Shown: positions 1 to 64,000 of the stretch, piece after piece
Layout: each line of letters starts with the position of its first letter
Numbering within the stretch: the first letter of the stretch is position 1
From: an uncultured virus (IMG/VR IMGVR_UViG_3300009060_000024)
Taxonomy: Duplodnaviria; Heunggongvirae; Uroviricota; Caudoviricetes
DNA length: 64,000 nucleotides
Reading direction: 5' to 3' (one strand)
Virus record (IMG/VR): IMGVR_UViG_3300009060_000024
Program-made: the position numbers and the translations under genes
The notes under the pieces: generated by a model
Seen by the model: the letters and a program-made list of their open reading frames with translations, nothing else
Told to the model about the DNA's origin: nothing
The model's database searches: none

Positions 1-2
1 AA

Positions 3-73
3 TGCACCAGCAGAGATTCGAACTCTGGAAGCGAGCTTGGAAGGCTCGAATGATACCACTTCATCACTGGTGC
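3..73 (-). tRNA. tRNA-Gly(TCC)
   Basis: Cloverleaf GCACCAG/CTGGTGC-A; anticodon arm CGAGC-CT TCC AA-GCTCG; T-loop TTCGAAT; no encoded CCA. Confidence 0.95.
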
Positions 74-175
74 TTAATGGTGGGTTAGGCCCACCAATCC
101 TGTGACACTCAACCACGTCTGTATTTGGCACACAGCGCGGATGTATTTATGTCATCGCGCCCATTGTGGCGCTAA

Positions 176-247
176 TGGGTCCACTGGGACTCGAACCCAG
201 AACCACTCGGTTATGAGCCGAGGGCTCTACCATTGAGCTATGGACCC
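176..247 (-). tRNA. tRNA with CAT anticodon, probably Ile2 (agmatidine type), possibly Met
   Basis: GGGTCCA/TGGACCC-A acceptor; CTCGG-CT CAT AA-CCGAG; GGG-start acceptor resembles archaeal tRNA-Ile2. Confidence 0.85.
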
Positions 248-320
248 TCTCTGTGCCCACACGCCGTCGTTATCACGTTAGTGCGCGCGGGTAATAAATA
301 TAACGGCGCGGATGTGTTGT

Positions 321-548
321 CTATCGAGTTCTAGCTCGATGCCAGCCTTCTTCCATACCTCTTAGTAGAAGATACATCTCCTTTGAACCGTTACATACAG
401 GGCCAACTGGAGTTATACCATCATCATGTTCGTTTTCAAACAGTCTGTACTTTGATTCTCCCCATGACTCTAGTTCATAGCTTGAGTCATTGCTTTCGTT
501 TATCTCGTCAAGCTTATCTACTATATCAGTCTTACTCAGTCTTGACAT
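321..548 (-). CDS. hypothetical acidic protein
   Basis: 75-aa ORF in tightly packed minus-strand operon. Confidence 0.7.
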   Translation of the reverse strand: MSRLSKTDIVDKLDEINESNDSSYELESWGESKYRLFENEHDDGITPVGPVCNGSKEMYLLLRGMEEGWHRARTR

Positions 549-551
549 ATT

Positions 552-935
552 TTATTCTAAGTTATTCTGTGTGTGGCATTGTTCAACTCTATCATGGAGC
601 ATGTCTGTTGCTACATCTTCCAGGTCCATTCCTGTGTTGTCAGAAATGTTGTTCGCCTCTTTTACAGCCAAATCCTCCATATCTATCTTGTCTAAGTCTC
701 CCTCCTCGCAGTAGAACGGAACCTCAATATTAATGTTAACTAGACAGCTAGAAACATACCAACTCTTACGCCCGTCATCGAAGTCTACCTTCTCCTCTAG
801 ATTAGCTAACGTTTCATCATCAGCCCAGTATTTTGCGTGCGTAGACAGAATGTATTTCTTCTTTTCTATCTCATCGTAGTTTTCTGGTTGCAGATCTTCT
901 GCCCATTTTGTCTCCTCTATATCATCAAGTGTCAT
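552..935 (-). CDS. hypothetical acidic protein
   Basis: 127-aa D/E-rich ORF, operon packing. Confidence 0.75.
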   Translation of the reverse strand: MTLDDIEETKWAEDLQPENYDEIEKKKYILSTHAKYWADDETLANLEEKVDFDDGRKSWYVSSCLVNINIEVPFYCEEGDLDKIDMEDLAVKEANNISDNTGMDLEDVATDMLHDRVEQCHTQNNLE

Positions 936-938
936 TGT

Positions 939-2447
939 CTAGTGCGTCTCCAAGCTAACGTCGCCATTAATGAGTTTGTATCTGTACTCCCCCGCGTTCT
1001 TACTGTACTTCCAGTAACTCTGCCTGAAAGCCATGTTATGGCTAACACCAGTTCGGGTACTGCCGTCATGAGCTGCCATCTCGATGCATTTATCTAGTGC
1101 AACGCAAATGAACTCATCCTTTCGCATGTTGAGGGTTGACTTGTCGATGTATACAGTGTTGGTGTTGTCCTTCCACACCCTCTCGGTTTTACTGTATCCA
1201 GCGCTCACACTCCCATCGAACCCAATCTCCCGAAGGAACCATCGGGCACGTTCGAGGTTTTTAACACGTTTTTTGGTCAGTTCATTGGTGCTGAGTGGAC
1301 GCATCTCCCACTTCATCTCTTGGTCGATTACATCCTCCATGCTGTATATGGAAGAGCTGTCAATAAGGTTTTTGACAGCATCTTCAAAGCTAGAGTCTAT
1401 TACTATGACCCCAGCCTCGTCCATCGCCTTGTCAGACATTTTGTTTTGTTTCATCTGGAAGGAAATCTTTTCATCCTTCAACTGTTCGATGCTCCACTCA
1501 TCCCCGGTAACGTCGGGAATGATCTCCTTGGACCCGAACTTCTCAAGAGCCCTGTCGTCTCCCTTTATGCTATCCAGAGTCCAGTTAACCTCGCGGCGAG
1601 TGAGATCGTCTTTGTCAAACAGATGGTCAAGTGTTAGGCCATCGATCTCTTGCTTGATGGTCTTGTAAACTATGCACGTATCGAGTATGTCGTTGCGTGC
1701 AAAGTTGACATCTAGGTCTTTCTTACTGACAACATTGGTTCGAGTTGCAGTAAGCTTCTCATCAGTTACGTATGCTCCTAGGTTATAGATGCTGGTATGG
1801 AAACGCCATGCATCATTAACCCCAATGCTGTAGTATGCGTTTTCAGTCTCGTAGTTGTAATCGAACTCCTCGTACAGTTCTTCTCCGTTTAGAGTGAGTT
1901 CAATGTCATGGAGCCACGGGATGTACTTTACCAACTTCTTCACCTCATTAACTGTGTGTTGAAGGCCGTCAATGAGATTGTACAGTTCTACCTCGATTGA
2001 ACATCCGTCGAACTCATCGGATGTGTTTAGGACGTTGTAAGACAGTCCAGAACTGTCTAGTTCATGAGTGTCTCCATCAACATTCACCACGGTGTGGTTG
2101 TTGTCGAGATCGACAACGAGAATGTTGTTTTTCGTGTGCCAGATGTTCTTTCCAAAGTTGAAAATCTGGCCACGTCCCATTCGGAACTTCCCGAACTCTT
2201 TATCTTCAATGTCGGAGTCCTTAAGTCCGAACTTCTGGAAGTAGTTTTCTATGTCCTCCTCGGACATTCCCTTGCCGTCATCTTCAACGACGACAGCATC
2301 GGTCTTGATGGAAACATCAACCTTTGACGCTCCGGCGTCAACGGAGTTCATTACAGCTTCAAGAACTGCCTTTTCTACGGTTCCAGCCTGCTTACGCATT
2401 ACGTCGTTTAGCAGACCTTCTGTTGCCTCGAATTGTCGTTTTGGCAT
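939..2447 (-). CDS. GHKL (Hsp90/MORC-like) ATPase
   Basis: EAVMNSVDAGA (N box), EDDGKGM (G1), GKFRMG (G2). Confidence 0.85.
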   Translation of the reverse strand: MPKRQFEATEGLLNDVMRKQAGTVEKAVLEAVMNSVDAGASKVDVSIKTDAVVVEDDGKGMSEEDIENYFQKFGLKDSDIEDKEFGKFRMGRGQIFNFGKNIWHTKNNILVVDLDNNHTVVNVDGDTHELDSSGLSYNVLNTSDEFDGCSIEVELYNLIDGLQHTVNEVKKLVKYIPWLHDIELTLNGEELYEEFDYNYETENAYYSIGVNDAWRFHTSIYNLGAYVTDEKLTATRTNVVSKKDLDVNFARNDILDTCIVYKTIKQEIDGLTLDHLFDKDDLTRREVNWTLDSIKGDDRALEKFGSKEIIPDVTGDEWSIEQLKDEKISFQMKQNKMSDKAMDEAGVIVIDSSFEDAVKNLIDSSSIYSMEDVIDQEMKWEMRPLSTNELTKKRVKNLERARWFLREIGFDGSVSAGYSKTERVWKDNTNTVYIDKSTLNMRKDEFICVALDKCIEMAAHDGSTRTGVSHNMAFRQSYWKYSKNAGEYRYKLINGDVSLETH

Positions 2448-2496
2448 TTGTGTTGCCTCCGGCGAGCAGTTGTGTATAAATATGCTTACTCAGGCA

Positions 2497-2536
2497 AACT
2501 CTCCTGAGGAGTCGAACCCCAGTACTCCAAAAGAGC
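2497..2536 (-). ncRNA. mini-tRNA element t1 (acceptor-like stem plus T arm)
   Basis: GCUCUU-UUGGAGUA-CUGGGG UUCGACU CCUCAG-GAGAGU. Confidence 0.65.
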
Positions 2537-2540
2537 ATTA

Positions 2541-2858
2541 TTAGAACATTGAATATACGTTGTGTGCAGTTACAATGATACCTATAATGAGTAACGTCAA
2601 AGGTATAACAGCAGAGTATCTGTCATCCATGATCCTCCATATAACTAGAAGGACGCCAATTATTAATATTTTGTCTAACAGTAGTCCGAACATTCCATAT
2701 CTGTGCATTAGCATTGCAGGGATTTGATTTCTCTCTGACAACCCCATGTAATGTATACCAGCATATGTGGTAGCCATATCTCCCAAACCGTAAACAGCCG
2801 AAGACACGACGACTATTTTTGTTTGGTTGTCGGATATTGATTTGGCAACTGTGTTCAT
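2541..2858 (-). CDS. small membrane protein (DUF5658-like)
   Basis: GLGDMATTYAG...ERN motif and 3 hydrophobic helices. Confidence 0.65.
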   Translation of the reverse strand: MNTVAKSISDNQTKIVVVSSAVYGLGDMATTYAGIHYMGLSERNQIPAMLMHRYGMFGLLLDKILIIGVLLVIWRIMDDRYSAVIPLTLLIIGIIVTAHNVYSMF

Positions 2859-3179
2859 GTTATGCTCATGGTAATGTACAACAGCAAAAACGCGATAATT
2901 GCAGACAGTACGATGTATGATACAACGATGAATTTGTTTACGGTCCTAATTCTCGACTGCATCTTTGTATCTTACAACGTTAACTAATTCGAGGTGCGAT
3001 CCACCTCCAAACTCGCCATTCATAGCATCTTCTGCATCCTGCTTCTGTTCCCATATGCTGTTTCCACTAGCGCTGGTAAGCATCCTGTTCAGATCTGTGT
3101 TAAGGATGCCGTAGTACACTCTACCACTCATGCGCACCATTCTTCCCGCACACTTCGCATTGCCTGGTCATTGTTTTAA

Positions 3180-3236
3180 CCTTGTTTCGCTGGCACCACC
3201 CAGCTCATCAGGCCGCTTTTGGCTACGGCGACAAAA
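3180..3236 (-). ncRNA. type III hammerhead ribozyme
   Basis: UUUU-GUC^-GCCGU agccaaaa GCGGC-CUGAUGA-GCUGG guggug CCAGC-GAAA-CAAGG; complete core and three stems. Confidence 0.92.
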
Positions 3237-3255
3237 ATGAGTCTTAGTACGTTAT

Positions 3256-3465
3256 TTATATAGTGCTGTCTTCACCTCGTTCATCAAGCTCATCTATTAT
3301 CTGCTCCTTCACTATTACATGCCACACGCTGGCCCTTTGATTTCTCATCAATTTGTTTTGGTCTATGAAATCATCTATCTGTTGCAAATAGTTTCTAAGG
3401 TCATCTGTTTCATGGTCTTCGATCTCTTTATCGTCTATCTTATTTGGTGGCTGTATAGTTGTCAT
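3256..3465 (-). CDS. hypothetical protein
   Basis: 69-aa acidic ORF. Confidence 0.65.
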   Translation of the reverse strand: MTTIQPPNKIDDKEIEDHETDDLRNYLQQIDDFIDQNKLMRNQRASVWHVIVKEQIIDELDERGEDSTI

Positions 3466-3488
3466 ATATACTTTGTTTTTGTTGGTTG

Positions 3489-3746
3489 TTAGATGTACTT
3501 GAATGGGTCTTTGTCCGTGTTGTTCAGTATGTCCTTGAGATGTCTTGCGTCTAGTTCATCTGGATCGGTAGATCGGCTAAGGCTAACATCACCAGCTTTT
3601 TCTCCCCAGTTGCAAGTAGGGCAACCATCTCCACGCATGAACTTTTCGTATGCGTCTTCAGGTTGATCGTCCCACTCAGGAACTTCATGGTGCAGTGAAT
3701 ACACTCCATACGGTTCTCCGCATTTCTTACAGTGTACGTCAGGCAT
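3489..3746 (-). CDS. small Zn-binding protein
   Basis: CKKC and CPTC motifs. Confidence 0.7.
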   Translation of the reverse strand: MPDVHCKKCGEPYGVYSLHHEVPEWDDQPEDAYEKFMRGDGCPTCNWGEKAGDVSLSRSTDPDELDARHLKDILNNTDKDPFKYI

Positions 3747-3892
3747 TATTTACATCTCCTTGATGATGTCAGCGGCAGTGACTCCATCAATACGTTCCGC
3801 CATTCGCATTGCGGCCTCTCCAGAAGTTAGGTTACGGTCAGACTGAAGGCCCTTGGTGTGCTTTACAACTTCGTCAATATCAATGTTTTCAT

Positions 3893-4036
3893 TCATAGTA
3901 CAGTCAGTCCCACAGCAACCCCACACTCACGGCATTCATAAATCTGTTCACTTTCGTATGTTTTGTCGTCAATAAGACTGAAATCGGTGCTGTTACATTC
4001 TGGCGATGGGCATTGTAGGCAATGTATGTCTTTCAT
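3893..4036 (-). CDS. Zn-ribbon microprotein
   Basis: CPSPEC and CREC; start moved to MKDIH, downstream of element t2. Confidence 0.6.
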   Translation of the reverse strand: MKDIHCLQCPSPECNSTDFSLIDDKTYESEQIYECRECGVAVGLTVL

Positions 4037-4067
4037 CTGTGTTTGTGGCAGTAGGATGCCAGCCAAA

Positions 4068-4107
4068 TGCCATTGAGAGAATCGAACTCTCACTATACCA
4101 ATATGGC
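4068..4107 (-). ncRNA. mini-tRNA element t2
   Basis: GCCAU-AUUGGUAUAG-UGAGAG UUCGAUU CUCUCA-AUGGC-A. Confidence 0.8.
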
Positions 4108-4355
4108 TAGTGTTTAGTTTCCGCAGAGATGTAACGGAGGGTGACTAATGCCGATCTGATCCCGTCATGCTCGTACCCGTCCGAATGGACTATTGGATCG
4201 TGGTCGCACCCCTTTGACCAAAAGTCGTCAACAAATATTTGATCGCACTCAAAGCAATAGTATACGTCTGGGGTGGCGGCGGTCTTTCCTTTTTCTTCCT
4301 TCTGGCGTTCTAGCGCCTCTTCTAATCTCCTGATTGCGTGTGGTATATCGTTCAT
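4107..4355 (-). CDS. hypothetical Zn-binding protein
   Basis: CFEC...CDH. Confidence 0.65.
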   Translation of the reverse strand: MNDIPHAIRRLEEALERQKEEKGKTAATPDVYYCFECDQIFVDDFWSKGCDHDPIVHSDGYEHDGIRSALVTLRYISAETKH

Positions 4356-5415
4356 TTATCTGATCCTCCCGTCTGAGGGCGACATCCACCAGCAGCAGAC
4401 TGAGCAGAACGACGGGTCCCTCCCATGAACGCAACGCTTCTTCGTGTCGTTCCGGACAATGGTTCGTTTCACTTCGCTCACGAGTCTCCCTCCTGCGAGG
4501 CGTCCGCAGAGGCTGAGAGTCGCTCAAACCGGATTGAACGAAGCTTGCGATATATCCAACCTTGAGGAGTGTGCATCAATGTGTAATGCTTGAACCATTC
4601 CCACTGGCAAATGAGAGCGTGTTCGCTCACCATCGACCACCCACAGTGACACGTTATCCGAAATCCGATTTCTGCCGACCTTGGGAGTCCGAAAATCCAC
4701 TCTTCCCCTCCTTGTTCAGTATCATTCGTCATCAATACTCATCAAATTTTACCCTGTGTTCGTTTCCATCTCTATCCGTCCACACCAAAACGCCCCCGCT
4801 AAGATCACCGAGACGTAGAGGTCTTTGTTCAGTTCTACCCATCTACTTCACCTCAGATTGTTTAGTTTCCGCTTCTGCTTCACTCACCAATTTCCAATCA
4901 ATAGAGTACGATACCCGATTTTTCAACATTAGTTGCTTAAGGGCTACACGTCCCCTGCGCCCAAATTCCTTAACAACCCTATCCTGCTCAACGGGTTCGT
5001 TATCTATTATAAATTGTTCAACTTCGTCCATCGGTCCATCGCCTCCTTCACGCTCATTTGTCCATATGTCCATTGTGTCCTGTAAGAGTTTCATAATCGC
5101 CGCACATCCATGCAAGGATGCGTTCAGCCTCCTCCTCGTCTTCCCGACGAAGAGATTCGGCTATGTAATGCTCTATGCTTGGATATGGTCTCTGTGTCAT
5201 TCCTACAAGGTCTTCGTTTCGTTTCATGTGTAATATCTACTCTTATCTAACGTCGTTCATCATGAACGATCCTACCATAGACAAAAAACACATGGAACAC
5301 AACACTATAGCAGCATCAACTCCATAATTAAAATACGAATACAATCCAATGATTGTTATACCGAACAGTGCAAATGTAGGACCAAATGCGTTAGGGTTAA
5401 CTATCGGTTCTGGTG

Positions 5416-5739
5416 TCATTTGTTCATCTCTGCTTCTTTGTATGTCTCAAGCCACTCTTTAGCGTCGTCATAGTTATTTCTTGCGGTGATGATTTTACCA
5501 TCGCTCCAAATATCACTGTTGACGCATTTCCAAACGTCATCTTCATTACGCTCTATACTTATTACGCATGTGTCAAACTCCACTATTTCAGCTTTTATTT
5601 GAGGAGTTTGTTTGCCTCTGTCCATGTAAGTGGCTATTGGACAGTCGTTATTAGAGCAATAATGCTGTTTTGGAGCCAGATCATGTGACACTTCTCCCTC
5701 TTCTTGATTGCACAGTGGACAATTAGTTTTAATCACCAT
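5416..5739 (-). CDS. hypothetical protein with N-terminal Zn finger
   Basis: CPLC...CSNNDC. Confidence 0.65.
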   Translation of the reverse strand: MVIKTNCPLCNQEEGEVSHDLAPKQHYCSNNDCPIATYMDRGKQTPQIKAEIVEFDTCVISIERNEDDVWKCVNSDIWSDGKIITARNNYDDAKEWLETYKEAEMNK

Positions 5740-5745
5740 TCTTAA

Positions 5746-5787
5746 TGCCCATCTCCAGAATTGAACTGGAGTTATACCAATATGGGT
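5746..5787 (-). ncRNA. mini-tRNA element t3
   Basis: CCCAU-AUUGGUAUAA-CUCCAG UUCAAUU CUGGAG-AUGGG. Confidence 0.8.
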
Positions 5788-6623
5788 CAGTCTTCGTGAG
5801 GGACAGGTGTTATTCCCTCACTTGTATTATGATCTCTGCTAATGTGTATAAGAACACGTTTTAGAGCGTCGCTTCTGTCACACTCATCATCATACATAAA
5901 GTACACTCCGCATTTGTCACATTTGTATCCATCGACCTTAAACATCGTTGTCCAAAAGATCGACTGCTACACTTTTAGACATGGATTCAATGCCATCAGC
6001 TATGTCTTCATCTCCAGCAACACTAAGGAAAACCTTAGCAGCAGTCATGCATTTGAACGCTTCCATTCTAAGATCGTATATCTCCTGATCTCTCTTTGAT
6101 TCGGTTTCGTCTTTTTCCATGTTGTTTTTGGTATGTTTGTCGTATAGGCACGTGCAGGCGTCGTGTGCCGTTTTGTGTACACAGGTACAAAGACACTTGT
6201 ATATGTCTACGCGGCCTGTGTGGGCTTGTGTGTCGGTGTATCGGGGCTTCGGGACTGCCGACCCCGGTTAGATGTAATTCCTCACGTTGTAGCTTGGACC
6301 TGTGCCAGTCAAAGCAGTGCCCAGATCGATGCCACAACCCTCGCAATTGTCAGTCAGTTCATCTCCGTGAGCGGGTTCGTTGTCAAACCCGCAAAATCTA
6401 CACTTCATTGTCATTGTGTGGTTACACTCCCCATGAAGGGTGCCATTACGTAGTGCTGATCATGAGCGAAGTTAGAATGCTCTATTGCGTCTTCCATTGC
6501 CTCTTTGTCGAGGTCATAATCTTCGTACATGAACTTTTCTTGGCAGCCTGTGCAGATGAAGCCTTTGTATTTAGACATCTTTTCTAACAGTATAACGTGT
6601 GTTGCTTTGTCATTTGTTTCTCC

Positions 6624-6676
6624 GCCTTTTAGCGTTACCCAGCCAGCACCACGAGGAGGTAAGGCTCTTGCTGGCC
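6624..6676 (-). ncRNA. HDV-like self-cleaving ribozyme (minimal) A
   Basis: P1 GGCCAGC/GCUGGCU (G1-U), P2 GCCUU/AAGGC, P3 ACC/GGU, L3 UCCUCGU, P1.1 CC/GG, J4/2 CUAA. Confidence 0.92.
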
Positions 6677-6779
6677 ATAAACTATGTTCGTTATGTGTTA
6701 GTGAGGAGTTCTATAAGCATTATTATGAACCCTGCTAACATCATCACCAATACAATTTCGATTAATATGCAACACATCT

Positions 6780-7289
6780 CTACATAGTCTCAATATTGTC
6801 TATTGAAGTTTCCCATATTGGAACAGCTGCATACCCATTGCCTCTAACGCTTACATCGAAGCGCAGGGCAAGGTACTTATCATCTCTCACATTGAAACCC
6901 TCCCTCTTTTTTGCCATCCTCTTGTACTTACGTTTGACATGATCACTCTGTAGTATGTTGGTTTTCCCAGACTCTAATCCGGGGCCAAATATCAGTCCGA
7001 ATTGGCATGGCCGAAGTTTACCTGTGACTTTGTACTTCTTTGATGTGTATTGTGGAGATTTTTCCGTAACCTCAGCCTCAAATGGAACTCCTTCTGCATC
7101 CATTTTCTTTGACTGAGTGTATGTCTTGTTAGCTCTTGGAGTTCTATCAACTGCCTTTTCAATTGACCTCGCAATCGTTTCGTATTTGTACACTTTCTCC
7201 GCTTTAGTGTACGGAGACTCCAAGAACCTTACTCTGTACTTCTTTTTTGTACCAAGCGTGTAGTACGCTATTTTATCTGACAATGACAT
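6780..7289 (-). CDS. hypothetical basic protein
   Basis: 169-aa K/R-rich ORF. Confidence 0.7.
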   Translation of the reverse strand: MSLSDKIAYYTLGTKKKYRVRFLESPYTKAEKVYKYETIARSIEKAVDRTPRANKTYTQSKKMDAEGVPFEAEVTEKSPQYTSKKYKVTGKLRPCQFGLIFGPGLESGKTNILQSDHVKRKYKRMAKKREGFNVRDDKYLALRFDVSVRGNGYAAVPIWETSIDNIETM

Positions 7290-7291
7290 TT

Positions 7292-7744
7292 TCAGTCTTC
7301 GATCATTGGTTGCATGATTTCATTCCATGTGTCTCCATCGGTGCTTACTTGGTTTATAGGAGCTCCAACTCTACCACACAACCATTTAAACGCCGCTGAC
7401 GAGTCGCTTATCTGGTACTTGTCATGCTGATACGTGTATAAATGTACCATCTCATGCAACAAAGTCATCTTTATCCGATCATCCTGTTCGCACTCTAGGT
7501 ACGATTGGGAGAATCTGAGAAAGGTATACTTCCCACCATCTCGGTAAAAAGCCTTTGCATTAGCGCGTTTTATGCGTGATGAAACTTCGATGAAGTCACA
7601 TTTAATCTCCTCGGGGAACTTTTGTTCGAGATCATCAAACCATTCGTTAAGTTTGTCTTCCCACTTTGAGTGAGGGTAAGTTCTGTACGGATGGTTCGCA
7701 CCGTTATTTTTGTCTGGAACTCCAGTTAAGTCGTGTATTCCCAT
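7292..7744 (-). CDS. SprT-like zinc metalloprotease
   Basis: TLLHEMVHLY motif preceded by a SprT-like beta region. Confidence 0.8.
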   Translation of the reverse strand: MGIHDLTGVPDKNNGANHPYRTYPHSKWEDKLNEWFDDLEQKFPEEIKCDFIEVSSRIKRANAKAFYRDGGKYTFLRFSQSYLECEQDDRIKMTLLHEMVHLYTYQHDKYQISDSSAAFKWLCGRVGAPINQVSTDGDTWNEIMQPMIED

Positions 7745-8538
7745 TATTGATTGATGATCATGGAGAAAACATCTTTTGCCTTCTCCAATTCACCGATTTG
7801 TACAAGGCCTGAAATGTAATCGAACAGTTCGTCTTCACCAGATAGTACAAGTGTTAACTCGACATGTTCAGACTCTCTGTCTTGCTGCTGTTCGTCTTCG
7901 TCGTCATCGTCTTGTTTGTTTATGATTCCTTGGTCAACAGCTTTTTCTATGATCTCGTCTGTGTCTGGCGTTTTCTTGAACCAGTTTTTGAGTTCGTCTT
8001 CGACAAATCTGTCATCTGTCATCCAACCCTTGGCCGTGATTGTACTTGAAACAGTTGAGTGACTCTCATACCCCATGTTATCAGCTATTGCTCTGTATGA
8101 CATGTCTGGGTTGTTGTAATGCCACGCGAGAGTCTCCTGCCTGTCTTCAGATAAGTCGCTGAAGGTTGTGACAGGTGGCCGTCCCATAAGAGTATAATGA
8201 ATGTCTTCATCCTGAAGGATTCTGACAACCTTGTCCTTTGACTCTCCTGAAAGATCGCAGACCTTATCAATCTCCTTGTTGGAGATGTCGGGTCCAAGAC
8301 CGTCCACGTTGCCAGACTGTATACGCTTGAACGCCTTAACGATCCTCATGTAATTGGACATTTCAGGATCGGAAGGTATGACATCTGGGTACACTCGCAT
8401 GATAAGGTCGTCTGTTGACCTCCCCCTGTGAGCAGAGTCGTTCATGCTGTTTATGTGCTGTACAATGCGCTTTCGGACACTTTTAGTCCTTCCACAAGCG
8501 CGGCACTGGTACTGTAACTCAGTCTCGTCTACTGTCAT
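7744..8538 (-). CDS. Zn-finger/HTH transcription regulator
   Basis: CRAC...H...H and SYRAIADNMGYESHSTVS HTH. Confidence 0.7.
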   Translation of the reverse strand: MTVDETELQYQCRACGRTKSVRKRIVQHINSMNDSAHRGRSTDDLIMRVYPDVIPSDPEMSNYMRIVKAFKRIQSGNVDGLGPDISNKEIDKVCDLSGESKDKVVRILQDEDIHYTLMGRPPVTTFSDLSEDRQETLAWHYNNPDMSYRAIADNMGYESHSTVSSTITAKGWMTDDRFVEDELKNWFKKTPDTDEIIEKAVDQGIINKQDDDDEDEQQQDRESEHVELTLVLSGEDELFDYISGLVQIGELEKAKDVFSMIINQ

Positions 8539-8800
8539 TGTTTTGTTCTACGGGTTCTGCTTCTGACTCTTCGTGTGTGTATGCGTTGAACAGTTTGTTT
8601 TGAGCCCCAACGCAAATGATGATAGAATCTCTTGCAAATTCTAACTCATCCCCGTATTCCTCATGTGGAAGGGTATTAATGGCACTTCTGTACTCCTCCA
8701 TCATGTTTTTATTCGACTGAATGAGTGCTATTAACTCATCCTCTGTTAGATTTACTTGATACGTCATTGTTTGATACCATCCTGTTTTCTGGATGGCTGA

Positions 8801-8860
8801 TGGCAGGTTAAGGGAGTTGAACCCATGTTATATGTCCCACCAAACTGGGTAACACCTGCT
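8801..8860 (-). ncRNA. tRNA-like element t4 lacking the anticodon arm
   Basis: GCAGGU/ACCUGC stem; D-like arm CCCA-GUUUGG-UGGG; T arm GGG-UUCAACU-CCC. Confidence 0.7.
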
Positions 8861-8890
8861 ATATAGATAACCGTTATGGCTGTGAGTTAT

Positions 8891-9247
8891 TTAATACTGA
8901 AACTCTAGAATATACTTGATCTTATCTGCTTCGTCGTAAAGCTGTCCTGTGACATCTCCTCGGATGTGGAGTTCTATCGTGTCGTCGCAACCACACTCCT
9001 TGATTTTATTCTCCCCGAAGTAACTCATCAACGCTCCATAAATCTCTAAAGGAGTGTCGCCTTGATACCGTTCAATTGCTTTGCATGACTCATCTATTTC
9101 GTCATACACAGACTGTTCGATGTCTCTGATCTCGTCCTCGCTTTCGTAGTCAGTGTCTTCAATATTTCCAATTGCTGACTTGGCTATCTCTCGACCAGCG
9201 CTGTATGCGGTATGCCGTATCTCGTTTGTGAATGGATTTTCTTTCAT
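8891..9247 (-). CDS. hypothetical acidic protein
   Basis: ORF; start MKENP follows element t5. Confidence 0.7.
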   Translation of the reverse strand: MKENPFTNEIRHTAYSAGREIAKSAIGNIEDTDYESEDEIRDIEQSVYDEIDESCKAIERYQGDTPLEIYGALMSYFGENKIKECGCDDTIELHIRGDVTGQLYDEADKIKYILEFQY

Positions 9248-9258
9248 TTTTACCCCAA

Positions 9259-9300
9259 TGACCATCCTGAGAATTGAACTCAGGCAATACCAGTATGGCT
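9259..9300 (-). ncRNA. mini-tRNA element t5
   Basis: GCCAU-ACUGGUAUUG-CCUGAG UUCAAUU CUCAGG-AUGGU. Confidence 0.8.
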
Positions 9301-9318
9301 AATTCTGTTATACCTGTG

Positions 9319-9723
9319 TCAGTAATGGCTGTGGAACGACTTGTATTCCTCAGTCATAACATCATTATACGCATCTTTGTCTATAGTATAGACAAGCCAC
9401 ACAGAAAACTCTTGCCCGTCCTTTGATTCCCTACTTTCCTCACCATACTCAACATGAGATACTCTACGAAGCTCTATCACACCATCTCGGGCGAGATGTT
9501 TTAGAACAACTGCGGGTTTCGTACTCCATGAAATGTTAGTATCAGCATCCATCCCATGTACTGTAGGGGTGAACTCATGCTTGTTTTCTTCGCGGCATCT
9601 AACATCTATCTGATGCCCAAATCCGTTTACTTCTGTTATCCCAAACTGACCATCTAGCCAGTTAGCCATCTTTTCTCCAACGCTCAATTCTTCTACCTCC
9701 ACTGTTTCTTGTTTATCTGCCAT
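9319..9723 (-). CDS. hypothetical protein
   Basis: ORF; start MADKQ follows element t6. Confidence 0.7.
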   Translation of the reverse strand: MADKQETVEVEELSVGEKMANWLDGQFGITEVNGFGHQIDVRCREENKHEFTPTVHGMDADTNISWSTKPAVVLKHLARDGVIELRRVSHVEYGEESRESKDGQEFSVWLVYTIDKDAYNDVMTEEYKSFHSHY

Positions 9724-9741
9724 TGTTGGGTTTTCGCCCGA

Positions 9742-9783
9742 TGCCCATGATAGGAATTGCACCCATTCGATTCTATTATGGGT
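9742..9783 (-). ncRNA. mini-tRNA element t6 (divergent)
   Basis: CCCAU...AUGGG UGCAAUU CCUAU-C-AUGGG. Confidence 0.6.
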
Positions 9784-9784
9784 A

Positions 9785-10132
9785 TTATGTTCTAGGTATA
9801 ACTAATTCATCGTAGAAAGACCAATCTATATCTTCCACTTCGTCATCTGCTCTCTCCTGTAGTTCTCTATGTTCACTTTCTGCCATTCCAATCGCGTCTA
9901 TTCCTCTTGTTCTAGCGTCAACAAAGAACTCCACCGCTTCTTGTAACATGGTAGAGTGGTAAACCATCTCATGTTCTTTGTCTAGTTCAATTTGTCTCTC
10001 TGTTAGTTCTTCGTCCGATTCGTCTAATTTAACTTGGTGGGTCTCTTCTGCTGTTTCGTCTGGGGGGTAGAATCTGTCCGCTGTCTTTGCTCTCTCCCAA
10101 CATAACCATTTTAGGAACTCGTGTTCGTTCAT
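9785..10132 (-). CDS. hypothetical acidic protein
   Basis: ORF; start MNEHE follows element t7 and a GCAA hairpin. Confidence 0.7.
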   Translation of the reverse strand: MNEHEFLKWLCWERAKTADRFYPPDETAEETHQVKLDESDEELTERQIELDKEHEMVYHSTMLQEAVEFFVDARTRGIDAIGMAESEHRELQERADDEVEDIDWSFYDELVIPRT

Positions 10133-10156
10133 TGTATTGCTGCCCTTGCGGGCGAG

Positions 10157-10199
10157 AGCCATATAGGGAATTGGACCCTATGCTAACACCAGTATGGCT
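10157..10199 (-). ncRNA. mini-tRNA element t7
   Basis: AGCCAU-ACUGGUGUUAGC-AUAGGG UCCAAUU CCCUAU-AUGGCU. Confidence 0.75.
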
Positions 10200-10202
10200 A
10201 AG

Positions 10203-10276
10203 TGCGACAGGTGGGATTTGAACCCACAACCTCAGCCTTATAAGGACTGCACTCTACCTAGTTGAGTTACTGTCGC
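10203..10276 (-). tRNA. tRNA-Ile(TAT)
   Basis: GCGACAG/CTGTCGC-A; CAGTC-CT TAT AA-GGCTG; T-loop TTCAAAT. Confidence 0.9.
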
Positions 10277-11210
10277 CCGAAGATTGTTATTATTCTATTC
10301 TGTCTTATTGCTGGACCCCATTATTTGAGTTGTCTTTGATGCATGGCTTACACGTCCACCAATCTTTACCGCATGACTCGCATGCATCAAATGGAACTCC
10401 GTCAAAATTTGAAACAACTGTGTTACCGCAATGGTGACACTCCCATTTATATTTAACTACATTCGACATAGCTTGCACCTCTTATTACTCCCGTCCAGTT
10501 CTCTTGCTAATGGTACACCACACTTCTCACAGTGTTCTCCCGTTAGCGTGTACTTCTGTGTTATCATTGTTCTGGATTGGTTAGTAAGCTCCTTATGTAT
10601 GACGAAGTTACATCATGACAGTTAACACTCCATGGTTCTTGCATTTGACCTCCATGTTTGTTTTGGTTGTGACTACACCTCCGTCAATCTCAGTTGATCT
10701 GACGGGGAACTCGCTTTTTATTAACTCGTTACCACAGTACGGACAGTATCTGAAGTCGCAAACTCCAGATATTTGTGTGCGTTTATCTGATGACATCTTA
10801 ACGAACCCTCGTAGCCGATTCGATAGCAATTCTCGACAGCGTGATTGATGCTGGAACGCAGAACAGAATCGAAATTGCCATCATCATCATTACAACTGAC
10901 CCGCCGCCAATAACCCTAAGGATGTCAGCGATTATTATTGAAGCTGTTATTACAGGCGCAAGCCCTCCGAAGCTTCCATCTGACATTGGGTTTATCTCCG
11001 TAAGCAGAGGGTATGATGACAGTATCAGTATGTATGCGTTAAACATCAACTGTTCTGCCAGTTGCATTGTCTATCGTGTATAGGTGTTAGTTTTGCCGTG
11101 TTTGGGGCAGATGAACTTTTCTCCCTTTCGGATGCAACGGGCCTCGCAGTTGTTACAGTATCGTGCGCTGTACTCCAGGTCGTTTCCGAACTCCTCTAGG
11201 TCTACCATTG

Positions 11211-11405
11211 TTATAGCTTGAGTTTGGTGATCGAAGCTTCGTCGTCGTCCTCTGCCATCGAAACAATGAGTTCGTACAGGCTCATTGGAAGGTCCGCCTC
11301 TCGGTAGTAGTTACCGCTTTCTGTAACTTCCCCGTGTCCTTCTTTCTCGACACGTTTTTCAGCCTCTTCCTTGTCCGTCTCGAACTCAATTCCTATGGTT
11401 GTCAT
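11211..11405 (-). CDS. hypothetical protein
   Basis: 64-aa acidic ORF directly downstream of ribozyme B. Confidence 0.7.
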   Translation of the reverse strand: MTTIGIEFETDKEEAEKRVEKEGHGEVTESGNYYREADLPMSLYELIVSMAEDDDEASITKLKL

Positions 11406-11416
11406 TCGTGCAGTTG

Positions 11417-11471
11417 ACCTCGTTCAGTGTTAACCGAGGGAAGCTCTGGGAGCTAAGAGGTTACAACCCTC
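11417..11471 (-). ncRNA. HDV-like ribozyme B (variant)
   Basis: P1 GAGGG/CCCUC, P2 ACCUC/GAGGU, P3 AGC/GCU, L3 UCCCAGA, GG, UUAACA, CUGAAC. Confidence 0.7.
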
Positions 11472-11518
11472 GTGTACGTATAATTGTCGCCTGCGCGCAC
11501 AAACGGCGCGCTACCCCT

Positions 11519-11531
11519 TAAATATAACGGC
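11519..11531 (-). promoter_or_regulatory. viral promoter-like motif GCCGTTATATTTA
   Basis: Identical 13-mer also at ~295-307 (-); similar GTCGTTATATTTAAA at ~59545-59559 (-); TATA-like. Confidence 0.55.
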
Positions 11532-11774
11532 ACTGATCGAACAGTTACACGCTGCCTTGTCGTATGTCCTCCTGGGTTAAAACCTCTCCCCCGACTCTCA
11601 CAGCATTGACATCCATGTTTTGTATGGCCGTTTTTTCTGGTCCGTTGTCCATGCTGCTGATCATTTGTTCGTATGCAACTCTTGAATTTGGCCCGTTGCC
11701 AAATCCTATCATGAGGTCCATTCCCTCATCTTCTCCATCGTTTTCGACTGTGTAAAACAGGTACTTAGACATGT

Positions 11775-12062
11775 CTACCCATCCTGATCCTCAGGAATTA
11801 CAGATGCCCACTCGCTGATTTGGAACTCCACCTCTCTCTTTCCACGGGGTGTGAGTGTGTACTCGTTAGACCTTGCATCCTTCTCGGACTTGTCAACGAG
11901 TGACATTTTGACGAGTTCGTCGAGGTTAGGATATAGCCTCCCGTTATTAATCTTGCTCTCGTAGTAATGCTCCAGTTCATCAGCAATCTCCAGTCCGTTA
12001 GGACTGTTTAGCTTTGCGATTGTTCTGATGCAGTCTCGTTGGAATCCGGTTAAGTCGTGCAT
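11775..12062 (-). CDS. PadR-family wHTH regulator (haloarchaeal type)
   Basis: MHDLTGFQRD...GRLYPNLDELV...NEYTLTPRG. Confidence 0.9.
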   Translation of the reverse strand: MHDLTGFQRDCIRTIAKLNSPNGLEIADELEHYYESKINNGRLYPNLDELVKMSLVDKSEKDARSNEYTLTPRGKREVEFQISEWASVIPEDQDG

Positions 12063-12322
12063 TAGAGGTAGTGTTCTTTTGCAGCAGCGTATCCCTTTGC
12101 GAATTGGGGAACGTACTCAAGTGAGCCATCTTCCGTGTAGTTGGCATCTTGAGCTTGCTCTACCACGGTTTCACTGTTCACATCGTACACGCTAAAAACG
12201 TGAAACACGACGTGATCTCGATACTTGAACTCGTGTTCATACACCTCCACATCGGGATTAAAAACGTCCCAGAGTGACGTGTGTACGTTGAGCATTGGTT
12301 GCTCAAATGGTGCGTCGTTCAT
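12062..12322 (-). CDS. hypothetical protein
   Basis: Start MNDAP just downstream of ribozyme C. Confidence 0.7.
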   Translation of the reverse strand: MNDAPFEQPMLNVHTSLWDVFNPDVEVYEHEFKYRDHVVFHVFSVYDVNSETVVEQAQDANYTEDGSLEYVPQFAKGYAAAKEHYL

Positions 12323-12330
12323 TGTGTGCA

Positions 12331-12386
12331 ACTGCATCTTAGTGTTAACCAGAGCCTACCACGAGGAGGTGTGCAGTGCAGGCTCC
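12331..12386 (-). ncRNA. HDV-like ribozyme C
   Basis: P1 GGAGCCU/AGGCUCU, P2 ACUGCA/UGCAGU, P3 ACC/GGU, L3 UCCUCGU, GG, UUAACA, CUAAGA. Confidence 0.9.
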
Positions 12387-12403
12387 GTAAAGAAAGAGTG
12401 TGT

Positions 12404-12661
12404 TTAATCGAACAGGTTGGAACTTTCACACAGTTTAGTGATAGAAACGTTTGACTCCTGCCTTTCATCGCATTTGGTACACCGCCTGAGTATACACTCA
12501 CCGTGATCACGTCTTACAGTACTGTAACTCCATTCGTGCCCGTGTGACGAGCATGGGGGGTGTACTACGACTTCATCTCGTAGACTGTTTTTAAGAGTGA
12601 CATCCTCTCCGCTTTGTAGTTTTTCAAGCTGTTCCTCCGAAATGGTGTATTTGTGTTTCAT
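12404..12661 (-). CDS. hypothetical Zn-binding protein
   Basis: C...GHEW...CTKC. Confidence 0.6.
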   Translation of the reverse strand: MKHKYTISEEQLEKLQSGEDVTLKNSLRDEVVVHPPCSSHGHEWSYSTVRRDHGECILRRCTKCDERQESNVSITKLCESSNLFD

Positions 12662-12677
12662 TGTTTGTTGTGGGTAT

Positions 12678-12947
12678 TCAGCAACTGAACATCGTTCTTC
12701 CCTCTGCGTCGTGGACGAACATAATGTCAGACTCGCATGCCCACTCGAAGTAACCGGGGATGTCACCTCCGATGATGGAGAACACTCTTTCCCCATGATC
12801 GTTGTCGTGATGGTACACTATCTGAGTAACCTCCTCATATGTATACCATTCTGCTTCAGCTCCCCAGTTGTTATCGAGATGTCTGATTCCTACTCGCATG
12901 TACGAATCGTTCCACGGAATGCTGTCAGGCAGTTGGTTTGCTCTCAT
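12678..12947 (-). CDS. hypothetical protein
   Basis: Start MRANQ just downstream of ribozyme D. Confidence 0.65.
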   Translation of the reverse strand: MRANQLPDSIPWNDSYMRVGIRHLDNNWGAEAEWYTYEEVTQIVYHHDNDHGERVFSIIGGDIPGYFEWACESDIMFVHDAEGRTMFSC

Positions 12948-12958
12948 GTGTGCAGTTC

Positions 12959-13010
12959 CCACGTTCAGCGAATCACTCCCAGCTCTTGAAGCTAAGTGGT
13001 ACTAAGGAGC
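12959..13010 (-). ncRNA. HDV-like ribozyme D (variant)
   Basis: P1 GCUCCU/GGGAGU (G1-U), P2 CCAC/GUGG, P3 AGC/GCU, L3 UUCAAGA with compensatory P1.1 UC/GA, UUCG, CUGAAC. Confidence 0.75.
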
Positions 13011-13030
13011 GTGTGATCGTATCGTGTGCG

Positions 13031-13564
13031 TTACATCAGTCCAGAGTCAACCAGTTCTTTAGTAGTGTGATCGTCGCAGACTCTCCTGTGATTTATCTTC
13101 ACCCAGTCTCCAGTTATTATATGGAGGTCTTCTCCACACACTGGGCAGTTTCTGTACATCGATGGCTGGTCATTTCTCCCATGCTGGTTTGCAGCTTTGT
13201 CTATCGCTCGGAGAGCGTTCCTTGGAGATTCGTTAAGTAGAGTGAACAGATCCATGTCAAGCTCTGCCTTGACAAGCCACTTTGTGTAAGCGACATCTTG
13301 ATCTGTCATCCAGTAGCGTTCGAGATTCTCCGTCTGGTACTTTTTCTTCCATCTGGAGTTCTTTTTCTTTTTCTCATAGACGACTGCAACATCGTCTTGA
13401 GCGTCGACCCCGAACACTAACTCTCCATTCTTCTCGTAAACAGATAATCTGGGTATTCGTTCTTCGGTCTTTGGGTAGGCACTCGAACTGCTTGAGGTTT
13501 TGCCACCATTCTTGACCTGCCGTTGAATATCCTCAGATTGATCTGCGAGATCTTTAATGTTCAT
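13031..13564 (-). CDS. hypothetical protein with C-terminal Zn finger
   Basis: CPVC...CDDH. Confidence 0.75.
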   Translation of the reverse strand: MNIKDLADQSEDIQRQVKNGGKTSSSSSAYPKTEERIPRLSVYEKNGELVFGVDAQDDVAVVYEKKKKNSRWKKKYQTENLERYWMTDQDVAYTKWLVKAELDMDLFTLLNESPRNALRAIDKAANQHGRNDQPSMYRNCPVCGEDLHIITGDWVKINHRRVCDDHTTKELVDSGLM

Positions 13565-13576
13565 CGTGCATCGGTT

Positions 13577-13635
13577 TGTGTCCTACGTTTGGTTGATCCA
13601 GCACCAGCTCGGGGAGCTAAGTAGGCACAGGCACC
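13577..13635 (-). ncRNA. HDV-like ribozyme E (variant)
   Basis: P1 GGUGCC/GGUGCU, P2 CCUAC/GUAGG, P3 AGC/GCU, L3 UCCCCGA, GG, CCAAAC. Confidence 0.7.
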
Positions 13636-13781
13636 GTATAATAATGGCACTAAACCCTACTGGTTTTCTGTAGGGATTAGTACCAGTCGGTATCGTATCG
13701 AATACCCACTACTTCTTCAGTCTCGTCATCGAGTTCCCAGACTGCTCTGTCAGTGGGGTGCGATCCGGTTTGGCTCATCGT

Positions 13782-14318
13782 TTACTCGTCGTCCTGTTCC
13801 TCGTCGTCGCTGTAGGCGTCCTCAGCGGCGTCGGACATCGAGCTGTCGTCGTCCTCGTCGTTGCCAGCCTGCTCTGCACGAGCCTGCTTAATGGCGTCGT
13901 TGAGGTCGGACAGCTCGAACTCGGACGCGACGACGTACTGCGCCACGTCCTGCTCGTCGAACCCGAGGAAATCCATGAGCGGAACTGCGCCCTTGGGCTC
14001 CTCGCCGTCCGGTAGCTCGGGAAGGTTGCCGATCACACCTCCGATGTAGTGCGCGAGGTAGATCTGGAAACGGGTGTACCACTCCTCGTGGTTGCCGCTC
14101 GGTGCGAGCTTCTTGAGGCTGGTACGGACAGTACCGTTTTCCTTCGTGACCTCCCACGCGAGGCTGTCGAACCACTCCCAGCCAGAGACATCCTTGTACT
14201 TGTCGTCCCCGTCGGTCGAGTAGACGTTAGCCACGAGGCTCTTGGCCTGTGAGATGTCACTGCCCTGCTGGTCGTTGTTCTGCTCTTCGCCGCCGAGTAG
14301 GTCTTTGACTCCAGACAT
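13782..14318 (-). CDS. very acidic protein with host-like high-GC codons (probably highly expressed, early)
   Basis: Almost exclusively G/C-ending codons, unlike neighbours; first gene after the structured leader. Confidence 0.85.
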   Translation of the reverse strand: MSGVKDLLGGEEQNNDQQGSDISQAKSLVANVYSTDGDDKYKDVSGWEWFDSLAWEVTKENGTVRTSLKKLAPSGNHEEWYTRFQIYLAHYIGGVIGNLPELPDGEEPKGAVPLMDFLGFDEQDVAQYVVASEFELSDLNDAIKQARAEQAGNDEDDDSSMSDAAEDAYSDDEEQDDE

Positions 14319-14324
14319 TGTGCT

Positions 14325-14855
14325 GTCTTGCCGGTTACTTATGGCAGGGGCTCTGACCATTATCCCCTAACGCCTGTTTCCGACTCAAGGCGCTGCTACA
14401 GATGGGTATAAATTCGTCTGTACCGTAACCGGATGCACATTCTTCCCAGCGCAAGCTAATTCGCAGATTTCTTTTCGCTGTATTGGCTCCTTGGATTAAG
14501 CTTCCCTAATTGCACAGCCGCTCCGCTGGAAAAATTCTCGGCGTCATAGCAACTGCTGGGGCATCCCTTTTCATAGGGCGCGCTCCTTCAAGCGTTTAGC
14601 TAATACTGCTCCCACGCAACGCTGGTCGCAGATTCACTTGAACCCTCTGGTTCGCAAGCGCTGGGGCTTACCCGATCCCATCTCTTGGTTATAGCTACCG
14701 CTATGCCGAGATCCCCCTGTCGGACTACAGGGCATTCTACTCGGCGGATGGTCATGTGTCCGCTGTCCAGACCAGTAGGTCGCGGCAGTGTCGCCACTGC
14801 TACTGGTGTATGGCTTACTTCTGTCCGCGCGCGACTGGTTTTCGCTCGCGCGCAG
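14325..14855 (-). ncRNA. large GC-rich structured RNA or leader of unknown class
   Basis: No credible ORF; more than 12 hand-identified helices, including long-range CCGGUUAC/GUAACCGG and GGAUGC-CCCAGC/GCUGGG...GCAUCC. Confidence 0.7.
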
Positions 14856-14875
14856 TTAACAGAACGAGCGCTCGA

Positions 14876-14889
14876 AACTTAAAGCTTTC
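14876..14889 (-). promoter_or_regulatory. haloarchaeal-type promoter (BRE/TATA) GAAAGCTTTAAGTT
   Basis: Purine-rich BRE plus TTTAAG, ~25 nt upstream of the first hairpin of the structured RNA. Confidence 0.65.
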
Positions 14890-15292
14890 TATTTTTCAAA
14901 GCGAAAATTCGAGGTAGAACAATACGTATTGCTTTCTTCCGCCCCCGTAAGGGCGTGTACGTCGAAAATTCAGGCGTTACAACATCGCTGTTCGATGCGC
15001 TACTGAAAACTGCAAGTAGAAGCCTTGTACCCCCTATACACCCCCACTATGGGAAATTGCGCTTGTGGATCATATGTCTGTAGCACCATTAGGATAGACG
15101 TGCAGACGGTATTTTACTCTCTCCCACTCTATTGCATACGGTAGGCAGATGTAATCTCATAAAAAATTCAAACGTCTCTATGGAGAGTGTCAAATAGCGG
15201 TTTTGGGTGCCAATATACGGGCAAAACCGCAACACGGTAGCGTAATGCCGGAAGTGTAAACGTTCTTACCTAGGGTATATAGAGCATTAGAT

Positions 15293-16147
15293 TCAATTAT
15301 CTACCACTTCCCATTCTGATGGATTTTCATCGTTTGCATACTCTAACTTTCCCTCATCTCCCCATCTATCTGTATTGTTGTATGTTGACTCACTAACGTT
15401 CATCCCGTTCTTGCCTATGTGTGACCCTCTAGATATTACAGTTTCGACTCTCTTTATACCGTTTGTCCTTATACATGATCCCATCACACCATCGTATGCA
15501 ACTGCTATTTGTCCGTCTATATCATTGAACAGGTTTAGCACCTTTCTTCTTGGACGAGATCCAACCCACCAATCGTTAGCATATGCAATATTTCTAAACC
15601 TGTCCCAATCATGCTCTAATTTCTTGAATGTGTCTTTCATCATTGCAGATGTACAGAATGAAGCTGTATCGCATATTTCAACCTTGTTTATTTGATCGTC
15701 AATATTATTTTCTTTTATTGATCCCTCAACATACCCAGAACACACGTTGTCGGGGAACTGATCAAGTAACGAGAGCATAACACGTATAATGTATTTACTT
15801 AGCACTATATCGGCCTCTGTCCTTATGACAACATCATAACCCTCATTAAACAATTGCCATTGTTTATCGAATTGAATTGCGGAACACATATTCTCATCGT
15901 TCACTCTTACATCCTTGTTTGGCAGGTTTGCATCTAACAGTATTTGTTTACATTTTTCTATTATTTCATCATCTGCTCTTCTTTTGCCACTGAACTTGTT
16001 TACCGCACCATCTTGTAACAGAACCCAATCTACCTTTTCCTTGTCTACACATTTTTCAAGAGATGATATTGTACTCTCAAGGTAGTCAGGCCTGTTGAAT
16101 GAAATGAGACTAACTGCTATGTCGAGATCGTATAGGTCCGAATACAT
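15293..16147 (-). CDS. glycosyltransferase (GT-A/GT2-like)
   Basis: ISFNRPDYLESTISSL, LLQDG, TEADIV; start uncertain. Confidence 0.8.
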   Translation of the reverse strand: MYSDLYDLDIAVSLISFNRPDYLESTISSLEKCVDKEKVDWVLLQDGAVNKFSGKRRADDEIIEKCKQILLDANLPNKDVRVNDENMCSAIQFDKQWQLFNEGYDVVIRTEADIVLSKYIIRVMLSLLDQFPDNVCSGYVEGSIKENNIDDQINKVEICDTASFCTSAMMKDTFKKLEHDWDRFRNIAYANDWWVGSRPRRKVLNLFNDIDGQIAVAYDGVMGSCIRTNGIKRVETVISRGSHIGKNGMNVSESTYNNTDRWGDEGKLEYANDENPSEWEVVDN

Positions 16148-16184
16148 GGATACATTTATTACTTTGTGTGGCATAAACTTTTCT

Positions 16185-16613
16185 ATGCAGTTGAACATCG
16201 GAAGCGGTCCTGATTATAGAGATGGGTTCATCAATACTGAAAGATTTGTTCATTCGACCCATCACAAAGGAGAGACTGTAACTCCTGATGTAATATCCGA
16301 CGCACACAAACTCCCGTTTAAAGACGCTTCGTTCGATCATGTTAGAATAGCTCATGTGCTTGAACATCTTTATAGACCAATGGACGCTCTAGATGAGATA
16401 TATAGGGTGTGTAAACCAGAGGCTACAGTTCATATAGAGGTCCCAAACGCATCTGTTGTAAACCATGAGCGAGGAGATCACATGTACAGCTGGACAAAGT
16501 GGACTCTCCACAATATATTAAGACACTGCGGGTTTAGTATTGATTCGTTCAAGCAAGAGGGCAATTCAAATGGCCCATCTCAGATAGCAGTTTGTAGCAT
16601 CAATGAAAGGTGA
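16185..16613 (+). CDS. class I SAM-dependent methyltransferase
   Basis: LNIGSG, DAHKLPFKDASFD, HVLEHL, EIYRVCKP. Confidence 0.85.
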   Translation: MQLNIGSGPDYRDGFINTERFVHSTHHKGETVTPDVISDAHKLPFKDASFDHVRIAHVLEHLYRPMDALDEIYRVCKPEATVHIEVPNASVVNHERGDHMYSWTKWTLHNILRHCGFSIDSFKQEGNSNGPSQIAVCSINER

Positions 16614-16889
16614 TTATATGCCCCCATGAGATGCTCCTTGTTTATCTGAGTAGAACGCTGTGGAAATGTTGTTATTTCTAGTGTCTACAACAACAAGGAG
16701 ATCTGGCCCGGGGAACGTTAGTCTAAATCTTATATCAGATGGTTTTGAACCCTGTTCGACAGTCCCTTCCTCCAATGCTTTGCTTACTTCATACCATCCT
16801 ATATGCCTATCTTTCATTTGCTCTTTGAGATGTCTTGTAACTACAAATTGGCTAACGTTTCTTGGAGGTGGCCCGTATGGATTGTTCAT
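16614..16889 (-). CDS. DUF4258-like (RelE-fold) protein
   Basis: TRHLKEQMKDRHI...LLVVVD...ISTAF. Confidence 0.65.
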   Translation of the reverse strand: MNNPYGPPPRNVSQFVVTRHLKEQMKDRHIGWYEVSKALEEGTVEQGSKPSDIRFRLTFPGPDLLVVVDTRNNNISTAFYSDKQGASHGGI

Positions 16890-17164
16890 AGAAGCTCCTC
16901 TATTCTACTAACAACTCCTGATAATCCTATTCTGTGTTTAATATCTTTTGATGGGGTGATGGTTATTTCAACCCTGTATTCAGATATTGTGCCACCTCCC
17001 ATTTTATGGGCAGATACGTTTTCTACTCCAGATGCTTGAGCGGGCATCCTAGCAAGGAGAGATGTAAGACATTTTGATTTTGCAACACGTTCGCTTACTC
17101 CAATGCAGGAGTATTCAAACACTGTACTCTCACCCTCGTTATATGCTTTTATGAACTGAACCAT
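16886..17164 (-). CDS. small basic paralog-family protein
   Basis: beta-alpha-beta-beta pattern shared with the 42-45 kb array. Confidence 0.6.
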   Translation of the reverse strand: MVQFIKAYNEGESTVFEYSCIGVSERVAKSKCLTSLLARMPAQASGVENVSAHKMGGGTISEYRVEITITPSKDIKHRIGLSGVVSRIEELL

Positions 17165-17333
17165 CTGACACGATGTTCGATTTGCAAATATATAAGTGTG
17201 TGTGGTGGTATATAATGCAGTAGCAACACAAGAAAAATGTTCGAGATTCATGATACGTGCAGAAAGTGTGGCAACCCAAAGAAAATACACGGTGTGTGTC
17301 CGTACTGTTACCTACAACAGGAGATGAAGAAAC

Positions 17334-17834
17334 ATGGCATCAACAGATGAAATAAGACAGCACATAAGGGACTTCTCGTTAAACATTGATGAGAATGTTC
17401 CAGAGCATGAACCGAGAGATGAGTTTAATGACGACTTCTACCAACAGGAGCGTAAGGCTGTCATAGAAGCCGCGTCGGGATGTTTTGTCTGTGGCAGAAC
17501 GGAGGACGATCTTAAGAGTGATGATGGATATGGAGAGTATCTAGAAACTCATCACTGGGCTGTTGAATGGTCTCTTTGGAATGCAACAGATGCAGATAAA
17601 CTACAGGAAAGATTCGATAGCTGCGAAACTGATTACTATGGATTCTGTAAGGAGAAAAAAGGTGAGTCAGTAGACCACCCTGGAGACAGACGTAACTTGC
17701 TTGTTCTTTGTCCTAGGCATCACAGGTACTCTCCAGATCCTGGTAAAGGCGGCGGTATACATAACATGCCTGATCCACTCTGGGAGTTTCAAATGTCTAA
17801 AAAAGATGGCTATAACGAATTTGGCGAAGACTAA
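17334..17834 (+). CDS. HNH-like endonuclease
   Basis: CFVCG...LETHH...RNLLVLCPRHH. Confidence 0.7.
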   Translation: MASTDEIRQHIRDFSLNIDENVPEHEPRDEFNDDFYQQERKAVIEAASGCFVCGRTEDDLKSDDGYGEYLETHHWAVEWSLWNATDADKLQERFDSCETDYYGFCKEKKGESVDHPGDRRNLLVLCPRHHRYSPDPGKGGGIHNMPDPLWEFQMSKKDGYNEFGED

Positions 17835-18145
17835 TACTCGTCAATTTTAGATTGTCTTGTATCGCTAACTGCATCTTTTACTTTCTCAGACGTTTCCTTA
17901 GCGGCTTCAGAGATGTCTTTGCCGCTTATTTCTTTAACGTACACCCACCCCACCACAGACGCACAAATAAGATAAACTAACCAATTTGGCACCGGCCCAG
18001 ATATATATGATATGAGCTGCGATATTGAGTGCTGAAAGAACAGGGCAAATAATACTGGAAGAGATCCTGCTTGTTTCTCAAGTTTTCTCAACTTGTGTAT
18101 ATATCGAGTGTTATCGCTGTCGTCATCTCCCATACTATACTTCAC
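17831..18145 (-). CDS. small membrane protein
   Basis: Two hydrophobic segments. Confidence 0.6.
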   Translation of the reverse strand: MKYSMGDDDSDNTRYIHKLRKLEKQAGSLPVLFALFFQHSISQLISYISGPVPNWLVYLICASVVGWVYVKEISGKDISEAAKETSEKVKDAVSDTRQSKIDEY

Positions 18146-18237
18146 AACGCACGATCTATTAACCGTTATGGATCATTAGATTTTACGATGTGTTCAGTTG
18201 GGGTACTTATTTATACTCAGGGCGTATAATTACACCC

Positions 18238-18546
18238 GTGCCAAGAATACTAGAGGCTCATGTTGAGTCAAGACATGGAGAAAGAGGAATAGTGTTTAAT
18301 GTGCGTACTCTTGGAGGTACAGGAGTAACACAGTCTCAAAGAGCAAAGGCGTACATACTAACAAAGTTCCCATCTGCTATAACAGATGTTGCAACAACAC
18401 AAACAGAATTGGCTCCAGGCAGTAGGGGACTGTTAAAGGAATACAATACAGAAATATTTGTGCCACAATCATCCATATCTGAGAACATATCTCTCACTAG
18501 AATCTTAGAAATGGTAAAGAGCAAGGTAAACGATATAACACAATAA
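18238..18546 (+). CDS. small basic paralog-family protein
   Basis: FNVRT..QRAKAYILTKFP..KEYNTEIFVP, like 42709..43005. Confidence 0.65.
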   Translation: MPRILEAHVESRHGERGIVFNVRTLGGTGVTQSQRAKAYILTKFPSAITDVATTQTELAPGSRGLLKEYNTEIFVPQSSISENISLTRILEMVKSKVNDITQ

Positions 18547-18548
18547 CA

Positions 18549-18797
18549 ATGGTAAGACCAAATCAAGTAATAAGTTCAGATACGTCTAAGGGCACTTTAA
18601 CATTCATAATGTTTGGCCGTTCTCCCAAACAAGCCCAGCGCAGAGTTCTTGCTCTTAACTTCCCTGGAAAGTATCTTAGGATGAAAACAGAGGGGAGTGA
18701 TCCAATGAGGTTTGTTGTTGGAACTGAGCAAGTCACAAAGGGAATGGTGAATAGATATGCAGTCACTATAAATGCAAGGGGTATTGGAAGCTCATAA
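18549..18797 (+). CDS. small basic paralog-family protein
   Basis: TFIMFGRSPKQAQRR..NFP..RYAVTI. Confidence 0.6.
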   Translation: MVRPNQVISSDTSKGTLTFIMFGRSPKQAQRRVLALNFPGKYLRMKTEGSDPMRFVVGTEQVTKGMVNRYAVTINARGIGSS

Positions 18798-19267
18798 TGG
18801 ATACTGATAAAAAGTATCTCGATGATAAAATATATGTTGTAATGGCTGGTGAGTACCCACCGCAACGTATTATAGAGGCGAGAAAAAAGATGCACAGGGA
18901 GAGTGTAGAAGACCCAGGCAGTCCCCTTGTAGGACCCGAAGAGCTTCAGTATGAGCCTGCTTCGTCAAGTCAAAGGTTTGGATCAAACGCCACGGTAGAT
19001 GGATGGGTGACTTTCTATGATCCAAAGAAACTCAAACAGGAGAAAGCGTTTAAGCATTACACATTCCCATTCAGAGATGTGAATAAAGACGATGATCCAT
19101 GGGCAGCCTTCCCAGATAAACCCAACTTTAAACAGCATCCAATATGGAAATGGACAAATCCTAATGACGATCCTCACGAAAGCCTAACGTTATCTCCAAG
19201 CATAGGAGTTGGGCAGCCAACAGAATTTCATTGCCATATAAGAAATGGAGAGATTGATTGGATATGA
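18797..19267 (+). CDS. DUF6527-like protein
   Basis: W..N...LTLSPSI...HCHIRNGEIDW. Confidence 0.6.
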   Translation: MDTDKKYLDDKIYVVMAGEYPPQRIIEARKKMHRESVEDPGSPLVGPEELQYEPASSSQRFGSNATVDGWVTFYDPKKLKQEKAFKHYTFPFRDVNKDDDPWAAFPDKPNFKQHPIWKWTNPNDDPHESLTLSPSIGVGQPTEFHCHIRNGEIDWI

Positions 19268-20187
19268 AAGGTAAGAACGTAGTTGTTACTGGTGGTGCAG
19301 GTTTCATAGGATCGAATCTGTGCAATCATCTATGCAAAAATAACAATGTAACAGCGATTGACAATGAATATCTAGGGGACAGAGAGAATCTAGATGACGA
19401 TGTTGAGTTCATATTAGATGATGCTGTTACTGTCAGCATAGATTTCGATGTTGATATACTATTTCATCTTGCGGCTTTGTCATCGTACAAAATGCATGAA
19501 GAATCAACACGCAAAGGGGCTAGAGTTAACATAGAAGGATTCGTTAATTGTGTAGAGGAATGTTCAGATAACGGATGCGACACAGTTGTATATGCAAGCA
19601 CGTCTTCTATATATGGGAGCAGGACATCTCCGTCTAAGGAGAATATTGATGTTTCAGTAAACACAGCGTATGAAGCATCAAAGATGGCACGGGAAAAGTA
19701 TGCAGAATATTACTCTACCCACAGGGGAATGTCAATGGCCGGTATGCGTTTCTTCTCTGTGTATCAGGGCTACGGTGGCAACGAGGAGCATAAAGGAGAG
19801 TTCGCAAACATAATATCTCAGTTCGCAGATGATATATCAAAAAGCAGAAGCCCGGTGATATACGGAGATGGCACTCAGACACGCGACTTTATACACGTTG
19901 ATGACATTGTTAAAGGTCTCGAAGCTGCTGCTGACAATAGTCTTGATGGCATTTATAATCTTGGCACACAAGACACACTCTCATTCAATGAGATTGTTGA
20001 CGAGATAAACAACCAGCTCGGTAAAAACATCACTCCAGAGTATGTAGACAATCCAATACCCGAACACGTATATGTAGAGCATACGATGTCAGATACGTCC
20101 AAGATGGAGATTGATACAGAATGGGAGCCTAAGATAAGCATAGAGCAAGGGATAACTCAGGTATGCGATCACTATAAACATGGTTAA
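19264..20187 (+). CDS. NAD-dependent epimerase/dehydratase
   Basis: VTGGAGFIGS, YEASK, GDGTQTRDFIHV. Confidence 0.95.
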   Translation: MKGKNVVVTGGAGFIGSNLCNHLCKNNNVTAIDNEYLGDRENLDDDVEFILDDAVTVSIDFDVDILFHLAALSSYKMHEESTRKGARVNIEGFVNCVEECSDNGCDTVVYASTSSIYGSRTSPSKENIDVSVNTAYEASKMAREKYAEYYSTHRGMSMAGMRFFSVYQGYGGNEEHKGEFANIISQFADDISKSRSPVIYGDGTQTRDFIHVDDIVKGLEAAADNSLDGIYNLGTQDTLSFNEIVDEINNQLGKNITPEYVDNPIPEHVYVEHTMSDTSKMEIDTEWEPKISIEQGITQVCDHYKHG

Positions 20188-20785
20188 AGGTAAATTAGGT
20201 CTTCCAAGGCCGCTTTTGAATGAAGAGTGCTCTCTTCGTATAACTGCAGAGAATACAGGGAGGCAAACTGAAAATGATCTTCTTGAGGCCATTAAGCATG
20301 CTGGTGAGGGTTATTCATTTACCATAACATCGAGTGGAACAATTGACCATGGTGCAGGAATACCAGACTCTGTGTTTGTAGATGTTGGAAACAACAGAGT
20401 TACATTGAACCAACTCGGAGAGGTTGCTTACTCGTTCTCTAAGGCAACGGGTAAGACAGAGGATGAAATATCGCTTAATGTTACTGGTAAGGTGACGATA
20501 GATTCTATAAGACCTGCAATATTCACAGAGTCATCTGGTGAGCCTAGAATGGTGATAGAGGTTGTGCCGTCTCAAGAGCCATCTCTTGAAGATTTGGCTA
20601 CAATACAGGGTGTAAACGACTCTTTTATAGATGCTGTTTTCGTAGATGGAGGAGTTTTAATAGAGACTAATTATATATCAATTCCATTGACGACTCTTGA
20701 TGATCTAGGAATGGAAATAATAGATATAGGCCTTGGATATGAAAGCATAGCGGTCACATGTGACATAGTGGAGACTGGCATTTGA
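20180..20785 (+). CDS. hypothetical protein (GLPRPL N-terminus)
   Basis: 201-aa ORF; N-terminus resembles 39998..40282. Confidence 0.7.
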   Translation: MVKGKLGLPRPLLNEECSLRITAENTGRQTENDLLEAIKHAGEGYSFTITSSGTIDHGAGIPDSVFVDVGNNRVTLNQLGEVAYSFSKATGKTEDEISLNVTGKVTIDSIRPAIFTESSGEPRMVIEVVPSQEPSLEDLATIQGVNDSFIDAVFVDGGVLIETNYISIPLTTLDDLGMEIIDIGLGYESIAVTCDIVETGI

Positions 20786-20786
20786 T

Positions 20787-20864
20787 GAGATTGGTTTAGA
20801 TTGGTATATTGTGGCGTCAAAGCATAGAGTCGCGTGAACACGGTTAGTACAGGGCTTCAAACGT
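20787..20864 (+). repeat. dispersed 78-bp element, copy 1
   Basis: Aligns ungapped with the reverse complement of 60240..60317 (about 57/78 identical, counted by hand). Confidence 0.8.
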
Positions 20865-20937
20865 CCGTTTTCAAGGGGTAGAGGGCGTAACAACGCCGTT
20901 CGTGGGCCATATTGACGCTACCGAACCCCCGTTACGA

Positions 20938-21984
20938 TCAATCGAGCCCGATGGTTATGTTTCTGTAAGAGATCCCACCACCTCCACCTCCAGATGGAAG
21001 TCTCATGTAGAATGTCCCTATACTCTGATTATTGTTTAGTATAGTCACTACGCTTTCTGTTCCTGTTAGGTACTGTCGTTCTGCCTTAATTTTCCAATCG
21101 CCTATATTTGAAATGGGAACGTGGAAGGACGCATCTCCTGCCGGTGCTGTTGAGAATGATTGGGTGGAGGCAGACCCCTGTGGGCCTATTGCAGATATTG
21201 TAGCGTCTGTTACAGCTATGGGATTGGTTGGCTGAGCTTGGCCAGCTTTTGCAGCATAAACATGCCCCTGAGCCTCGATACCAAAGTAATTATATCCAAC
21301 AGTAACTCCTTTAGTTGGCTGAGATAACGCGGCCTCTCCTGCTGGAAAACCTACGTTATATGGGTTTGTAGCACTGTCCCCAAATGCATGAGACAATGAA
21401 TATGTTGAGGTGCCCATTGAAAATGTCCCTTTTACAAGGGCGTCTATCTTATTTTGTCTTGAGTACGACCATGTTGGCATCGGCCCTCCGCCTGTACCTG
21501 CTCTTCCACCAGCCCCAGCGTTTATTAATTTGAGTTCTCCAGCAGGAAAGCCTACATCATATGGGTTTCCCTGGCTTGTTGTGAATGCTGTTGGTATCGA
21601 ATGGTTTGAAGTTCCTAGGGAGAATGATGTTGTTACAAGCGTATTGAGTTTCTTTTGTCTGGGGAACAACCATGCGTACATGTCCCCGCCACCCGAACCC
21701 GACCTCCCAGAAGAAGATATAGACACATTTGCTTGTTCTCCATTGGGCAGTCCTCCAACATCATATGCTTTGTTGGTGTAAGACACTCCTGTTGGAACTG
21801 TATGAGCTGTTGTGCCCATCGAGAATGTTGTGCGTACTAACGCTTGGTATTTGTTTATTCTCGTCTCTGACCATGCGTTCATAGATCCACCTCCAGTCCC
21901 TTGGCGGCTGGAGGTGGGTACAGATGTTACTGCCTCTGTTTGGAAGACATTATATGGCTGAGATGATGAGTTGCTGAACGACAC
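20938..21984 (-). CDS. putative virion surface protein with three ~57-aa repeats
   Basis: Repeat GGG.M.AW..R..K...LV..TFS(M/L)GT..H....PY.VGFP.GE. Confidence 0.7.
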   Translation of the reverse strand: MSFSNSSSQPYNVFQTEAVTSVPTSSRQGTGGGSMNAWSETRINKYQALVRTTFSMGTTAHTVPTGVSYTNKAYDVGGLPNGEQANVSISSSGRSGSGGGDMYAWLFPRQKKLNTLVTTSFSLGTSNHSIPTAFTTSQGNPYDVGFPAGELKLINAGAGGRAGTGGGPMPTWSYSRQNKIDALVKGTFSMGTSTYSLSHAFGDSATNPYNVGFPAGEAALSQPTKGVTVGYNYFGIEAQGHVYAAKAGQAQPTNPIAVTDATISAIGPQGSASTQSFSTAPAGDASFHVPISNIGDWKIKAERQYLTGTESVVTILNNNQSIGTFYMRLPSGGGGGGISYRNITIGLD

Positions 21985-21989
21985 TTAAA

Positions 21990-22772
21990 TCAACTCCATA
22001 TAGTCAGTATAGACGGTTTAGCGTTTTCCCCTGTAGAATTACTGTGTCCAAATGCATGTGAATCGTATTCTGTGTTTGGGTTTGGAGCAAGAGACAATGA
22101 CAGTACGTCTAACGTTCCAACTTGTTGTTCAGTGGCGCATATTGTTGTCCCCTCAAAATCGACTCTGTTGTTAACGTAACTGCCACTCGAACCCTGGCAT
22201 GAATAAAACAGTACATTTGTACCTGATGTATATATTGATCCATAAGTTGCTAAAGTGTCACCTCCACTCCTTGCTGACATCATGGTTGTGTTTGTAGCAG
22301 ATGTAAATTCGTAGTTATACATATCTACATCAGATTGGTTATACGTTACACTTCCAGAATTTGATAGATTTGATTGGAGTGAATGTATAGCTCTCTCGAG
22401 TTTTGATTGAGGGAATGCGTTTGACGGGCTTTCAACGTTGGTCCAACTGTCTATCACGTCCCAATAACCATTCAAACGAGTTGGGACACTTTGGCTTTGT
22501 TGATAATTATTCGTTCTGTCCATGTATACTACAAACCATCCATCCTGCTTCACTCTTGCTGTTACTGTTCTGGTTGTAGAATTGCCAAAATACGTATCAT
22601 ATGTTATATCGTAATTTGCAACAAACCCGTTGTCATACAGAGTGTAACTGCTTATATTTCCATCTGCAAGGCAATCAGATGCATTTATTGAACTCACACC
22701 ACCGCTATTTATCGCGTTCCAATATGAGATCATCCCCACATTAGATGTGTTAATATCTGGTAGCGTTGCCAT
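21990..22772 (-). CDS. putative virion protein
   Basis: S/T/N-rich, beta-rich 260 aa. Confidence 0.6.
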   Translation of the reverse strand: MATLPDINTSNVGMISYWNAINSGGVSSINASDCLADGNISSYTLYDNGFVANYDITYDTYFGNSTTRTVTARVKQDGWFVVYMDRTNNYQQSQSVPTRLNGYWDVIDSWTNVESPSNAFPQSKLERAIHSLQSNLSNSGSVTYNQSDVDMYNYEFTSATNTTMMSARSGGDTLATYGSIYTSGTNVLFYSCQGSSGSYVNNRVDFEGTTICATEQQVGTLDVLSLSLAPNPNTEYDSHAFGHSNSTGENAKPSILTIWS

Positions 22773-23005
22773 CAGTCAATAAACCCTCCAGTATCATTGA
22801 TTATGTCTATAGCCTTCTCTCTAAGCTCATATCGCTTCATTTCTGTGTATGGCTCACCTCTTATTTTTAACATTCCGATTATCTCTTGTATCTCATTTTC
22901 GTTCAAGTCATCTGATTCGTTTTCAACAGGTACATTTTCTCCCGCGAGTACTCCTTCTGGAGGCTCTGCCAACGGTAGTGACTTTACTATATCTGGATCA
23001 TTCAT
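22772..23005 (-). CDS. hypothetical protein
   Basis: 77-aa ORF coupled to the next gene. Confidence 0.6.
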   Translation of the reverse strand: MNDPDIVKSLPLAEPPEGVLAGENVPVENESDDLNENEIQEIIGMLKIRGEPYTEMKRYELREKAIDIINDTGGFID

Positions 23006-23035
23006 GTGTAGTGTTGTATACTACTTTCACGGTTA

Positions 23036-24388
23036 TTAAACTTGCCCCTCTTGCTCAGCGTGCTGTTCGTACCACCCGTATACATCTCTCCAAATTTCAC
23101 TATCTTCGTTTTCATCTACGATAGTATAATATTGCCTTCTCTGAAGCCACGGTGCCTTTTTATCAGGGTCCTTTGGATGGTTTGGTATGGTCTGGAGTCC
23201 TCTTGACGCAGCTTGTTGCTGGCTTAGAGGCTCTATTAAACGTGGACCTCCCATTTTAGGAACTCGTTTAAGCATGTATATGTACTCTCTAAACGATTCG
23301 TATGTTCCAGTCCTTAGACTAAAGTTAAAGAGTCCATTAACATATGCTAAGTATACGAGTATGTCTTTAAACATTTGGAGTGCGTATGATGGACCCCTGA
23401 ACTTGAGGTAATTACGTATGTAAACACCAGTTCTAGGAAAAGTGGCTGGTGGTTGTGGAGATCCACGCCCTGTGAAAAGGGCCTCCTCACCTCTTTGCTG
23501 TGATGTGAGGTGGCCTCTTGATATTGCTTCACCTATCCCACCCATAACATCTCCAACTATTGTAGGATCTGCCTTAAAGTCTAGATTAAATGGGTTGGGC
23601 CTGTCTGTCATTTGTATTATCTCGAAGTCATACGGAGATCTTGGTCTTACAGTCTTTGTATCTTTCTTACCTACTGTGACCTCCAATTTATCGTTAGATG
23701 TAGCATATGATCTGAGTTGTTTTGGTATGTTAGGGAACTCATTTGCTAATATTTCCTCTTGGGATAGTTCTATCTGCTCCTCTTGTTCTGTTTTCTTCTC
23801 TTCGACCTCTTCCTCCTTAGTTTCTTTTGTTTCTTCCTCAGTTGGTTCTTGCTTCTCTTCCTGACTACTCACATGCTGTTCTAACGTCTGTCTTGGAGCG
23901 TTTCTGTATGAAACCTCCCCAGACATATCTATATATTCAGCTCTCGTTAGATCAAACACTTTCTTGTATTTAGTGTTTTGAACTGAATATGATATGACCT
24001 CTGGCAGCTGACTGTATGGAGCTACGTTTATAGATACGCCAGATGTGTGTTGTTTAAGAGACTCTGATACAACAACGTCTTCACTGTTAACTACGTCGTT
24101 GATCCCCGCCTCCATTATTTTTGAGCCTTGTACAAACTCGTTAGATGCATGCTCATCATTGACCCCCTCCATAGATGAGAATATGATAATGTCGAGAGGG
24201 GTTGTGCCTTCTTGGGCGTCGTCGTTAGCCCACGGACCCACTATAAATATACGTTCTAAAACTAATCTCGTAGCAGCATTTGCTTGCTCCGTGTCTACGT
24301 CCTTTAGAGTATTCTTAACATAGTTAAAGGCGTCTGTTATGGTGTCTTCTACGCCTGGCAGATCGTCCCACTTCCAAATGCCAGCCAT
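23036..24388 (-). CDS. hypothetical protein; degenerate nucleotidyltransferase-like N-terminus, acidic linker, basic C-terminal domain
   Basis: IFIVGPWANDDAQEGTTPLDIII resembles the Pol-beta GS...DxD motif with substitutions. Confidence 0.5.
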   Translation of the reverse strand: MAGIWKWDDLPGVEDTITDAFNYVKNTLKDVDTEQANAATRLVLERIFIVGPWANDDAQEGTTPLDIIIFSSMEGVNDEHASNEFVQGSKIMEAGINDVVNSEDVVVSESLKQHTSGVSINVAPYSQLPEVISYSVQNTKYKKVFDLTRAEYIDMSGEVSYRNAPRQTLEQHVSSQEEKQEPTEEETKETKEEEVEEKKTEQEEQIELSQEEILANEFPNIPKQLRSYATSNDKLEVTVGKKDTKTVRPRSPYDFEIIQMTDRPNPFNLDFKADPTIVGDVMGGIGEAISRGHLTSQQRGEEALFTGRGSPQPPATFPRTGVYIRNYLKFRGPSYALQMFKDILVYLAYVNGLFNFSLRTGTYESFREYIYMLKRVPKMGGPRLIEPLSQQQAASRGLQTIPNHPKDPDKKAPWLQRRQYYTIVDENEDSEIWRDVYGWYEQHAEQEGQV

Positions 24389-25303
24389 CTACTCGTCCTC
24401 TATGTCCATAACCTCACGTACCTGGTCCTCTGAACGGTCGTGTATATACGCGGATATTACTTGTGTGTTTGGCCCGTGTACCAACTGGTGCCGAGCTATC
24501 TCTCCTGGCTCGAATCCAGCCCAGTCGAGGTGAGTAGCTCTTGTGTGCCTCATTGTCTTAGGCATTATATTCTTATTTGAATCTATGCCAGCCTGACGAG
24601 CGTACTTTTTGGACATTTTATATATCGAATCATAGCTTATCCGTCCATGACTTGTTGTGAACAGAGGATGCACAGTCTTTTCTTCGTCCTCTATTTGTTT
24701 TATCTCCTCATGGTCCCCTCTCTCGTACTTGTCCATATACTGGTCAAGTGCTGACTTACAATTATCTTTGAGATTGAACGTTGCTCTGAACTCGTTTCCA
24801 TCTGTTGTGCGTTGCTTCTTGAGGATGGTAAATGTTATAGTGTGTACATCTTCATCCTCGTCATATCCTATATCCTCCTCATTGAGCAGTCTTATCTCTC
24901 CCGGCCTGCGTGCATACTCATACATCAGAAGGAATATTGCCCTATCTCTGTAGTTATATATAGACCCGATGAATTGTTTCCATTCGTCTTCGGTTAAGAA
25001 ATCTCCATGGTCGGTGCTAGGTTTTGGGAGCCACTGCTGCATATGCGTTATATCTCTGTTGTCTCCATGTATTGTATCAAAATAGTATTTTATAGAATTG
25101 AAGTATTGATGGATGCTGCTTGCTTTTATGTCTCCATCCTCATACCTTTCTATCATGTGGTCAACCCATTCCTCTACATCATCTACTGTGGGTTCACCTT
25201 CTCCGATGAAATCCTCTAGGTTTTTGAGTGCAGACATTCGTGTCTTCATGGTGACATCGGACACGTTGTGCTTCGTGCGCTTCTCGTATGTGTCTAGTTT
25301 CAT
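24389..25303 (-). CDS. tyrosine recombinase (Xer/integrase-like)
   Basis: ARRPGEI, K, MRHTRATH, LVH, AY catalytic residues; N-terminal SAM-like domain. Confidence 0.92.
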   Translation of the reverse strand: MKLDTYEKRTKHNVSDVTMKTRMSALKNLEDFIGEGEPTVDDVEEWVDHMIERYEDGDIKASSIHQYFNSIKYYFDTIHGDNRDITHMQQWLPKPSTDHGDFLTEDEWKQFIGSIYNYRDRAIFLLMYEYARRPGEIRLLNEEDIGYDEDEDVHTITFTILKKQRTTDGNEFRATFNLKDNCKSALDQYMDKYERGDHEEIKQIEDEEKTVHPLFTTSHGRISYDSIYKMSKKYARQAGIDSNKNIMPKTMRHTRATHLDWAGFEPGEIARHQLVHGPNTQVISAYIHDRSEDQVREVMDIEDE

Positions 25304-25554
25304 TTATCTCCTCTATTAAGACTGTTTGAGTTGATGACCTTTTCTATTCCTTCGTCATCTGCCGTGTTATATAACTCGGCCAGGCACGTTTCGAGATCCT
25401 CATCGGACATTCCCATCTTTTTGTAAGCTTGTAAGGAGTTTGCAACTTCTCCTCTAAACTCACTTCTCATTATTCCGCGCAGCTCCTTCAATCCCATGCA
25501 GTTATACATAATTAGTCGTCGTTAGACTTAATAGTTGCGCCCGTGTATATGCAC

Positions 25555-26517
25555 ATGATGCCAGATTCGGACTTTCTGCAGGAAAAACCTGAGTACATAG
25601 ATATACTCGAACGTATAATAGATTATGAAGAGAATCATACTCAGGACTGGTTAGAAGGTTATGATTGCACATGGGAGTATGGTGATGTTAGCGCTCATCC
25701 AACCAGGCTAACACAGCTTGAGATAAACGGGTTCATAGAGAAGGCGTACAATAGCAACAATACAACGCAATACGCTCTTACAAACAAGAAAGAGGTAAAG
25801 AGTATTCTTAACAGTGTTGCTGACTCGTTTGACGATGATGGTATAGTTACAAAGTTACATTCGTTCCCATCTGAAGATGGCTTGCCTGACAGATTATTCA
25901 GTAACATAGTTGGGTACGATGACGTTAAGTGGTTACTCAAGAGAGGTATAACAACAGACGACATTACTAACTTTATACTTATAGGAGAAAAAGGAACTGG
26001 AAAGTCCGTATTCCTCACTTCAATGCTCAAGCATTTCAATGACGCTAGGTACGTTGTGGCGTCAGAGGCCACATCTGCAGGCGTTCTAAAAACGCTGTTT
26101 AACGAACTGCCTAAATATTTCTTGGTGGACGAGTTTGACGATATGAAGAAGCAGCATCAGGCTGTATTCTCTTCTTATGCAGAAACAGGCATACTTAGCG
26201 AGACAAAGAACAATAAAAACCGTCAGATCAGAACCAACATAAAAACAATAGCAGCTGCTAACAATAAGAATAATATTAAGGACAATATATTCGACAGATT
26301 CACTCCAATAGAGTTTGAGCCATATACAGAGGAAGAATATAAGGAGGTGTGCTTAGGCGTGTTGCCTAATGAGGAAGGCAAATCGTATGAGGAATCCAAA
26401 CGCATTGCAGATGCTGTTTGGGATTATAAAGGATACGGAGATGTAAGAGCTGCTATACAAGTAGCTCGGCTATCTCACGGCGACCCCGAGAAAGTTGTTA
26501 AGGTTCTGAGTAACTGA
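25555..26517 (+). CDS. wHTH plus AAA+ ATPase (RuvB-like)
   Basis: FSNIVGY, GEKGTGKS, LVDEFD, IAAAN, DRF. Confidence 0.85.
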   Translation: MMPDSDFLQEKPEYIDILERIIDYEENHTQDWLEGYDCTWEYGDVSAHPTRLTQLEINGFIEKAYNSNNTTQYALTNKKEVKSILNSVADSFDDDGIVTKLHSFPSEDGLPDRLFSNIVGYDDVKWLLKRGITTDDITNFILIGEKGTGKSVFLTSMLKHFNDARYVVASEATSAGVLKTLFNELPKYFLVDEFDDMKKQHQAVFSSYAETGILSETKNNKNRQIRTNIKTIAAANNKNNIKDNIFDRFTPIEFEPYTEEEYKEVCLGVLPNEEGKSYEESKRIADAVWDYKGYGDVRAAIQVARLSHGDPEKVVKVLSN

Positions 26518-26526
26518 CTGAAGCCG

Positions 26527-26799
26527 TTACTCCATCGCGGCACGGTAGCGGTCGAGCCACTTCCCTGCCGCAGCCTCGTTGGTATTCTGATTGTACTTGT
26601 TCTGAGCGGCCTGGCTAGTAACGCCATTCTGCCAGTTGGTCTGCACCGTTGCGCTGATGTTGTCTGCCGTCGTACCGAGGAAATCCGCAACTCCAGCACG
26701 GTATGAATCGTTGTTAACGGCGTAATCGACACCGCTTGTCCACTTGTCAGCAGTCGTGTTCTCTGCCCAAGAGTTCTGGGCTTCCTGAGTTGTTGGCAT
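26527..26799 (-). CDS. candidate major nucleoprotein or abundant virion protein (90 aa, helical)
   Basis: Strong G/C-ending codon bias, own upstream TATA, A/N/Q/W-rich helices ending KWLDRYRAAME. Confidence 0.5.
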   Translation of the reverse strand: MPTTQEAQNSWAENTTADKWTSGVDYAVNNDSYRAGVADFLGTTADNISATVQTNWQNGVTSQAAQNKYNQNTNEAAAGKWLDRYRAAME

Positions 26800-26866
26800 T
26801 GTGTTACCCAACTGCGAGTATGTCGCGTGGGTATATATAATTAACCCTTATTTGGAGTGTGTCTGG

Positions 26867-27076
26867 CTATTCCCGCAGGTAGCCGCCTATCCACTTGTCG
26901 AGGTAATCCTGAAGCATGAGAGCCACTCGCTCGTTGTATTTTTCCTCTATCTGTTTGAACTCTTGCCTAACTCTACTCGTCGAGGAATCCTCCTTTGCTT
27001 TCTTCTGGTTCGTCTTTATCCTGTCCGCTTTCCTCCTTCTCGCTTCCTCCAGAAAGTCCGAGGTTCTTGATGGCAT
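26867..27076 (-). CDS. hypothetical basic helical protein
   Basis: 69 aa, overlaps the 3' end of the upstream ORF. Confidence 0.5.
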   Translation of the reverse strand: MPSRTSDFLEEARRRKADRIKTNQKKAKEDSSTSRVRQEFKQIEEKYNERVALMLQDYLDKWIGGYLRE

Positions 27077-27389
27077 CTTGTGTAAGCACGTCTTTGTTTG
27101 TCAAACCTCCGAACATGTCCCCAACTTTATTAACGAACGAGTCATTAATGTCAGATGGGTTAACTCCAAGAGTATTCGACAGAGACATCCTAAATTCGTC
27201 CTTTGCCTTCTGAGTTGTCTCCTTCTCTTTCTCCTCGTCCTCGTTAATCAATGACTCAGCAACCGCGTCGGCCAAGTCAGATGGAACCCCACGCTCATCC
27301 CCATCTTCACCACTTCCACGCAGACGGTCCATTAATGGAGTACGCCTGTCGATAAGTGGGAAAACGGGTCTACTGTCGCTATCTGACAT
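26973..27389 (-). CDS. hypothetical protein (RPVFP..RTPL N-terminus)
   Basis: 138-aa ORF. Confidence 0.65.
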   Translation of the reverse strand: MSDSDSRPVFPLIDRRTPLMDRLRGSGEDGDERGVPSDLADAVAESLINEDEEKEKETTQKAKDEFRMSLSNTLGVNPSDINDSFVNKVGDMFGGLTNKDVLTQDAIKNLGLSGGSEKEESGQDKDEPEESKGGFLDE

Positions 27390-27392
27390 TGT

Positions 27393-27536
27393 TTACTGAT
27401 TGATCTGCTGGATTTTCTGACGTGCCTTGTCAACAGCGTTCTTTCTTTGAGTTGGAAGAACAAATGGCTCGCGGCCTATAACAGCTGGACCAGTTTGATT
27501 GGTTAGTTCTCCGAATATCTTAATATCGTTTGGCAT
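27393..27536 (-). CDS. 47-aa microprotein (not in ORF track)
   Basis: MPNDIKIFGELTNQTGPAVIGREPFVLP...; upstream TATA; tight coupling to the next gene. Confidence 0.5.
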   Translation of the reverse strand: MPNDIKIFGELTNQTGPAVIGREPFVLPTQRKNAVDKARQKIQQINQ

Positions 27537-27591
27537 TACGTAAACTGATTAGACGTGCGTATTAATAAAAGTAGTGGTGGTGGTTACGTAC

Positions 27592-28581
27592 TCATACTCT
27601 CGGTGATATTGTCGTTCCCCATTCTATTTTGTTGAGTATAACGAGCCAAAAAAGGCTCGATGTACATATCATCGCTGCAGTTGTCCAACCTATATCAGGA
27701 ATGCATATAACAACAAATCCAAACAGAGACATTCCCTCTATACTAGACATGTTTCTCAGTCTCTTCTTCCTATTATAACTCCCTGTAAACATTAGGGAGT
27801 TTGAAGCTAGATAGCGCAATAGCATCAGTAATACAAACACAGAAAACACCATCCATCCGCCCCCAAGAGAGTGTATCGCAAGAGTTCCAAATACGAACAT
27901 TGCGAAGTCAAATGCCGTGGCCATCATCTGCGCGTGTTCAGAAACGTATATTGTTGAATCGCCTGCTTGAGAGCCTAATGCTATCAATAGGTTGGATTCG
28001 TCCTGCATTATATCCTTCATCTCTCCAGACACTGCTATCTGGTACATAACCCATACAAACACATACATACACATTATCCAAAACAGTGGTTCTATTGGAC
28101 CTCCAGAGTATAGATAGGCAGAAGCGAATACAGTTGTATGTGCTATTGAGATTGGTATTGATTTGAAGTCGGTTTGTTTGCCGTACATGTTGTACAATAA
28201 CCCTGATGCTATACCAACACATATTGCCAATACAGCCATCATAGAGCTGTGAATACTCCCTTGAGTAAACACGAATATCAGCCACACGACAGTCAATAAA
28301 AACATCCCGGTGACAAACACTCTTGCACTTTGGGGAGATAAAGTTCCTTTATTTAGAGGGTGATGCTTCTTATTCTCGTCCTTTTTGTCGTATCCTTTTG
28401 CCCAGTCCAAATAGCTATTGATCCCATAACCTGCGAGATGGTATAGCAGTCCGAACACAGCCCAGTAAAAAACATTCATGGACAGCACGCTCCCAGTAGC
28501 TATTGAAGCTCCCATTATAGCTGGAACGGTCTCTAATGGAGCTGTATGCGCTCTTGTAAGTTGAAGGTATTGTTTAATCAT
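27592..28581 (-). CDS. UbiA-family prenyltransferase 1
   Basis: YLQLTRAHT, NSYLDWAKGYD...HHPL..G, GEMKDIMQD, many TM helices. Confidence 0.88.
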   Translation of the reverse strand: MIKQYLQLTRAHTAPLETVPAIMGASIATGSVLSMNVFYWAVFGLLYHLAGYGINSYLDWAKGYDKKDENKKHHPLNKGTLSPQSARVFVTGMFLLTVVWLIFVFTQGSIHSSMMAVLAICVGIASGLLYNMYGKQTDFKSIPISIAHTTVFASAYLYSGGPIEPLFWIMCMYVFVWVMYQIAVSGEMKDIMQDESNLLIALGSQAGDSTIYVSEHAQMMATAFDFAMFVFGTLAIHSLGGGWMVFSVFVLLMLLRYLASNSLMFTGSYNRKKRLRNMSSIEGMSLFGFVVICIPDIGWTTAAMICTSSLFWLVILNKIEWGTTISPRV

Positions 28582-28822
28582 CTTTTTGTTTTGTATCTGT
28601 TACTGTAACACATGAGTAGCAGTTTAAGAATTTACCGCATTCTTCACACTCTACATCAGCATTATTTGAATACTGATCGCCCTGGCTAGATTTAGTTCCT
28701 TTTGAATAAAGGTCAAACACTACAGTCTGTTCACACTCTGGGCATTGAACAACAAGTATTGAGTCTGCCCCATTCTGTTCATTTATATCTGTTATCATCC
28801 ACTCGTCGTAGTAATCAACCAT
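28574..28822 (-). CDS. Zn-ribbon protein
   Basis: CPEC, CEEC. Confidence 0.65.
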   Translation of the reverse strand: MVDYYDEWMITDINEQNGADSILVVQCPECEQTVVFDLYSKGTKSSQGDQYSNNADVECEECGKFLNCYSCVTVTDTKQKDD

Positions 28823-28825
28823 TTT

Positions 28826-29086
28826 CTATTCGTTTGGTTTATATTTCTTTCTGTGTACAGATAGTACTGGGTATACAAACGCTCCACACCGTCCACATCG
28901 GGACTTCTCAGATCTGTAACTTTCAACAGTCCCTCCGTTCATTGGACCCCAATCATCTGATTTGATTGACGGTTCCATTACTACTATACCCTTCTGACAG
29001 CATGGGCATGGAGCCACAACAAAACCCTCTGGGTTTGATTCTGCTGCAATATCTGTCAACGTATCCTTTTGTTCATCGGAAAGCAA
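28826..29086 (-). CDS. Zn-ribbon protein
   Basis: CPCC, CGRC. Confidence 0.6.
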   Translation of the reverse strand: MLSDEQKDTLTDIAAESNPEGFVVAPCPCCQKGIVVMEPSIKSDDWGPMNGGTVESYRSEKSRCGRCGAFVYPVLSVHRKKYKPNE

Positions 29087-29428
29087 TGTTATATCTCCAT
29101 TGATAAATGAGGCTTTGGAGCCTTTAATATTTCGTAGCCGTCAACGTCATCTCCCTCGGACAGTATTTTGCTTATAAGCTTTTGTTTATCGTCGTGCTTC
29201 AATATTTTGTTCTCTCCTATTGCTATCCATTCTGTTCTCATAAGTATCTGTCCTTTGGCACTAGATAATTTCCTTTCTTCTCGTAATCGGTTATGGTTTT
29301 GTTCCATGGAAGGATGTATGATGTTCCAATGAGTATCGATCCTTCAGGTGGGTCGCCATGCCGTCCTACGTGAGGCATACAAGCGTGTACATCTTGGGGG
29401 GATATAAACTTTGCCCACACTGACTACT

Positions 29429-29935
29429 CTATGGAGGGTAAAGACCTGTACGTGCTTCAGACCATTCGAGAGTGAAAGAGTAGTCAGCAGATCCCCCGGC
29501 TTGATTTGTTACAAGTGCCCTAATAGAATATGATGGTGGAATCAGAAACTGAGCACCTGGAACTGTAACAGGGGTTGTTCCCTTTTGACCTGCTGCAATC
29601 AGTTCTTGTCCAAATGATGTGCCCCCTGAGTACGTGCCACTATAACCAAATTCAGACTGTGCAGAATTTGATTTGTCAAATCTAATGTTTGTACCAGGTA
29701 TAAGTGTCCCTATGCTTGTTATAGTGGGGTTCCTTAACAACTCAACATACGCTTTCCCCTCTGCCGCTATTGCAACTGTGTCAAGAGACACCATGACCCC
29801 CGATCCAGATGGGTTTCTGAATGCGAACTGGGATGTGTCCCCCCGGGCTGCTAGGTTAAAGAATCTTGTCCTCCTATACGATCTCCCTTCTTGAAGATTT
29901 ACTTCTGATGCAGTTGTCTGTCCTGTCCCAACCAT
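29429..29935 (-). CDS. putative virion jelly-roll-like protein
   Basis: F.NP.GSGV...NPTI.S.GT motif shared with the adjacent paralog. Confidence 0.6.
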   Translation of the reverse strand: MVGTGQTTASEVNLQEGRSYRRTRFFNLAARGDTSQFAFRNPSGSGVMVSLDTVAIAAEGKAYVELLRNPTITSIGTLIPGTNIRFDKSNSAQSEFGYSGTYSGGTSFGQELIAAGQKGTTPVTVPGAQFLIPPSYSIRALVTNQAGGSADYSFTLEWSEARTGLYPP

Positions 29936-30597
29936 TATACATTAACCTCCTCGTCCCATACTATCTCAAGTTCTATGTCGTATGTTTTTCCTGAATTATT
30001 GTATACTTGTAGAGACATTGAATTTCCCTGCTCGATCTCTTTGTATGGAGCCTGAACTGATTTTCCCAATGCCCTGTCTAACTTCCCAGCTGGAGATACG
30101 TACACCTCTGTGTCTGATCCGACTGTAAATGTTGCGCCATACCCCGTGTTTGACGTGGACGAATCAGCAGCTCCAATATTCTGGTTTATAGCTGTTAAAG
30201 AGGTCCCCTGAGATGATATTGTTGGGTTTTTAGATGTTGTTAGAGTTGCATCCCCCGCTATCGTGAATGTCACAACCGCAATCGTGTACGTAACACCAGA
30301 TCCAGCAGGATTTGAAAAGGTCATATTAACTGTTGTATTATCTGGAATGTTAGGGTAAACATGATGCACCGCATACCTTCTCCCCTGTGACAGAGCAAGT
30401 GTACTCCTGTCTGTTGTTATAAACGCCTCCCCGAAAGTGCCAACTAGTGACTGCAATTGAGACAGTATATTAGATTGGGTTGTTTCTGTTGCTACTTTAT
30501 CTCTTATCTGCTGGAGTATAGAAGTTATACTGGGTGTTCCAGACAGTGCATCTAGTATCTTTCTTAGATAGTTAGATATTTCTCTATCGCTACTCAT
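29935..30597 (-). CDS. putative virion protein, paralog of 29429..29935
   Basis: Helical N-terminus plus FSNPAGSGV...NPTISSQGT. Confidence 0.6.
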   Translation of the reverse strand: MSSDREISNYLRKILDALSGTPSITSILQQIRDKVATETTQSNILSQLQSLVGTFGEAFITTDRSTLALSQGRRYAVHHVYPNIPDNTTVNMTFSNPAGSGVTYTIAVVTFTIAGDATLTTSKNPTISSQGTSLTAINQNIGAADSSTSNTGYGATFTVGSDTEVYVSPAGKLDRALGKSVQAPYKEIEQGNSMSLQVYNNSGKTYDIELEIVWDEEVNV

Positions 30598-31084
30598 TTA
30601 CTGTCCCTTCAACTCTTACAACACTGAACTCAATCGGTTCTCTTGCACGTATATCAGCGTCAAACATTTCAGTGAACGTGTAACCAGACACTCCAACAAC
30701 ATATGACCCGCTTGGAGTGTCATATGCACTCACATGTTCAAGCTCGTCTGATATAGATGATAGATTGGCGTATGAATCATCAACCACATATCTATCGTCT
30801 ACATAAATGGTGACATCGAAGTTAGGAGAATCTGCCACGGCTAAGAAGTTATGCATCTCACCGTTTCCGTGAATTGGCAGTGTGTCTTGGTCAGTATCAG
30901 ATGGTTCGGGGGTGAACTGTGTGTTCTTTATTACGTTTTTCTGCTGAAGGAAGAACACACGTTCCTCTTGTTCTTCAGCTTCTACTACAGTATCTTGAAC
31001 ATTGTCCCTCCTCATCTCCTCTATGAGTATTAGATTTGTAACAAAATCTCCCTTAACCTTATTTGCTATTTCTTCATCGTTCAT
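30590..31084 (-). CDS. hypothetical acidic protein
   Basis: 164-aa ORF. Confidence 0.65.
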   Translation of the reverse strand: MNDEEIANKVKGDFVTNLILIEEMRRDNVQDTVVEAEEQEERVFFLQQKNVIKNTQFTPEPSDTDQDTLPIHGNGEMHNFLAVADSPNFDVTIYVDDRYVVDDSYANLSSISDELEHVSAYDTPSGSYVVGVSGYTFTEMFDADIRAREPIEFSVVRVEGTVNE

Positions 31085-31238
31085 TTCTTAATCACCTCCA
31101 CAGATTCTATCCTCCCCTCCTCATCTCTTATCACTTCAGTAACCTCAACTGTGTTTTCATCTTCTTTTGATCCGCCTGAAATCTCTATCAAAGTATTGAG
31201 TATTGGCCAGGGCCAAATCCCAAGCGGTCCCCCTATCA

Positions 31239-31676
31239 TCAGTAACCACTCGAAGGCGTCCTTTTCTTTATAGCTTCTGGGGATATTAATGCTTTTTGTT
31301 TCAAGTCTTGTGGTGGCTCCTCATCGAGGTACGCATATGTGAACATATACGCGGTAGCTCTCGCCACCTCTGGAGAAAGTCCATCAGATCCATTCCTCCC
31401 CCAAAGCATTTGCATTGCCATTATTCGAGGCGGTCTTGCATTGAACAGGGCACATGATCCCTTCGGTGCTATCTTGCCGGGGTTGGGGTCTTCTTTAGCA
31501 GACACCATATCGCATTTCCCAGTGTCTGTGTTGTAGTGATTGCAATTAGCACATCTGAAACTCTTAAGGTAACTATTGTTTACGTAATACGCTTGTCCTT
31601 TTGTGAACTTTCCAGCTTGATCTCTCAATCGCCTAAGTTTCCCTGCCATTTTTACCATGTTAGTATAGAACGTCAC
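31239..31676 (-). CDS. HiPIP-like 4-Cys domain protein
   Basis: RCANCNHY...CDMV...IAPKGSCALF. Confidence 0.6.
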   Translation of the reverse strand: MTFYTNMVKMAGKLRRLRDQAGKFTKGQAYYVNNSYLKSFRCANCNHYNTDTGKCDMVSAKEDPNPGKIAPKGSCALFNARPPRIMAMQMLWGRNGSDGLSPEVARATAYMFTYAYLDEEPPQDLKQKALISPEAIKKRTPSSGY

Positions 31677-31687
31677 CGCGTATAAAA

Positions 31688-32305
31688 TTATCTACTCAAC
31701 CTTTGTTCTTTCTCAAGAAAATCATCAACGTATTGTAGTCCTTCTCTTGTATTTATTGACGCATGCACTCTTTTAACAACCCATCCAAACGGCCTCCTCA
31801 GACCTCTCTTGGCATCCACGTTTCCAGCCTTTACTGCGTTTGCTATAGCCTGAGGGTTGTTATCTGCGTCTATGAGGTTATAGCTTGAGTCAACCTGAAA
31901 CACATTATGTGCATCAGAGTTTCCAAGCTCTATTGTGTTCATTGACCCTTCGTACTGAAGCTTTCCTCCGTTATACTTCTCGTTAATATTGATACCTCTC
32001 TTATTCATTTCCCATTGGGCGGTTTTTCTTATATTGACCTTTGATCTTCTTCGTGGGTGTGCAAAGAATCTAAGTCCTTGATCTGGATAGCTTACTATGT
32101 GAACCTCTGGGGATATATTCTCTGTGTGTTCTATACCATTGAGTATAGTCAGTTCATCATCCTGTACGTTTGCCATCTTGTCATGTCCCACAAACCCAAC
32201 AGCATCATATCCAAATAGTTTGTATGCTCTAAGCATTCTTTTGCGTTTGCTACGACTGTCCCAAGATACCATGGGGTCGTGGGCGTGCAAGTCTACTTTA
32301 AGCAT
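31688..32305 (-). CDS. PHP-family phosphoesterase
   Basis: DLHAH, HD, GIE, AHP, NSDAH. Confidence 0.85.
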   Translation of the reverse strand: MLKVDLHAHDPMVSWDSRSKRKRMLRAYKLFGYDAVGFVGHDKMANVQDDELTILNGIEHTENISPEVHIVSYPDQGLRFFAHPRRRSKVNIRKTAQWEMNKRGININEKYNGGKLQYEGSMNTIELGNSDAHNVFQVDSSYNLIDADNNPQAIANAVKAGNVDAKRGLRRPFGWVVKRVHASINTREGLQYVDDFLEKEQRLSR

Positions 32306-32949
32306 TAAAACCTATCTCCATTGAGTACCTGCTGTATATACCCCCTGTCCGTTTCAGGTCCAAAAGGCATGTGTCTCTGGGACTTATACACGTAAGCCTC
32401 AGGCACAAATTTAACATCTCCTATCTTCTGCATCTTTCTACGTAACTTCATTTCTTCCTCGTAGAACATCTGAACTCGGTTTTGCTGGTTTATATCCGTA
32501 TTGAACCCACCAACACGGTCAAATGCTTCAGTTTTAAATGCTGAGTTGTTTCCTTGGAGATTTGTGAATCTTTTGTACGTGTTATTTGCAAACAGTCTGA
32601 TGTGCCACATCCATTTCTGTGGATAGCACGGTCCTTGAGTTGCAACAACATTATCATCTTCGTAGAAGGGCCTTGTTATCTCATCGGCCCACCAGCTAGG
32701 GTATATATCCCCAGCGTCGGCGCATAATATTATATCAGCGTCATAATTTTCAACTCCGTATATCCTAGCATTTAATTTCCCTCTTGGAACGTTAACGACC
32801 TCATCTGCATAGCTACGTGCTATATCTCTTGTCCCATCATCAGAGTCCGAGTCAAGGACTATAGTCTCTCCTTGACCCTCAAGAGATTTTAGAGTGTCCT
32901 CTATGTAGTTTGCCTCATCTAATGTGCATATGTGTATTTGTTCTTTCAT
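32305..32949 (-). CDS. GT2 glycosyltransferase
   Basis: DSDSDDGT, ADAG, GNNSAF...VGGF. Confidence 0.88.
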   Translation of the reverse strand: MKEQIHICTLDEANYIEDTLKSLEGQGETIVLDSDSDDGTRDIARSYADEVVNVPRGKLNARIYGVENYDADIILCADAGDIYPSWWADEITRPFYEDDNVVATQGPCYPQKWMWHIRLFANNTYKRFTNLQGNNSAFKTEAFDRVGGFNTDINQQNRVQMFYEEEMKLRRKMQKIGDVKFVPEAYVYKSQRHMPFGPETDRGYIQQVLNGDRF

Positions 32950-33581
32950 CAGTATTCAGATTTCCAATGTATATCGGTCTTTCCTCCCAATTCATCATCG
33001 TACTCATTGAACCACATCCATCTAAACTGCTGCACTCCTTGTCTTGCAGAAACGTCATTGGCGAACACATGTCTTGCTGGTTGGAGCCATGCAGAGAGTT
33101 CCTTGTGTGTGCAGAAATGGACCTCATCTTTGACCTCGAAACAAGTTGTATGCACCTGCTCTTTAGTGCGCTTCCAAAAAGCAGGTTGATGTGTAACTCG
33201 TGGTATATCTAATCTTCCGCCAGTCTCAGATATATACTGCTTTGAATATGATCCGTTGTCGGGTCCGTATTCTTTAGTCACCTCAACATACGCTGTAGGA
33301 TCATTTCTAAACCCGAGGTTCAGGAGTTTGTCCTCGGCATCACTCATTGTGCCCTTGATCTTGCCGGAGAACAGCTTATTGTATGGGATGTTTATTGAAG
33401 GGTAATACTTGAGTCTGGCTTTCTGTAACTCGTTCCCACGCCTAAGAGCATCCCTAACCTGAAGCTGCTTAATATCCTGTCTATGTACAACCGGCTTCCT
33501 TGTATCAGACAAGAATCTGGATTTTATCCCCCTGTCCCTACTGGTCCAGAGTTTTATCTTGTCTTTTACGGGGGTTCCCAT
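32949..33581 (-). CDS. hypothetical basic protein
   Basis: 210 aa; H.E...P..H motif also in 36833..37309. Confidence 0.65.
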   Translation of the reverse strand: MGTPVKDKIKLWTSRDRGIKSRFLSDTRKPVVHRQDIKQLQVRDALRRGNELQKARLKYYPSINIPYNKLFSGKIKGTMSDAEDKLLNLGFRNDPTAYVEVTKEYGPDNGSYSKQYISETGGRLDIPRVTHQPAFWKRTKEQVHTTCFEVKDEVHFCTHKELSAWLQPARHVFANDVSARQGVQQFRWMWFNEYDDELGGKTDIHWKSEY

Positions 33582-33843
33582 ACTGTATCCAATATGCCGT
33601 CCGGGGGTTTTATTTTACCGGGTCAAGACCTCTTGTACTGTTGGTAATTTGCGTGTATGTTATCCTCTATTTGCTTCTCCATTATATCAGACATGGGAGC
33701 TACCATGTTCTTGCAGAACTCATCGAATGACATATTGTCATCTGAGAACTCACTGAACATTTCAACATACTTCGATTCTATTTTTAGTTCTATCGGCTCA
33801 TCTTCATCGCCTACGTTTAATTGAACGTTTGTGTATGACATTA

Positions 33844-34638
33844 TTATACAGCCTTTGACTGTGTTGTTAATGTTCCCTGAGTATTTACAACATTGTAAAG
33901 AGCCTGTTCCTCAGATGGCGTTATAACTCTGTTGTATATCGTCACGTCACTTATCGCTCCATGGTAGTGATAACTGTTGTTATACTGCTTTCCTATCATA
34001 TTGCTATGACTGCCAGATGATAATGCGTTGCTGAATGTTGATGTCTGAGATCCGTTTACATAAACTGCCCAGTTATCATTACTTGAATCATACGTCACCA
34101 TTACTCTAGTCCATTGATTCGCGCTTATTGTACCCACGCCCTGATGCCATGTCCCATTTGTCCACACGTCTATACTCCCGCTAGTAGACTCGTCAACGTC
34201 AACAATAAATCTAACGTCCGCCCTCAAAACAATGAATCTCATGTGGCTACTTACTGTTGCTGGGCGTGCCCAGAAAGAAACTGAAAATGAGCTTGTAGGA
34301 GAAACAAGCCCACTTGGCAGGCTGATGTAATCGTCAACTCCGTCAAGACTCCACGATGTCACGCCTAATGGAGCTGGCGTTGTTCCAGTTCCGCTTGGGC
34401 CTGCCCCATTATTAGATGTCGCGTTGTAGCCATTCCCAGAGAAATCATACCCTGTAGTGCCACTTGTCTCCTGAAACAACCAATATGCAACTAATGAACT
34501 TGAATACAGAGGGCTTACAGTTCCATAACCCTGTCTGATTGTAGATGCATTATTATATGCAGTGTGATTTGTATTCTCGTGTACGACTCCACTCTCAGAC
34601 GCAGCGTTATTAAAGTCTGTTGATGTGAATTGTACCAT
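33844..34638 (-). CDS. LamG/concanavalin A-like domain protein (receptor-binding candidate)
   Basis: LVAYWLF.E.SGT...LDGVDDYI...SFSVSFW...VYVNG...G.ISDV.IYNR. Confidence 0.88.
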   Translation of the reverse strand: MVQFTSTDFNNAASESGVVHENTNHTAYNNASTIRQGYGTVSPLYSSSLVAYWLFQETSGTTGYDFSGNGYNATSNNGAGPSGTGTTPAPLGVTSWSLDGVDDYISLPSGLVSPTSSFSVSFWARPATVSSHMRFIVLRADVRFIVDVDESTSGSIDVWTNGTWHQGVGTISANQWTRVMVTYDSSNDNWAVYVNGSQTSTFSNALSSGSHSNMIGKQYNNSYHYHGAISDVTIYNRVITPSEEQALYNVVNTQGTLTTQSKAV

Positions 34639-34979
34639 TATGGGTTAACTCCATGGTTTTGTATTCCCTTGAGTATAGTGTTATCTGCATCGGATGGGTT
34701 TATTTTCCAATTATGAATCTGGGTTGCCAATGGAGTCACTGTTATTGGACCTGTTACAGATGCATAATTTGTAACTGTTGACGGAGGTCCAATACTCATC
34801 TCTATCGAAACAGATCCAGAACCGTTAAACGAATTTGATGTAGTATAAGACGTTTTTCCATCTACGAGGGGTATAGTATCAGATACCCCAGATGGCTGTT
34901 CGTTTATTGTTATAGATTCTCCACCAGAGTTTGATTGTATGTTAACACCGCCAAACTTAACTGTGTACGATGCCATCAC
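34638..34979 (-). CDS. putative virion protein
   Basis: S/T/G-rich, coupled to the LamG gene. Confidence 0.55.
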   Translation of the reverse strand: MMASYTVKFGGVNIQSNSGGESITINEQPSGVSDTIPLVDGKTSYTTSNSFNGSGSVSIEMSIGPPSTVTNYASVTGPITVTPLATQIHNWKINPSDADNTILKGIQNHGVNP

Positions 34980-35383
34980 AGCACCTCTGGCACATTACCA
35001 TTTTTAGATTCCACTGTCCATTGAGGACATGCTCCCCCAATTGTATCATCATGTGTACACAGGTGGTATCGTATCATGTACCATTCAGAGTCGGATACAA
35101 CATCTGATTCAATACTCCTTATAAGACTGTTCTTGTCAATAGTTTCGTCAAATCTATGCATTGATCTCCAGTAAGTTATCTGCGACTGTCCTTGATTTAC
35201 AGAAGTTGTGGCACTTATCCAGTCGAGAGCCCATTTTGACATCCTGCCACTGTACTTACTCAATATATTATTGTCCGTTCTTGTTTTAAGCACGCTTGGA
35301 TATGGAGATGATGGGCTGGGTGTGTTTTTTGATGATGTACTCCTCTTGTCGCTTGCTATCATTTCTACTGCGTGGAGTGACAT
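34976..35383 (-). CDS. hypothetical protein
   Basis: YHLCTHD...CP.W motif. Confidence 0.6.
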   Translation of the reverse strand: MSLHAVEMIASDKRSTSSKNTPSPSSPYPSVLKTRTDNNILSKYSGRMSKWALDWISATTSVNQGQSQITYWRSMHRFDETIDKNSLIRSIESDVVSDSEWYMIRYHLCTHDDTIGGACPQWTVESKNGNVPEVL

Positions 35384-35398
35384 TGTTCAACCATATTT

Positions 35399-36442
35399 TT
35401 ATGCAGCCAGAGTGGCTATGCTCCCACTACTGTTTATCGCCTTTAATGAACTGTCTGCACTGTCTGTATACACCTTCCATCCTGAGGATGGTGGTGTTGG
35501 AGTGCTTGCAGACAAGTATCCAACGGATGTTGGAACTCTCATGTGGGACGACTGAACACCACCAGCACCATTGGATTCTGAATATATCTCAGCTACTGTA
35601 CTCCCGTCTAAGTTGAATTGGTATGCTTGTGTCGATCCAGATGTTGACGCACTTGTGACTGGCATATCCACAAGACCAACAGATCCAGAATCTTGTGATA
35701 TTGCAAGAGTTCCAGTTTCAATACCAGCAGAGAATTTCTGTTGTCCTGTCCATGTTGGAGTTATGCCAAGGTCAAGCTCCCTGTTGCTTATTCCATTCTG
35801 AGCAACGTTAATTTGAACAGATGATCCTAATGATCCTGTTCCTCCTCCACTAAGCGCACTACCAGCTGTAACTCCTAGTGTGTCATATTGGAGGTGGCTA
35901 TTCTGTACATTTCCAGAGCTTCCATCATACACAACACTCCCATTGCGATCAGTTATATTTCCTATCGATCTTATACCTCCCCCAAAGTCCTGTCTTGTTG
36001 ACCAGCTGAACGTTTTTGACGTGTCAACAAGAGATGGGACTATACCAGATTGCTGAACTCTCAAGTCACCAGCACCTGATATTGTAATTGCACTCCCTTC
36101 TATATTTGTTAGCTGTTTCGTGTTGGCTATATCGCCAGAGAGTGCATGCAGGTATTCTATTGAAACGTTATTGGCAGCTGTACCTAATGACGATCCTCCT
36201 TGGTTTGGACCACTGTGGTTGTGTATCGGTATCCCTGACGATCCTCCAAGAGCGGTAAACTGAGATCCATTCCCATGGTACACCGTGCCTCCAACAGTTA
36301 TCACAGCACCTTTCTCGTTCTTTGCCTCGTTTAGCGAGTTATAATTGGGAGTTACTAAGAGCGCTCCCGGGCGGAGTTCTTCACCACTCTGTTCATTTGA
36401 GTGGTCGTGTGGACCTTGTGGGCTTCCAAAACCACCACTCAT
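35399..36442 (-). CDS. fibre or spike-like virion protein
   Basis: G/S-rich; HDH/HNH motifs; TWTGQQKF; LSGGG. Confidence 0.65.
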   Translation of the reverse strand: MSGGFGSPQGPHDHSNEQSGEELRPGALLVTPNYNSLNEAKNEKGAVITVGGTVYHGNGSQFTALGGSSGIPIHNHSGPNQGGSSLGTAANNVSIEYLHALSGDIANTKQLTNIEGSAITISGAGDLRVQQSGIVPSLVDTSKTFSWSTRQDFGGGIRSIGNITDRNGSVVYDGSSGNVQNSHLQYDTLGVTAGSALSGGGTGSLGSSVQINVAQNGISNRELDLGITPTWTGQQKFSAGIETGTLAISQDSGSVGLVDMPVTSASTSGSTQAYQFNLDGSTVAEIYSESNGAGGVQSSHMRVPTSVGYLSASTPTPPSSGWKVYTDSADSSLKAINSSGSIATLAA

Positions 36443-36780
36443 TTTACCATCTCCCCTGTTATGCTTCCAGATGCTGATTTAACCAATTGATCTGACTGGT
36501 TAACAGCTCTGAACTCTATGTCCCTGTTACTTACATTGACTCCTTTTCTTCCAAATTTGTATGGCTCCTCTGTCACGTATAGCTGATCGTTATTATCATG
36601 GTCGTATATCTCTATTCTTAGCCCTGCGTGCGGGATGCCTTTTCCATCCCGTATTCCAGCTCTTTGTATGTCGAATCTGCATCCTATTGGAGGGGTGAAC
36701 CTAGCAATCTGGAACTTTTCACCTTTCTTCAAGTCCCGATTGTAGAATCTGAAATCCTCTGTGACGTTATCCATCACCAT
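36439..36780 (-). CDS. hypothetical beta-rich protein
   Basis: 113-aa ORF. Confidence 0.6.
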   Translation of the reverse strand: MVMDNVTEDFRFYNRDLKKGEKFQIARFTPPIGCRFDIQRAGIRDGKGIPHAGLRIEIYDHDNNDQLYVTEEPYKFGRKGVNVSNRDIEFRAVNQSDQLVKSASGSITGEMVK

Positions 36781-36832
36781 GTAAGCTTAGTTGACCCCCG
36801 ACGCTAATAAAAGTTACTCGAACAGTTGAGAT

Positions 36833-37309
36833 CTATACTAGTGGATCTGGCGACCAAGACGAATCCATAGGGTGCGCATCGTAGCTTAAATCTGACTCGG
36901 CAACACTCACAAATATACGCTGTCCAGCTCCATAGTTAACATCTACATTGTGTATATGCTGACTTGGATCTGTAATAGAGAGTGCTTCTCTGTGAACTTC
37001 CCATTGAAGCCCAACAGTGCCGTTGTGCATTACAGCCCTTGCACGTCCATGAACCTGAGTCTGGTGATGTTCAAGCTTTCCAGATTCTAGTATTTCTCCC
37101 GGTTCCATTGCATTGATCATAGTGCCAGTCTCCTTGTATGCAATCGGCCATCCAACTATGAACCCGGCTTTTGCGAGTTCGTGGTTGACGCCTTGTATGT
37201 CTGTTGTTGGCATCCATACAGATGGCTCATCTTTGGGGTATGGCCTTTTTACAGCAAGGCACCTTAATTTTAGGAACTCTTTATCTGCCTCCTTTACTAT
37301 ATCGTTCAT
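36833..37309 (-). CDS. hypothetical protein
   Basis: QVHGR...HRE...P..H. Confidence 0.6.
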   Translation of the reverse strand: MNDIVKEADKEFLKLRCLAVKRPYPKDEPSVWMPTTDIQGVNHELAKAGFIVGWPIAYKETGTMINAMEPGEILESGKLEHHQTQVHGRARAVMHNGTVGLQWEVHREALSITDPSQHIHNVDVNYGAGQRIFVSVAESDLSYDAHPMDSSWSPDPLV

Positions 37310-37502
37310 TGTTTTGAGAGGAGTTGCATTGCCTCCCCCTGAAGTTTGTACACAGTATCCGCATCTACTCCTGTTTGTTCGGCAATCATCGTACCGTCGT
37401 TAGACAGTAAGCTTGAACAATCTCCAAACCCATTTGTCTCAAGTGGAGTGAAATGAGTTTTTATTGATGGAAGCTTCCTGACTGAAACGCGATTGCCGTT
37501 AT

Positions 37503-37814
37503 TCAGTTTCCCGAGCTACCCGAATGCTGCTTGTTGTACTGACCGGCGAAATCCAGTATCTGCTTGATTGTTCCATGTGAAAGGTCTGTTCCGGCGTACC
37601 CTCCGAGAAGGTGAAGAACCATCATGATGGTCCCCGATCCAGCTCCAAGGTGCTCAAGTGTTGCAACAACTGCAACGGCAAGACCCACAACGAGTCCCTC
37701 CACGAGCTTCTGGATGCTGAACCCTTCTCCAGCTCTCATGGACTTCCACCAGTTATACACTGCCCAGACTAATGCTCCTCCGAACCACACAGCTATTGCG
37801 GTATAGTCTAACAT
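37503..37814 (-). CDS. small 3-TM membrane protein
   Basis: Three hydrophobic helices. Confidence 0.65.
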   Translation of the reverse strand: MLDYTAIAVWFGGALVWAVYNWWKSMRAGEGFSIQKLVEGLVVGLAVAVVATLEHLGAGSGTIMMVLHLLGGYAGTDLSHGTIKQILDFAGQYNKQHSGSSGN

Positions 37815-38017
37815 ACCATTTTCAAATATACACCACAACACTTTAAAGCTATCTCATTCGTCTCTCCACGGAGAGTTATGCTATACGTGTGGTTTGGCAC
37901 GGTGTTGGTGATACGTCGTCCATAGAAGCGTCACACGGGCGTGTGTGCCCGTCTTTGTGTGGCCGCCGGGGTTGGCCCACACGCAACTGAAACGCCCACA
38001 CGACGCCATACAAGCGC

Positions 38018-38959
38018 CTACCGGATGAAATACTCTGTTAAGAAAGGAATCACAAATGAAAGCATCACTCCGGCATAGTACCACATCCAGCTCGGGTGGT
38101 TTCCAGTTCGGCTATCTATCTTGTGAGGATTAACAGCCATGTGGTATAGCATAAATAGGCAGAATGGTATTATAAGTAACATGGAAGATAAGTCTCTGGG
38201 TACAATGTTCATTGAAATACCGAAAGACATAACAGCTATCATCATGAACATCGACCCAGAAGCTATTACAGATACTCCTTTAACACCGTACATTACCACA
38301 AATGTCTTTATATTATGAGATGCGTCCACCTCTCTGTCAATTATATCTGCCGAGTTTTGGAAACCTAGGACGTAGAAGAACATGAACAGCCCCAGAGTCC
38401 ACGGCAATGCACTATACACATTTCCATACGCTGACCAAACTACTGGAAAGCTCAACAGTCCTCTGCTTACAGCTTGCCATGGTATACTTATCCTTCTCTC
38501 TTTAGCTCTTATAGGACCAAGATTATAAAACACGCCGAAGAATATTGTGACAGTCATCATCATACCAAACTGAGTGTCTACCATGTAAGCTCTACCAAGA
38601 GATATTAGTATCAGTATCCAAGCCAGCGTTCTAGCCTCGTCAACTGACACAAGCCCGGACGGTATCGGCCTGTTTCTTTTATGCTCTGTTTTGGCATCCA
38701 TATCAGCATCTTCTGCCATGTTAAGGGTTTGAGATGCTCCATGTGCAAGAGCCACTGTTACAGTTGCAAACACAACATTTGCCCAATTTGAAATTATACC
38801 ATGTATATTGTTATGATAGTAGAAAAAGAATAGAGATCCAAACAGGAACGCTACAGACATTCCTACCGTACTTGCTGGCTTTGTAAGGTCTATATACGCT
38901 CTTATTCTCTCTGGTACAATGCTTGTTCTACTGTAACTCTCCCCTAGACCCCATTTCAT
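38018..38959 (-). CDS. UbiA-family prenyltransferase 2
   Basis: YIDLTKP, NMAEDADMD...RNRPIPSG, DIIDREVD. Confidence 0.92.
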   Translation of the reverse strand: MKWGLGESYSRTSIVPERIRAYIDLTKPASTVGMSVAFLFGSLFFFYYHNNIHGIISNWANVVFATVTVALAHGASQTLNMAEDADMDAKTEHKRNRPIPSGLVSVDEARTLAWILILISLGRAYMVDTQFGMMMTVTIFFGVFYNLGPIRAKERRISIPWQAVSRGLLSFPVVWSAYGNVYSALPWTLGLFMFFYVLGFQNSADIIDREVDASHNIKTFVVMYGVKGVSVIASGSMFMMIAVMSFGISMNIVPRDLSSMLLIIPFCLFMLYHMAVNPHKIDSRTGNHPSWMWYYAGVMLSFVIPFLTEYFIR

Positions 38960-39254
38960 TTGTTAGACACCTGAAGCAATGAGCTTCATCTTACACAATG
39001 TACGAAACCACGGTATAAAAAAGTGCCTTGTCCGAGTTATGAGTCACTTTTTATTCGATCCTTTACCTCCGAGCATGTAATCAGCCATTTGCTGGCTTAT
39101 AGGAAAGTTGATCCCATTGGCTCTGTCCCTGCATGCTTTACGTTTTATTTCTGCCTTCCTTTGGTCTGATGGTTGCTGACCAAAGAAATTGCCTATACCG
39201 TTAATCCAGTCATTTGCCCATTGGCTATTCTCACAGTAACTTATGAACTCTTGC

Positions 39255-39566
39255 TTATTCACTTTCTACATCCTCATTTACAACCCAGTCATTTCCATCT
39301 TCCCAATGGACCTCTTCTACTGGCACATGCTCTTTGCACCCATAACAAAACGTCTTATCGTACCATGTTGGATCTCGTGCTATTGACTTTGGCAACTCGC
39401 CTGTCATTGTTGTTTTGACTCCACACTTATCGTGAATGTACGATTTCCTTGGCCTCTGTTCAAACTCAGATTCGTGTTCCTCCCCTATTACTGGATAGTT
39501 CTCATATTGCCCATCTTCATCTTTCTCGCCGTAATCAAAGTTGGTTTTGCGTGGGTCTTCTGCCAT
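39255..39566 (-). CDS. Zn-binding hypothetical protein
   Basis: YIHDKCG...ARDP.WY..TFCYGC. Confidence 0.7.
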   Translation of the reverse strand: MAEDPRKTNFDYGEKDEDGQYENYPVIGEEHESEFEQRPRKSYIHDKCGVKTTMTGELPKSIARDPTWYDKTFCYGCKEHVPVEEVHWEDGNDWVVNEDVESE

Positions 39567-39961
39567 TATTTTTTACCTCGTATAGGATTTGGAACTGTCA
39601 CATATTTATCTTCTGCATTTAATTTTATACTGTGCAGATGATCACTGTACCACTTCGGTATATTTCCATCCTTAGCTATATAAGTTGATACTTTGTACAT
39701 ATTAAGAACTCCAATGAGACCTCTGTTAATTCCATATACACCAGTCTCATATCTTCCTCTTCGTACAGGAGATGCATCAAGATTTGTTGATGACAACATA
39801 CCCATCTCTTTTGTTGTCATACGCTCCATGACTGCATATGATGTTATTATTGCGTAATTTGTGTGTTCTTCAATGCTTTGAGGGTTTTTTGTTAGAGCCT
39901 TTCTGTATAGAACTCTTCCCCTCGATACATCGCCGTTTTCTATATCTTGTTTTATACTCAT
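39566..39961 (-). CDS. hypothetical protein
   Basis: 131-aa ORF. Confidence 0.6.
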   Translation of the reverse strand: MSIKQDIENGDVSRGRVLYRKALTKNPQSIEEHTNYAIITSYAVMERMTTKEMGMLSSTNLDASPVRRGRYETGVYGINRGLIGVLNMYKVSTYIAKDGNIPKWYSDHLHSIKLNAEDKYVTVPNPIRGKK

Positions 39962-39997
39962 TTTAATTTTATGTTGTTCTTGTGTCTTCTGCCATTG

Positions 39998-40282
39998 TCA
40001 CTCAAATCCGACTTGAAACCCGACAACATCAACAGTCGATACAGCTTCAGCATCGTCTGCAAGACTGTCTAGATCGTCTAGAGAAACAACATCCATACCG
40101 GTGCTTATCCCGTATGTATCCACCCTCTTATCCAACTCAACAGACACTTTTGTCCATCCAACATCGTGGAGACTGCGCTCAAACGATTTAGGGTCGAGAT
40201 ACGCGCTCTGCGCTGTCATAAGCAATACAACATCTCCTGTGGCAAGTGGCCTTGGAAGGCCAGCGAATTTTCCTTTTGGCAT
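39998..40282 (-). CDS. hypothetical protein (GLPRPL N-terminus)
   Basis: 94-aa ORF. Confidence 0.65.
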   Translation of the reverse strand: MPKGKFAGLPRPLATGDVVLLMTAQSAYLDPKSFERSLHDVGWTKVSVELDKRVDTYGISTGMDVVSLDDLDSLADDAEAVSTVDVVGFQVGFE

Positions 40283-40283
40283 T

Positions 40284-40889
40284 TTAATCTTTGTTACCGT
40301 AATCTGCTTGTTTCCAGTTCTGTGGGATGCTTCCCTTCTGAACGTTACTATTTGGGTTTTGCTCTATCTTACTTCTCACCTGTTGGAATAGTTGGTGGTG
40401 ATGTGTTTCGTCTTTGATTATCTCATTGATGACAGGCTCAAATCCTGGGTATCCCACTTGTTTTGCGTAAGATGCTATCTCGGGGTATGTGTCCATGGCA
40501 TCCTGCTCTGCTTCTTCAAGAGCGGACGCGGCTTGTCTTGTGTCGAGGTATTGCCCTGTCGGGTTGAGTTCATCAAACACCATGTGCATCTGTGTAGACG
40601 TTTGTGGTGCCCCGCCAGCTCTAGTAATCATAACCGAAAACTTGTGGAGGTGGTCGAACTCGTCGTTAGCGGCATACCTCATGTGTTCACCAAGAGTCTG
40701 AGCGTATGGACCACTCAGATTATACGACTCGGACACATAATTAATTATCGCTTCTGCTTCAGACGTGTGTGCATCTTGAAGCATGTTTATGAGTCTCTGG
40801 TTTGGTGAACCAGTATCTCTTGGGAATGATTTATTGTTTCCTACGAACGGTCCAAACGGCCTCTTATTTGCGAATGGCCTTCTTGGCAT
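40284..40889 (-). CDS. ferritin-like (bacterioferritin/DPS-like) di-iron protein with basic N-terminal extension
   Basis: E..A...Y, DEFDH, AEQDA..Y, DETHH. Confidence 0.85.
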   Translation of the reverse strand: MPRRPFANKRPFGPFVGNNKSFPRDTGSPNQRLINMLQDAHTSEAEAIINYVSESYNLSGPYAQTLGEHMRYAANDEFDHLHKFSVMITRAGGAPQTSTQMHMVFDELNPTGQYLDTRQAASALEEAEQDAMDTYPEIASYAKQVGYPGFEPVINEIIKDETHHHQLFQQVRSKIEQNPNSNVQKGSIPQNWKQADYGNKD

Positions 40890-41160
40890 TGTTATACTTT
40901 AGACGATATTTTTCTCAAGGCAAATGGTATTGGTCATCCAAATGTCCATTTTTATCTCCTAAACACCATGTAAATGGGGTAATCTGTACCCCCCGTGTTT
41001 GGTTTACCTCCGTATGAAAACGCTATCAACGACCATCCTTCTGAAAGGCGAGTGCTTATTACTTTTTCTGCTTCATTTCTGTACTCTGAATTTTCAATTA
41101 TTACCTCATCTCCAGGATGTGCCAACGCACTGTCAACTATGTCCTTTGGTCTTTTTACCA

Positions 41161-41592
41161 TTATTGCGTGTCCATTATAATCGTTCTAATCCCAACACTA
41201 TGCGACTCTGTACTGAGTGTTCTTTCTATCACGTTTGCTATCTTATGGAGTTGTGAATCTTGCACCGGTAGTGAGTCTCCACGTAACGACACTACGACGG
41301 CTTGGTTATTAAAGGGTTTGGCTGATGTTCTCCCGCTACGTTCGTATGATATGCGAGGATGGCCAGATACCTTATCGTATACTTTCTCTTTAAATGTGCT
41401 AGATTCTACCGTCCGGGGTAGGGTGGCTACGTGGCTATCTAACACGAAAAGTACGTTCAAAGCAGACTTTGGTTTGTTGGGCATTGTCGTTCCATGCACA
41501 CCCAACTGAACCTTTTCTCCCGTGCCTCTAGACATGTCTATGTCCATGAAAGGGCCAACAGGACGATGCTTTGCCAGTGGCCTGTTAACCAT
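41161..41592 (-). CDS. small basic protein (RPL..RPVGPF N-terminus)
   Basis: 143-aa ORF. Confidence 0.65.
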   Translation of the reverse strand: MVNRPLAKHRPVGPFMDIDMSRGTGEKVQLGVHGTTMPNKPKSALNVLFVLDSHVATLPRTVESSTFKEKVYDKVSGHPRISYERSGRTSAKPFNNQAVVVSLRGDSLPVQDSQLHKIANVIERTLSTESHSVGIRTIIMDTQ

Positions 41593-41593
41593 T

Positions 41594-41944
41594 TTACACT
41601 CCTATTGCGTTTCTAACTTTATCTCCAGGGCTTAATACAGCAGCAACAACTTCAACATGCTGAGCTTCAACACCCCTGCTTTTGAACTTTCTCTTGAGTA
41701 TCTCCCCCACACGTTGTGCGTTATCTGTGCTTACATGAGATACGTTGGTTATGAACCCAACCTGAGGAGGTCTGTCTTTAACTGTTACGTTGCGTGTATA
41801 CAGCCCTATTTCATTTCTGTTCATCGTCTCGTTAAACAATCTTTCCAGTTCTCCATCCCCCATCTCAGATAATGGAGCGTAACTCCCCTTGAAGAGTATA
41901 TGGAACTCTATTCTCCTGTCTACGAACGGTCTTTTATTTTCCAT
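41594..41944 (-). CDS. small basic protein (KRPF N-terminus)
   Basis: 116-aa ORF. Confidence 0.65.
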   Translation of the reverse strand: MENKRPFVDRRIEFHILFKGSYAPLSEMGDGELERLFNETMNRNEIGLYTRNVTVKDRPPQVGFITNVSHVSTDNAQRVGEILKRKFKSRGVEAQHVEVVAAVLSPGDKVRNAIGV

Positions 41945-44901
41945 CAGTCACTCACAACGTCTACGGTTATTATTCTCCTGTGTGTAAGTAAGAATCTGTG
42001 GCCTTTCTTCACAGGAGAAGACCTTACGTTCTTGATCGTCGTTATTCTGTCCAATTCTCCTTTTGTGATGTTGTTCAACGCATCCTCTATTGTTGGAACG
42101 GCACCTGCAGAAACAATAGCTCTCGCCCTTGCTCTATTTTCCCATGTTATCTTTGGAGCAACAGTAGGACCGTCAAGCACCACCTTAACAGTTTTCACTC
42201 CATCATTTTGCTCTACCGACATTGTTTCTGATACTATTCTCATGGTTTTAGTGGTGTTGGTATGTTTCTGTCCTCCACCTTTACTTTAGCCCTCCATGTA
42301 GTTGATGTCCTTCTCTTTGTGAGTGGCTTAAGACTCTCTATTGTTATCTTCTGCCTGAAGTAGTCTACTGTTGACGGAGGTGCTTCAAACTTTGATGTGA
42401 ATCTAGCAGTTTCCTTTGCCCACGAATCTACTGTTATAGTATGCATCTCATACGAATCATGTCTGTCTATAGTATGGGTGACAACTTTAAACCCGAGATT
42501 AACTCCGCTGACTGGATTTATCCCGTTTATGGTAGAAGTTACAAAGTATGTAACTGCTCCTGTAACATTTCCTTTACCAGCGTATCCAAGAGGCCCTCTT
42601 GGTATCTTGTCAACGTTATTCTCCAAGAAGTCTCTCACCGGACGTTTTTTAGACGCCGCTTTTCGTATACGGCTACCGTCAGGCGCATGGATACGATCAA
42701 GAACCATTCTATGTCATCTGATTAGTATTCAACGATCCTGATTTAGGTGGCATCTCAGATGGTTGCATGTTGCTTATCGGAACGAACACGTCAACCTCAT
42801 AATTATTGAATGGTCCAGCTATCTTGTTTATCTTCCTAACTCCAAGGACGACCATGTTGTTTGCCTTTGCAGGGAACTTAAGAGCTACTTGAGGGATCGC
42901 AAGAGTCTTAGCTGACCCTTCTGATGTACCCCTCTGCCTGATCGTTAGTCTTATCCCTTTCTTGCCGTTACGTGTGAACTCCTGAGTGTTTACTACTTTT
43001 CCCATCTTTTGCTTCCGAGTTTTAGTATGTCGTCATGTGGTTTATTACTTCCGGTGCCTTGTGATGATCATTTCATCACAGAAAGAGTTACATCATAGTC
43101 ATTCATAAGATTGCCAGATTCTACCTTATCCGACTTTGATATTATCACTTCAGATGGCTCAAATGGGTTTTTTATCCTCACAAATGCCCTTCCTTTTGCT
43201 TTCGCCGACGTTTCGGACATTGCCTTTATCTTAAGCTCGTATGTTAGAGTTTTACTCCCTCCTATCTTCTTCTTTATGTACTCAGGAGTTATCTTCGATA
43301 TTTCCTTTGTGAGTGTATCGACTATACCTCCCTCGGAAGGTTTCTTTGACCCTGTGTATATTCTCTTCACCTGTATTCCTGGGAACGCTGTTTCATCCGC
43401 CATCATTTCCTCACTCCCAATGTCACAGTATATACATTCCCCACAGATATTTGGTTCGATCTTTTTACATGGAGTGTTTCAATCATTGATGGCTCAAAGA
43501 AGTTTTTTGCCCTAACATACATTTTCCCTCTGGTAACAGATCCTCTCTGCGTAAGCCCTTTTATATTGAGAGTGTATATTAACTCCGATTTTCCTGCAAA
43601 CCTTTTTTGGAGTAACGATGGAGTGATTGATTCTATCCCTTCTTCAATAGGCATCATATATTCGCCCTCTTTGTCCCTCATCATGCTTCCTCTTGTATCA
43701 ACACTTACCACCTCAACATTAGGGAACATCGGGGCAGTTGGCACTTTATACCCTCACTCCAACAGCTACATTGTACACGTTTGCAACAGCTCCGTGTTTG
43801 ATCTCTTGAACAGCTACAAACTCTGTATTTCTTGGTATTGTGTTGTAGTTTAGTGCTGCATATCTTCTACCGCGCCTCATTGCAACGCCTTTGGCAGGCG
43901 CTCTAACTATCATGTCAAACACAACATCCTCTTCAGATGGTATGTTATGATTTCCCTGAATGAAGTCTCCAGAGTTTACATAGCCATCATTCACACTCTC
44001 GAATATGCGTTCATGTGCAACCCCTTCTAGACGAACACCAACCACAGGGATGCGGAACCTCATTTGCACGCCCCTACTTTCTCACTCCAACAGCAACAGA
44101 GTATTTACCGGATGATATTTTCTCTGAGTTTACAATATTTACCATAGTTGGCTCAAAGAAGTTCTTTGCCCTCACATACGCCTTTGCCCTTACATTTGCA
44201 CCATGTTGACTCACCGCGTCAACGTTCATGGTGTAAACAAGCACAGACTCTCCAGCGAATCTGTCCCGAAGAGACTTTGGAGTGATGGTCTTTATACCCT
44301 CCTCGATGGGCTGCATAGACGGCCCCCCCTGCATCTCAGTGACTGACGATTTCGTGTCTACTCTAGTGACCGTTATACCGGGGAATATGTTTGCTTCTGT
44401 CATTGTTTTATCTCTGTTTTAATCGTGTACGAATACTTTGACTTCGTATGTATCTCTTACTAACCTAGTCTTTACCACATTCACGTCTTGTATATTATAC
44501 TCATCTGTGAGTATTGAAGTGAATCCAGACGCTGACTCAAAGAACGCTTCGGCCTCAGCTACATTGCTAAGGGGAGAATCGACGTTGACAGTATATAACG
44601 TTCCGTTATGTGCTTGCTCTGTATTCACAATACTTACAGATGTGTCAACAGGAGCGTAGTCTTTGGCGACCTTTACTATCGCAGCTCCAACCATGCCTAT
44701 TCCAACACCTCCCCCAATATTACGATTCTTCATCTTTGGGGCGGCGTTCTTTATAGCTTTGCCTGGAGTGTTACGGATGTCCGACGCTTTTTTGTCTGCC
44801 TTATTAATCACTCTCCTCCATATGGGTTCTCTGTCGAGGAGCTTCCTTATAGGTCCGCTTGGAGGGTCTCCGCCCATGTTATTTTTATTCATCTTTGGCA
44901 T
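41944..44901 (-). other. tandem array of 8 paralogous small proteins (41944-42243, 42240-42707, 42709-43005, 43068-43406, 43403-43744, 43746-44069, 44074-44403, 44419-44901)
   Basis: Shared Y/F-x-h-x-h-x-A...A..(R/K)A..(Y/F)...KN.F.P....h....Y.V.V.V; three copies share FP.I.V..V/I...EG.K.ITP..L...FAG.S.L.Y. Confidence 0.85.
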
Positions 44902-44903
44902 TG

Positions 44904-45239
44904 TTATACGTACTGCTGAGACATCTTCTCTGCGTTGCGTTGTTGCCGTCCTGCCTCGCCGTTCACCTGCCCAGTTCCGAGGACAGACTTCTTGCCAACA
45001 CTAAGACCACTCGTTCCAAACAGCCTTCCTCTGATAGGACCGCTTGGGAATACGAGTGTTGCCATTGGCCCATTCGCTATTGTTATGCCTATTCCGTCTT
45101 TCTGGAGATATACAAGCTTGTTGCCGAACTCTCCAGTTCGAGACCATCCGTCAGTTTGGAATTGTTTTACCACGTCACTAAACGGTCTGTTTTCTCTCTT
45201 AAAAACAGACGTTCCGAAGTTGATGTTTAATCCTGGCAT
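44904..45239 (-). CDS. small basic protein (RPF/GPIRG motifs)
   Basis: 111-aa ORF. Confidence 0.65.
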   Translation of the reverse strand: MPGLNINFGTSVFKRENRPFSDVVKQFQTDGWSRTGEFGNKLVYLQKDGIGITIANGPMATLVFPSGPIRGRLFGTSGLSVGKKSVLGTGQVNGEAGRQQRNAEKMSQQYV

Positions 45240-45521
45240 TTATAGATTCTTGAATAATGTTCCGTTTGCTTTGTCAGCTGCCTGCTTCACATGGTCGAAA
45301 ACCGTGCCTTGAGCAGCTTTCCTAACCGGCTCCATGGCCCTCTGAGATGCGTTTTCTGCAAGCTTCTCCGGGGTCCTGTTCTCTGATATGGACCTGTCTA
45401 AGTGGTCAAGTATATTTCTCCTCACTCCTTTATCAACCACTCTCGGCCTGTCTTTTAGCATCCTAACAACGTGGGGTTTAACGAGAGGATCACTCCCATT
45501 ATTACCACTGTTAGCGGCCAT
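45240..45521 (-). CDS. small basic helical protein
   Basis: 93-aa ORF, first gene after an upstream TATA. Confidence 0.65.
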   Translation of the reverse strand: MAANSGNNGSDPLVKPHVVRMLKDRPRVVDKGVRRNILDHLDRSISENRTPEKLAENASQRAMEPVRKAAQGTVFDHVKQAADKANGTLFKNL

Positions 45522-45568
45522 ATTGGTAACAACGGGGTTTGGTTATAAATAAGTTGTGGGGACGCATC

Positions 45569-45883
45569 TCATTTAACAAGTAAGTACCTGATCTCGTCGC
45601 CCACGGTATCTCCTAATATGTACACGTCTTGGTTCAGCGTACTCATTGCAACAGATATTGTGTCCCCATGATACAGAGGGAACGCCGTTGACGAATCTAT
45701 ATTATTATCCCAAGCTATGTATATGGTGCCAGAATTTGAATTGTCTGCCCGCAGTACCCATTCATCTCCATCTGCACTAAATGGAATACTGTAGACTTCA
45801 TTTGCTGTTCCTATGGTGAACGATCCATATCCTGTGCCTTTTGTATACGGTCTTCTCTTGCCAGTTGTGTCTGTTGATCCCAT
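45569..45883 (-). CDS. putative minor virion beta-sandwich protein
   Basis: AD..N...IYI...PL..GD.I shared with the next gene. Confidence 0.65.
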   Translation of the reverse strand: MGSTDTTGKRRPYTKGTGYGSFTIGTANEVYSIPFSADGDEWVLRADNSNSGTIYIAWDNNIDSSTAFPLYHGDTISVAMSTLNQDVYILGDTVGDEIRYLLVK

Positions 45884-45885
45884 TG

Positions 45886-46545
45886 TTATATCATTCCAAG
45901 TAAGTCAACTTGCTGTCCTGATGATGATGACGCCATGTAGAGCTGCTCCTGCCTGAGGTCTATATCAACGTCTATCGAATCTCCTGGCCCAAGAACATAA
46001 CCAGAATCTGGTTCCACGCCATCGTTTCCTATGTATATATCATCTGTGTTTGTTGGGTCTGCTTCTATGAACAGAGACTTAGATGCTATATTTGCACTGT
46101 CAGATCCTGGTACGACAACCTCTGGCTCATCAGCATTAGATATTGCGTTGGTTCCAGAAACTGTTATTTGGCTTAATGGCTGAGTGTAGTTAGCTATGTC
46201 GTAAACAGCTGAAAGTTGTAACGCCTGTATCTCGGCTATTACAGCAAGAAGTTGTTGCTGATTAAGCGTGTTAAGCTGGTTGAATCCAGGTATATTGATG
46301 TTTAATGATCTGTTCCTAGTATACGCTTTTGGATTTCTTCCTTTCTTTTCAAGATACTGTGGATTAGGCTCCAAAATGCTCATTACACTTTGGAACTCAT
46401 TTGCGAGACCTTGCGGAGGGTTGGTTCCTGTTGTCTCGCTTGCCCATCTTGCGACACCTTCTGCTTCTTTCTGAGCCCCGGTCTTTCCTCTCAATCTCTC
46501 ATCTGTTGCTTGGTCGTATGATACGTAATCGCTTTGTTTTGGCAT
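45886..46545 (-). CDS. putative minor virion protein
   Basis: C-terminal ADPTNTDDIYIG...LGPGDSI. Confidence 0.65.
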   Translation of the reverse strand: MPKQSDYVSYDQATDERLRGKTGAQKEAEGVARWASETTGTNPPQGLANEFQSVMSILEPNPQYLEKKGRNPKAYTRNRSLNINIPGFNQLNTLNQQQLLAVIAEIQALQLSAVYDIANYTQPLSQITVSGTNAISNADEPEVVVPGSDSANIASKSLFIEADPTNTDDIYIGNDGVEPDSGYVLGPGDSIDVDIDLRQEQLYMASSSSGQQVDLLGMI

Positions 46546-48092
46546 TATATCATCTCCATCGCCTTGCTAAGATCAGGTTCCCCCCATCCGAACCTGGCGT
46601 CAAACCCTTTGTTTGTGAGCCCAAACCCAATCTTATTAACTGTAGTGATGTGAGGTGGGCTAGATGCCTGCTCAAGCACATACTTTATCTCCTCTGTCTG
46701 CATTGCCCCTCGGGGACCCCTTGTCTGAGATCTCGATTGAGATGACTGTGTTCCCTTGCCGTATTTACGCACAGCCTCTGACTGCATAAGAGTTACCATG
46801 CCTGCTATCAGAGGAGATGCATGGCTAGTTCCTGCAGTGCTTCCCATTATGCCATAACTCTCATCTTTGATCTCATATCCGTTTTTACCTCCCCAATATA
46901 CGTACTTTGGAATCCTAACTGAAACGTTTGGTTTTGGATCGGCTATCGGCGCACAATCTCCTCTCCCATGACTACTGTATATTTGAATCTCCTTCCCGTT
47001 ACTCATCATAGCACCAACTGCTATGAGCTGCTCAAGAGAGTTTGTGCCAGTCACGGCATTGGTCAATCCACTTGGCCTGTGTCCACACTGACGAGCTTCG
47101 TTACCAGCAGCGTAAACACTTGTTATTCCAGACTCTGAATTTGCTATTTTGATTATGTCGTTCTGAACAGTGTCGCAGAACGCTTCTTTTGGCCTCCCAG
47201 AGCAGAGTGGCGTTCCATAACTGTGGTTTGTTACAACCGGCTTGTTTAGGTTAAGCCCCAGTAGCCAGTCCCACGCATGCGCGATGATGTCGCTACGTAT
47301 TTGGTCCTTCGAGTCAGTTACACGTATTAGGATTATGTCTGCGTCTGGGGCCACCCCGTTAAATGGCACTCCGTTGCTTGTGTTAGCAAGAGCCGCACCT
47401 GATGTCATTGTTCCATGTCCTTCAGAAGGTGCCCACACAGACTGAGTATCTCCACCGTGATACTTATGGATTATCCTGCTCTGGTCAAACAAATCCTTAC
47501 TGAATCCAGTGTCAAACACAGCGCAGATTGCGTTTTCTCCACGAGTGTGATTTTGCCACACGTTAGGAATGCCAAGAGCGTTTATTATGTCTTCGAGGTT
47601 GTACTTCTGAGACTTTGCCGACTCTGTTTGAATTGACGATTCTCCCGACACGTCAACCCTAAGATTCTGAGGTCCAAAATCTGCTAACGACTCAACAAAG
47701 TCAACCCTTGTTACACCCTCTACATTTCTAACGTATGTCTTTAACGCATCTGTTGCAGCAACAGAAGGTATTGTTGCAGACATAACCTCTGATCCGCCTT
47801 TCCTTGCTTGCTGTATCTGTGAAATGCTCTGATCTATCTTGTTTGATACAGTTGATGTTGTGTTGTTCTTTATTGTGTTGAGTATGTCCTCTATCTTCGA
47901 CGCTGGTTCGGCTGTGATTATCGGTGCGTTCTGGAGTTTTTTCGGAGTAAATCCAAGTCTGTCTAACTCTGACACAACAGCACTCTGTTTATCAAAGTCA
48001 GAAACTCTCACCATTATCATGTTTCTCAGCTCAGCATATTGGTGAGGTCCTCCCGAAGTCATGCGCGCAACAGTATTTCGTATTACTGGCAT
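46545..48092 (-). CDS. S8 subtilisin-like serine protease with prodomain
   Basis: VFDTG (D), GHGTMT (H), AAGN, GTSHASP (S); no signal peptide. Confidence 0.95.
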   Translation of the reverse strand: MPVIRNTVARMTSGGPHQYAELRNMIMVRVSDFDKQSAVVSELDRLGFTPKKLQNAPIITAEPASKIEDILNTIKNNTTSTVSNKIDQSISQIQQARKGGSEVMSATIPSVAATDALKTYVRNVEGVTRVDFVESLADFGPQNLRVDVSGESSIQTESAKSQKYNLEDIINALGIPNVWQNHTRGENAICAVFDTGFSKDLFDQSRIIHKYHGGDTQSVWAPSEGHGTMTSGAALANTSNGVPFNGVAPDADIILIRVTDSKDQIRSDIIAHAWDWLLGLNLNKPVVTNHSYGTPLCSGRPKEAFCDTVQNDIIKIANSESGITSVYAAGNEARQCGHRPSGLTNAVTGTNSLEQLIAVGAMMSNGKEIQIYSSHGRGDCAPIADPKPNVSVRIPKYVYWGGKNGYEIKDESYGIMGSTAGTSHASPLIAGMVTLMQSEAVRKYGKGTQSSQSRSQTRGPRGAMQTEEIKYVLEQASSPPHITTVNKIGFGLTNKGFDARFGWGEPDLSKAMEMI

Positions 48093-48099
48093 CTGTACC

Positions 48100-48770
48100 T
48101 AAATACTATACCCATACATATAATATTTACTACACCCCCTATAATCTCTACACATAACAGATCTCTTTATCTCTTATGAGTTTTTATTTTATGTCTAGAC
48201 GGTCTAGGTTAGTATAATATTACTGTTATAACATGTATGGTAGCAAGGTATATAAGTGAGTATAGAGTATGTGTTACTGGATGCCACACAGTGGCTGTTC
48301 GTGCCAGCATATGGCGTTTTAAGGCGTCTCGCAGATCGTCTTCGTGACATTACATCTGTGTGGCATCCATCGCCCCCCACGCAACATCCCCTCCGGGGTG
48401 CCTCAGATTGAGGCATCCTTTTCGAGAACTTGATGGCAGCTGTGGCTATTCGTCTAGGAGATGCATCTCAACACACCGGTTTTGCGATAGAGTCCTACCC
48501 AACGACCTATACAGAGCCTATGTCCAGTCCTACCCATCTGCCTACCTCATCAGCCTACCCCCTCCACTCCAAAACGTATATATGTTGGCCTTACCTACGT
48601 AGGCTCGCACCTGACACAGAAGGCACGAATGACGAAAACCTGCAACACCATTCTGGTAAAACGCCGCATGGATATGAGTAGGCTCACGATAGGAGATGTC
48701 CTCATGGGTAGGTTTTTAGAGTGTGTCTGTAGGGACACGGTAGATGACGGGTGGGGAAAACCTACTCAAA
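48100..48770. other. candidate replication origin or control region
   Basis: AT-rich tract, 13-bp inverted repeat, CCTA(C/T) repeats converging on palindrome CCTACGTAGG; between divergent operons. Confidence 0.55.
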
Positions 48771-48816
48771 ATCGAGAGATCAAAATACATGATAAACCCT
48801 AGGAGGGGGTGAACGA

Positions 48817-50085
48817 ATGCCTGCACAATTACCAGCTGTATGCTCTGCATGTCACGAGCCTCTTGGAGAACCAGAAGATGAGGTTGAAGGCCCAGAAGAA
48901 GACAAGCCAGATGCCCACTTCAAGATACAGATAAGAAGCGACGGCGAGCAGAGGATGCAATGCCGCGAAACTGGACAGTTGAGCAAGCCTCTTGGACCGG
49001 ACGATGACGATTACCCCCACGACAAATTCGGATCTGAACCAGAACAAGAGCAAGAGAATGTAGAACAGGAAGGCCAAACACATCAGTCTGACACACCTAA
49101 TAAGCAGGGTCAGGTATATGACTTCAAGGAAGACAAATCACCAATTGATTTACTCCAAGAGGTTGTAACAAACCCTAGCTATGGGTTAGACGATGATCAA
49201 ATAAACGAGATAAGAGCTTGGGCGCTGGATTACGACGGACAGCTCCCACCAGACACATTAGAAGACATAGCAGCTCTTATGGAGGGGGTGCAAAAACAGA
49301 CAGCTCAGTTAATGAAGCAGAGGTACGAGCTTAAACTCAATAAGTGGATGGCTGAGCAGCAGTCTGGTGACAGAGGTCCTTCCATTGGCATGTCAAATCC
49401 GTTTGTACGCAGTAACAGTACAAGGATACGTACCCCCGATCCGTCTGTTGGGCCATCGAGAGAGTCTATGATGCAGGCTCAACAGATGGGGCCGCCAGAT
49501 TCGGCCGCTGGCCCATCAAACAGTGACGCTAGAGGATCTCCTGACGATGGCCCCAACAGGCGTGAGAAGAGGAGAAAGGGCAGGCGTCAAGCCGCGTCAA
49601 ATGCGTTTGACACAATGGCAAACAAAGCGGCTGAAAACATAGGCGAGCAGATGGGCACAAACTATGGGAGAGGACAGGACATTGCATTTAGAGTTCTTGA
49701 GGCCAAGGCTCAAAAAGACCCAGATTGGTTCCTTGAAAAAGCACAACAGATTGAGGAGAACTTAGGAATATCAATATGGGACATATTCGAGTCATCGGAT
49801 GCTAAAAAGAGTGAGCAAAACACATCAAGAAGCCAGCCTTCTGTTGATAACGAATCAGATGCCGCTCTTCAAGCAGCAATGAACAGGCCTCCCCAAACAA
49901 ACGGACACAGTAAACCAATACAATCACAACCACCTCAGAATAACGATAATATAAACGGCCAAACAGACGAGATATGGGAAGATGAACAGATGGACGAATT
50001 TGACGACATGTTTGATGACGACATTGAGGATCAAGACCATCAAACAGAAGATGACGAATTTGAGCAAATATTCGGTGATCAATAA
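48817..50085 (+). CDS. hypothetical acidic, partly disordered protein with N-terminal Zn site
   Basis: CSAC; GGAGG SD; D/E-rich C-terminus. Confidence 0.75.
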   Translation: MPAQLPAVCSACHEPLGEPEDEVEGPEEDKPDAHFKIQIRSDGEQRMQCRETGQLSKPLGPDDDDYPHDKFGSEPEQEQENVEQEGQTHQSDTPNKQGQVYDFKEDKSPIDLLQEVVTNPSYGLDDDQINEIRAWALDYDGQLPPDTLEDIAALMEGVQKQTAQLMKQRYELKLNKWMAEQQSGDRGPSIGMSNPFVRSNSTRIRTPDPSVGPSRESMMQAQQMGPPDSAAGPSNSDARGSPDDGPNRREKRRKGRRQAASNAFDTMANKAAENIGEQMGTNYGRGQDIAFRVLEAKAQKDPDWFLEKAQQIEENLGISIWDIFESSDAKKSEQNTSRSQPSVDNESDAALQAAMNRPPQTNGHSKPIQSQPPQNNDNINGQTDEIWEDEQMDEFDDMFDDDIEDQDHQTEDDEFEQIFGDQ

Positions 50086-50438
50086 TGGGATTACTCGACG
50101 GTAACGGCGGGGCTATGAATGACAGAATAGCAGATATACTTGTTAACGTGTTTGACAAGTACGGTATAGACCCAGGAGAGTTAAATGAGAAGATGGACAG
50201 CACCATCGATCTTGTATCAGATCTAAAGCCGTTTCTAGACACCCTGGAAGAGCGCTCCCGTGACCTCACTGACGATATTAAGAGCGTTGAAGATGATATA
50301 AACAACCTTAGAGAATCTACGGAACAATTCAATTTGGTTGCATCAGATCTAAGTGACGATATACAAGAGCTAAACAGAACAATGTCTAATCTTAATAGTA
50401 TGATCGAAGAAGCGGCAGAATCCAAGGGGGATAACTAA
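50085..50438 (+). CDS. coiled-coil protein
   Basis: Heptad pattern. Confidence 0.7.
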   Translation: MGLLDGNGGAMNDRIADILVNVFDKYGIDPGELNEKMDSTIDLVSDLKPFLDTLEERSRDLTDDIKSVEDDINNLRESTEQFNLVASDLSDDIQELNRTMSNLNSMIEEAAESKGDN

Positions 50439-51679
50439 TGACGTGGGCAGTGCTCAGTATTAACAACAAAGGAGGCACTGGTAAGAGTACTGTTACAAAA
50501 ACTCTATCATACGCTCTTCGTGACGAGGGGTATGATGTTGGTGTCATGGATGCTGACATAGATTCAGCAAACCTTGCATCTCGAATGGGATGTGAGGACA
50601 AAGTTACATTTACCGGAGATCATATAATCGAACCCGTTGAACATGACGGAATGAAGATTTACTCCATGGAAAATGCGTTTAGTGAGTCAACGTTCTCACA
50701 AAGCGGGGAGTTCATGGGCGAAGTAATCCACTCCATGATAAATGATTCAAACTGGGGGGATCTGGATTATATGGTAGTTGATTGCCCTCCCGGTTCTTCT
50801 GACGTGTTTGACCAATTAGTGAAGGGGTTAAGGCCGTCTATATTGGGTGCTATATCGGTTGGGATTTCAGATGCAGTTGAAGACACTGCACGACTGGTGA
50901 AAGTGTGTAACCACAACTGGGTTCCTATTATAGGGTTCGTAGAGAACATGAGGGGCATAGTCGCCTTCGACAAGCCGGTTTCTGTTGACAATGAGGGCAA
51001 GGAGAAGACTATTTACCCGTTCGGAAACGGCAAAATAGAGAGGTACGCTGAACAAATCAATGGTAATTACGTAGGCGATATACCCCTTTGTGTACACGGC
51101 TCCAGTATCAATGACCATGCCGACGACACTGTTGCAAATATGGTAAAGGCGGTAGAAGATGCCAGCCCGCCAGAGTTACCAGATGACAACACTGGGAGTG
51201 TGTCTTTCATAAAGAATGTGTGGGGTACAATAAAGGAAGGAATGCAAATGATCAATGATAACTACAATGTCGAGGGGATACAAAACAAGTTCGGAGTCAA
51301 AGGCCGCGATCCTCTGGTCATCTCATTGAAGCTAACCGACGCTGGTGGAATAGCTGGCATTTTCGATGAGATCATACTCACTGTTAACAACGGTGAAATA
51401 AAGATAATGAGGCCGTCGTCTGCGAAGCGCAAAGGGTTGTCAATGGAGGGACGGATGGAGATAACGAGTCAAGACCTGCATGATGCTGTTGTAGGTGAGA
51501 AGAAGGTGATGAGATCTGTTACCGGGGAGATCACAACAGAACCCTATTCCATAACAAAGGCTGTTCAGATGGGAGACGCTAAGATCGAAGGCGACAAAAC
51601 AGTTAACAGATTGGCAGTGCTGGATAAGATAATGTCAGAAGTTGTCGATCCAGACGAGATAAGCAAAGCGGCTGAGTGA
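50438..51679 (+). CDS. Mrp/NBP35-like P-loop NTPase fused to an SCP2-like domain
   Basis: KGGTGKS, DADID, WGDLDYMVVDCPPG, GFVENM; C-terminal AVQMGDAKIEGD. Confidence 0.8.
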   Translation: MTWAVLSINNKGGTGKSTVTKTLSYALRDEGYDVGVMDADIDSANLASRMGCEDKVTFTGDHIIEPVEHDGMKIYSMENAFSESTFSQSGEFMGEVIHSMINDSNWGDLDYMVVDCPPGSSDVFDQLVKGLRPSILGAISVGISDAVEDTARLVKVCNHNWVPIIGFVENMRGIVAFDKPVSVDNEGKEKTIYPFGNGKIERYAEQINGNYVGDIPLCVHGSSINDHADDTVANMVKAVEDASPPELPDDNTGSVSFIKNVWGTIKEGMQMINDNYNVEGIQNKFGVKGRDPLVISLKLTDAGGIAGIFDEIILTVNNGEIKIMRPSSAKRKGLSMEGRMEITSQDLHDAVVGEKKVMRSVTGEITTEPYSITKAVQMGDAKIEGDKTVNRLAVLDKIMSEVVDPDEISKAAE

Positions 51680-51680
51680 T

Positions 51681-51908
51681 TTACGGGTTTGACGTTACAT
51701 CAACGTCATACAGAGTAAACCCGGGTATTGAGCTTTTTCCAGCACTCTGTATAGATGCAACAGATGCGCCACTAAGAGACTTTAGCCTTGCGTTTATCTT
51801 TGCCCTTTGCTTAGCCACCGTCTGGGACACAGCTGGTATCCTGAACACAGTGTGCTGTTTTCCGTTCCTCTGGTACGACTGTTCTACAACTCCGAATATT
51901 TGTGGCAT
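51681..51908 (-). CDS. small basic paralog-family protein
   Basis: FRIPAVSQTVAKQRAK...YDVDV. Confidence 0.65.
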   Translation of the reverse strand: MPQIFGVVEQSYQRNGKQHTVFRIPAVSQTVAKQRAKINARLKSLSGASVASIQSAGKSSIPGFTLYDVDVTSNP

Positions 51909-51919
51909 TTATGTATCAC

Positions 51920-52147
51920 CTAAATAAGTCTGCTTACGATTGTTCCAGGTCTCCACTCATCTACCGCCCTGTCCAACTTGTCTTTTCCATGCTCTTTTGC
52001 CATGTGTTTGGCTACAGGCTCAAGCAGGTGCCCCTCTTTGACCAGCATGTGGAACGTCTTTAAATCATCTTTCTTCATTTCGTCCCACTGTATGTCTGTC
52101 CCGAGTATTTCATTCACCTCGCCGGACAGATCTGCTTTGGTAGCCAT
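51920..52147 (-). CDS. hypothetical protein
   Basis: TKADL...NEILGTDIQW..MKKDDL. Confidence 0.65.
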   Translation of the reverse strand: MATKADLSGEVNEILGTDIQWDEMKKDDLKTFHMLVKEGHLLEPVAKHMAKEHGKDKLDRAVDEWRPGTIVSRLI

Positions 52148-52234
52148 ACAGTTTTATGTTCGGGGGTACACATACATAAATGTGGTGCGACGTTAGAACG
52201 TCTCACAGAAACAACGGAGAGACACCAAAACAAA

Positions 52235-54223
52235 ATGGCATACAACCCTTACGCATCTCAGTCAACGTCACAAGTACAGACGACAAAAAGTACCAGTAGC
52301 GGGTCTATTACAGACCTTACAGTACAGCTTACAGAAACACCTGGAGATCTAAAGATACACTACAGCGTTTCTGGACACCTCGCGGCAAGTATCAATAACG
52401 CACTTGGAACAAACACGACCACAGCTCATTTGGTTGTAACTCTTTCAGGACTGGACAATTTCAAGAGGGCTATAAACAGTAAAGTCTCGTCTGCCCTTTC
52501 AAGTACAACAGGAGTGCCTTCACAATTTTGGGGGAAGGTTGGCGGTGGAGGCTCAATAGGAGGGTCTGTGCCTCGGTCAAGTATATTTGAGAAATCTAAA
52601 CCTCTGGACATAGCAACTGGTGTTCTTCCGGGCACAATAACAAGCACATCTGCCATCGCAGGTAGTCAGGCTAAAACAACAAAGCTGGGACAGGTATCTG
52701 GAAAGTCTACATTGACCGGAGACATAGAAACAACATTTACACCTATAACAATCCCAGTTCCATCTGGTACTAACCTGTCTGACATAATACCACAAGGAGC
52801 ATTGCCAACAATAGAGATTAAAGTAAAGCCAAAGAACCTGTTTTATGTAGTCAGTCAGGGCAACCCCAAACTCACATTCAAATTGTCGCCCGATCTGTTC
52901 ATAAAGACAGAGAATATAAGCAACTATAACTGCACACAGTTATATAAGAGTGTGAGTGGGAACATAGACAGCATAAAATCAAATGTTAACAACCTCGAAT
53001 CAAACATCAACAGCGAGTTAACAACAGCTAAGAATATACGCGACAAGCTTACTAGCGTGGGATCTGGTAAGAGGCTGCATCAACTAAGTATACAGGATGT
53101 TGCAAGCTTAGGCACTAACGAGCTTCAAAACATCAAAACACAGGCACAAGGACTCACGGACCATTCATCTGATATAAACAGGTATGAATCTACCATCAGT
53201 AACATCAAAACCAGTGTGGCTAATGTGGGCCTTGGAAGATGCAATATAACATTCTCTCAGGACTTATCGTCGTTAGACAAGAAGTTAAAGTCCCTCTCAA
53301 ACAAAACAAGCACGGTAAAAGACATTAAGAGCAATGTCGAATCGCTACTCACAAATGTGTCTTCGATAAGCTGCGGTCAAGAATATCCAAACGTACAGCA
53401 GGAGATCCATAACATAACACGGGAGTTCCACAACCTGAACCAATCATCAGCATCTGATATTAAGAAACTCGTAAAAAACATTGACGACACGATAAACTCT
53501 ATCAATACAAATTCAAACATTTCATCGACCTGCGCATCAAAGTTCCTGTCCGATTTGCACACTATACGCAACGAGGTCCAACAGAAGTCAACCACATCAA
53601 CGTCTGGGGCGCTTACATGCTCAGATATACCTTCAAAGTACAGGAGTCCTCTAAGAGGCACTGTTGACACAGTTAAGAACCAGTATGCCAAGCTCAAGCC
53701 AATACAGAGGACGCCTCAAAAGAGGGACCAACTCAAACAGGAGCTTCAAAACGAGATAAGCGCGATAAATAACAACGTTGACTCAAACAACCCGTGCAAA
53801 TCGCAGTTACTCAGTCAAGGACACAACGCCCTTAGCCTTCTTAACTCACTCCCGGTACAGTCTAAGCAGCAACTTCCGTGCAGTGATAGATTCTCATCTG
53901 TGAACAAAGACATACAAAATTACCGCAACACAATAAACAATCTCAGCGCTCCCATAACTCCAAAAGAGTTCCAACAAGTGTCAACGCAGGGTAGCAACGT
54001 TGTGAACAGAATACGGAGTGACGTACCGGCTACAAGCGGATGCCGCACACAATTACTCCAAGAAGTACACTCACTTACTCAAAGGGCGAGTAGACTCACG
54101 GCACGTGTGCGTACAGTTACAGGCGGTTCGTCCTCACGGTCACAAAAACAAAATCAGCAAATACATCAGCTTCTTGGCCAGATACAAGGACTGATAAACT
54201 CATCGCCGCAGACAAGCGGTTAG
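52235..54223 (+). CDS. large S/T/N-rich protein with Cys-bracketed helical repeats (spike/envelope candidate)
   Basis: Four (S/T/N/P)C...helical...C units; non-acidic. Confidence 0.65.
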   Translation: MAYNPYASQSTSQVQTTKSTSSGSITDLTVQLTETPGDLKIHYSVSGHLAASINNALGTNTTTAHLVVTLSGLDNFKRAINSKVSSALSSTTGVPSQFWGKVGGGGSIGGSVPRSSIFEKSKPLDIATGVLPGTITSTSAIAGSQAKTTKLGQVSGKSTLTGDIETTFTPITIPVPSGTNLSDIIPQGALPTIEIKVKPKNLFYVVSQGNPKLTFKLSPDLFIKTENISNYNCTQLYKSVSGNIDSIKSNVNNLESNINSELTTAKNIRDKLTSVGSGKRLHQLSIQDVASLGTNELQNIKTQAQGLTDHSSDINRYESTISNIKTSVANVGLGRCNITFSQDLSSLDKKLKSLSNKTSTVKDIKSNVESLLTNVSSISCGQEYPNVQQEIHNITREFHNLNQSSASDIKKLVKNIDDTINSINTNSNISSTCASKFLSDLHTIRNEVQQKSTTSTSGALTCSDIPSKYRSPLRGTVDTVKNQYAKLKPIQRTPQKRDQLKQELQNEISAINNNVDSNNPCKSQLLSQGHNALSLLNSLPVQSKQQLPCSDRFSSVNKDIQNYRNTINNLSAPITPKEFQQVSTQGSNVVNRIRSDVPATSGCRTQLLQEVHSLTQRASRLTARVRTVTGGSSSRSQKQNQQIHQLLGQIQGLINSSPQTSG

Positions 54224-54408
54224 GTGAGCATATCGCTGTTCACGTCTTCTATTAACGACTCCAGTTCGTCTCCCTTTCTGTCCTTAAGGAATTTAACGCT
54301 TTGTTTTAACACAGCCGACTCGCTCCCAAACACATTTGACATCCTCTCGATCCAATTAGAGAGTCCTTCTTCATCATCTGGAACGTACAGCGTGAATTTA
54401 TCTGTCAT
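54220..54408 (-). CDS. ribbon-helix-helix-like regulator
   Basis: KFTLYVPDD...GSESAVLKQSV. Confidence 0.6.
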   Translation of the reverse strand: MTDKFTLYVPDDEEGLSNWIERMSNVFGSESAVLKQSVKFLKDRKGDELESLIEDVNSDMLT

Positions 54409-54551
54409 GCTTCGGTTGAGTGTTATATTTGCTACTATTTAACCACGTCGCCAAAACTCACCATATCACGCCATGAGGTATACCGACCCACGGTACTTAC
54501 ACAGGTTTAAGTGTAGTCGTCGCATTACTCGTAACTGGAGGAACCGAAATA

Positions 54552-54857
54552 ATGCCGCACATGCTTGGAGAAAACTTCCTTCCAGAATCCGTCCAATCTA
54601 GGCGACGGCAATTCAGGGAGAAGGTTAACAATCTCCGGCAGCCGATCAAAAACTTCAGGGAGAACACAGTTCCCGGACCCAATGTAGTTGGGAAAGCAGA
54701 ATCTCAGCTGCAGGGACTCAAGAACCAGTTCTTCAGTAGAGAGGGGGTTCTTAGCCGTATTAAGAGCTTCCGTTCACAACAGTCTGGAAGTGGCTCGGGC
54801 AGTAGCTCGCAGACACAATCCCAGTCTGGAAGCCAACCAAACACACCTTCAACATAA
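54552..54857 (+). CDS. small basic virion-associated protein
   Basis: R/K-rich, directly upstream of the capsid candidate. Confidence 0.6.
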   Translation: MPHMLGENFLPESVQSRRRQFREKVNNLRQPIKNFRENTVPGPNVVGKAESQLQGLKNQFFSREGVLSRIKSFRSQQSGSGSGSSSQTQSQSGSQPNTPST

Positions 54858-54869
54858 CACAAACTAACA

Positions 54870-55601
54870 ATGTCAGCATCGCCATCTAGCGTACCTCTGG
54901 ACATCTCAAGCACGCTCCAGAACCCAGGTGGAAATTTCACACTCGCACTCCACAGCGACGAGTTCCCAACACAACCGTTCAACCCCCAGGAGGCACAGCT
55001 GTTCCAAGATCAGCTCAACAGCCTCTATGCCGAGCTTGACAGTTCGATTCTCAAGCAGGCGTTCTCTGCACGTGCGGACGTTATCGCAAAGACTGCGACG
55101 TTCGCAAAGGCCCAATTAGACGGTAAGGTTTTCGCCGGCGTTAACGCTGGCGACAACCAGATTGGATTCACTCCAATCCGCCCAGGGCAGATCAGGTCTG
55201 ACCCGGCAACGGGCAACCCCGTCAACGACTGGTATTTCACTCCTTCGAGTGTCGGGTGGAACGACTGGATCGGAAACGGCGCGGGCAACGATTATGCGTT
55301 CGGCGCGAATCAAGTAAGTGTCGTGTTCGGCTTCGTCGATCAGGACGTTACGTCTGAGGCAAGCGCCCTCAACGTTGACTCCTTTGGACGGAACATGGAC
55401 ATGCTTCCGTACAACCTGAGCGACTCGCAGCTCAAGGACAATCAGAACAGTCTTATCTACCAGCCTCTCCCAACCCTCATTGGACAGGAGAACGACAACG
55501 TTCACGTCAGACTCCGGTACGACAGGCAGGCTGAATCACAGCCTCGCCTTCTCGGATTCACATTCGCGCTTGGTGGATTCCTCAACAACGAGGACTACTA
55601 A
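54870..55601 (+). CDS. candidate major capsid protein (jelly-roll-like)
   Basis: Strong C-ending codon bias; helical N-terminus plus beta-rich C-terminus; central in a compact operon. Confidence 0.55.
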   Translation: MSASPSSVPLDISSTLQNPGGNFTLALHSDEFPTQPFNPQEAQLFQDQLNSLYAELDSSILKQAFSARADVIAKTATFAKAQLDGKVFAGVNAGDNQIGFTPIRPGQIRSDPATGNPVNDWYFTPSSVGWNDWIGNGAGNDYAFGANQVSVVFGFVDQDVTSEASALNVDSFGRNMDMLPYNLSDSQLKDNQNSLIYQPLPTLIGQENDNVHVRLRYDRQAESQPRLLGFTFALGGFLNNEDY

Positions 55602-55621
55602 ACACTTAGAGGTGTAGAATA

Positions 55622-55909
55622 ATGCCAGCACCAACACCACTCGTAGCACGGTCAGGACAGCTGCAAGAGACTGACCATGTTAGCGGGCCGAACTCCTACG
55701 CTACAGGCGGTTTCAGCGTTAGGACAAACATCGGAAGAGTAGACAATCAAATTGTCGAGGGTGACAATGCGACATATGAGTTCCGCGCATCTGTTGCAGA
55801 CAACAATGCAATCGTTGTATCTGCATACAGTCAATCAACTGGAACCGAAGTCGCTGCCAACACGGACCTCTCTGGCGTAACCGTGACGTACACTGCGTTC
55901 ATGCAGTAA
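55622..55909 (+). CDS. putative structural protein
   Basis: GAGGTG SD; SYATGG...EVAANTDLS. Confidence 0.65.
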   Translation: MPAPTPLVARSGQLQETDHVSGPNSYATGGFSVRTNIGRVDNQIVEGDNATYEFRASVADNNAIVVSAYSQSTGTEVAANTDLSGVTVTYTAFMQ

Positions 55910-55959
55910 TCGTCACGCAACCCTCCAATTGGCAAACAACACACACAACAATTGCCAAG

Positions 55960-56736
55960 ATGAATCCAGAACAAAGAGATACAAGACTTCTTCAGACAGG
56001 CGACAGAGTAGGACTGAAGTTCAACTCTGGGTGGCTGTTTCTCCAGGTTATCGGAACCGAGTATGTAGAGCTTAAGCCTTGGATTCTCATGAACGAGAAT
56101 CAGAACAGGGCAGCAATAGCTCCACAAACTGCAGGTTACGACGCCGACGAGATTCAGGACCCACTCTCACGAGACCTTCTAGAACCAAACAAGGACAGGC
56201 GGGATGAGGTATTCCAGATTCTGTATGGTGTAGCTCCATCCAGGATGCAGGTGTTCAGACTTTACGGACGTAACCGTAATACGGCACTGGAGAATTATGA
56301 CGCTCCGGGAGATCCTGCGGCATATCTTAACGGATTCGACAGTCCGTATGACAACCCGTCGTCTGTATCTGAACTGTTTTACGTTAATGCAATGTCTCCA
56401 CTCAGGCTTCAAGCCTACAACCCGATGGACGAAGCCAAAGAGGCAAGACTGTCATTCCACGTAAACAAACTCAGGTACAATGTCATTACAAATGAGAATC
56501 TCATGAAGGCTATGCTTCAGGGACAGACACCTGCAAAGCTTACAATGATGGGAGATGGAGTATCTAACTCCGACGAACTTGACGTTCCCGATTGGATCAA
56601 CGAGGCGTTTGGAGACAACATCTACTCAACTAATGAGATACTCACGTACAATGGCGGGAGCAGTGGCAGTGGGGGAAGTAACCCACAGCAAGGGCCACTC
56701 CAACAGAACATATTATCAGGAGGCACTGGGCAATAA
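55960..56736 (+). CDS. putative structural protein
   Basis: 258 aa in the capsid operon; SPYDNPS. Confidence 0.6.
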   Translation: MNPEQRDTRLLQTGDRVGLKFNSGWLFLQVIGTEYVELKPWILMNENQNRAAIAPQTAGYDADEIQDPLSRDLLEPNKDRRDEVFQILYGVAPSRMQVFRLYGRNRNTALENYDAPGDPAAYLNGFDSPYDNPSSVSELFYVNAMSPLRLQAYNPMDEAKEARLSFHVNKLRYNVITNENLMKAMLQGQTPAKLTMMGDGVSNSDELDVPDWINEAFGDNIYSTNEILTYNGGSSGSGGSNPQQGPLQQNILSGGTGQ

Positions 56737-57209
56737 TGCCTCGTGATTCAGAGACCCAATACGAGCAGGATAGGCTTGGCAACGAAAAAGCCAAGCTTGA
56801 CGAACTCCGCGCCCAAGAGGGTAACAGCGGACTTGGGACAAGTGACGGTATAGTAAACATCGGGTCTGCGGATACAGGAGTTTACAAGACCGCTTACTCT
56901 ATCCCGACACACGCATCAAGAGTAATAGCTGTTCAGGTGTGGGGATTCAACAGTGTTGGTTCGGGTAACAACACCTTCACACTTGGAGAGGCAACACTAA
57001 ACGGAACTGGAAGCATAGTATCAACAACTCAGCGCTCTGTTCCAATAGCAGTTGGATCGGGAAGTACGAGAGTTGAGACGTACAAGGGCTTGCCGTTTAC
57101 AAAGGCAATCGCGGTCAGTTCAGAGTTCCAAGGTCAGGTTGGAGTTGCTGTAATATCTGACCATGACCGCGAAGACGACACAGCTGTTGAAGTTACTCAG
57201 ACGCCATAG
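56736..57209 (+). CDS. putative structural beta-sandwich protein
   Basis: 157 aa, beta-rich. Confidence 0.55.
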   Translation: MPRDSETQYEQDRLGNEKAKLDELRAQEGNSGLGTSDGIVNIGSADTGVYKTAYSIPTHASRVIAVQVWGFNSVGSGNNTFTLGEATLNGTGSIVSTTQRSVPIAVGSGSTRVETYKGLPFTKAIAVSSEFQGQVGVAVISDHDREDDTAVEVTQTP

Positions 57210-57298
57210 TAACATCGGCATCTGAACAACTGCCTTTTTGGCATCGGTAGTTTTATTTTATAGTCGTTCCTAACGTCGGTAGGAGCGTAAAACAAACA

Positions 57299-58570
57299 AT
57301 GCGCATTCTCTGGCACAGTGCCGCACCTTGGGTCAACACTGGATATGGACATTGCACAAGAGAGATCGTCACGAGACTTCAGAAAAGAGGACACGATATT
57401 GCTGTCAAGCCACTTGGAGCTGTTACTAAAGGACCGTTCTGGTGGCATGGTGAGGAATCACCAGTAGAATTAGATGAGCCTATAAAGATTTATGATGCGG
57501 GTCAGGCATTTGGTTTGGATACCACCACTGACAACTTCTCAGATTTTAACGCTGATCTTTACTTCACTCATTTCGATACATGGATTGGGCCAGCTCGTAA
57601 TACAATCCCCAACATGGGAATACCATATGCGAGCTATGTGATCGTTGATCACTACCCAGTTCCAAATGCTGTTGTGGAGCAAGTCCAAAACGCACAAAGA
57701 GTAGTCGCAATGTCTCAATATGGCAAGGCGGCTCTGAGAGAGAAAGGAACACCATCGAGAACTATAACTCACGGCATAGACCCCGATGTTCAAAAGCCAT
57801 TAACGGGCGATGACAAACCATCTGTCATACACACTCAAGACGAATCAGGTGAGATTAAGGACGTAGACCTCGATGAAACATTCGTTGTTGGTATGGTAGC
57901 AGCTAACCATGGAGACAGGAAACATATACCTGGTCACATGGAGGCATTTAAAATGGTGCTGAGAGAGATTGATGAAGATGCCATAATGTACATCCATACA
58001 GATGCCAACCCGAACGAAGGGCATAACCTAAATGAGGTGAGGAAAGAGATAGGTCTTCCTCAAGAGAATGTAGTGTGGCCCAGTAATGAAATGTACCATG
58101 GAATATCTGACTCAATGCTTAACAAATGGTACAATTCGTTCGACGTGTTCGTAAATTGTTCGTATGGAGAATCGTGGGGCATGTGCGTCACAGAAGCCAT
58201 GGCTGCTGGACTGCCAGTGATTGTATCTAACTTCAGTTCAATGCCAGAGCAGATAACTAACGACGACAATAATCTAGAAGATATTACAATCACAGGACCT
58301 AGAACATATGGGGGCATAAAAGAGGCTGATCACGGCATAGCTGTCGATCCTGTCGTCGGAGTGTTCAGAGCAAGAGTTTCTGCAAAGCAGTTCATAGTAC
58401 ATCCCAAGGACATAAAGGATGCCATAATGTACTATTACAACAACCCAGACATTGCACATGAGCATGGCGAAAAGGCTAGGGAATACGCTGTCAACAATTA
58501 CACATGGGAGGATCATGTAGTGCCAAAATTCGATAAGATGTTCAGTGATATGGAGGCTGAATTACAATGA
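57299..58570 (+). CDS. GT4 (GT-B) glycosyltransferase
   Basis: TGYG, HGID, ESWGMCVTEAMAAGLPVI. Confidence 0.92.
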   Translation: MRILWHSAAPWVNTGYGHCTREIVTRLQKRGHDIAVKPLGAVTKGPFWWHGEESPVELDEPIKIYDAGQAFGLDTTTDNFSDFNADLYFTHFDTWIGPARNTIPNMGIPYASYVIVDHYPVPNAVVEQVQNAQRVVAMSQYGKAALREKGTPSRTITHGIDPDVQKPLTGDDKPSVIHTQDESGEIKDVDLDETFVVGMVAANHGDRKHIPGHMEAFKMVLREIDEDAIMYIHTDANPNEGHNLNEVRKEIGLPQENVVWPSNEMYHGISDSMLNKWYNSFDVFVNCSYGESWGMCVTEAMAAGLPVIVSNFSSMPEQITNDDNNLEDITITGPRTYGGIKEADHGIAVDPVVGVFRARVSAKQFIVHPKDIKDAIMYYYNNPDIAHEHGEKAREYAVNNYTWEDHVVPKFDKMFSDMEAELQ

Positions 58571-59517
58571 AACTCGCTCTAATAGCGTTCGACGCTCTGG
58601 ACCCACGGGTGATATACTCAAACAGGAACAACCTCCCTAACTTTGATGAGCTTCTAGATAATTCGATGCATGGAAAATGGAAAACTCCAGGCCACACAAT
58701 ACCATCTTTCACAGCCACTCTAACGGGGAGACAATATAACGTATTCAATTTCCATTGGGATGAGGGCGAAGGAGGATACCAAAGACACAGACAGACGGGG
58801 TTCAAGTATCTGTGGGAGATGACAGATGCGTCGATGACACTTCTTAATATACCAGTTCTATACCCACCTGAAGATATAAACGGTGTGATGGTATCAAGCA
58901 TGCTGTGCCCAGATGATCTAGCAACGTCTAATCTCGCGCTACCCAAAGACGTTCAGTCAATGCTTAACGACATGGAGTATATACACGAGGTTAGAGCGGA
59001 TAAAGTGTTTGACGATCTGGGAGCTGAAGGTATGCTTGACCTGCTTAAACAAACATCAAAGAAGAGGACAGAGGCAGCATACAAACTTATCGACAGTTAC
59101 GATAACGATCTGTTCTATGGTGTGTGGACATCTACCGATAGATGGTTCCACAGAGGCCACACACATGGAGTAGATTACTTCCCAATGTACGAGGACGCTG
59201 ATGAACAGCTTGGAAAAATGATGGATAAAATACCCGATGACATACCAACGGTAGTATTCAGTGATCATGGGTTTGCCCACTATCCATCAGATAACGCTGT
59301 TCATACTGGGCATATGTATGACGGGTTCTACGCCATAAAGAACGACAGTATGCCAAACCACAGAGATGACACAGCTTCGATATTCGACCTACTCCCAACA
59401 GTTGTTAACTATCTGGGGGGCGATATACCATCAGCTTGCCAAGGCAGAATGTTATTCCATACAGATGACCAAGATGACCAAATAAAGCAGAGGTTAGATG
59501 ACTTAGGATACTTGTAA
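58567..59517 (+). CDS. alkaline-phosphatase-superfamily phosphodiesterase
   Basis: AFDALD, TIPSFTATLTG, DRWFH, SDHGF, RLDDLGYL. Confidence 0.88.
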   Translation: MKLALIAFDALDPRVIYSNRNNLPNFDELLDNSMHGKWKTPGHTIPSFTATLTGRQYNVFNFHWDEGEGGYQRHRQTGFKYLWEMTDASMTLLNIPVLYPPEDINGVMVSSMLCPDDLATSNLALPKDVQSMLNDMEYIHEVRADKVFDDLGAEGMLDLLKQTSKKRTEAAYKLIDSYDNDLFYGVWTSTDRWFHRGHTHGVDYFPMYEDADEQLGKMMDKIPDDIPTVVFSDHGFAHYPSDNAVHTGHMYDGFYAIKNDSMPNHRDDTASIFDLLPTVVNYLGGDIPSACQGRMLFHTDDQDDQIKQRLDDLGYL

Positions 59518-59581
59518 CATACATTTTTGCGAGTGTGCAGTACGTTTAAATATAACGACCCCGTGTATGCTAGTGTAGAAC

Positions 59582-59731
59582 ATGCCAGCTATACATGGTG
59601 GAGTCTCAGATGAGATGCTAGAGGCTATTGACGAACACATGGTGGGACACGACGGCATTGAAGAAAGGAAAAATGCCGTCGAGTACGCACTCGAATACAC
59701 ATTATACAACAAGTACGGTATAGAACTGTGA
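59582..59731 (+). CDS. small RHH-like protein (not in ORF track)
   Basis: MPAIHGGVSDEMLEAIDE...AVEYALE; upstream TTTAAAT. Confidence 0.5.
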   Translation: MPAIHGGVSDEMLEAIDEHMVGHDGIEERKNAVEYALEYTLYNKYGIEL

Positions 59732-59737
59732 AGGTAA

Positions 59738-60184
59738 ATGGCTGCAGACAGTCATAAAATAAGGCCGCATCAGGTAGATGAAACTCCGACAAGATCAAAA
59801 CTAACGAACCTGTTACTTCTGTTCAAAAAGCATGATGACCTAGAGATAGACGACATAATACAGGCTGAGTATGGAGAGGATCATTTCGGGGGTCATGTGT
59901 ACGGAGACGGAAACGGAGAACACGACCCATCATCAATGGACAACAACGACGACTTACAACATAACAACGACCAAGCAAGGCCAGAATACTGGTACGACAA
60001 GATAGAGGACACAGTAGAGGAAAATGAGGAGAGATCAGTAAACAATTCTAATGTTATACGGCGTTTGCAGTTTAAACTAGATACAGTTGACTACAGAACG
60101 GTATGGGTTATGAGAATACTTACAGGCGTACTCTTTGCGATCATAGCTGATATGATCATAAAAACGTTTCCCAGCGTTCTATAG
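59738..60184 (+). CDS. C-terminally membrane-anchored protein
   Basis: Acidic body plus hydrophobic C-terminal helix. Confidence 0.65.
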   Translation: MAADSHKIRPHQVDETPTRSKLTNLLLLFKKHDDLEIDDIIQAEYGEDHFGGHVYGDGNGEHDPSSMDNNDDLQHNNDQARPEYWYDKIEDTVEENEERSVNNSNVIRRLQFKLDTVDYRTVWVMRILTGVLFAIIADMIIKTFPSVL

Positions 60185-60239
60185 TACCGCTACAGACGGC
60201 ACAGACGGGTAGTATAGGCCCCGAGACGCCCGTTTTCTT

Positions 60240-60317
60240 ACGTCTCAAGCCTTCTACACGCCCCGTCCACACGACCCTATGCTTTCGTGCCATAACATAG
60301 GCATGTAAACCAATCTC
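60240..60317 (-). repeat. dispersed 78-bp element, copy 2 (inverted)
   Basis: Homologous to 20787..20864. Confidence 0.8.
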
Positions 60318-60323
60318 TATTAC

Positions 60324-60605
60324 TCACCGTATATCTCTTACTATATCATCAATAGAATTAGAAACATCAACCATATCAACATCTCCTAAGAACCCTGTTT
60401 GATTTTCTTTCCATGACATTGTAAATTTGCTCACATAACAATCGTCGTTTTCACATTCCCATTTAGAATCTGATAACTGAGTTCCAACACACGCACATTT
60501 CGGACATGCCTTATCTACACCTGGACTTTTCTCTACATGTCTGCTAGATTCATTGTTTTGTATGCTGCTGCTTGTTCCGTCGTCTATTAGGTCTTTTATC
60601 GTCAT
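60324..60605 (-). CDS. Zn-ribbon protein
   Basis: CPKC...CENDDC; paralog of the next gene. Confidence 0.7.
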   Translation of the reverse strand: MTIKDLIDDGTSSSIQNNESSRHVEKSPGVDKACPKCACVGTQLSDSKWECENDDCYVSKFTMSWKENQTGFLGDVDMVDVSNSIDDIVRDIR

Positions 60606-60814
60606 GTTGTATCATTTGTTGGTGATAGAGTAAAAGTGGTAGCATCGCAATCTTCATTGAGGCAAGAATAATAGTAATGTCTCTCCTCTGTGTTTCTCAT
60701 TCTACACTGTGGACACATTACATTACCACTGTAACATGTTTTTGGCTTATCGAGCCAAGACGATGCATCCTCTTTTTCTGAAGATGCGTCATCTACTAAG
60801 TCTTTAACTCCCAT
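60602..60814 (-). CDS. Zn-ribbon protein
   Basis: CPQC...CLNEDC; start moved out of tRNA-Gln. Confidence 0.7.
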   Translation of the reverse strand: MGVKDLVDDASSEKEDASSWLDKPKTCYSGNVMCPQCRMRNTEERHYYYSCLNEDCDATTFTLSPTNDTT

Positions 60815-60823
60815 AATTACATA

Positions 60824-60896
60824 TAGTCCCGTAGAGATTCGAACTCTAGTCCTCGGCTCCAAAGGCCGATGTGATTGGCCGCTACACCACGGGACT
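60824..60896 (-). tRNA. tRNA-Gln(TTG)
   Basis: AGTCCCG/CGGGACT-A; TCGGC-CT TTG GA-GCCGA. Confidence 0.95.
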
Positions 60897-60900
60897 CAGA

Positions 60901-60989
60901 CGGCAGGACTGGGATTTGAACCCAGAGTGGAGTCATTACCTCCGGCTGGTTCTCAAGACCAGTGCATTGCCAGATTCTGCCATCCTGCC
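60901..60989 (-). tRNA. tRNA-Ser(TGA)
   Basis: Long variable arm; CTGGT-CT TGA GA-ACCAG; G73. Confidence 0.95.
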
Positions 60990-61055
60990 ACATATTATTT
61001 TAACTCTTTGTTAGCATCTCTATATACACGACCACACTAATAAATTTTGTGCGTG

Positions 61056-61328
61056 TTATGCGTCATTGTGTTGGTCTACCATTGGTATGCTCCTTTCTTC
61101 ATCCTTTGGTATTGGGTTTCCGTCTTGGTCGAGCATTATTGTGTCATCTGGGACGTTAGTGCGTTTATACACTGTACGTCTCCCGCATTCAAAGCACTTC
61201 ATGACAGGAACGTCATCGTACTTTTTGTTTATCCATATTACCCGCATACAATCATTATGCATGCAGTAGTATGGGATCTCTTCTTGTTGCGTCTTTACAG
61301 ATCTGCTGTATGTATCGTTATGTCTCAT
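61056..61328 (-). CDS. Zn-ribbon protein
   Basis: CMHNDC, CFEC. Confidence 0.65.
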   Translation of the reverse strand: MRHNDTYSRSVKTQQEEIPYYCMHNDCMRVIWINKKYDDVPVMKCFECGRRTVYKRTNVPDDTIMLDQDGNPIPKDEERSIPMVDQHNDA

Positions 61329-61476
61329 TCGTACCCCCAATTATCATCTTCTGGCTCTTCCTCCGACCATCCACATTGCACACATATTTGTTTGTCCAAT
61401 AATGCACTTCGGTTAAAATGGCCGCAATTAGGACACGTCCAGCGGTTGTATGTTTCAACCATTTAATCACCTCCAA

Positions 61477-61549
61477 AGCTACCAGAGGGATTTGAACCCC
61501 CGACAACATCCTTACAAGGGACGCGCTCTACCAACTGAGCCATGGTAGC
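61477..61549 (-). tRNA. tRNA-Thr(TGT)
   Basis: CGTCC-CT TGT AA-GGATG; U73. Confidence 0.95.
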
Positions 61550-61554
61550 ACTCA

Positions 61555-61627
61555 CGGACATGACGAGACTCGAACTCGCGATCTAGAGGTTAGGAACCTC
61601 TCGCCTTGTCCACTAGGCCACATGTCC
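61555..61627 (-). tRNA. tRNA-Arg(CCT)
   Basis: AGAGG-TT CCT AA-CCTCT. Confidence 0.95.
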
Positions 61628-61763
61628 AAATGGCTGCTTAGGGCAGCCAATCCGACTACGGGTGCGTATTGTGACGATCATATCTCAACCCTCACTGACC
61701 AGGCAAGGGTGCATCTGTTCCTTGCTCTCCCCTCTATTTAATATTGCGCCGAGGAGGCGCAAG

Positions 61764-61837
61764 CGCCTGCCCGAGGAATCGAACCTCGAACCTTCTGGGT
61801 AACAGCCAGATGCTCTACCAGGTTGAGCTAGGCAGGC
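61764..61837 (-). tRNA. tRNA-Asn(GTT)
   Basis: TCTGG-CT GTT AC-CCAGA; G73. Confidence 0.95.
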
Positions 61838-62079
61838 TTATAGGGGATTTTATGCCTCCCCCACAGAGCATCGGCACTCCAACACGCCACCATTACACAA
61901 TTTGTGAATCCTGATGTTAAGTTCAGGCTTCACCATCCCACGTGTCAATTGTCCCGACGAATCAACCTATCGAATGAGGTCTACGTTGTTGTGTACTCTA
62001 TCTTCCGTGATATGATACGAGTTATGGTAGCAGGTAAGCTCTCGCTCGCGTGTCAATGTGGCATGTTTTACATGCCGAG

Positions 62080-62152
62080 TGGACCACCTCGGATTTGAAC
62101 CGAGATCTGCACGTCCCAAACGTGCAATGATACCAAGGTACACCAGTGGTCC
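62080..62152 (-). tRNA. tRNA-Pro(TGG)
   Basis: GCACG-TT TGG GA-CGTGC. Confidence 0.93.
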
Positions 62153-62155
62153 AAA

Positions 62156-62268
62156 TGGGAGTGGGAGGGATCGAACCCCCGTCACAGATGTCATGATTGA
62201 GTTAGCGACATATGGCAATTTTGTTTGATGCTCACCATTACTGTGACATTCCATTAAATTACACTCCC
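62156..62268 (-). ncRNA. atypical tRNA-like RNA (~113 nt)
   Basis: Acceptor GGGAGTG/CACTCCC-A and T arm GGGGG-TTCGATC-CCTCC, but the anticodon arm is replaced by a branched insert. Confidence 0.7.
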
Positions 62269-62421
62269 TCGTTTATCGCTTCTATTAACGTTTTTTCAAA
62301 CGACGATTTAGTTACTCCGGGGCATTGTGGACAGATGATTACATCTTGATCACGAGGATATACGACCCTGTAGAAGTCGTCGCTTATGTAACCTCCACAG
62401 TTCTCGCACTCGTGTGACACA

Positions 62422-63279
62422 CTATGACTTTAGGGAACGTGGTTTTATAATTCTTTCGGGTAGTGTTATACGATTCTCATCGTTCGGGAATCGTGGAGGT
62501 ATCATCCAACTTTGTTTTATGCCACATTCCCAGTTAGATGTTATCTTCATTGGGTAATGGTTATCTAAATATATGTTAACAGTATCTGTGTTAACGATGG
62601 TCGAGTCTAGATAACCCATAGACATTATACAGTCTGTTATATGCTCCTCAGACTCATCATGCGGAGAGCCTTCATAATGGTCAACGTTACTCCAGTCTAT
62701 ATCATAGTCATCAAAATCTTCCCAATGAATACGCTCTGCCATTTCAGAGTCATCCGAGTCTGTCCACATATAGAACAACCCATCTCTTGCACTTAGATAC
62801 ATGTATCCATTCTTCTTATCCCCCATCCCCTTATCATAGTCGTTAATAAAATCGCTTATGAAGGAGAAATCGTTGGTAATTTTAACAGATGTGTCTAGAT
62901 CAGGAACTTGATCTGGGACACCTGATACTTGGTCAGGATCTGTCATTGGGAACTTATATTCCCTGTTGTCTGCATCAAGCTGAAGTTTATATAATTTCCC
63001 GGCAGATTGTACTATCTCGAACGTAACAGTATCATCGTTCACACTCGAAACGTAATCTATGATTCTGCTAACGTCTATGCCAATACGTGGAAACTCTCCA
63101 ACTTCCCACACCTCCATCGACTCGGATGGTATAAACGCTGCTTGAAGTGCAGTGTTTGACATTTCATTAACTCTTATAACCATCCCTTTTTCACTCATGT
63201 TTATGAGTAACTCATCTCTGTACTCATTGAGTGAATTGAATACATCATACAGCCTGTCCGCTTGTATCTCCATTTTCAT
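62422..63279 (-). CDS. pcn: PCNA-like sliding clamp (divergent)
   Basis: DELLINMSEKGMVIR...ALQAAFIP...IGIDVSRI; DTVNIYLDNHYPMKI...WMIPPR. Confidence 0.8.
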   Translation of the reverse strand: MKMEIQADRLYDVFNSLNEYRDELLINMSEKGMVIRVNEMSNTALQAAFIPSESMEVWEVGEFPRIGIDVSRIIDYVSSVNDDTVTFEIVQSAGKLYKLQLDADNREYKFPMTDPDQVSGVPDQVPDLDTSVKITNDFSFISDFINDYDKGMGDKKNGYMYLSARDGLFYMWTDSDDSEMAERIHWEDFDDYDIDWSNVDHYEGSPHDESEEHITDCIMSMGYLDSTIVNTDTVNIYLDNHYPMKITSNWECGIKQSWMIPPRFPNDENRITLPERIIKPRSLKS

Positions 63280-63554
63280 TTATGATCTAGCCAATTGTCT
63301 GCTGTTACGTTTGTCTTTCCGTTACTACCGTTTGAACTCTTCTCAAGGTCTATGTCAGTCTCTTCTATAACATAGTCTGCCATGAGTGTTTCCAACACCT
63401 TTATTCTCCTCTCTATATTTTCCATTCTCTTATCATACTCTACTACAAGTTTATACATCCTCTTAAGCCTTTCGTCATCTGTCTGTGCTTCGTCAACGTC
63501 ATCTGGAGTAGTTTCGTCTTTATCTCCAGTGTCAACTATATCATCTAGTCCCAT
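63276..63554 (-). CDS. coiled-coil hypothetical protein
   Basis: 92-aa ORF. Confidence 0.65.
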   Translation of the reverse strand: MGLDDIVDTGDKDETTPDDVDEAQTDDERLKRMYKLVVEYDKRMENIERRIKVLETLMADYVIEETDIDLEKSSNGSNGKTNVTADNWLDHK

Positions 63555-63982
63555 TTATTACTCGTGGGCTGTTTATTGTTGTTCCATTCTCTGCCACTGT
63601 TAACAAGCGACGAAACTGCGTCGTCAACCGATGTTGTAATGGCATCAGAATGATACTCTAAGAACACGGGTATGTCATCCTTGCTCGATTCATCTGTAAG
63701 AAGCACTGATGGTATCCCAAGGGAATAAGCTACATGATTCTCGTAGTACGTTCCACATGTATTGAATGGTTCTATAACCCGCATCAGTATTCCGTCACTG
63801 TCCTTAACAGCGTTTTTACATACTTCTGGGATTGATTTTCGGTCTTCGTGTTTGCACAGATTTATTGGGTTGATCCAATCAATACTTGGGTACCTGTCTA
63901 TTATGTCCTCTCTCCATTCGTTAGCGTATTCTATGCTTTCAACCGCGTCAACTGGGCCTGCAAGGTAGTACATTTTATCCAT
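63545..63982 (-). CDS. nucleoside 2-deoxyribosyltransferase-like protein
   Basis: YYLAGP...WRE...INP...SDGIL...GTYYE...AYSLGIP. Confidence 0.8.
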   Translation of the reverse strand: MDKMYYLAGPVDAVESIEYANEWREDIIDRYPSIDWINPINLCKHEDRKSIPEVCKNAVKDSDGILMRVIEPFNTCGTYYENHVAYSLGIPSVLLTDESSKDDIPVFLEYHSDAITTSVDDAVSSLVNSGREWNNNKQPTSNKWD

Positions 63983-64000
63983 TGTTATTTGTTGTTCAGC

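Follow-up and report, generated by a model that had tools for sequence, protein, structure and literature searches.

Minimal HDV-like ribozymes in front of protein genes of a haloarchaeal mobile element and their predicted role in setting mRNA 5' ends

Theta ribozymes, described from Caudoviricetes of the gut, are HDV-like ribozymes of minimal size (Kienbeck et al. 2024, PMC10879173), and members of their tRNA-associated subgroup cut no more than 5 nt from the 3' end of a tRNA. Here, folds of this format were found in front of protein genes, which raises the question whether they are genuine ribozymes and what they might do for the DNA that carries them. The DNA analyzed is a stretch of 64,000 nucleotides (the window). 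Judged from its sequence it is a haloarchaeal mobile element, virus or plasmid, because it encodes a PCNA-like clamp and an integrase that matches the archaeal XerA model best, its proteome is acidic (D+E 13.2% vs K+R 9.7%), and all 14 homologues that the PadR-like neighbour has in the phage collection belong to haloarchaeal viruses. Hallmark genes of tailed viruses were looked for in the window and not detected. A first-pass annotation had proposed two ribozymes, here termed Rz1 and Rz2, as 5' leaders of mRNAs. Both are kept in a syntenic metagenome relative, L118, which was used for comparison. The features around the two sites are the following.

12404 to 12796, minus strand: gene 5' of Rz2, taken as the longest ORF from the ORF list; tblastx to L118 puts the conserved coding part at about 12416-12649
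12387 to 12403, minus strand: pyrimidine-rich spacer of 17 nt between the upstream stop codon (12404-12406) and G1 of Rz2
12331 to 12386, minus strand: Rz2, minimal HDV-like ribozyme, from sequence reading, a sub-threshold Rfam match and the strict descriptor
12062 to 12322, minus strand: gene 3' of Rz2, acidic, 86 aa, with its AUG 8 nt past the ribozyme
10202 to 10276, minus strand: tRNA-Ile(UAU) in the same gene array, with no ribozyme adjoining
6780 to 7289, minus strand: basic 169-aa ORF 5' of Rz1, missing in L118, with its stop codon 103 nt ahead of G1
6624 to 6676, minus strand: Rz1, minimal HDV-like ribozyme, from sequence reading, sub-threshold Rfam matches and descriptor matches
6584 to 6613, minus strand: relic ORF of nine codons, beginning 10 nt past Rz1 behind GGAG
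6411 to 6578, minus strand: 55-aa gene, the first intact ORF 3' of Rz1, with its AUG 45 nt past the ribozyme

The predicted cleavage sites and catalytic residues were read from the sequence. Rz1 is predicted to cut 5' of G6676 with C6632 as catalytic cytosine. Its P1 is GGCCAGC/GCUGGCU (7 bp including G1-U) and its P2 GCCUU/AAGGC (5 bp), the core consists of P3 ACC/GGU, L3 UCCUCGU and P1.1 CC/GG, P4 is replaced by six nucleotides, and J4/2 is CUAA. Rz2, with a predicted cut 5' of G12386 and C12342 as catalytic cytosine, is identical to Rz1 in P3, L3 and P1.1. Its P1 is GGAGCCU/AGGCUCU, its P2 ACUGCA/UGCAGU (6 bp), L4 has six nucleotides and J4/2 is CUAAG. An in-frame AUG (12337-12335) is located inside the 3' strand of P2 in Rz2.

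Searching the whole window with the Rfam HDV-family models resulted in matches at the Rz1 and Rz2 sites only. Rz1 scored 40.6 bits with HDV_ribozyme (gathering threshold 50) and 31.4 with drz-agam-1 (37), and Rz2 scored 30.5 bits with HDV-F-prausnitzii (44), so that none of the tested families (RF00094, RF01787, RF02682) reached its gathering threshold anywhere in the window. The scores remain below threshold because the models expect P4, which is missing in Rz1 and Rz2. In the alignment, Rz2 and the F. prausnitzii model have a common 'CAC-ACC ... CUAAGAUG' arrangement of P2 and J4/2. A strict theta-format descriptor detected exactly three sites in the window, Rz1, Rz2 and a further candidate, Rz3. 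As control, the same descriptor was run on 1000 dinucleotide shuffles and with the catalytic C replaced by A, G or U; no matches were obtained in either case. An initial version of the descriptor had missed Rz2, and a relaxed version was unspecific, with 0.48 matches per shuffle and two to three in each C-control. Pseudoknot-free folding energies were not better than those of shuffles (z ~0).

The theta format was rebuilt from the published supplementary sequences and is not the authors' own RNArobo descriptor. Rz2 fits it with one P2 mismatch and Rz1 with two, and L118 Rz1 does not fit. Rz1 and Rz2 resemble the published ribozymes in domain order and lengths (P1 6-7, J1/2 1-4, P2 7, P3 3, L3 U-CC-NCG-Y, P1.1 GG, L4 5-8 and J4/2 C-N-R-A(N)). 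Their combinations of L4 and J4/2, GTAACG with CTAA and TTAACA with CTAAC, also occur in the theta list (PMC10879173, supplementary file 6). The exact Rz1 and Rz2 sequences are absent from that file; the P1 strand GGCCAGC is present in four entries, in which the other helices differ, and GGAGCCT in none.

Rz1, Rz2 and the two L118 orthologues were aligned. P1, P3 and P1.1 are paired in 48 of 48 alignment cells, and all four sequences follow the nested double-pseudoknot order P1-(J1/2)-P2-P3-L3-P3'-P1'-P1.1-(P4)-J4/2-P2' and have the G1-U wobble at the base of P1. The P1 covariation that the first-pass annotation had noted is borne out, with five of seven pairs differing on both sides, mostly between paralogues; covariation between orthologues comes from one pair in one relative lineage. 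P2, checked by hand, has 5, 6, 4 and 6 bp in Rz1, Rz2, L118 Rz1 and L118 Rz2, and L118 Rz1 with its short P2 fails the strict descriptor. L3 contains the U, the CG and the CC that forms P1.1 with GG (UCCUCGU in Rz1 and Rz2, UCCCCGU in L118 Rz2), and the catalytic cytosine is the first residue of J4/2 in all three window sites (C6632, C12342 and C13592 in Rz3). By these sequence hallmarks, the folds of Rz1 and Rz2 are confirmed as those of minimal HDV-like ribozymes, as had been claimed, probably of the theta format, and cleavage is predicted.

Conservation in L118 is in line with this assignment. Rz2 is identical at 53 of 56 positions compared with 52-82% in its flanks (upstream gene end 52%, spacer 58%, downstream coding sequence 81%), and the protein encoded downstream is 79% identical. 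The three changes fall on unpaired positions that are also variable among published theta ribozymes. The Rz1 core is identical at 31 of 32 positions, and the lone change matches a change in the opposite strand of P1, a compensatory replacement of C-G by U-A. The 55-aa gene 3' of Rz1 has 83% identity to L118 (tblastx), and in L118 the counterpart of the nine-codon relic is the beginning of a zinc-finger-like ORF of 62 aa. The relative also has the 3' half of Rz1 partly duplicated in tandem, over 55 nt.

The third site had been missed by the first-pass annotation (13635-13582). It is flanked as follows.

13677 to 13778, minus strand: 33-aa ORF 5' of Rz3, with its stop codon 41 nt ahead of G1
13582 to 13635, minus strand: Rz3, divergent HDV-like candidate, from a strict descriptor match
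13031 to 13564, minus strand: 177-aa gene 3' of Rz3, with its AUG 17 nt past Rz3

Rz3 has a P1 of 6 bp, of which three are G-U pairs including G1-U, P3 AGC/GCU, L3 UCCCCGA and J4/2 CCAA, and its P2 is paired at six of seven positions. There was no Rfam match. Its minimum-energy fold has a competing 5-bp hairpin, which is made possible by the final A of L3. In IMG/VR the Rz3 core does not recur as an HDV-like variant, since P1 could form in one of 119 matches and that one was unconvincing. A CCCUAC/GUAGGG hairpin lies between the stop codon of the 33-aa ORF and G1. From its sequence, Rz3 is probably the third ribozyme of the element; its activity is doubtful, and it may be inactive.

All sites share the strand of the genes and sit in spacers that separate co-directional ORFs conserved at the coding level. 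The distance from stop codon to G1 ranges from 17 to 103 nt across the five sites (three in the window, two in L118) and is 17 nt in three of them, Rz2 and both L118 ribozymes. The distance from the ribozyme end to the AUG is 8, 10-11 and 17 nt. None of the five sites adjoins a tRNA, even with 9 tRNA genes in the window by ARAGORN and 10 by Rfam, and no ribozyme was found beside any window tRNA. As the earlier annotation held, the ribozymes depart from tRNA-linked theta ribozymes, and most likely they do not serve tRNA 3' processing here.

In HDV-like ribozymes the J4/2 cytosine is catalytic, and cleavage leaves a 2',3'-cyclic phosphate on one product and a 5'-OH on the other. We propose that the long co-directional array would be transcribed as a polycistronic RNA, in which each ribozyme would fold during synthesis and cut itself 5' of its own G1. 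The upstream message would then end a few nucleotides past its stop codon, and the downstream message would start with the whole compact ribozyme fold, 8-17 nt before the AUG. The selected effect would most likely be that neighbouring cistrons are uncoupled and that the downstream mRNA receives a defined, structured 5' end independent of the upstream context. Such a ribozyme would be a naturally occurring 'insulator', or a cassette for 5' ends, with cutting that is most likely constitutive. We assign a probability of about 0.68 to the reading that genuine theta-format ribozymes cut polycistronic haloarchaeal mRNA and set downstream 5' ends; the benefit to the element is inferred. The leader role claimed earlier stands in part. 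Rz1 is kept together with the downstream initiation region while the window and L118 have different genes upstream of it. For Rz2 and both L118 ribozymes, on the other hand, only 17 nt separate the predicted cut from the stop codon of the preceding, conserved gene; these sites are intercistronic, within an operon-like array, and do not lead transcripts of their own.

A position in front of protein genes had been presented as a departure from known ribozymes. This does not hold, since the arrangement is not new in principle and has precedents in isolated theta ribozymes, in R2/L1Tc and in a halovirus hammerhead (PMC10879173, PMC6765202, PMC3088659). Among the theta occurrences, 526 of 1281 are without tRNA association; 96% of these are sense to the nearest ORF and their function is given as unknown (PMC10879173). 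Most isolated theta ribozymes are >200 nt away from any ORF, unlike the ribozymes here, which occupy short spacers 8-17 nt before an AUG. Some published theta ribozymes are assay-verified (PMC10879173). They derive from gut phages of Bacteroidota and Bacillota, and the main text and searchable supplements of that paper do not mention archaea, whereas the present element is haloarchaeal and from a soil-labelled metagenome. New here is a known ribozyme kind in a new host domain.

The closest functional analogue is the hammerhead of haloviruses HF1/HF2 (HHphage; Perreault et al. 2011, PMC3088659), a self-cleaving ribozyme of a haloarchaeal virus that precedes an AUG by 13 nt and heads an early polycistronic message. 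Mapping placed the 5' end of this message no more than 3 nt from the cleavage site (PMC3088659). HHphage is a single ribozyme of hammerhead class with a variant core at the transcript start, in contrast to several HDV-like ones between cistrons. HDV-like ribozymes are also described from the retrotransposons R2 and L1Tc, where they lie in the 5' UTR, and upstream of glmM (drz-Fpra-1; review PMC6765202). As in our proposal, such a ribozyme frees the downstream RNA from a co-transcript and stays as its 5' leader. These ribozymes differ in having full-size P4 domains and in belonging to eukaryotic retroelements or a bacterial chromosome, and IRES-like and protein-binding roles have been proposed for them (PMC6765202).

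Among the alternatives, a protective role is possible, with the odds against it. The 5'-OH and the nested double pseudoknot would be a cap substitute against 5'-end-dependent decay, for example by an archaeal RNase J-type 5'-3' exonuclease. The earlier prediction that the whole ribozyme with a 5'-OH would stay on the downstream RNA agrees with the family chemistry; the ribozyme ends 8-17 nt before the AUG at all three window sites, and Rz1 travels with the downstream initiation region while the upstream gene is different in L118. Protection does not explain the constant 17-nt gap to the upstream stop codon. Moreover, in Bacillus RNase J1 preferentially attacks the 5'-OH product left by the glmS ribozyme, and by this precedent a 5'-OH is by itself no shield. 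The 5'-end ribozymes of R2/L1Tc mRNAs, in turn, are thought to aid expression of uncapped RNA (PMC6765202).

That constant gap would rather be expected if the ribozyme serves the upstream gene, replacing a terminator or processing site so that the upstream mRNA ends in a 2',3'-cyclic phosphate 17 nt past its stop codon. The distance is exactly 17 nt in three of five cases despite spacers that diverged to 58% identity. Such a function resembles the trimming of tRNA 3' trailers by theta ribozymes. Elsewhere, ribozymes of the same sequence subtype adjoin the 3' end of a tRNA in seven of 14 cases. No terminator-like hairpins were found on the gene strand beside the ribozymes, although this bacterial-type scan gives a weak indication. 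We nevertheless consider this reading unlikely. Window Rz1 and Rz3 lie 103 and 41 nt past the upstream stop codon, and L118 Rz1 follows a SprT-like gene by 17 nt, so that the upstream gene of Rz1 is swapped between the two elements and the downstream region is kept.

It is quite improbable that the ribozymes are conditional switches, in which cleavage, or the AUG hidden in P2 of Rz2, would respond to salt or Mg2+ and tune the downstream genes. The host is hypersaline, the hidden AUG is in frame, the 3' arm of the hairpin 5' of Rz3 could pair with P2a, and a salt response has been proposed for saltern hammerhead variants (PMC3088659). The minimal P4 leaves no space for a sensor domain, however, and the core is canonical.

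Serial cuts might also lead to circular mRNAs. Archaeal RNA ligase RtcB joins 5'-OH and 2',3'-cyclic phosphate ends. Because the ribozymes are serial on one transcript, the segments from 13635 to 12387 and from 12386 to 6677 would carry both, and ligation would yield exonuclease-proof circles with a ribozyme fold just before the first AUG. We regard this as a long shot; if true, such circles would be a natural version of the circular RNA systems engineered with flanking ribozymes. Least credible of all, the sites would have no present function, as decaying relics of tRNA-linked theta ribozymes from other DNA or as chance look-alikes: the weak P2 of Rz1, its partial duplicate in L118, the divergence of Rz3 and the gene directly 3' of Rz1, shrunk to 9 codons in the window, fit with decay, but chance is excluded by the shuffles and C-controls, Rz2 is conserved better than anything around it and the P1 change in Rz1 is compensated.

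Within the 103-nt spacer upstream of window Rz1, a TATA-like TTATAG was seen by eye about 37 nt 5' of G1. Given this motif and the length of the spacer, window Rz1 could lie in a primary 5' UTR instead of an intercistronic region.

The placement and structural description that the first-pass annotation had given for two minimal HDV-like ribozymes were correct in each item when coordinates, strand and sequence were re-read. A third, divergent candidate was added by the strict descriptor, a sequence pattern written here after the theta ribozymes, the published minimal HDV-like format of gut Caudoviricetes. The three sites are as follows.

G6676 to C6624, minus strand: ribozyme Rz1, read from the sequence
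G12386 to U12331, minus strand: ribozyme Rz2, read from the sequence
G13635 to G13582, minus strand (the gene strand, in a spacer): candidate Rz3, third match of the strict descriptor

P1 of Rz1 (GGCCAGC/GCUGGCU) has 7 bp and starts with a G1-U wobble. It is combined with a P2 of 5 bp (GCCUU/AAGGC), a P3 of ACC/GGU and the loop L3 UCCUCGU, whose CC forms P1.1 with the GG behind P1. Only six unpaired nucleotides are found at the position where larger family members carry P4. J4/2 reads CUAA, with C6632 as the presumed catalytic cytosine. In Rz2, P3, L3 and P1.1 are identical to those of Rz1, and P1 (GGAGCCU/AGGCUCU) and P2 (ACUGCA/UGCAGU) are unrelated to them in sequence; J4/2 is CUAAG and the catalytic cytosine would be C12342. 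Judged by sequence, both have the ordinary structure of the minimal HDV-like, or theta, class.

Rfam at gathering thresholds detected only tRNAs in the whole window. With permissive thresholds, HDV-family models matched the Rz1 and Rz2 sites and no others within the 64 kb, with scores that all stayed below threshold (HDV_ribozyme, 40.6 bits; drz-agam-1, 31.4 bits; HDV-F-prausnitzii, 30.5 bits). The alignments attribute this deficit to the missing P4. Descriptors were built on the theta domain format, which was reconstructed with the ribozymes listed by Kienbeck et al. 2024 (PMC10879173, supplementary file 6). An initial, over-strict version found Rz1 only, and a relaxed version was unspecific, with 0.48 matches per shuffled window and 2-3 matches when the catalytic C was replaced. 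The strict descriptor, in which the conserved letters of L3 and J4/2 are fixed, matched exactly three sites in the window, all on the minus strand, although the significance of Rz3 is somewhat flattered because the descriptor was written after Rz3 had been seen. In control versions with A, G or U in place of the catalytic C, no site was found; 1000 dinucleotide-preserving shuffles likewise gave none. Pseudoknot-free folding recovered P1 of Rz1 and Rz2, with a stability equal to that of shuffles (z ~0), which carries no weight as support and is to be expected because the RNAs are short and pseudoknotted.

A degenerate pattern matched 20 loci in metagenome contigs, among them L118, which is syntenic with window 13093-3868 and carries orthologues of Rz1 and Rz2. 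Rz2 is identical at 53 of 56 positions, compared with 52% for the final 90 nt of the gene upstream, 58% for the spacer and 81% for the downstream coding sequence. The three substitutions in Rz2 affect J1/2, the fourth nucleotide of L3 and the second of J4/2, positions that also vary among the theta ribozymes in the published supplement (PMC10879173). The Rz1 core, P3 through J4/2, is identical at 31 of 32 positions. The sole difference is an A in place of G in the P1 3' strand, compensated by a U in place of C in the 5' strand. P2 of this orthologue is reduced to 4 bp by a one-base register shift, and it therefore fails the strict descriptor. In an alignment of the four sequences, pairing was complete in P1, P3 and P1.1 (48 of 48 cells); when the partners were slid, pairing fell to 50% or less. 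Both sides have changed in 5 of the 7 P1 pairs, a covariation mostly between paralogues and limited to one pair between orthologues. As judged from these alignments, the ribozymes are conserved under selection.

The L118-like variant was found again in contigs of four DNA runs, and a search of 5.8 billion proteins gave just one other cluster for the 662-aa protein. In the phage collection, neither DNA nor protein matched window 5000-14000, and the subtilase had no match. A search of IMG/VR gave no relatives for the 169-aa and 86-aa proteins or for the 86-aa alignment, and the exact cores of Rz1 and Rz2 had no match there. L118 itself contains a 55-nt tandem duplication (L118:4003-4112) that covers the Rz1 3' half, beginning at L3, as well as the leader and AUG. 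The P1.1 GG has been lost from the second copy. The two AUGs share a reading frame, and the first would lengthen the downstream 62-aa ORF by 17 residues.

All three sites of the window lie between ORFs of a long minus-strand array, at about 14.4 to 5.2 kb, that encodes small, mostly acidic proteins. Rz2 is separated by 17 nt from the stop codon of its upstream gene, which L118 conserves as coding sequence, and by 8 nt from the downstream AUG, which belongs to an 86-aa gene whose product is 79% identical in L118. In L118 a stop codon is located exactly 17 nt before the start of both ribozymes. Upstream of Rz1, the window has an extra 169-aa gene and a 103-nt spacer that are absent from L118, and Rz1 and the subsequent 'GGAG...AAACAAAUG' initiation region have been kept together in both. 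The gene 3' of Rz1 in L118 (L118:4101-4290) encodes a 62-aa acidic CxxC protein; its remnant in the window is a nine-codon ORF (6584-6613, minus strand) that ends 5 nt before the next AUG. A scan for bacterial-type promoters and terminators, whose model does not cover archaeal promoters, gave nothing above chance, and TATA candidates picked by eye were given no evidential value.

A 177-aa gene follows Rz3, with its AUG 17 nt downstream. The candidate has a P1 of 6 bp with three G-U pairs, P3 AGC/GCU, L3 UCCCCGA, P1.1 GG, an L4 of 5 nt and J4/2 CCAA, and 6 of 7 positions pair in P2. No Rfam HDV model matched it. In folding, the final A of L3 extends P3 to a 5-bp hairpin, in which the P1.1 cytosines would be trapped. 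Its P3-L3 core pattern gave 119 matches in IMG/VR; a P1 complement was present in one of them, which had no P2. Rz3 is regarded as a probable diverged relative of Rz1 and Rz2, of doubtful activity. Between a 33-aa ORF and Rz3 lies a hairpin CCCUAC...GUAGGG followed by UUU (window 13655-13685, minus strand). Its 3' arm is complementary to the 5' strand of Rz3 P2, so that alternative pairing could block Rz3.

The haloarchaeal setting implied by the earlier annotation was supported by several gene features. These are a PCNA-type sliding clamp (NF002222, E 2e-16, under the curated cut-off), an integrase with the archaeal XerA model as best match, an acidic proteome (D+E 13.2% versus K+R 9.7%) and a PadR-like protein beside Rz2, with homologues in 14 phage-collection records, every one a haloarchaeal virus. 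Capsid, portal and terminase families were not detected in the window; the element could accordingly be a plasmid, or else a virus of an unusual kind. It encodes two UbiA-type prenyltransferases, two glycosyltransferases and one nucleotide-sugar epimerase (27592-28581, 38018-38959, 32305-32949, 57299-58570 and 19258-20187), and has no recognisable capsid genes; such a membrane and glycan gene load is unusual for a haloarchaeal mobile element.

Ribozymes of the HDV family cleave 5' of G1 and do not require upstream sequence. After cleavage the upstream RNA ends in a 2',3'-cyclic phosphate, and the ribozyme, now starting with a 5'-OH, remains joined to the downstream RNA. Beyond the observed folds, strand, placement and conservation of the ribozymes, we infer that the array would be transcribed as polycistronic RNA and that each ribozyme would cleave co-transcriptionally. 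Cleavage would separate neighbouring cistrons and provide the downstream message with a fixed, compact 5' end 8-17 nt ahead of the start codon. A role in forming the 3' end of the upstream gene is a possible further pay-off, hinted at by the 17-nt spacing from stop codon to ribozyme. The protective 5'-OH pseudoknotted cap proposed in the first-pass annotation is likewise a possible pay-off of the cleavage arrangement.

The reading as mRNA 5' leaders was favoured by start codons 8-17 nt downstream and by the lack of an adjoining tRNA: no tRNA or tRNA-like match touches Rz1, Rz2, Rz3 or the two L118 orthologues, and none of the window's tRNA genes (9 by ARAGORN, 10 by Rfam) has a ribozyme beside it. 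Of 14 ribozymes of the same sequence subtype elsewhere, 7 adjoin the 3' end of a tRNA (4/4 in bacterial MAGs, 3/10 in IMG/VR). Among prokaryote genomes the subtype pattern gave three loci, all in Bacilli-type MAGs and none in archaea. In these contigs (L259-L261), all four ribozymes of the subtype adjoin tRNA-Gln or tRNA-Asn, and L261 has two tRNA-ribozyme units 460 nt apart. The arrangement is not the first outside tRNAs or in a 5' leader, however. The theta data list 526 of 1281 occurrences without an adjoining tRNA, in sense orientation and of unknown function, most non-tRNA copies lying >200 nt from any ORF, and tie theta ribozymes to bacterial gut phages and tRNA trimming (PMC10879173). 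HDV-like 5' leaders are described for R2 and L1Tc, and one ribozyme upstream of glmM in F. prausnitzii (PMC6765202). The observation is confirmed and extended by the third candidate, the orthologous pair and the host, and its interpretation is partly supported.

By function, the closest precedent comes from haloviruses HF1/HF2 (PMC3088659): a hammerhead 13 nt ahead of a helicase start codon, with the mapped 5' end of an early polycistronic transcript at most 3 nt from its cleavage site. Together with this hammerhead, the present ribozymes suggest that haloarchaeal viruses repeatedly recruit self-cleaving RNAs for setting mRNA ends. Searches of the open-access literature, including the text and searchable supplements of the theta paper, gave no report of an HDV-like ribozyme from archaea or archaeal viruses. 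Three genomes of cultured haloviruses were scanned with the strict descriptor, namely BJ1, Humcor1 and the first 50 kb of HHTV-2, and none gave a match. BLAST of the ribozymes against phages gave chance matches only; one, in a capsid-assembly gene of a Methanomassiliicoccales virus, was rejected because it has no P3. New are the haloarchaeal host, the serial, tight intercistronic placement beside start codons and the lack of any association with the nearby tRNAs. A theta-format ribozyme in a haloarchaeal element bears on the role of theta copies that have no tRNA link, and a Haloferax reporter with a C-to-U control offers a simple system for isolated theta ribozymes.

Just past the tRNA-Asn gene of the window, an CCTCCTCGGCG match (61747-61757) is a plain hairpin, and a ribozyme reading was rejected. 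The hairpin (61740-61762, minus strand) has 7 bp, UUGCGCC-UCCUC-GGCGCAA, and a loop that resembles HDV L3. At 62156-62268 (minus strand), a 113-nt tRNA-like match scored 30.4 bits with the Rfam tRNA model, just over threshold, and was not called by ARAGORN with intron search included. Its acceptor stem and T arm are good and about 40 extra nucleotides lie in the anticodon region; the match may represent a tRNA that has an intron or is degenerate.

Follow-up and report, generated by a model that had tools for sequence, protein, structure and literature searches.

Three short stretches of DNA from an uncultured virus (IMG/VR IMGVR_UViG_3300009060_000024) raise the question of whether a motif that departs from the HDV ribozyme core can represent a self-cleaving RNA, and what such an element would do between the genes of an operon. 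The window, that is, the whole stretch of DNA analysed here, is 64,000 nucleotides long. Minimal HDV-like ribozymes number in the thousands in gut phages, mostly at the 3' ends of tRNAs. A sequence-only reading of the window had described three copies of a variant HDV-like motif followed by a shared translation-start context. Here, we describe a computational analysis of these elements. Judging from sequence conservation, we consider it likely that all three function at the RNA level as members of a distinct subfamily of minimal (P4-less) HDV-like self-cleaving ribozymes, located in the spacers of a minus-strand operon.

Results

Layout of the variant elements

The minus strand of the window carries three variant elements (11417-11471, 12959-13010 and 13582-13635; Table 1) that share a P4-less, HDV-like double-pseudoknot layout and lie in the short gaps between the small acidic ORFs of a minus-strand operon. 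Strand and positions agree with those given by the sequence-only reading, except that the third element is better bounded at 13582-13635, the originally proposed end at 13577 lying 5 nt beyond P2'. In the variant copies the 5' part runs P1 (6 nt), J1/2 (4-5 nt), P2 (4-5 bp), UU, AGC and a 7-nt L3, and the 3' part consists of GCU, P1' (6 nt), GG or GA, a loop of 4-6 nt, C(U/C)(G/A)AAC and P2'. L3 reads UCCCAGA in 11417-11471, UUCAAGA in 12959-13010 and UCCCCGA in 13582-13635; the proposed AGC/GCU P3 and an L3 ending in GA are thus present in all three. The exact core TTAGCTNNNNGAGCT occurs three times in the window (0 mismatches) and nowhere outside the three variant sites. The copy with a UC/GA P1.1, called copy D earlier, is 12959-13010 if the five ribozymes of the window are lettered by coordinate. 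A hairpin just upstream of 13582-13635 has arms that duplicate both P2 strands of that ribozyme, and it is 100% conserved in the syntenic contig L022.

Table 1. Coordinates of the predicted ribozymes and associated features in the window
Feature	Coordinates	Strand	Details
Canonical-core minimal HDV-like ribozyme (predicted)	6623..6676	-	Fifth window copy; descriptor match
Variant minimal HDV-like ribozyme (predicted)	11417..11471	-	G1 11471, predicted catalytic C 11427; descriptor match; model R1 70.7 bits
Canonical-core minimal HDV-like ribozyme (predicted)	12331..12386	-	"Ribozyme C" of the sequence-only reading; P3 ACC/GGU, L3 UCCUCGU; same operon; descriptor match
Variant minimal HDV-like ribozyme, UC/GA P1.1 (predicted)	12959..13010	-	G1 13010, predicted catalytic C 12968; descriptor match; model R1 66.7 bits
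Variant minimal HDV-like ribozyme (predicted)	13582..13635	-	G1 13635, predicted catalytic C 13592; descriptor match; model R1 53.7 bits
Hairpin	13655..13675	-	Between small upstream ORF and ribozyme 13582-13635
ORF, 64 aa	11211..11405	-	Start 11 nt past ribozyme 11417-11471; 81% identical to L022 ortholog
ORF, 89 aa	12678..12947	-	Start 11 nt past ribozyme 12959-13010
ORF, 177 aa	13031..13564	-	Start 17 nt past ribozyme 13582-13635; stop 20 nt ahead of G1 13010
UGCAC motif	11408..11412	-	2 nt ahead of ATG 11403-11405
UGCAC motif	12950..12954	-	2 nt ahead of ATG 12945-12947
UGCAC motif	13566..13570	-	1 nt ahead of ATG 13562-13564

Two features that had been taken as peculiar to the subfamily proved less distinctive. 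P1 is indeed short, with 6-nt strands in which 11417-11471 forms 5 bp plus a U-U mismatch adjoining P3 and 13582-13635 includes three G-U wobbles, but a 6-bp P1 is common among theta ribozymes (PMC10879173) and is no subfamily marker. Likewise, a UU is present in each copy, but an equally good reading of the proposed UU linker and 6-nt J4/2 is a P2 of 6-7 nt that abuts P3 and includes a single conserved mismatch (U-C or U-U) next to the U-A pair that closes it. An ordinary CNRA J4/2 then remains (CUGA, CCAA, CCGA or CAGA), each form of which is present in the published theta list (PMC10879173).

A covarying double pseudoknot with an invariant core

Thirteen copies, three from the window and ten from metagenome contigs, were aligned. 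Standard pairs occupy 99.0% of the 194 pair cells, compared with 77.6% in shuffles, figures that lean toward structure because three of the 13 copies came from a scan that required pairing and pattern matches that did not pair were set aside as chance; the split is nonetheless bimodal. When the 3' partners were slid by 1-3 columns as a control, only 30-46% of cells were paired. Both sides change in 10 of the 15 pairs (P1, 5/6; P2, 4/4; P1.1, 1/2), counted as sequences rather than as events. The covariation in P1, P2 and P1.1 supports the nested double pseudoknot that had been proposed, in which P1 crosses P2 and encloses P3, and L3 pairs through P1.1 with the strand that follows P1'. The compensatory change of P1.1 from CC/GG to UC/GA was also confirmed, one of its two pairs being maintained by a C-G to U-A change; the four UC/GA copies share a UUCG or UACG loop and so may descend from one change. 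P3 is constant across the 13 copies, as are the UU and the AA, and covariation lends no support to P3 or to the proposed U-A closing pair; because P3 is invariant, it is uninformative as evidence of membership.

The positions of the predicted catalytic core are fixed. G1, L3 U1 and G6, the first C of J4/2 and two J4/2 A's are invariant in 13/13 copies, and the first position of J4/2 is that of the predicted catalytic cytosine. We take L3 U1 and G6 to be the equivalents of U20 and G25. HDV itself has a G at +1 that forms a G-U wobble at the base of P1; G1 likewise stands at the P1 base here, with U as its partner in six copies and C in seven. The 7-nt L3 keeps U1 and G6 and departs from the canonical form at positions 5 and 7. 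Both these L3 changes (A or C at 5, A at 7) and the flip of the P3 pair involve the active-site region of the predicted ribozyme.

In the nested minimum-energy fold of all three copies, P3 grows to 5 bp around a 3-nt loop and would thereby take up an L3 partner of P1.1, and 11417-11471 has a rival two-hairpin fold at -17.3 kcal/mol. Nested minimum-energy z-scores for the five elements ranged from -1.31 to +0.47 and were not significant, a result that is expected for pseudoknots and was therefore set aside as evidence.

Specificity of the motif

A unified minimal-HDV descriptor, which superseded a looser version with about 6 spurious matches, gave five matches in the window: the three variant copies and the canonical-core copies at 12331-12386 and 6623-6676. 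Every one of them lies between ORFs and on the minus strand. Sixty dinucleotide shuffles of the window yielded a mean of 0.017 matches (maximum 1), and no match remained in the window when the catalytic C of the descriptor was replaced by A, G or T. In metagenome loci, the descriptor with its catalytic position changed gave five matches; all were register-shifted readings of true copies.

The Rfam HDV-type models reported none of the three variant copies, either at gathering threshold or at E<=10, yet they reported both canonical-core neighbours below gathering: 12331-12386 with RF02682 (HDV-F-prausnitzii; 30.5 bits, gathering score 44) and 6623-6676 with RF00094 (HDV_ribozyme; 40.6 bits, gathering score 50). 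Both families belong to the same fold class as the window elements, and the absence of the variant copies agrees with the suggestion that standard descriptors may miss the subfamily. Conversely, the variant model R1 scored the two canonical-core copies low, at 21.4 and 8.7 bits. R1 recovered one copy from outside its training set (L029 4553-4605, 45.8 bits), which has its own P1 and P2 pairs. P1 and P2 were both paired in 12/27 metagenome pattern matches and in 0/95 pattern matches from 185,579 species genomes. A pattern scan of IMG/VR gave 21 matches; on inspection none had P1/P2 complementarity, and those loci held 0 descriptor matches.

Comparison with theta ribozymes

The closest known class is that of the theta ribozymes, minimal HDV-like ribozymes of Caudoviricetes (Kienbeck et al. 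2024, PMC10879173), with which we compared the elements through the fields of the published list of 7,704 sequences. Like theta ribozymes, as that list presents them, the elements lack P4, are about 52-57 nt long and have a P1 of 6-7 bp starting with G, a 3-bp P3, a 7-nt L3 starting with U, a 2-bp P1.1 that includes UC/GA with a UUCG-type loop, and a C-N-R-A J4/2; many theta copies also lie between phage genes in sense orientation. UC/GA P1.1 with a UUCG-type loop and a 6-bp P1 are both already common in the list, and neither marks the subfamily; the list also includes a G-C pair at G1 (PMC10879173). If P2 is taken as 6-7 nt with one mismatch, the three variant copies also fit the theta L4 (4-8 nt), J4/2 (C-N-R-A plus an optional nucleotide) and P2 abutting P3.

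The differences are concentrated in P3, L3 and P2. The variant P3 is AGC/GCU, with a flipped middle pair, whereas theta P3 is RCY/RGY; the listed theta P3 5' strands are ACC (4479), GCC (2933), ACT (183) and GCT (about 105), and among 36 of the 74 occurrences of AGC in the list it was never a P3 5' strand (PMC10879173). The variant L3 ends N-N-G-A, with A or C at position 5, in contrast to N-C-G-Y, and the variant P2, where theta ribozymes have about 7 bp, consists of 4-5 bp together with a conserved mismatch (U-C or U-U) and one U-A pair (PMC10879173). The variant copies are found away from tRNA 3' ends, whereas the tRNA-associated theta subset cleaves within 5 nt of one, and on metagenome contigs with acidic proteins rather than in gut phages (PMC10879173). 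The sequences thus place the P3 and L3 of these elements outside the published theta-ribozyme fields, which argues for a real and distinct subfamily, albeit one less exotic than first described.

Gene context and relatives

Over 20 copies the usual order is stop codon, about 20 nt, ribozyme, 8-18 nt and ATG. G1 lies 17-35 nt past the stop codon in 13 of the 19 copies for which an upstream ORF is visible, and the element ends 8-18 nt ahead of the ATG in 19/20 copies, taking the real start of the ORF at 13031-13564. Position -1 is a pyrimidine in 20/20 copies and position -2 an A in 19/20. Element 12331-12386 ends 8 nt ahead of the ATG, and its G1 follows the preceding stop codon by 17 nt; this 17-nt gap and the 20-nt gap at 12959-13010 leave no room for a separate promoter. 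Between 11000 and 14600, a sigma-70 promoter scan gave 2 sites versus 3.0 in shuffles, and an intrinsic-terminator scan gave 7 terminator-like sites versus 3.6 in shuffles, none of them at the ribozymes. Each variant copy is over 1.1 kb away from the nearest tRNA (10202-10276). No Pfam or PHROG family was found for the 177-aa ORF.

The proposed translation-start context, UGCAC followed by AUG within 1-3 nt, is present at all three variant sites and ahead of the ATG at 12320-12322 that follows ribozyme 12331-12386, but it is confined to the window and the syntenic contig L022/L023. It is absent at 6623-6676 and in L025, L029, L038/L039, L041 and L046, and TGCAC-N0-4-ATG is not enriched across the whole window (18 matches versus 14.8 expected). 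What the family as a whole shares is not UGCAC but the spacing of 8-18 nt to the ATG.

Proteins of L022/L023 are 50-81% identical to those of the window, and all five ribozymes are kept there with changes that preserve pairing. P2 carries a compensatory change in the L022 ortholog of 11417-11471, two P1 wobbles of 13582-13635 become Watson-Crick pairs in L022, and the L023 ortholog of 6623-6676 has a compensatory change in P1. Near-identity DNA searches with the window in phage and plasmid records were negative, as was tblastn against phages with the 177-aa and clamp-loader-like proteins; nor did the 177-aa protein have a relative in an IMG/VR protein scan. The label of halovirus is not supported. 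The integrase and Mrp-like proteins gave only distant, uninformative matches among plasmids. The ORF at 7747-8538 matched 0/401 sampled genomes, each of about 1 Mb, which has no bearing on the host. The source is an uncultured mobile element or virus, probably with a salt-adapted, possibly archaeal, host.

Discussion

The order of stop codon, ribozyme and ATG over 20 copies points to the cutting of a multi-gene message, probably into pieces that are each headed by a folded element. Each element would cut its own transcript directly 5' of G1, after the conserved A-pyrimidine, leaving the upstream cistron with a 2',3'-cyclic phosphate end, while the downstream cistron would begin with a 5'-OH and the compactly folded ribozyme. 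Transcripts that span several genes or bear a leader would in this way be divided into separate messages able to differ in stability and translation. We infer this cutting from conservation only; a search for RNA sequencing runs containing this DNA found none. A partial precedent comes from the retrotransposons R2 and L1Tc, whose RNAs carry HDV-like ribozymes at their 5' ends; these ribozymes cut the RNA from a longer co-transcript, and their fold is proposed to promote cap-independent translation start (review, PMC6765202). There, as here, a ribozyme stands at the 5' end of a coding RNA, but R2 and L1Tc are eukaryotic retroelements with larger ribozymes, whereas several copies share one operon of a prokaryote-type element in the window (PMC6765202).

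The HDV-like fold may have been retained and its cutting lost, leaving a structured 5' leader that protects the message or recruits ribosomes, with the altered P3/L3 core as the inactivating change. In the fields inspected, none of the 7,704 theta sequences in the list has this core (PMC10879173), competing nested folds exist, and a fixed distance of 8-18 nt to the ATG would suit a role in translation. Loss of activity is nevertheless difficult to reconcile with a catalytic C, G1, L3 U and G and J4/2 A's that are invariant in 13/13 copies, with a P1.1 kept through a C-G to U-A change, and with an A-pyrimidine conserved before G1 that has no obvious role absent cutting; canonical-core copies, moreover, hold equivalent places in the same operon. 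We regard loss of cutting as decidedly unlikely. A related proposal, that cutting serves the spread or copy-out of a mobile gene cassette made of ribozyme and short leader rather than operon expression, draws on the four cassettes within 2.3 kb that share a ribozyme and an AAC-UGCAC-N1-3-ATG leader, and on the freeing of retroelements from co-transcripts by HDV-like ribozymes (PMC6765202). It is highly improbable: no reverse transcriptase or transposase adjoins the copies, which occupy syntenic sites in the window and in L022/L023, so that there is no sign of recent cassette movement.

Two further explanations dispense with the ribozyme fold. The core could be a simple AGCUC/GAGCU hairpin acting as a terminator or protein-binding stem, and this 5-bp stem does appear in the nested minimum-energy fold of all three copies. 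We find this very hard to sustain, as it leaves unexplained the covariation of P1 and P2, which span and cross the hairpin, the change in P1.1 and the invariant J4/2, while the pairs of the hairpin itself never covary. CTTAGCTnnnnGAGCT might instead act at the DNA level, as an operator or promoter-proximal site bound by a regulator such as the PadR-like protein encoded within the operon at 11775-12062; the core is partly palindromic and upstream of genes, and A/T-rich stretches precede G1. However, the strand-specific compensatory changes outside the palindrome are a signature of RNA, all five window copies are on the coding strand, and two copies follow the upstream stop codon by only 17-20 nt. 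An operator has almost no claim on our belief.

Returning to self-cleaving ribozymes as the preferred reading, the findings can be joined in a broader proposal, which we put forward as speculation and think unlikely. In salt-adapted, possibly archaeal mobile elements, HDV-fold ribozymes would be modular makers of 5' ends: after self-release, a fold 8-18 nt before the AUG would replace a cap or leader, protecting the 5'-OH and starting translation. The AGC/GCU subtype would in addition be switchable, between P1.1 and the 5-bp P3 and, in one copy, between P1/P2 and two hairpins, and could thereby set the amount of each cistron that is freed.

The core variant, with its flipped P3 pair, altered L3 and mismatched P2, escapes current Rfam models and published descriptor fields, and surveys may therefore undercount the class. 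Canonical, intermediate and variant cores occur together on the same contigs as a natural series, one well suited to asking which L3/P3 identities the HDV active site tolerates. A grammar in which a ribozyme stands about 20 nt after a stop codon and about 11 nt before a start codon is repeated four times in 2.3 kb and kept in relatives; its regularity and conservation make operon cutting and 5'-end definition directly testable. HDV-type 5' ends are reported to be captured by tailing-based libraries and only poorly by ligation-based libraries. Our literature search, over the portions of text that it returned, found no report of HDV-like ribozymes in archaeal viruses or archaeal elements, nor from hypersaline settings. 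If the modular 5'-end-maker proposal were true, the ribozyme-punctuated operon would represent a strategy of gene expression, and these elements would possibly be the first HDV-like ribozymes tied to archaeal elements.

An intergenic element with the strand order of a minimal HDV-like ribozyme

Three elements on the minus strand of the window, in a part where minus-strand genes surround them, are built of the same segments in the same order (Table). Each opens with a 6-nt P1 strand that begins with G, followed by an unpaired J1/2 of 4-5 nt, a P2 strand of 4-5 nt, UU, and a P3 formed by AGC and GCU around a 7-nt loop (L3) that starts with U and ends in GA. P1', complementary to the first strand, is followed by GG or GA, a loop of 4-6 nt, the junction C-N-R-A-A-C, and P2', complementary to the second strand. 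As judged from sequence, the strands are connected as in a P4-less HDV-like ribozyme. The sequence-only reading had described this common order, with its AGC/GCU P3 and GA-ending L3, and had placed the copies correctly; only the third was re-bounded, to 13582-13635. Within the 64 kb, the exact core TTAGCTNNNNGAGCT has three occurrences, all at these sites.

Features of the window discussed in the text
Feature	Coordinates	Strand	Remarks
Variant element	11417-11471	-	P1 5' strand is similar to P2', and P1' to P2 5' strand; same in L022 ortholog
Variant element	12959-13010	-	
Variant element	13582-13635	-	
Canonical-core copy	12331-12386	-	
Canonical-core copy	6623-6676	-	
Sub-threshold HDV-type match (E<=10)	12330-12386		RF02682, 30.5 bits; gathering score 44
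Sub-threshold HDV-type match (E<=10)	6606-6678		RF00094, 40.6 bits; gathering score 50
A/T-rich box and palindrome	11476-11534	-	TTATATTTAAGGGG; GCGCGC...GCGCGC; 25-60 nt upstream of G1; kept in L022
Hairpin	13655-13675	-	Between small upstream ORF and element 13582-13635; arms are the same sequences as both P2 strands of that element; 100% conserved in L022
Unlisted 33-codon ORF	13677-13778	-	Right after stop of ORF 13782-14360; conserved in L022; counting it, stop codon is 41 nt before G1 of 13582-13635
Short reading frame	6585-6622	-	ATG 9 nt past 6623-6676 opens 9 codons; L023 ortholog opens 80
tRNA-like gene	62156-62268	-	Rfam tRNA, 30.4 bits; 63-nt insertion in anticodon-arm region; no ARAGORN call
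Weak tRNA-like (mascRNA-type) match	10157-10199	-	19.2 bits, E 3.7; directly after tRNA-Ile 10202-10276
tRNA cluster	60824-62152		Six of nine ARAGORN tRNA genes (1-64000)

Recovery by a structural descriptor and by covariance models

We modelled a single descriptor on the field layout of the published list of theta ribozymes, the minimal HDV-like ribozymes of Caudoviricetes (Kienbeck et al. 2024, PMC10879173). It specified a P1 of 6-7 nt with G as first nucleotide, a J1/2 of 0-6 nt, a P2 of 6-7 nt adjoining P3 with at most one mismatch, a 3-bp P3, an L3 of the form U-NN-NN-G-N with an NN complementary to the 2 nt following P1', an L4 of 3-8 nt, and a J4/2 of C-N-R-A plus an optional nucleotide. 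Exactly five window sites matched, namely the three variant elements and the two canonical-core copies, all on the minus strand and all between ORFs; dinucleotide shuffles of the window (n=60) gave a mean of 0.017 matches. When the catalytic C was replaced by A, G or T, the descriptor had zero matches in the window, one unrelated match in 458 kb of genome loci, and five in the metagenome loci, all of them true copies read in a shifted register.

An Rfam scan of the window at gathering thresholds returned tRNAs only. At E<=10 both canonical-core copies were matched below threshold and the three variant elements went unreported; the window thus holds two canonical-core minimal HDV-like candidates and three elements unseen by curated models, in line with the earlier suggestion that standard descriptors may miss this class. 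Conversely, R1, a covariance model of the variant subfamily, scored the canonical copies at just 21.4 and 8.7 bits, so the separation holds both ways.

Close relatives of the window were absent from the phage, plasmid and IMG/VR collections. Scanning metagenome contigs with a sequence-only pattern gave 27 matches across 25 loci, which split cleanly in two by pairing: 12 had at most one mismatch in P1 and a perfect 4-bp P2, and the other 15 had 1-4 mismatches in P2 and, in 13 cases, at least two in P1. A similar pattern run on 185,579 prokaryote species, one genome each, produced 95 matches, none with both helices. A structure-aware scan of the true metagenome loci added three copies. R1, as built from our alignment, added a fourth from outside the training set (4553-4605 of contig locus L029, 45.8 bits), which has its own complementary P1 and P2. 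Of the L029 copies at 1951-2006 (-) and 4553-4605 (-), one has an intermediate core (P3 ACU/AGU, L3 UCCUAGU); the other, a variant copy, carries an additional U in the 5' strand of P3. Synteny with the window is seen in one contig, L022/L023, which encodes proteins 50-81% identical and carries all five ribozymes at the same positions.

Covariation and the alternatives to an active ribozyme

Thirteen distinct variant copies were aligned with the full pseudoknotted structure supplied. Standard pairs occupied 99.0% of 194 pair cells, a count that tallies sequences rather than events and includes three copies for which pairing was a search requirement, pattern matches without pairing having been left out as chance; the figure was 77.6% with partners shuffled and 30-46% with partners shifted by 1-3 columns. 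Both sides had changed in 10 of 15 pairs (P1 5/6, P2 4/4, P1.1 1/2). P3 is invariant and therefore neither supported nor contradicted. The compensatory P1.1 change from CC/GG to UC/GA was upheld, with C-G in nine copies, U-A in four and zero mismatches, although the four UC/GA copies share a UUCG or UACG loop and so may be a single lineage. Between the window and L022/L023, an A-U pair in P2 of 11417-11471 is replaced by U-A, two P1 wobbles of 13582-13635 by Watson-Crick pairs, and a C-G pair in P1 of 6623-6676 by U-A; this comparison alone is independent sequence support for the pairing.

Such strand-specific compensatory changes in mutually crossing segments cannot be explained by a plain hairpin or a DNA operator. 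The elements could be folded but inactive leaders, because the altered L3 and P3 are close to the active site and rival nested folds are predicted; this is less probable, given that the catalytic C is invariant and the context of the predicted cleavage site is conserved. At 11417-11471, the resemblance between P1 and P2 strands allows a two-hairpin fold (MFE -17.3 kcal/mol) that rivals the ribozyme fold.

Comparison with theta ribozymes

The subfamily was compared with the theta ribozymes described and listed in PMC10879173. In the rows considered, these have a P1 of 6 or 7 bp in which G1, the first nucleotide after the cleavage site, pairs with U or C; a P1.1 of CC/GG, UC/GA (typically then UUUCGA) or GC/GC; and J4/2 sequences such as CUAA, CUGA, CCAA, CCGA and CAGA. 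Three proposed marks of the subfamily from the earlier reading are therefore not distinguishing: its short P1, the UC/GA form of P1.1 and part of the J4/2 sequence. In contrast, the AGC/GCU P3 is unlike the listed P3 5' strands (ACC 4479, GCC 2933, ACT 183, GCT about 105), AGC serving as P3 5' strand in 0 of 36 viewed among its 74 occurrences in that list. In L3, position 5 is A or C and position 7 is A, whereas L3 of the listed theta sequences ends in C-G-Y. Relative to these sources, the short and mismatched P2 also remains particular to the subfamily.

The letters of the supposed UU linker and 6-nt J4/2 are present, but they can equally be read as a mismatched P2 abutting P3, in which the 6-7 nt immediately 5' of P3 pair with 6-7 nt past a 4-nt C-N-R-A junction, a closing U-A pair adjoins P3, and the conserved mismatch sets U against C in 10 copies and against another U in three. 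Since the two readings share their letters, and neither UU nor AA varies, covariation favors neither.

Placement at gene starts and proposed cleavage

In all 20 copies considered (5 in the window, 15 in the loci), the element occupies the gap between two same-strand ORFs. Of the 19 copies whose upstream ORF is in view, 13 have its stop codon 17-35 nt before G1, and the next ATG follows the element by 8-18 nt in 19 of 20, taking the real start of ORF 13031-13564, 17 nt downstream of its element. For 12959-13010 and 12331-12386 this distance is only 20 and 17 nt, so that these two must be co-transcribed with the upstream gene. Position -1 to G1 is a pyrimidine in 20/20 copies and position -2 is A in 19/20.

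Our inference is that these elements divide a multi-gene transcript at set positions: self-cleavage would occur at each element, and each downstream message would start with a 5'-OH and a compact fold. At 11417-11471 the cut would instead take off a leader, because of the conserved A/T-rich box and GC palindrome upstream, which are a candidate promoter plus operator or hairpin. R2 and L1Tc elements offer an analogy, in that the review PMC6765202 proposes for them an HDV-like fold that aids translation start; we speculate that the compact fold might also help translation start here. The hairpin at 13655-13675 could rival P2, imitate it or terminate the upstream message, and the gene downstream of 6623-6676 may be disrupted in the window.

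The shared start context noted earlier holds in part. At four copies in the window and in their L022 orthologs, one of which has UGCGCAC, UGCAC lies 1-3 nt 5' of the ATG, but it is not present at 6623-6676 or in more distant relatives, and is thus a feature of the lineage, not of the class.

The element and its host

The window (41-51% GC) may belong to a large virus, a plasmid or an island. Its ORFs are mostly family-less, and include two UbiA-family prenyltransferases, a subtilase, glycosyltransferases and an integrase. Moderately acidic proteins (median pI 4.98; 42/83 below 5), PHROG matches in 6 of 43 larger ORFs, an archaeal XerA equivalog as best integrase model (84 bits, far under the cutoff of 220), the insertion in the tRNA-like gene, which may be intron-bearing, and the word BRINE in the name of one related contig are no more than hints that the element is salt-adapted and possibly archaeal.

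In the portion of the open-access literature covered, HDV-like ribozymes were not found reported from archaeal or hypersaline elements. The fold class and its minimal form are already known; the interest of these elements lies in an altered core that escapes current models and in their very regular placement at gene starts.

Follow-up and report, generated by a model that had tools for sequence, protein, structure and literature searches.

OLE RNA is encoded in an operon directly upstream of the gene for a small protein whose function was initially unknown, and the RNA and the gene are inherited together. Among the other large RNAs, ROOL and GOLLD occur in hosts of which many carry tRNA clusters. 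A long structured RNA can also be part of an mRNA: the HCV/pestivirus-type IRES is a multi-domain structured 5' leader with its final domain at the start codon. We know of no IRES in archaea, and to our knowledge, after a light search, neither large ornate RNAs nor long structured leaders have been described from archaea or the mobile elements of archaea, apart from rRNA, RNase P RNA and SRP RNA. The kind of RNA considered here is known from bacteria and phages and, as far as could be found, is apparently new in archaea. Structured leaders are described as not typical in a genome-wide study of Haloferax (PMC4983044), and the initiation on leadered haloarchaeal mRNAs that is independent of a Shine-Dalgarno sequence is presented as still unexplained (PMC3986360, PMC4983044).

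Here, a window of 64,000 nucleotides was analyzed, to which all positions refer. It contains a non-coding stretch of ~530 nt on the minus strand (~14857 to 14325), located between a promoter-like site and the AUG (14318) of a 178-aa ORF. An earlier, sequence-only reading of this DNA had placed the stretch at the head of an early transcript and had proposed that it represents a class of large viral RNA or, alternatively, a structured leader or a ribozyme. The sequence elements quoted in that reading could all be found on the minus strand, with correct coordinates.

The element and its host

The window lies within a sequence of ~80 kb with 44% G+C. Besides 9-10 tRNA genes, the element carries genes for an integrase, a ParA-type ATPase, an AAA+/clamp-loader-like ATPase, PadR regulators, one of them of PadR type at 11775-12062, as well as glycosyltransferases, two UbiA prenyltransferases, a subtilase and a ferritin-like protein. 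The element had been called viral, but no capsid, portal, terminase or tail family could be identified among 72 ORFs compared with Pfam and 70 ORFs compared with PHROGs. Also the assignment to an early transcript was not supported; co-oriented genes are present upstream of the RNA, and all neighboring genes from 16198 down to ~5400 are encoded on the minus strand. Since no virion or packaging family was matched, both "virus" and "early transcript" are unproven. An epimerase gene is 59-65% identical to Halobacteriales genes and the proteins of the element are acidic, which makes a haloarchaeal host likely.

Promoter-like sites and coding content

The haloarchaeal promoter that had been placed directly upstream of the RNA corresponds to a BRE/TATA-like site, P1 (GAAAGCTTTAAG, AGAAAG-C-TTTAAG; 14889-14878, minus strand), which fits the haloarchaeal promoter motifs CGAAA (BRE) and TTWT (TATA) (PMC4983044). 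P1 occurs as one exact copy in the window and is identical in the only related locus that was found, the metagenome locus L001. From the spacing to P1, a transcription start at ~14857-14853 is predicted. A perfect 12-bp palindrome (CAATACGTATTG; 14920-14931) lies 31 bp upstream of P1, near the upstream edge of a conserved block that starts at ~14945. It is the sole exact copy within the window, is also identical in L001 and is a candidate operator for a dimeric regulator. Judged from the genomic context, the minus strand would be the coding strand of the RNA, because the conserved promoter points that way and the surrounding genes are on the minus strand. Transcription, the transcription start, the RNA ends and co-transcription with the ORF are likewise predictions.

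The stretch had been described as lacking a credible ORF, and this was confirmed: in all frames, the ORFs that overlap 14319-14862 are at most 65 aa long, and L001 has conserved none of them, including the longest one (65 aa). Substitutions between the stretch and L001 are distributed over the codon phases as 18/25/17 (p = 0.39), without codon periodicity, and neither a conserved frame nor a third-position bias, as would mark a protein-coding gene or pseudogene, could be observed when the stretch was compared with L001. Short ORFs common to the window and L001 show mostly non-synonymous changes. A 22-aa ORF was considered as a small conserved leader peptide and rejected, as 3 of its 22 residues are not kept and non-synonymous changes (3) outnumber synonymous ones (2). 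The G+C content of the stretch is 54.6%, compared with 44.4% for the window and 60.9% for the 178-aa gene; because the downstream gene exceeds the stretch, a high G+C content alone is no mark of an RNA.

The 178-aa ORF (MSGVKDLL...; 13782-14318, minus strand) encodes an acidic, mainly helical protein. Its homologues all start near the AUG at 14318, where the three closest begin with MSGV. The in-frame ATG further upstream at 14360 was rejected as start codon, as it is out of frame in L001. Five relatives besides the protein itself were found (58 scored candidates), and the family is small: in a search of 1.84 billion proteins, 29 cluster representatives reached E <= 1e-3. The protein had no match in Pfam or PHROGs. 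A first AlphaFold2 model (pLDDT 44) was discarded. The AlphaFold2 model with a pLDDT of 80.4 is helical, and Foldseek searches of PDB and BFVD with this model gave nothing at E <= 0.001. VIA-align of the protein model reached a best Z of 4.0 over 50 residues, without a fold match, and the scores in the ESM Atlas were all below 0.9.

Conservation of the non-coding stretch

The comparison set comprises only two independent sequences, the window and L001. L001 was the only locus obtained when metagenome contigs were searched via the neighboring protein (alignment A1). The stretch was found in only one sequencing run, X1 (DNA contigs), in which the window type and a second variant co-occur; this variant is partial and L001-like and adds no independent sequence.

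Outside gap columns, the stretch is 87% identical between the window and L001, whereas the fourfold-degenerate sites of three flanking genes are 48%, 40%, and 36% identical and the 178-aa protein is 62% identical. Therefore, the non-coding stretch is the best-kept part of the locus. When identity was determined in blocks of 60 nt, it amounted to 37-70% upstream of 14943, to 80-95% between 14942 and 14403, and, over the 178-aa gene, to 37-83%. Both loci are syntenic mosaics with variable flanks. Upstream of the conserved block they carry different genes; the palindrome and the promoter thus form the start of the conserved unit.

Predicted fold and covariation

With the two sequences, RNAalifold predicted 141 pairs in 24 helices without a single broken pair. 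Compensatory (both-sided) changes were observed at 10 pairs, spread over 7 of the 24 helices, and one-sided changes at 5 pairs. In 200 column shuffles, performed within conservation classes and without keeping dinucleotides, 2.2 ± 1.4 both-sided changes were obtained (maximum 7; none of the 200 reached 10), and the RNAalifold energy was −127 ± 6.6 compared with −170 for the observed alignment. When the 3' partners were slid by 1-3 columns, only 0-1 compensatory pairs were left. RNAalifold may select favorable columns, but coding controls show that the yield from this is small: the same pipeline gave 18 vs. 12.5 ± 2.9 (3 of 60 shuffles as high), 6 vs. 7.6 and 12 vs. 10.9 for three coding controls.

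The fold starts with a 5'-terminal G+C-rich hairpin (helix 1; 14825-14855, minus strand) of 11 pairs with a loop of 8-11 nt. Helix 1 is invariant in both sequences, and covariation therefore neither supports nor contradicts it. In the RNAalifold pair counts it is followed by the multi-branch domain I (helices 2-9; 14666-14818, minus strand), in which one arm is formed by ACCAGUAG/CUACUGGU together with GCAGUG/CACUGC and a GCGA tetraloop, and another by GCCGAG/CUCGGC together with CCCUG/CAGGG. Domain I contains two compensatory pairs (14807/14771 and 14728/14719) and one one-sided change. The central domain II (14445-14665, minus strand), with helices 11-19 inside, is closed by the long-range helix CCCAGCGC..GC / GC..GCGCUGGG, in which 14665-14654 pairs with 14456-14445. 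Two compensatory pairs are found in this closing helix (14664/14446 and 14660/14450) and three in the inner helices (14628/14609, 14625/14612, and 14542/14525). Domain III (14325-14438, minus strand) is a three-hairpin junction closed by CCGGUUAC/GUAACCGG (14432-14425 with 14338-14331). Its three compensatory pairs (14422/14396, 14421/14398, and 14366/14348) are located in two of the inner hairpins, and the middle hairpin of L001 keeps its stem but has a tip shorter by 7 nt.

Most helices of the sequence-only reading were recovered in this comparison. The helices GCGCGCGA/UCGCGCGC, GCAGUG/CACUGC, GCCGAG/CUCGGC and CCGGUUAC/GUAACCGG are retained and invariant in L001, while ACCAGUAG/CUACUGGU is retained with a compensatory A-U to G-C change and CCCUG/CAGGG with a compensatory G-C to A-U change; the three hairpins that had been placed inside CCGGUUAC/GUAACCGG are those carrying the compensatory pairs of domain III. 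Two of its helices found no support. GAACC/GGUUC reads GAAAC/GGUUU in L001, which results in an A.G mismatch, and the long-range helix between CCCAGC (14555) and GCUGGG had been given the wrong partner, as GCUGGG is changed to ACUGAG in L001. GCUGGG covaries with the CCCAGC at 14664-14659, inside CCCAGCGC (14665-14658), which becomes CUCAGUGC in L001.

Substitutions occurred in 67 columns. Of these, 25 are paired and all are pair-preserving, while 42 fall among the 264 unpaired columns; all 14 gap columns between the window and L001 are unpaired. With neutral sites near saturation, the unpaired columns are thus strongly kept, which suggests tertiary or protein contacts.

A comparison of folding energies with shuffled sequences, which had been proposed as a check, was less informative. 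The stretch did fold better than its shuffles (z = −2.65, 0 of 100 shuffles as good), but so did the adjacent protein-coding ORF at the same length (z = −2.64, 1 of 100). The z-scores were −2.79 for the L001 copy (1 of 100), −2.23 for the plus strand of the stretch (3 of 100) and +1.21 for the non-conserved upstream spacer (89 of 100). As the coding neighbor folds equally well, the folding z-score alone would not single out the stretch. Structure beyond chance is present by covariation, and the thermodynamic signal is weak.

Within domain II, a U5 tract is located at 14530-14534 (minus strand). The tract is unchanged in L001, and it could be an archaeal termination signal of a partial or conditional kind. 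Covarying helices span this tract, and a functional RNA must therefore read through 14534-14530. As they also reach 14348, the functional RNA covers essentially the whole stretch. Three features of a large ornate ncRNA, a length above approximately 400 nt, many covarying helices and no coding capacity, are found here, on two sequences only. Taken together, it is probable that the stretch functions as a folded RNA.

A second BRE/TATA-like site (CGAATTTATA; 14407-14416, minus strand) lies in domain III, within the loop of its first hairpin. The loop is identical at 13 of 14 positions in L001, and the site fits the CGAAA/TTWT motifs as they are given for haloarchaea (PMC4983044). It is a possible internal promoter, P2, for the 178-aa ORF, and transcription from it would start near 14385. 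Such a promoter could provide the ORF with its own short-leader mRNA, which would make the large RNA a separate product.

Search for known families and further copies

The sequence-only reading had seen no signatures of RNase P, SRP or group I/II RNAs, and the stretch indeed matched none of the 4227 families of Rfam 15, these included. Above the gathering thresholds, 10 tRNA hits were all that the entire window yielded. With the limit relaxed to E <= 10, two hits at chance level appeared in the region 14100-15300, GABA3 with 16.9 bits (gathering threshold 57) and IRES_Pesti with 9 bits (gathering threshold 180). None of the covariance models of ROOL, GOLLD, OLE, HEARO and the self-cleaving ribozyme families matched the stretch.

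Further copies of the stretch were not detected in the phage, plasmid and IMG/VR collections, where the phage and plasmid sequences were searched by blastn and IMG/VR was scanned with four DNA patterns. IMG/VR also gave no match when searched with the 178-aa protein, the alignments A1 and A6 and the 166-aa neighbor protein, nor did genome contigs searched with the protein alignment A1. BLAST against 401 Halobacteria genomes was negative for all of them (0/401), and the covariance model R2 gave one match in 151 genomes (18 bits, E = 0.054), which was judged to be due to chance. On the window and L001, the models R1 and R2 gave self matches only, R1 recovering the domain III site and the L001 site, which indicates that there is no paralogue. 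What had been called a class therefore consists of two sequences in all, the window and L001. Judged by its covariation and by these searches, the stretch is a structured non-coding element of a new, rare family.

Link between the RNA and the 178-aa ORF

Between 14438 and the AUG at 14318, no U-run of at least 4 is present. The stretch thus leads from the promoter-like site to the start codon without a terminator, the U5 tract at 14534-14530 being located further upstream, and can be read as a 5' leader on the mRNA that encodes the 178-aa protein. The junction had been said to end 12 nt before an AUG, and the distance from the closing helix CCGGUUAC/GUAACCGG to the AUG is indeed 12 nt in the window; in L001 it is 8 nt, with the closing helix invariant. 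No Shine-Dalgarno-like sequence is found within the 12-nt spacer.

The leader segment CCGCCGAGUAG (14737-14747, minus strand) forms one side of the local GCCGAG/CUCGGC helix and is also complementary to CUACUCGGCGG (14290-14300, minus strand), which comprises codons 7-10 (L L G G) of the ORF. The complementarity extends over 11 nt at 100%, with a duplex energy of −20.8 kcal/mol, and RNAalifold picks this distal pairing when the start of the ORF is included. When the leader was dinucleotide-shuffled, 8 of 2000 sequences reached a complement of at least 11 nt; the complementarity had been noticed post hoc. In L001, the distal arm is retained at 10 of 11 positions, with the terminal G changed to A. 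Since both arms are invariant apart from this change, the switch is without covariation support. At the start of the ORF, 29 of 30 nt are identical in L001, while third codon positions over the whole gene are 55% identical. This arrangement suggests two mutually exclusive conformations, one of which would enclose the start codon.

Discussion

The stretch is tentatively read as a cis-acting 5' leader RNA of the 178-aa gene. In the proposed model, an RNA of ~530 nt with several domains would be transcribed from P1 (14889-14878) on the minus strand and would contain, in this order, the 5' hairpin, the branched domain I, domain II with its long-range helix, domain III, the 12-nt spacer and the AUG. 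It would form the 5' leader of an mRNA that covers the 178-aa gene and the small genes downstream of it, and would act in cis on the expression of the 178-aa gene via translation or mRNA stability. In one state of the putative switch, CCGCCGAGUAG would pair with the nearby CUCGGC and the start region would be free; in the other, it would pair with codons 7-10 and the start codon would be enclosed in a closed domain. A more specific form of the leader would be an IRES-like, ribosome-recruiting one, in which a folded platform ~10 nt before the AUG, which lacks a Shine-Dalgarno sequence, places the small subunit; this is considered quite unlikely. Several observations argue against a leader. The P2-like site inside domain III could uncouple the ORF from the large RNA, the conserved U5 tract is located in the middle of the RNA, and with 530 nt and ~24 helices the RNA is far above the size of known cis-regulators. 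In addition, 72% of transcripts are given as leaderless for the one haloarchaeon studied genome-wide (PMC4983044).

Alternatively, the stretch may encode a stand-alone, trans-acting large ncRNA, which would be either processed from the operon transcript or a separate product of P1, with the ORF expressed from P2. Such an RNA would form an RNA-protein particle, perhaps with the 178-aa protein as in OLE/OapA, or an RNA-only assembly as in ROOL/GOLLD. Its ~24 helices and three closed domains match OLE, ROOL and GOLLD, in contrast to known cis-regulators, and the strong conservation of unpaired nucleotides, the BRE/TATA-like site conserved in a hairpin loop, the linkage of RNA and ORF at both loci and the tRNA clusters of the element all fit this explanation. 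However, domain III is not followed by a terminator-like U-run, no processing signal is known, and both the sequence constraint and the complementarity run into the start of the ORF. A role of the 178-aa protein as partner is at odds with its very acidic nature and with the lack of an RNA-binding fold in the Pfam, Foldseek and VIA-align searches. A stand-alone RNA is a serious alternative, although a less probable one than the leader. With respect to the anatomy, the structured leader has a slight advantage over a stand-alone analogue of ROOL/GOLLD, and the two were not separated by this analysis.

Two further explanations concern the strand and the nature of the conserved unit. Covariation is strand-neutral, as 9 of the 10 compensatory pairs are Watson-Crick on either strand and the reverse complement yields 9, so an antisense RNA on the plus strand, extending from near the 5' end of the 178-aa gene to the T5 run at 14893-14897, has to be weighed. 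It would have a comparable fold (alignment energy −167.95 vs. −170 for the minus strand, with the plus-strand z-score given above), and a G+C hairpin followed by TTTCTATTTTTC is present on this strand. Nevertheless, no suitably placed BRE/TATA-like site could be seen by eye, the conserved block opens with the palindrome and a promoter in minus orientation, and the uniform minus orientation of the neighboring genes also speaks against it; a plus-strand RNA is regarded as improbable. Equally little credit is given to an explanation without any RNA function, in which the block would be a recently exchanged DNA module or a site acting at the DNA level, for instance as an origin of replication or in packaging or regulation. 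Both elements are mosaics with variable flanks, the block holds a palindrome and two promoter-like sites, and the co-occurrence of both variants in one run would make exchange possible. But a recent transfer would not yield 20 of 67 substitutions in 10 compensating pairs and every indel in a loop, and the stretch is G+C-rich, unlike an A+T-rich unwinding element. An origin of the iteron type was rejected, as there are no iterons or direct-repeat arrays.

Whatever the role of the RNA, 530 nt of non-coding sequence are the most conserved part of the locus and appear to be something the element cannot afford to lose. As a 5' leader, the RNA would offer a natural handle on haloarchaeal initiation on leadered mRNAs without a Shine-Dalgarno sequence, and the IRES-like form, if true, would be the first defined cis-element for this type of initiation. 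The locus is in addition a compact, testable object, with one promoter, one RNA and one small gene.

Compared with known systems, the stretch shares the position between promoter and start codon with bacterial riboswitches, T-boxes and ribosomal-protein leaders, and, as in these leaders, one of its strands may have two mutually exclusive partners, one of them in the initiation region. It is, however, 2-5 times larger than these leaders, has no aptamer or family match and offers no candidate ligand or effector. With the HCV/pestivirus-type IRES it has in common a multi-domain leader of several hundred nt, the last domain of which reaches the start codon, but the match of the pestivirus model to the stretch (9 bits, E = 8.7) is at chance level. 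ROOL and GOLLD, which are found in bacteria and phages and are described as RNA-only cages (bioRxiv 10.1101/2024.12.08.627333; PMC5737381), are likewise large and non-coding with many helices, and here too the RNA is located on a mobile element that also carries tRNA genes. In contrast to these RNAs, the stretch has no covariance match to them at E <= 10, runs into an ORF without a terminator and is partly complementary to the start of that ORF. OLE RNA with oapA differs in that the stretch has no Rfam match, belongs to an archaeal mobile element, is known in two copies and is accompanied by a soluble acidic protein, whereas the partner of OLE is a membrane protein. Yet OLE RNA, as described for extremophilic Firmicutes (PMC3413148), is also an RNA of ~0.5-0.6 kb with many conserved helices from an extremophile, and the stretch, too, is found directly upstream of a small conserved protein gene, to which it is linked at both loci. 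If the RNA were to stand alone, it would extend the world of OLE, ROOL and GOLLD to the archaea.

Two variants of the element coexist in one community

The single DNA sequencing run found to contain the RNA stretch, X1, was compared with positions 14200-15000 of the window. The window's own variant was present at a depth of about 10-16, and a variant resembling that of L001, the related metagenome locus, was also present at a depth of about 5-6. In the assembly graph of X1, the breaks fall exactly at invariant segments common to both variants. Since both variants are present in this run, it is concluded that the window element and an L001-like element live together in one community.

Further conserved segments and a candidate regulator

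Unusually high DNA identity to L001 was also observed for window positions 11211-11529 (82% over 319 nt, aligned with L001 6934-7252). One tblastx frame of this segment was 77% identical over 112 codons, so the segment probably contains a small conserved gene that fell under the ORF cut-off of 100 aa. In addition, the minus-strand gap between the genes for the 178-aa and 177-aa proteins (13565-13781) showed 83-88% identity to L001. It contains, on the same strand, a 33-aa ORF MSQTGSHPTDRAVWELDDETEEVVGIRYDTDWY (13778-13677), followed by a hairpin (CCCTAC..GTAGGG) and a promoter-like site ATTATTATA. The gap could hold a small protein gene with a terminator and a promoter, or else could be a second conserved RNA element.

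Upstream of the RNA, an 8-bp palindrome AAAGCTTT is located inside the promoter-like site at 14878-14889, and a separate perfect 12-bp palindrome (14920-14931) lies 31 bp upstream of this site; both are identical in L001. The same gene block encodes a PadR-type regulator (11775-12062), which is a candidate for binding these palindromes.

The C-terminal tail of the 178-aa protein family

In the family alignment A6, 13 of the 24 members share the acidic C-terminal tail ...EADD(D), in many cases with EP/PA ahead of it; the window's 178-aa protein and its two closest relatives are without it. A conserved C-terminal tail is usually the sign of a docking motif.

tRNA cluster and cargo genes

A 113-nt Rfam tRNA match on the minus strand (62156-62268) scored 30.4 bits, barely over the gathering threshold, and ARAGORN called no tRNA there. 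This segment may be an intron-containing archaeal tRNA within the tRNA cluster at 60.8-62.3 kb. Among the other genes of the element are those for two UbiA-family prenyltransferases, for a ferritin/rubrerythrin-like protein and for several glycosyltransferases (27592-28581, 38018-38959, 40284-40889, 32305-32949 and 57299-58570). Such a cargo of lipid and cell-surface genes is unusual in a mobile element that also has an integrase and clusters of tRNA genes.
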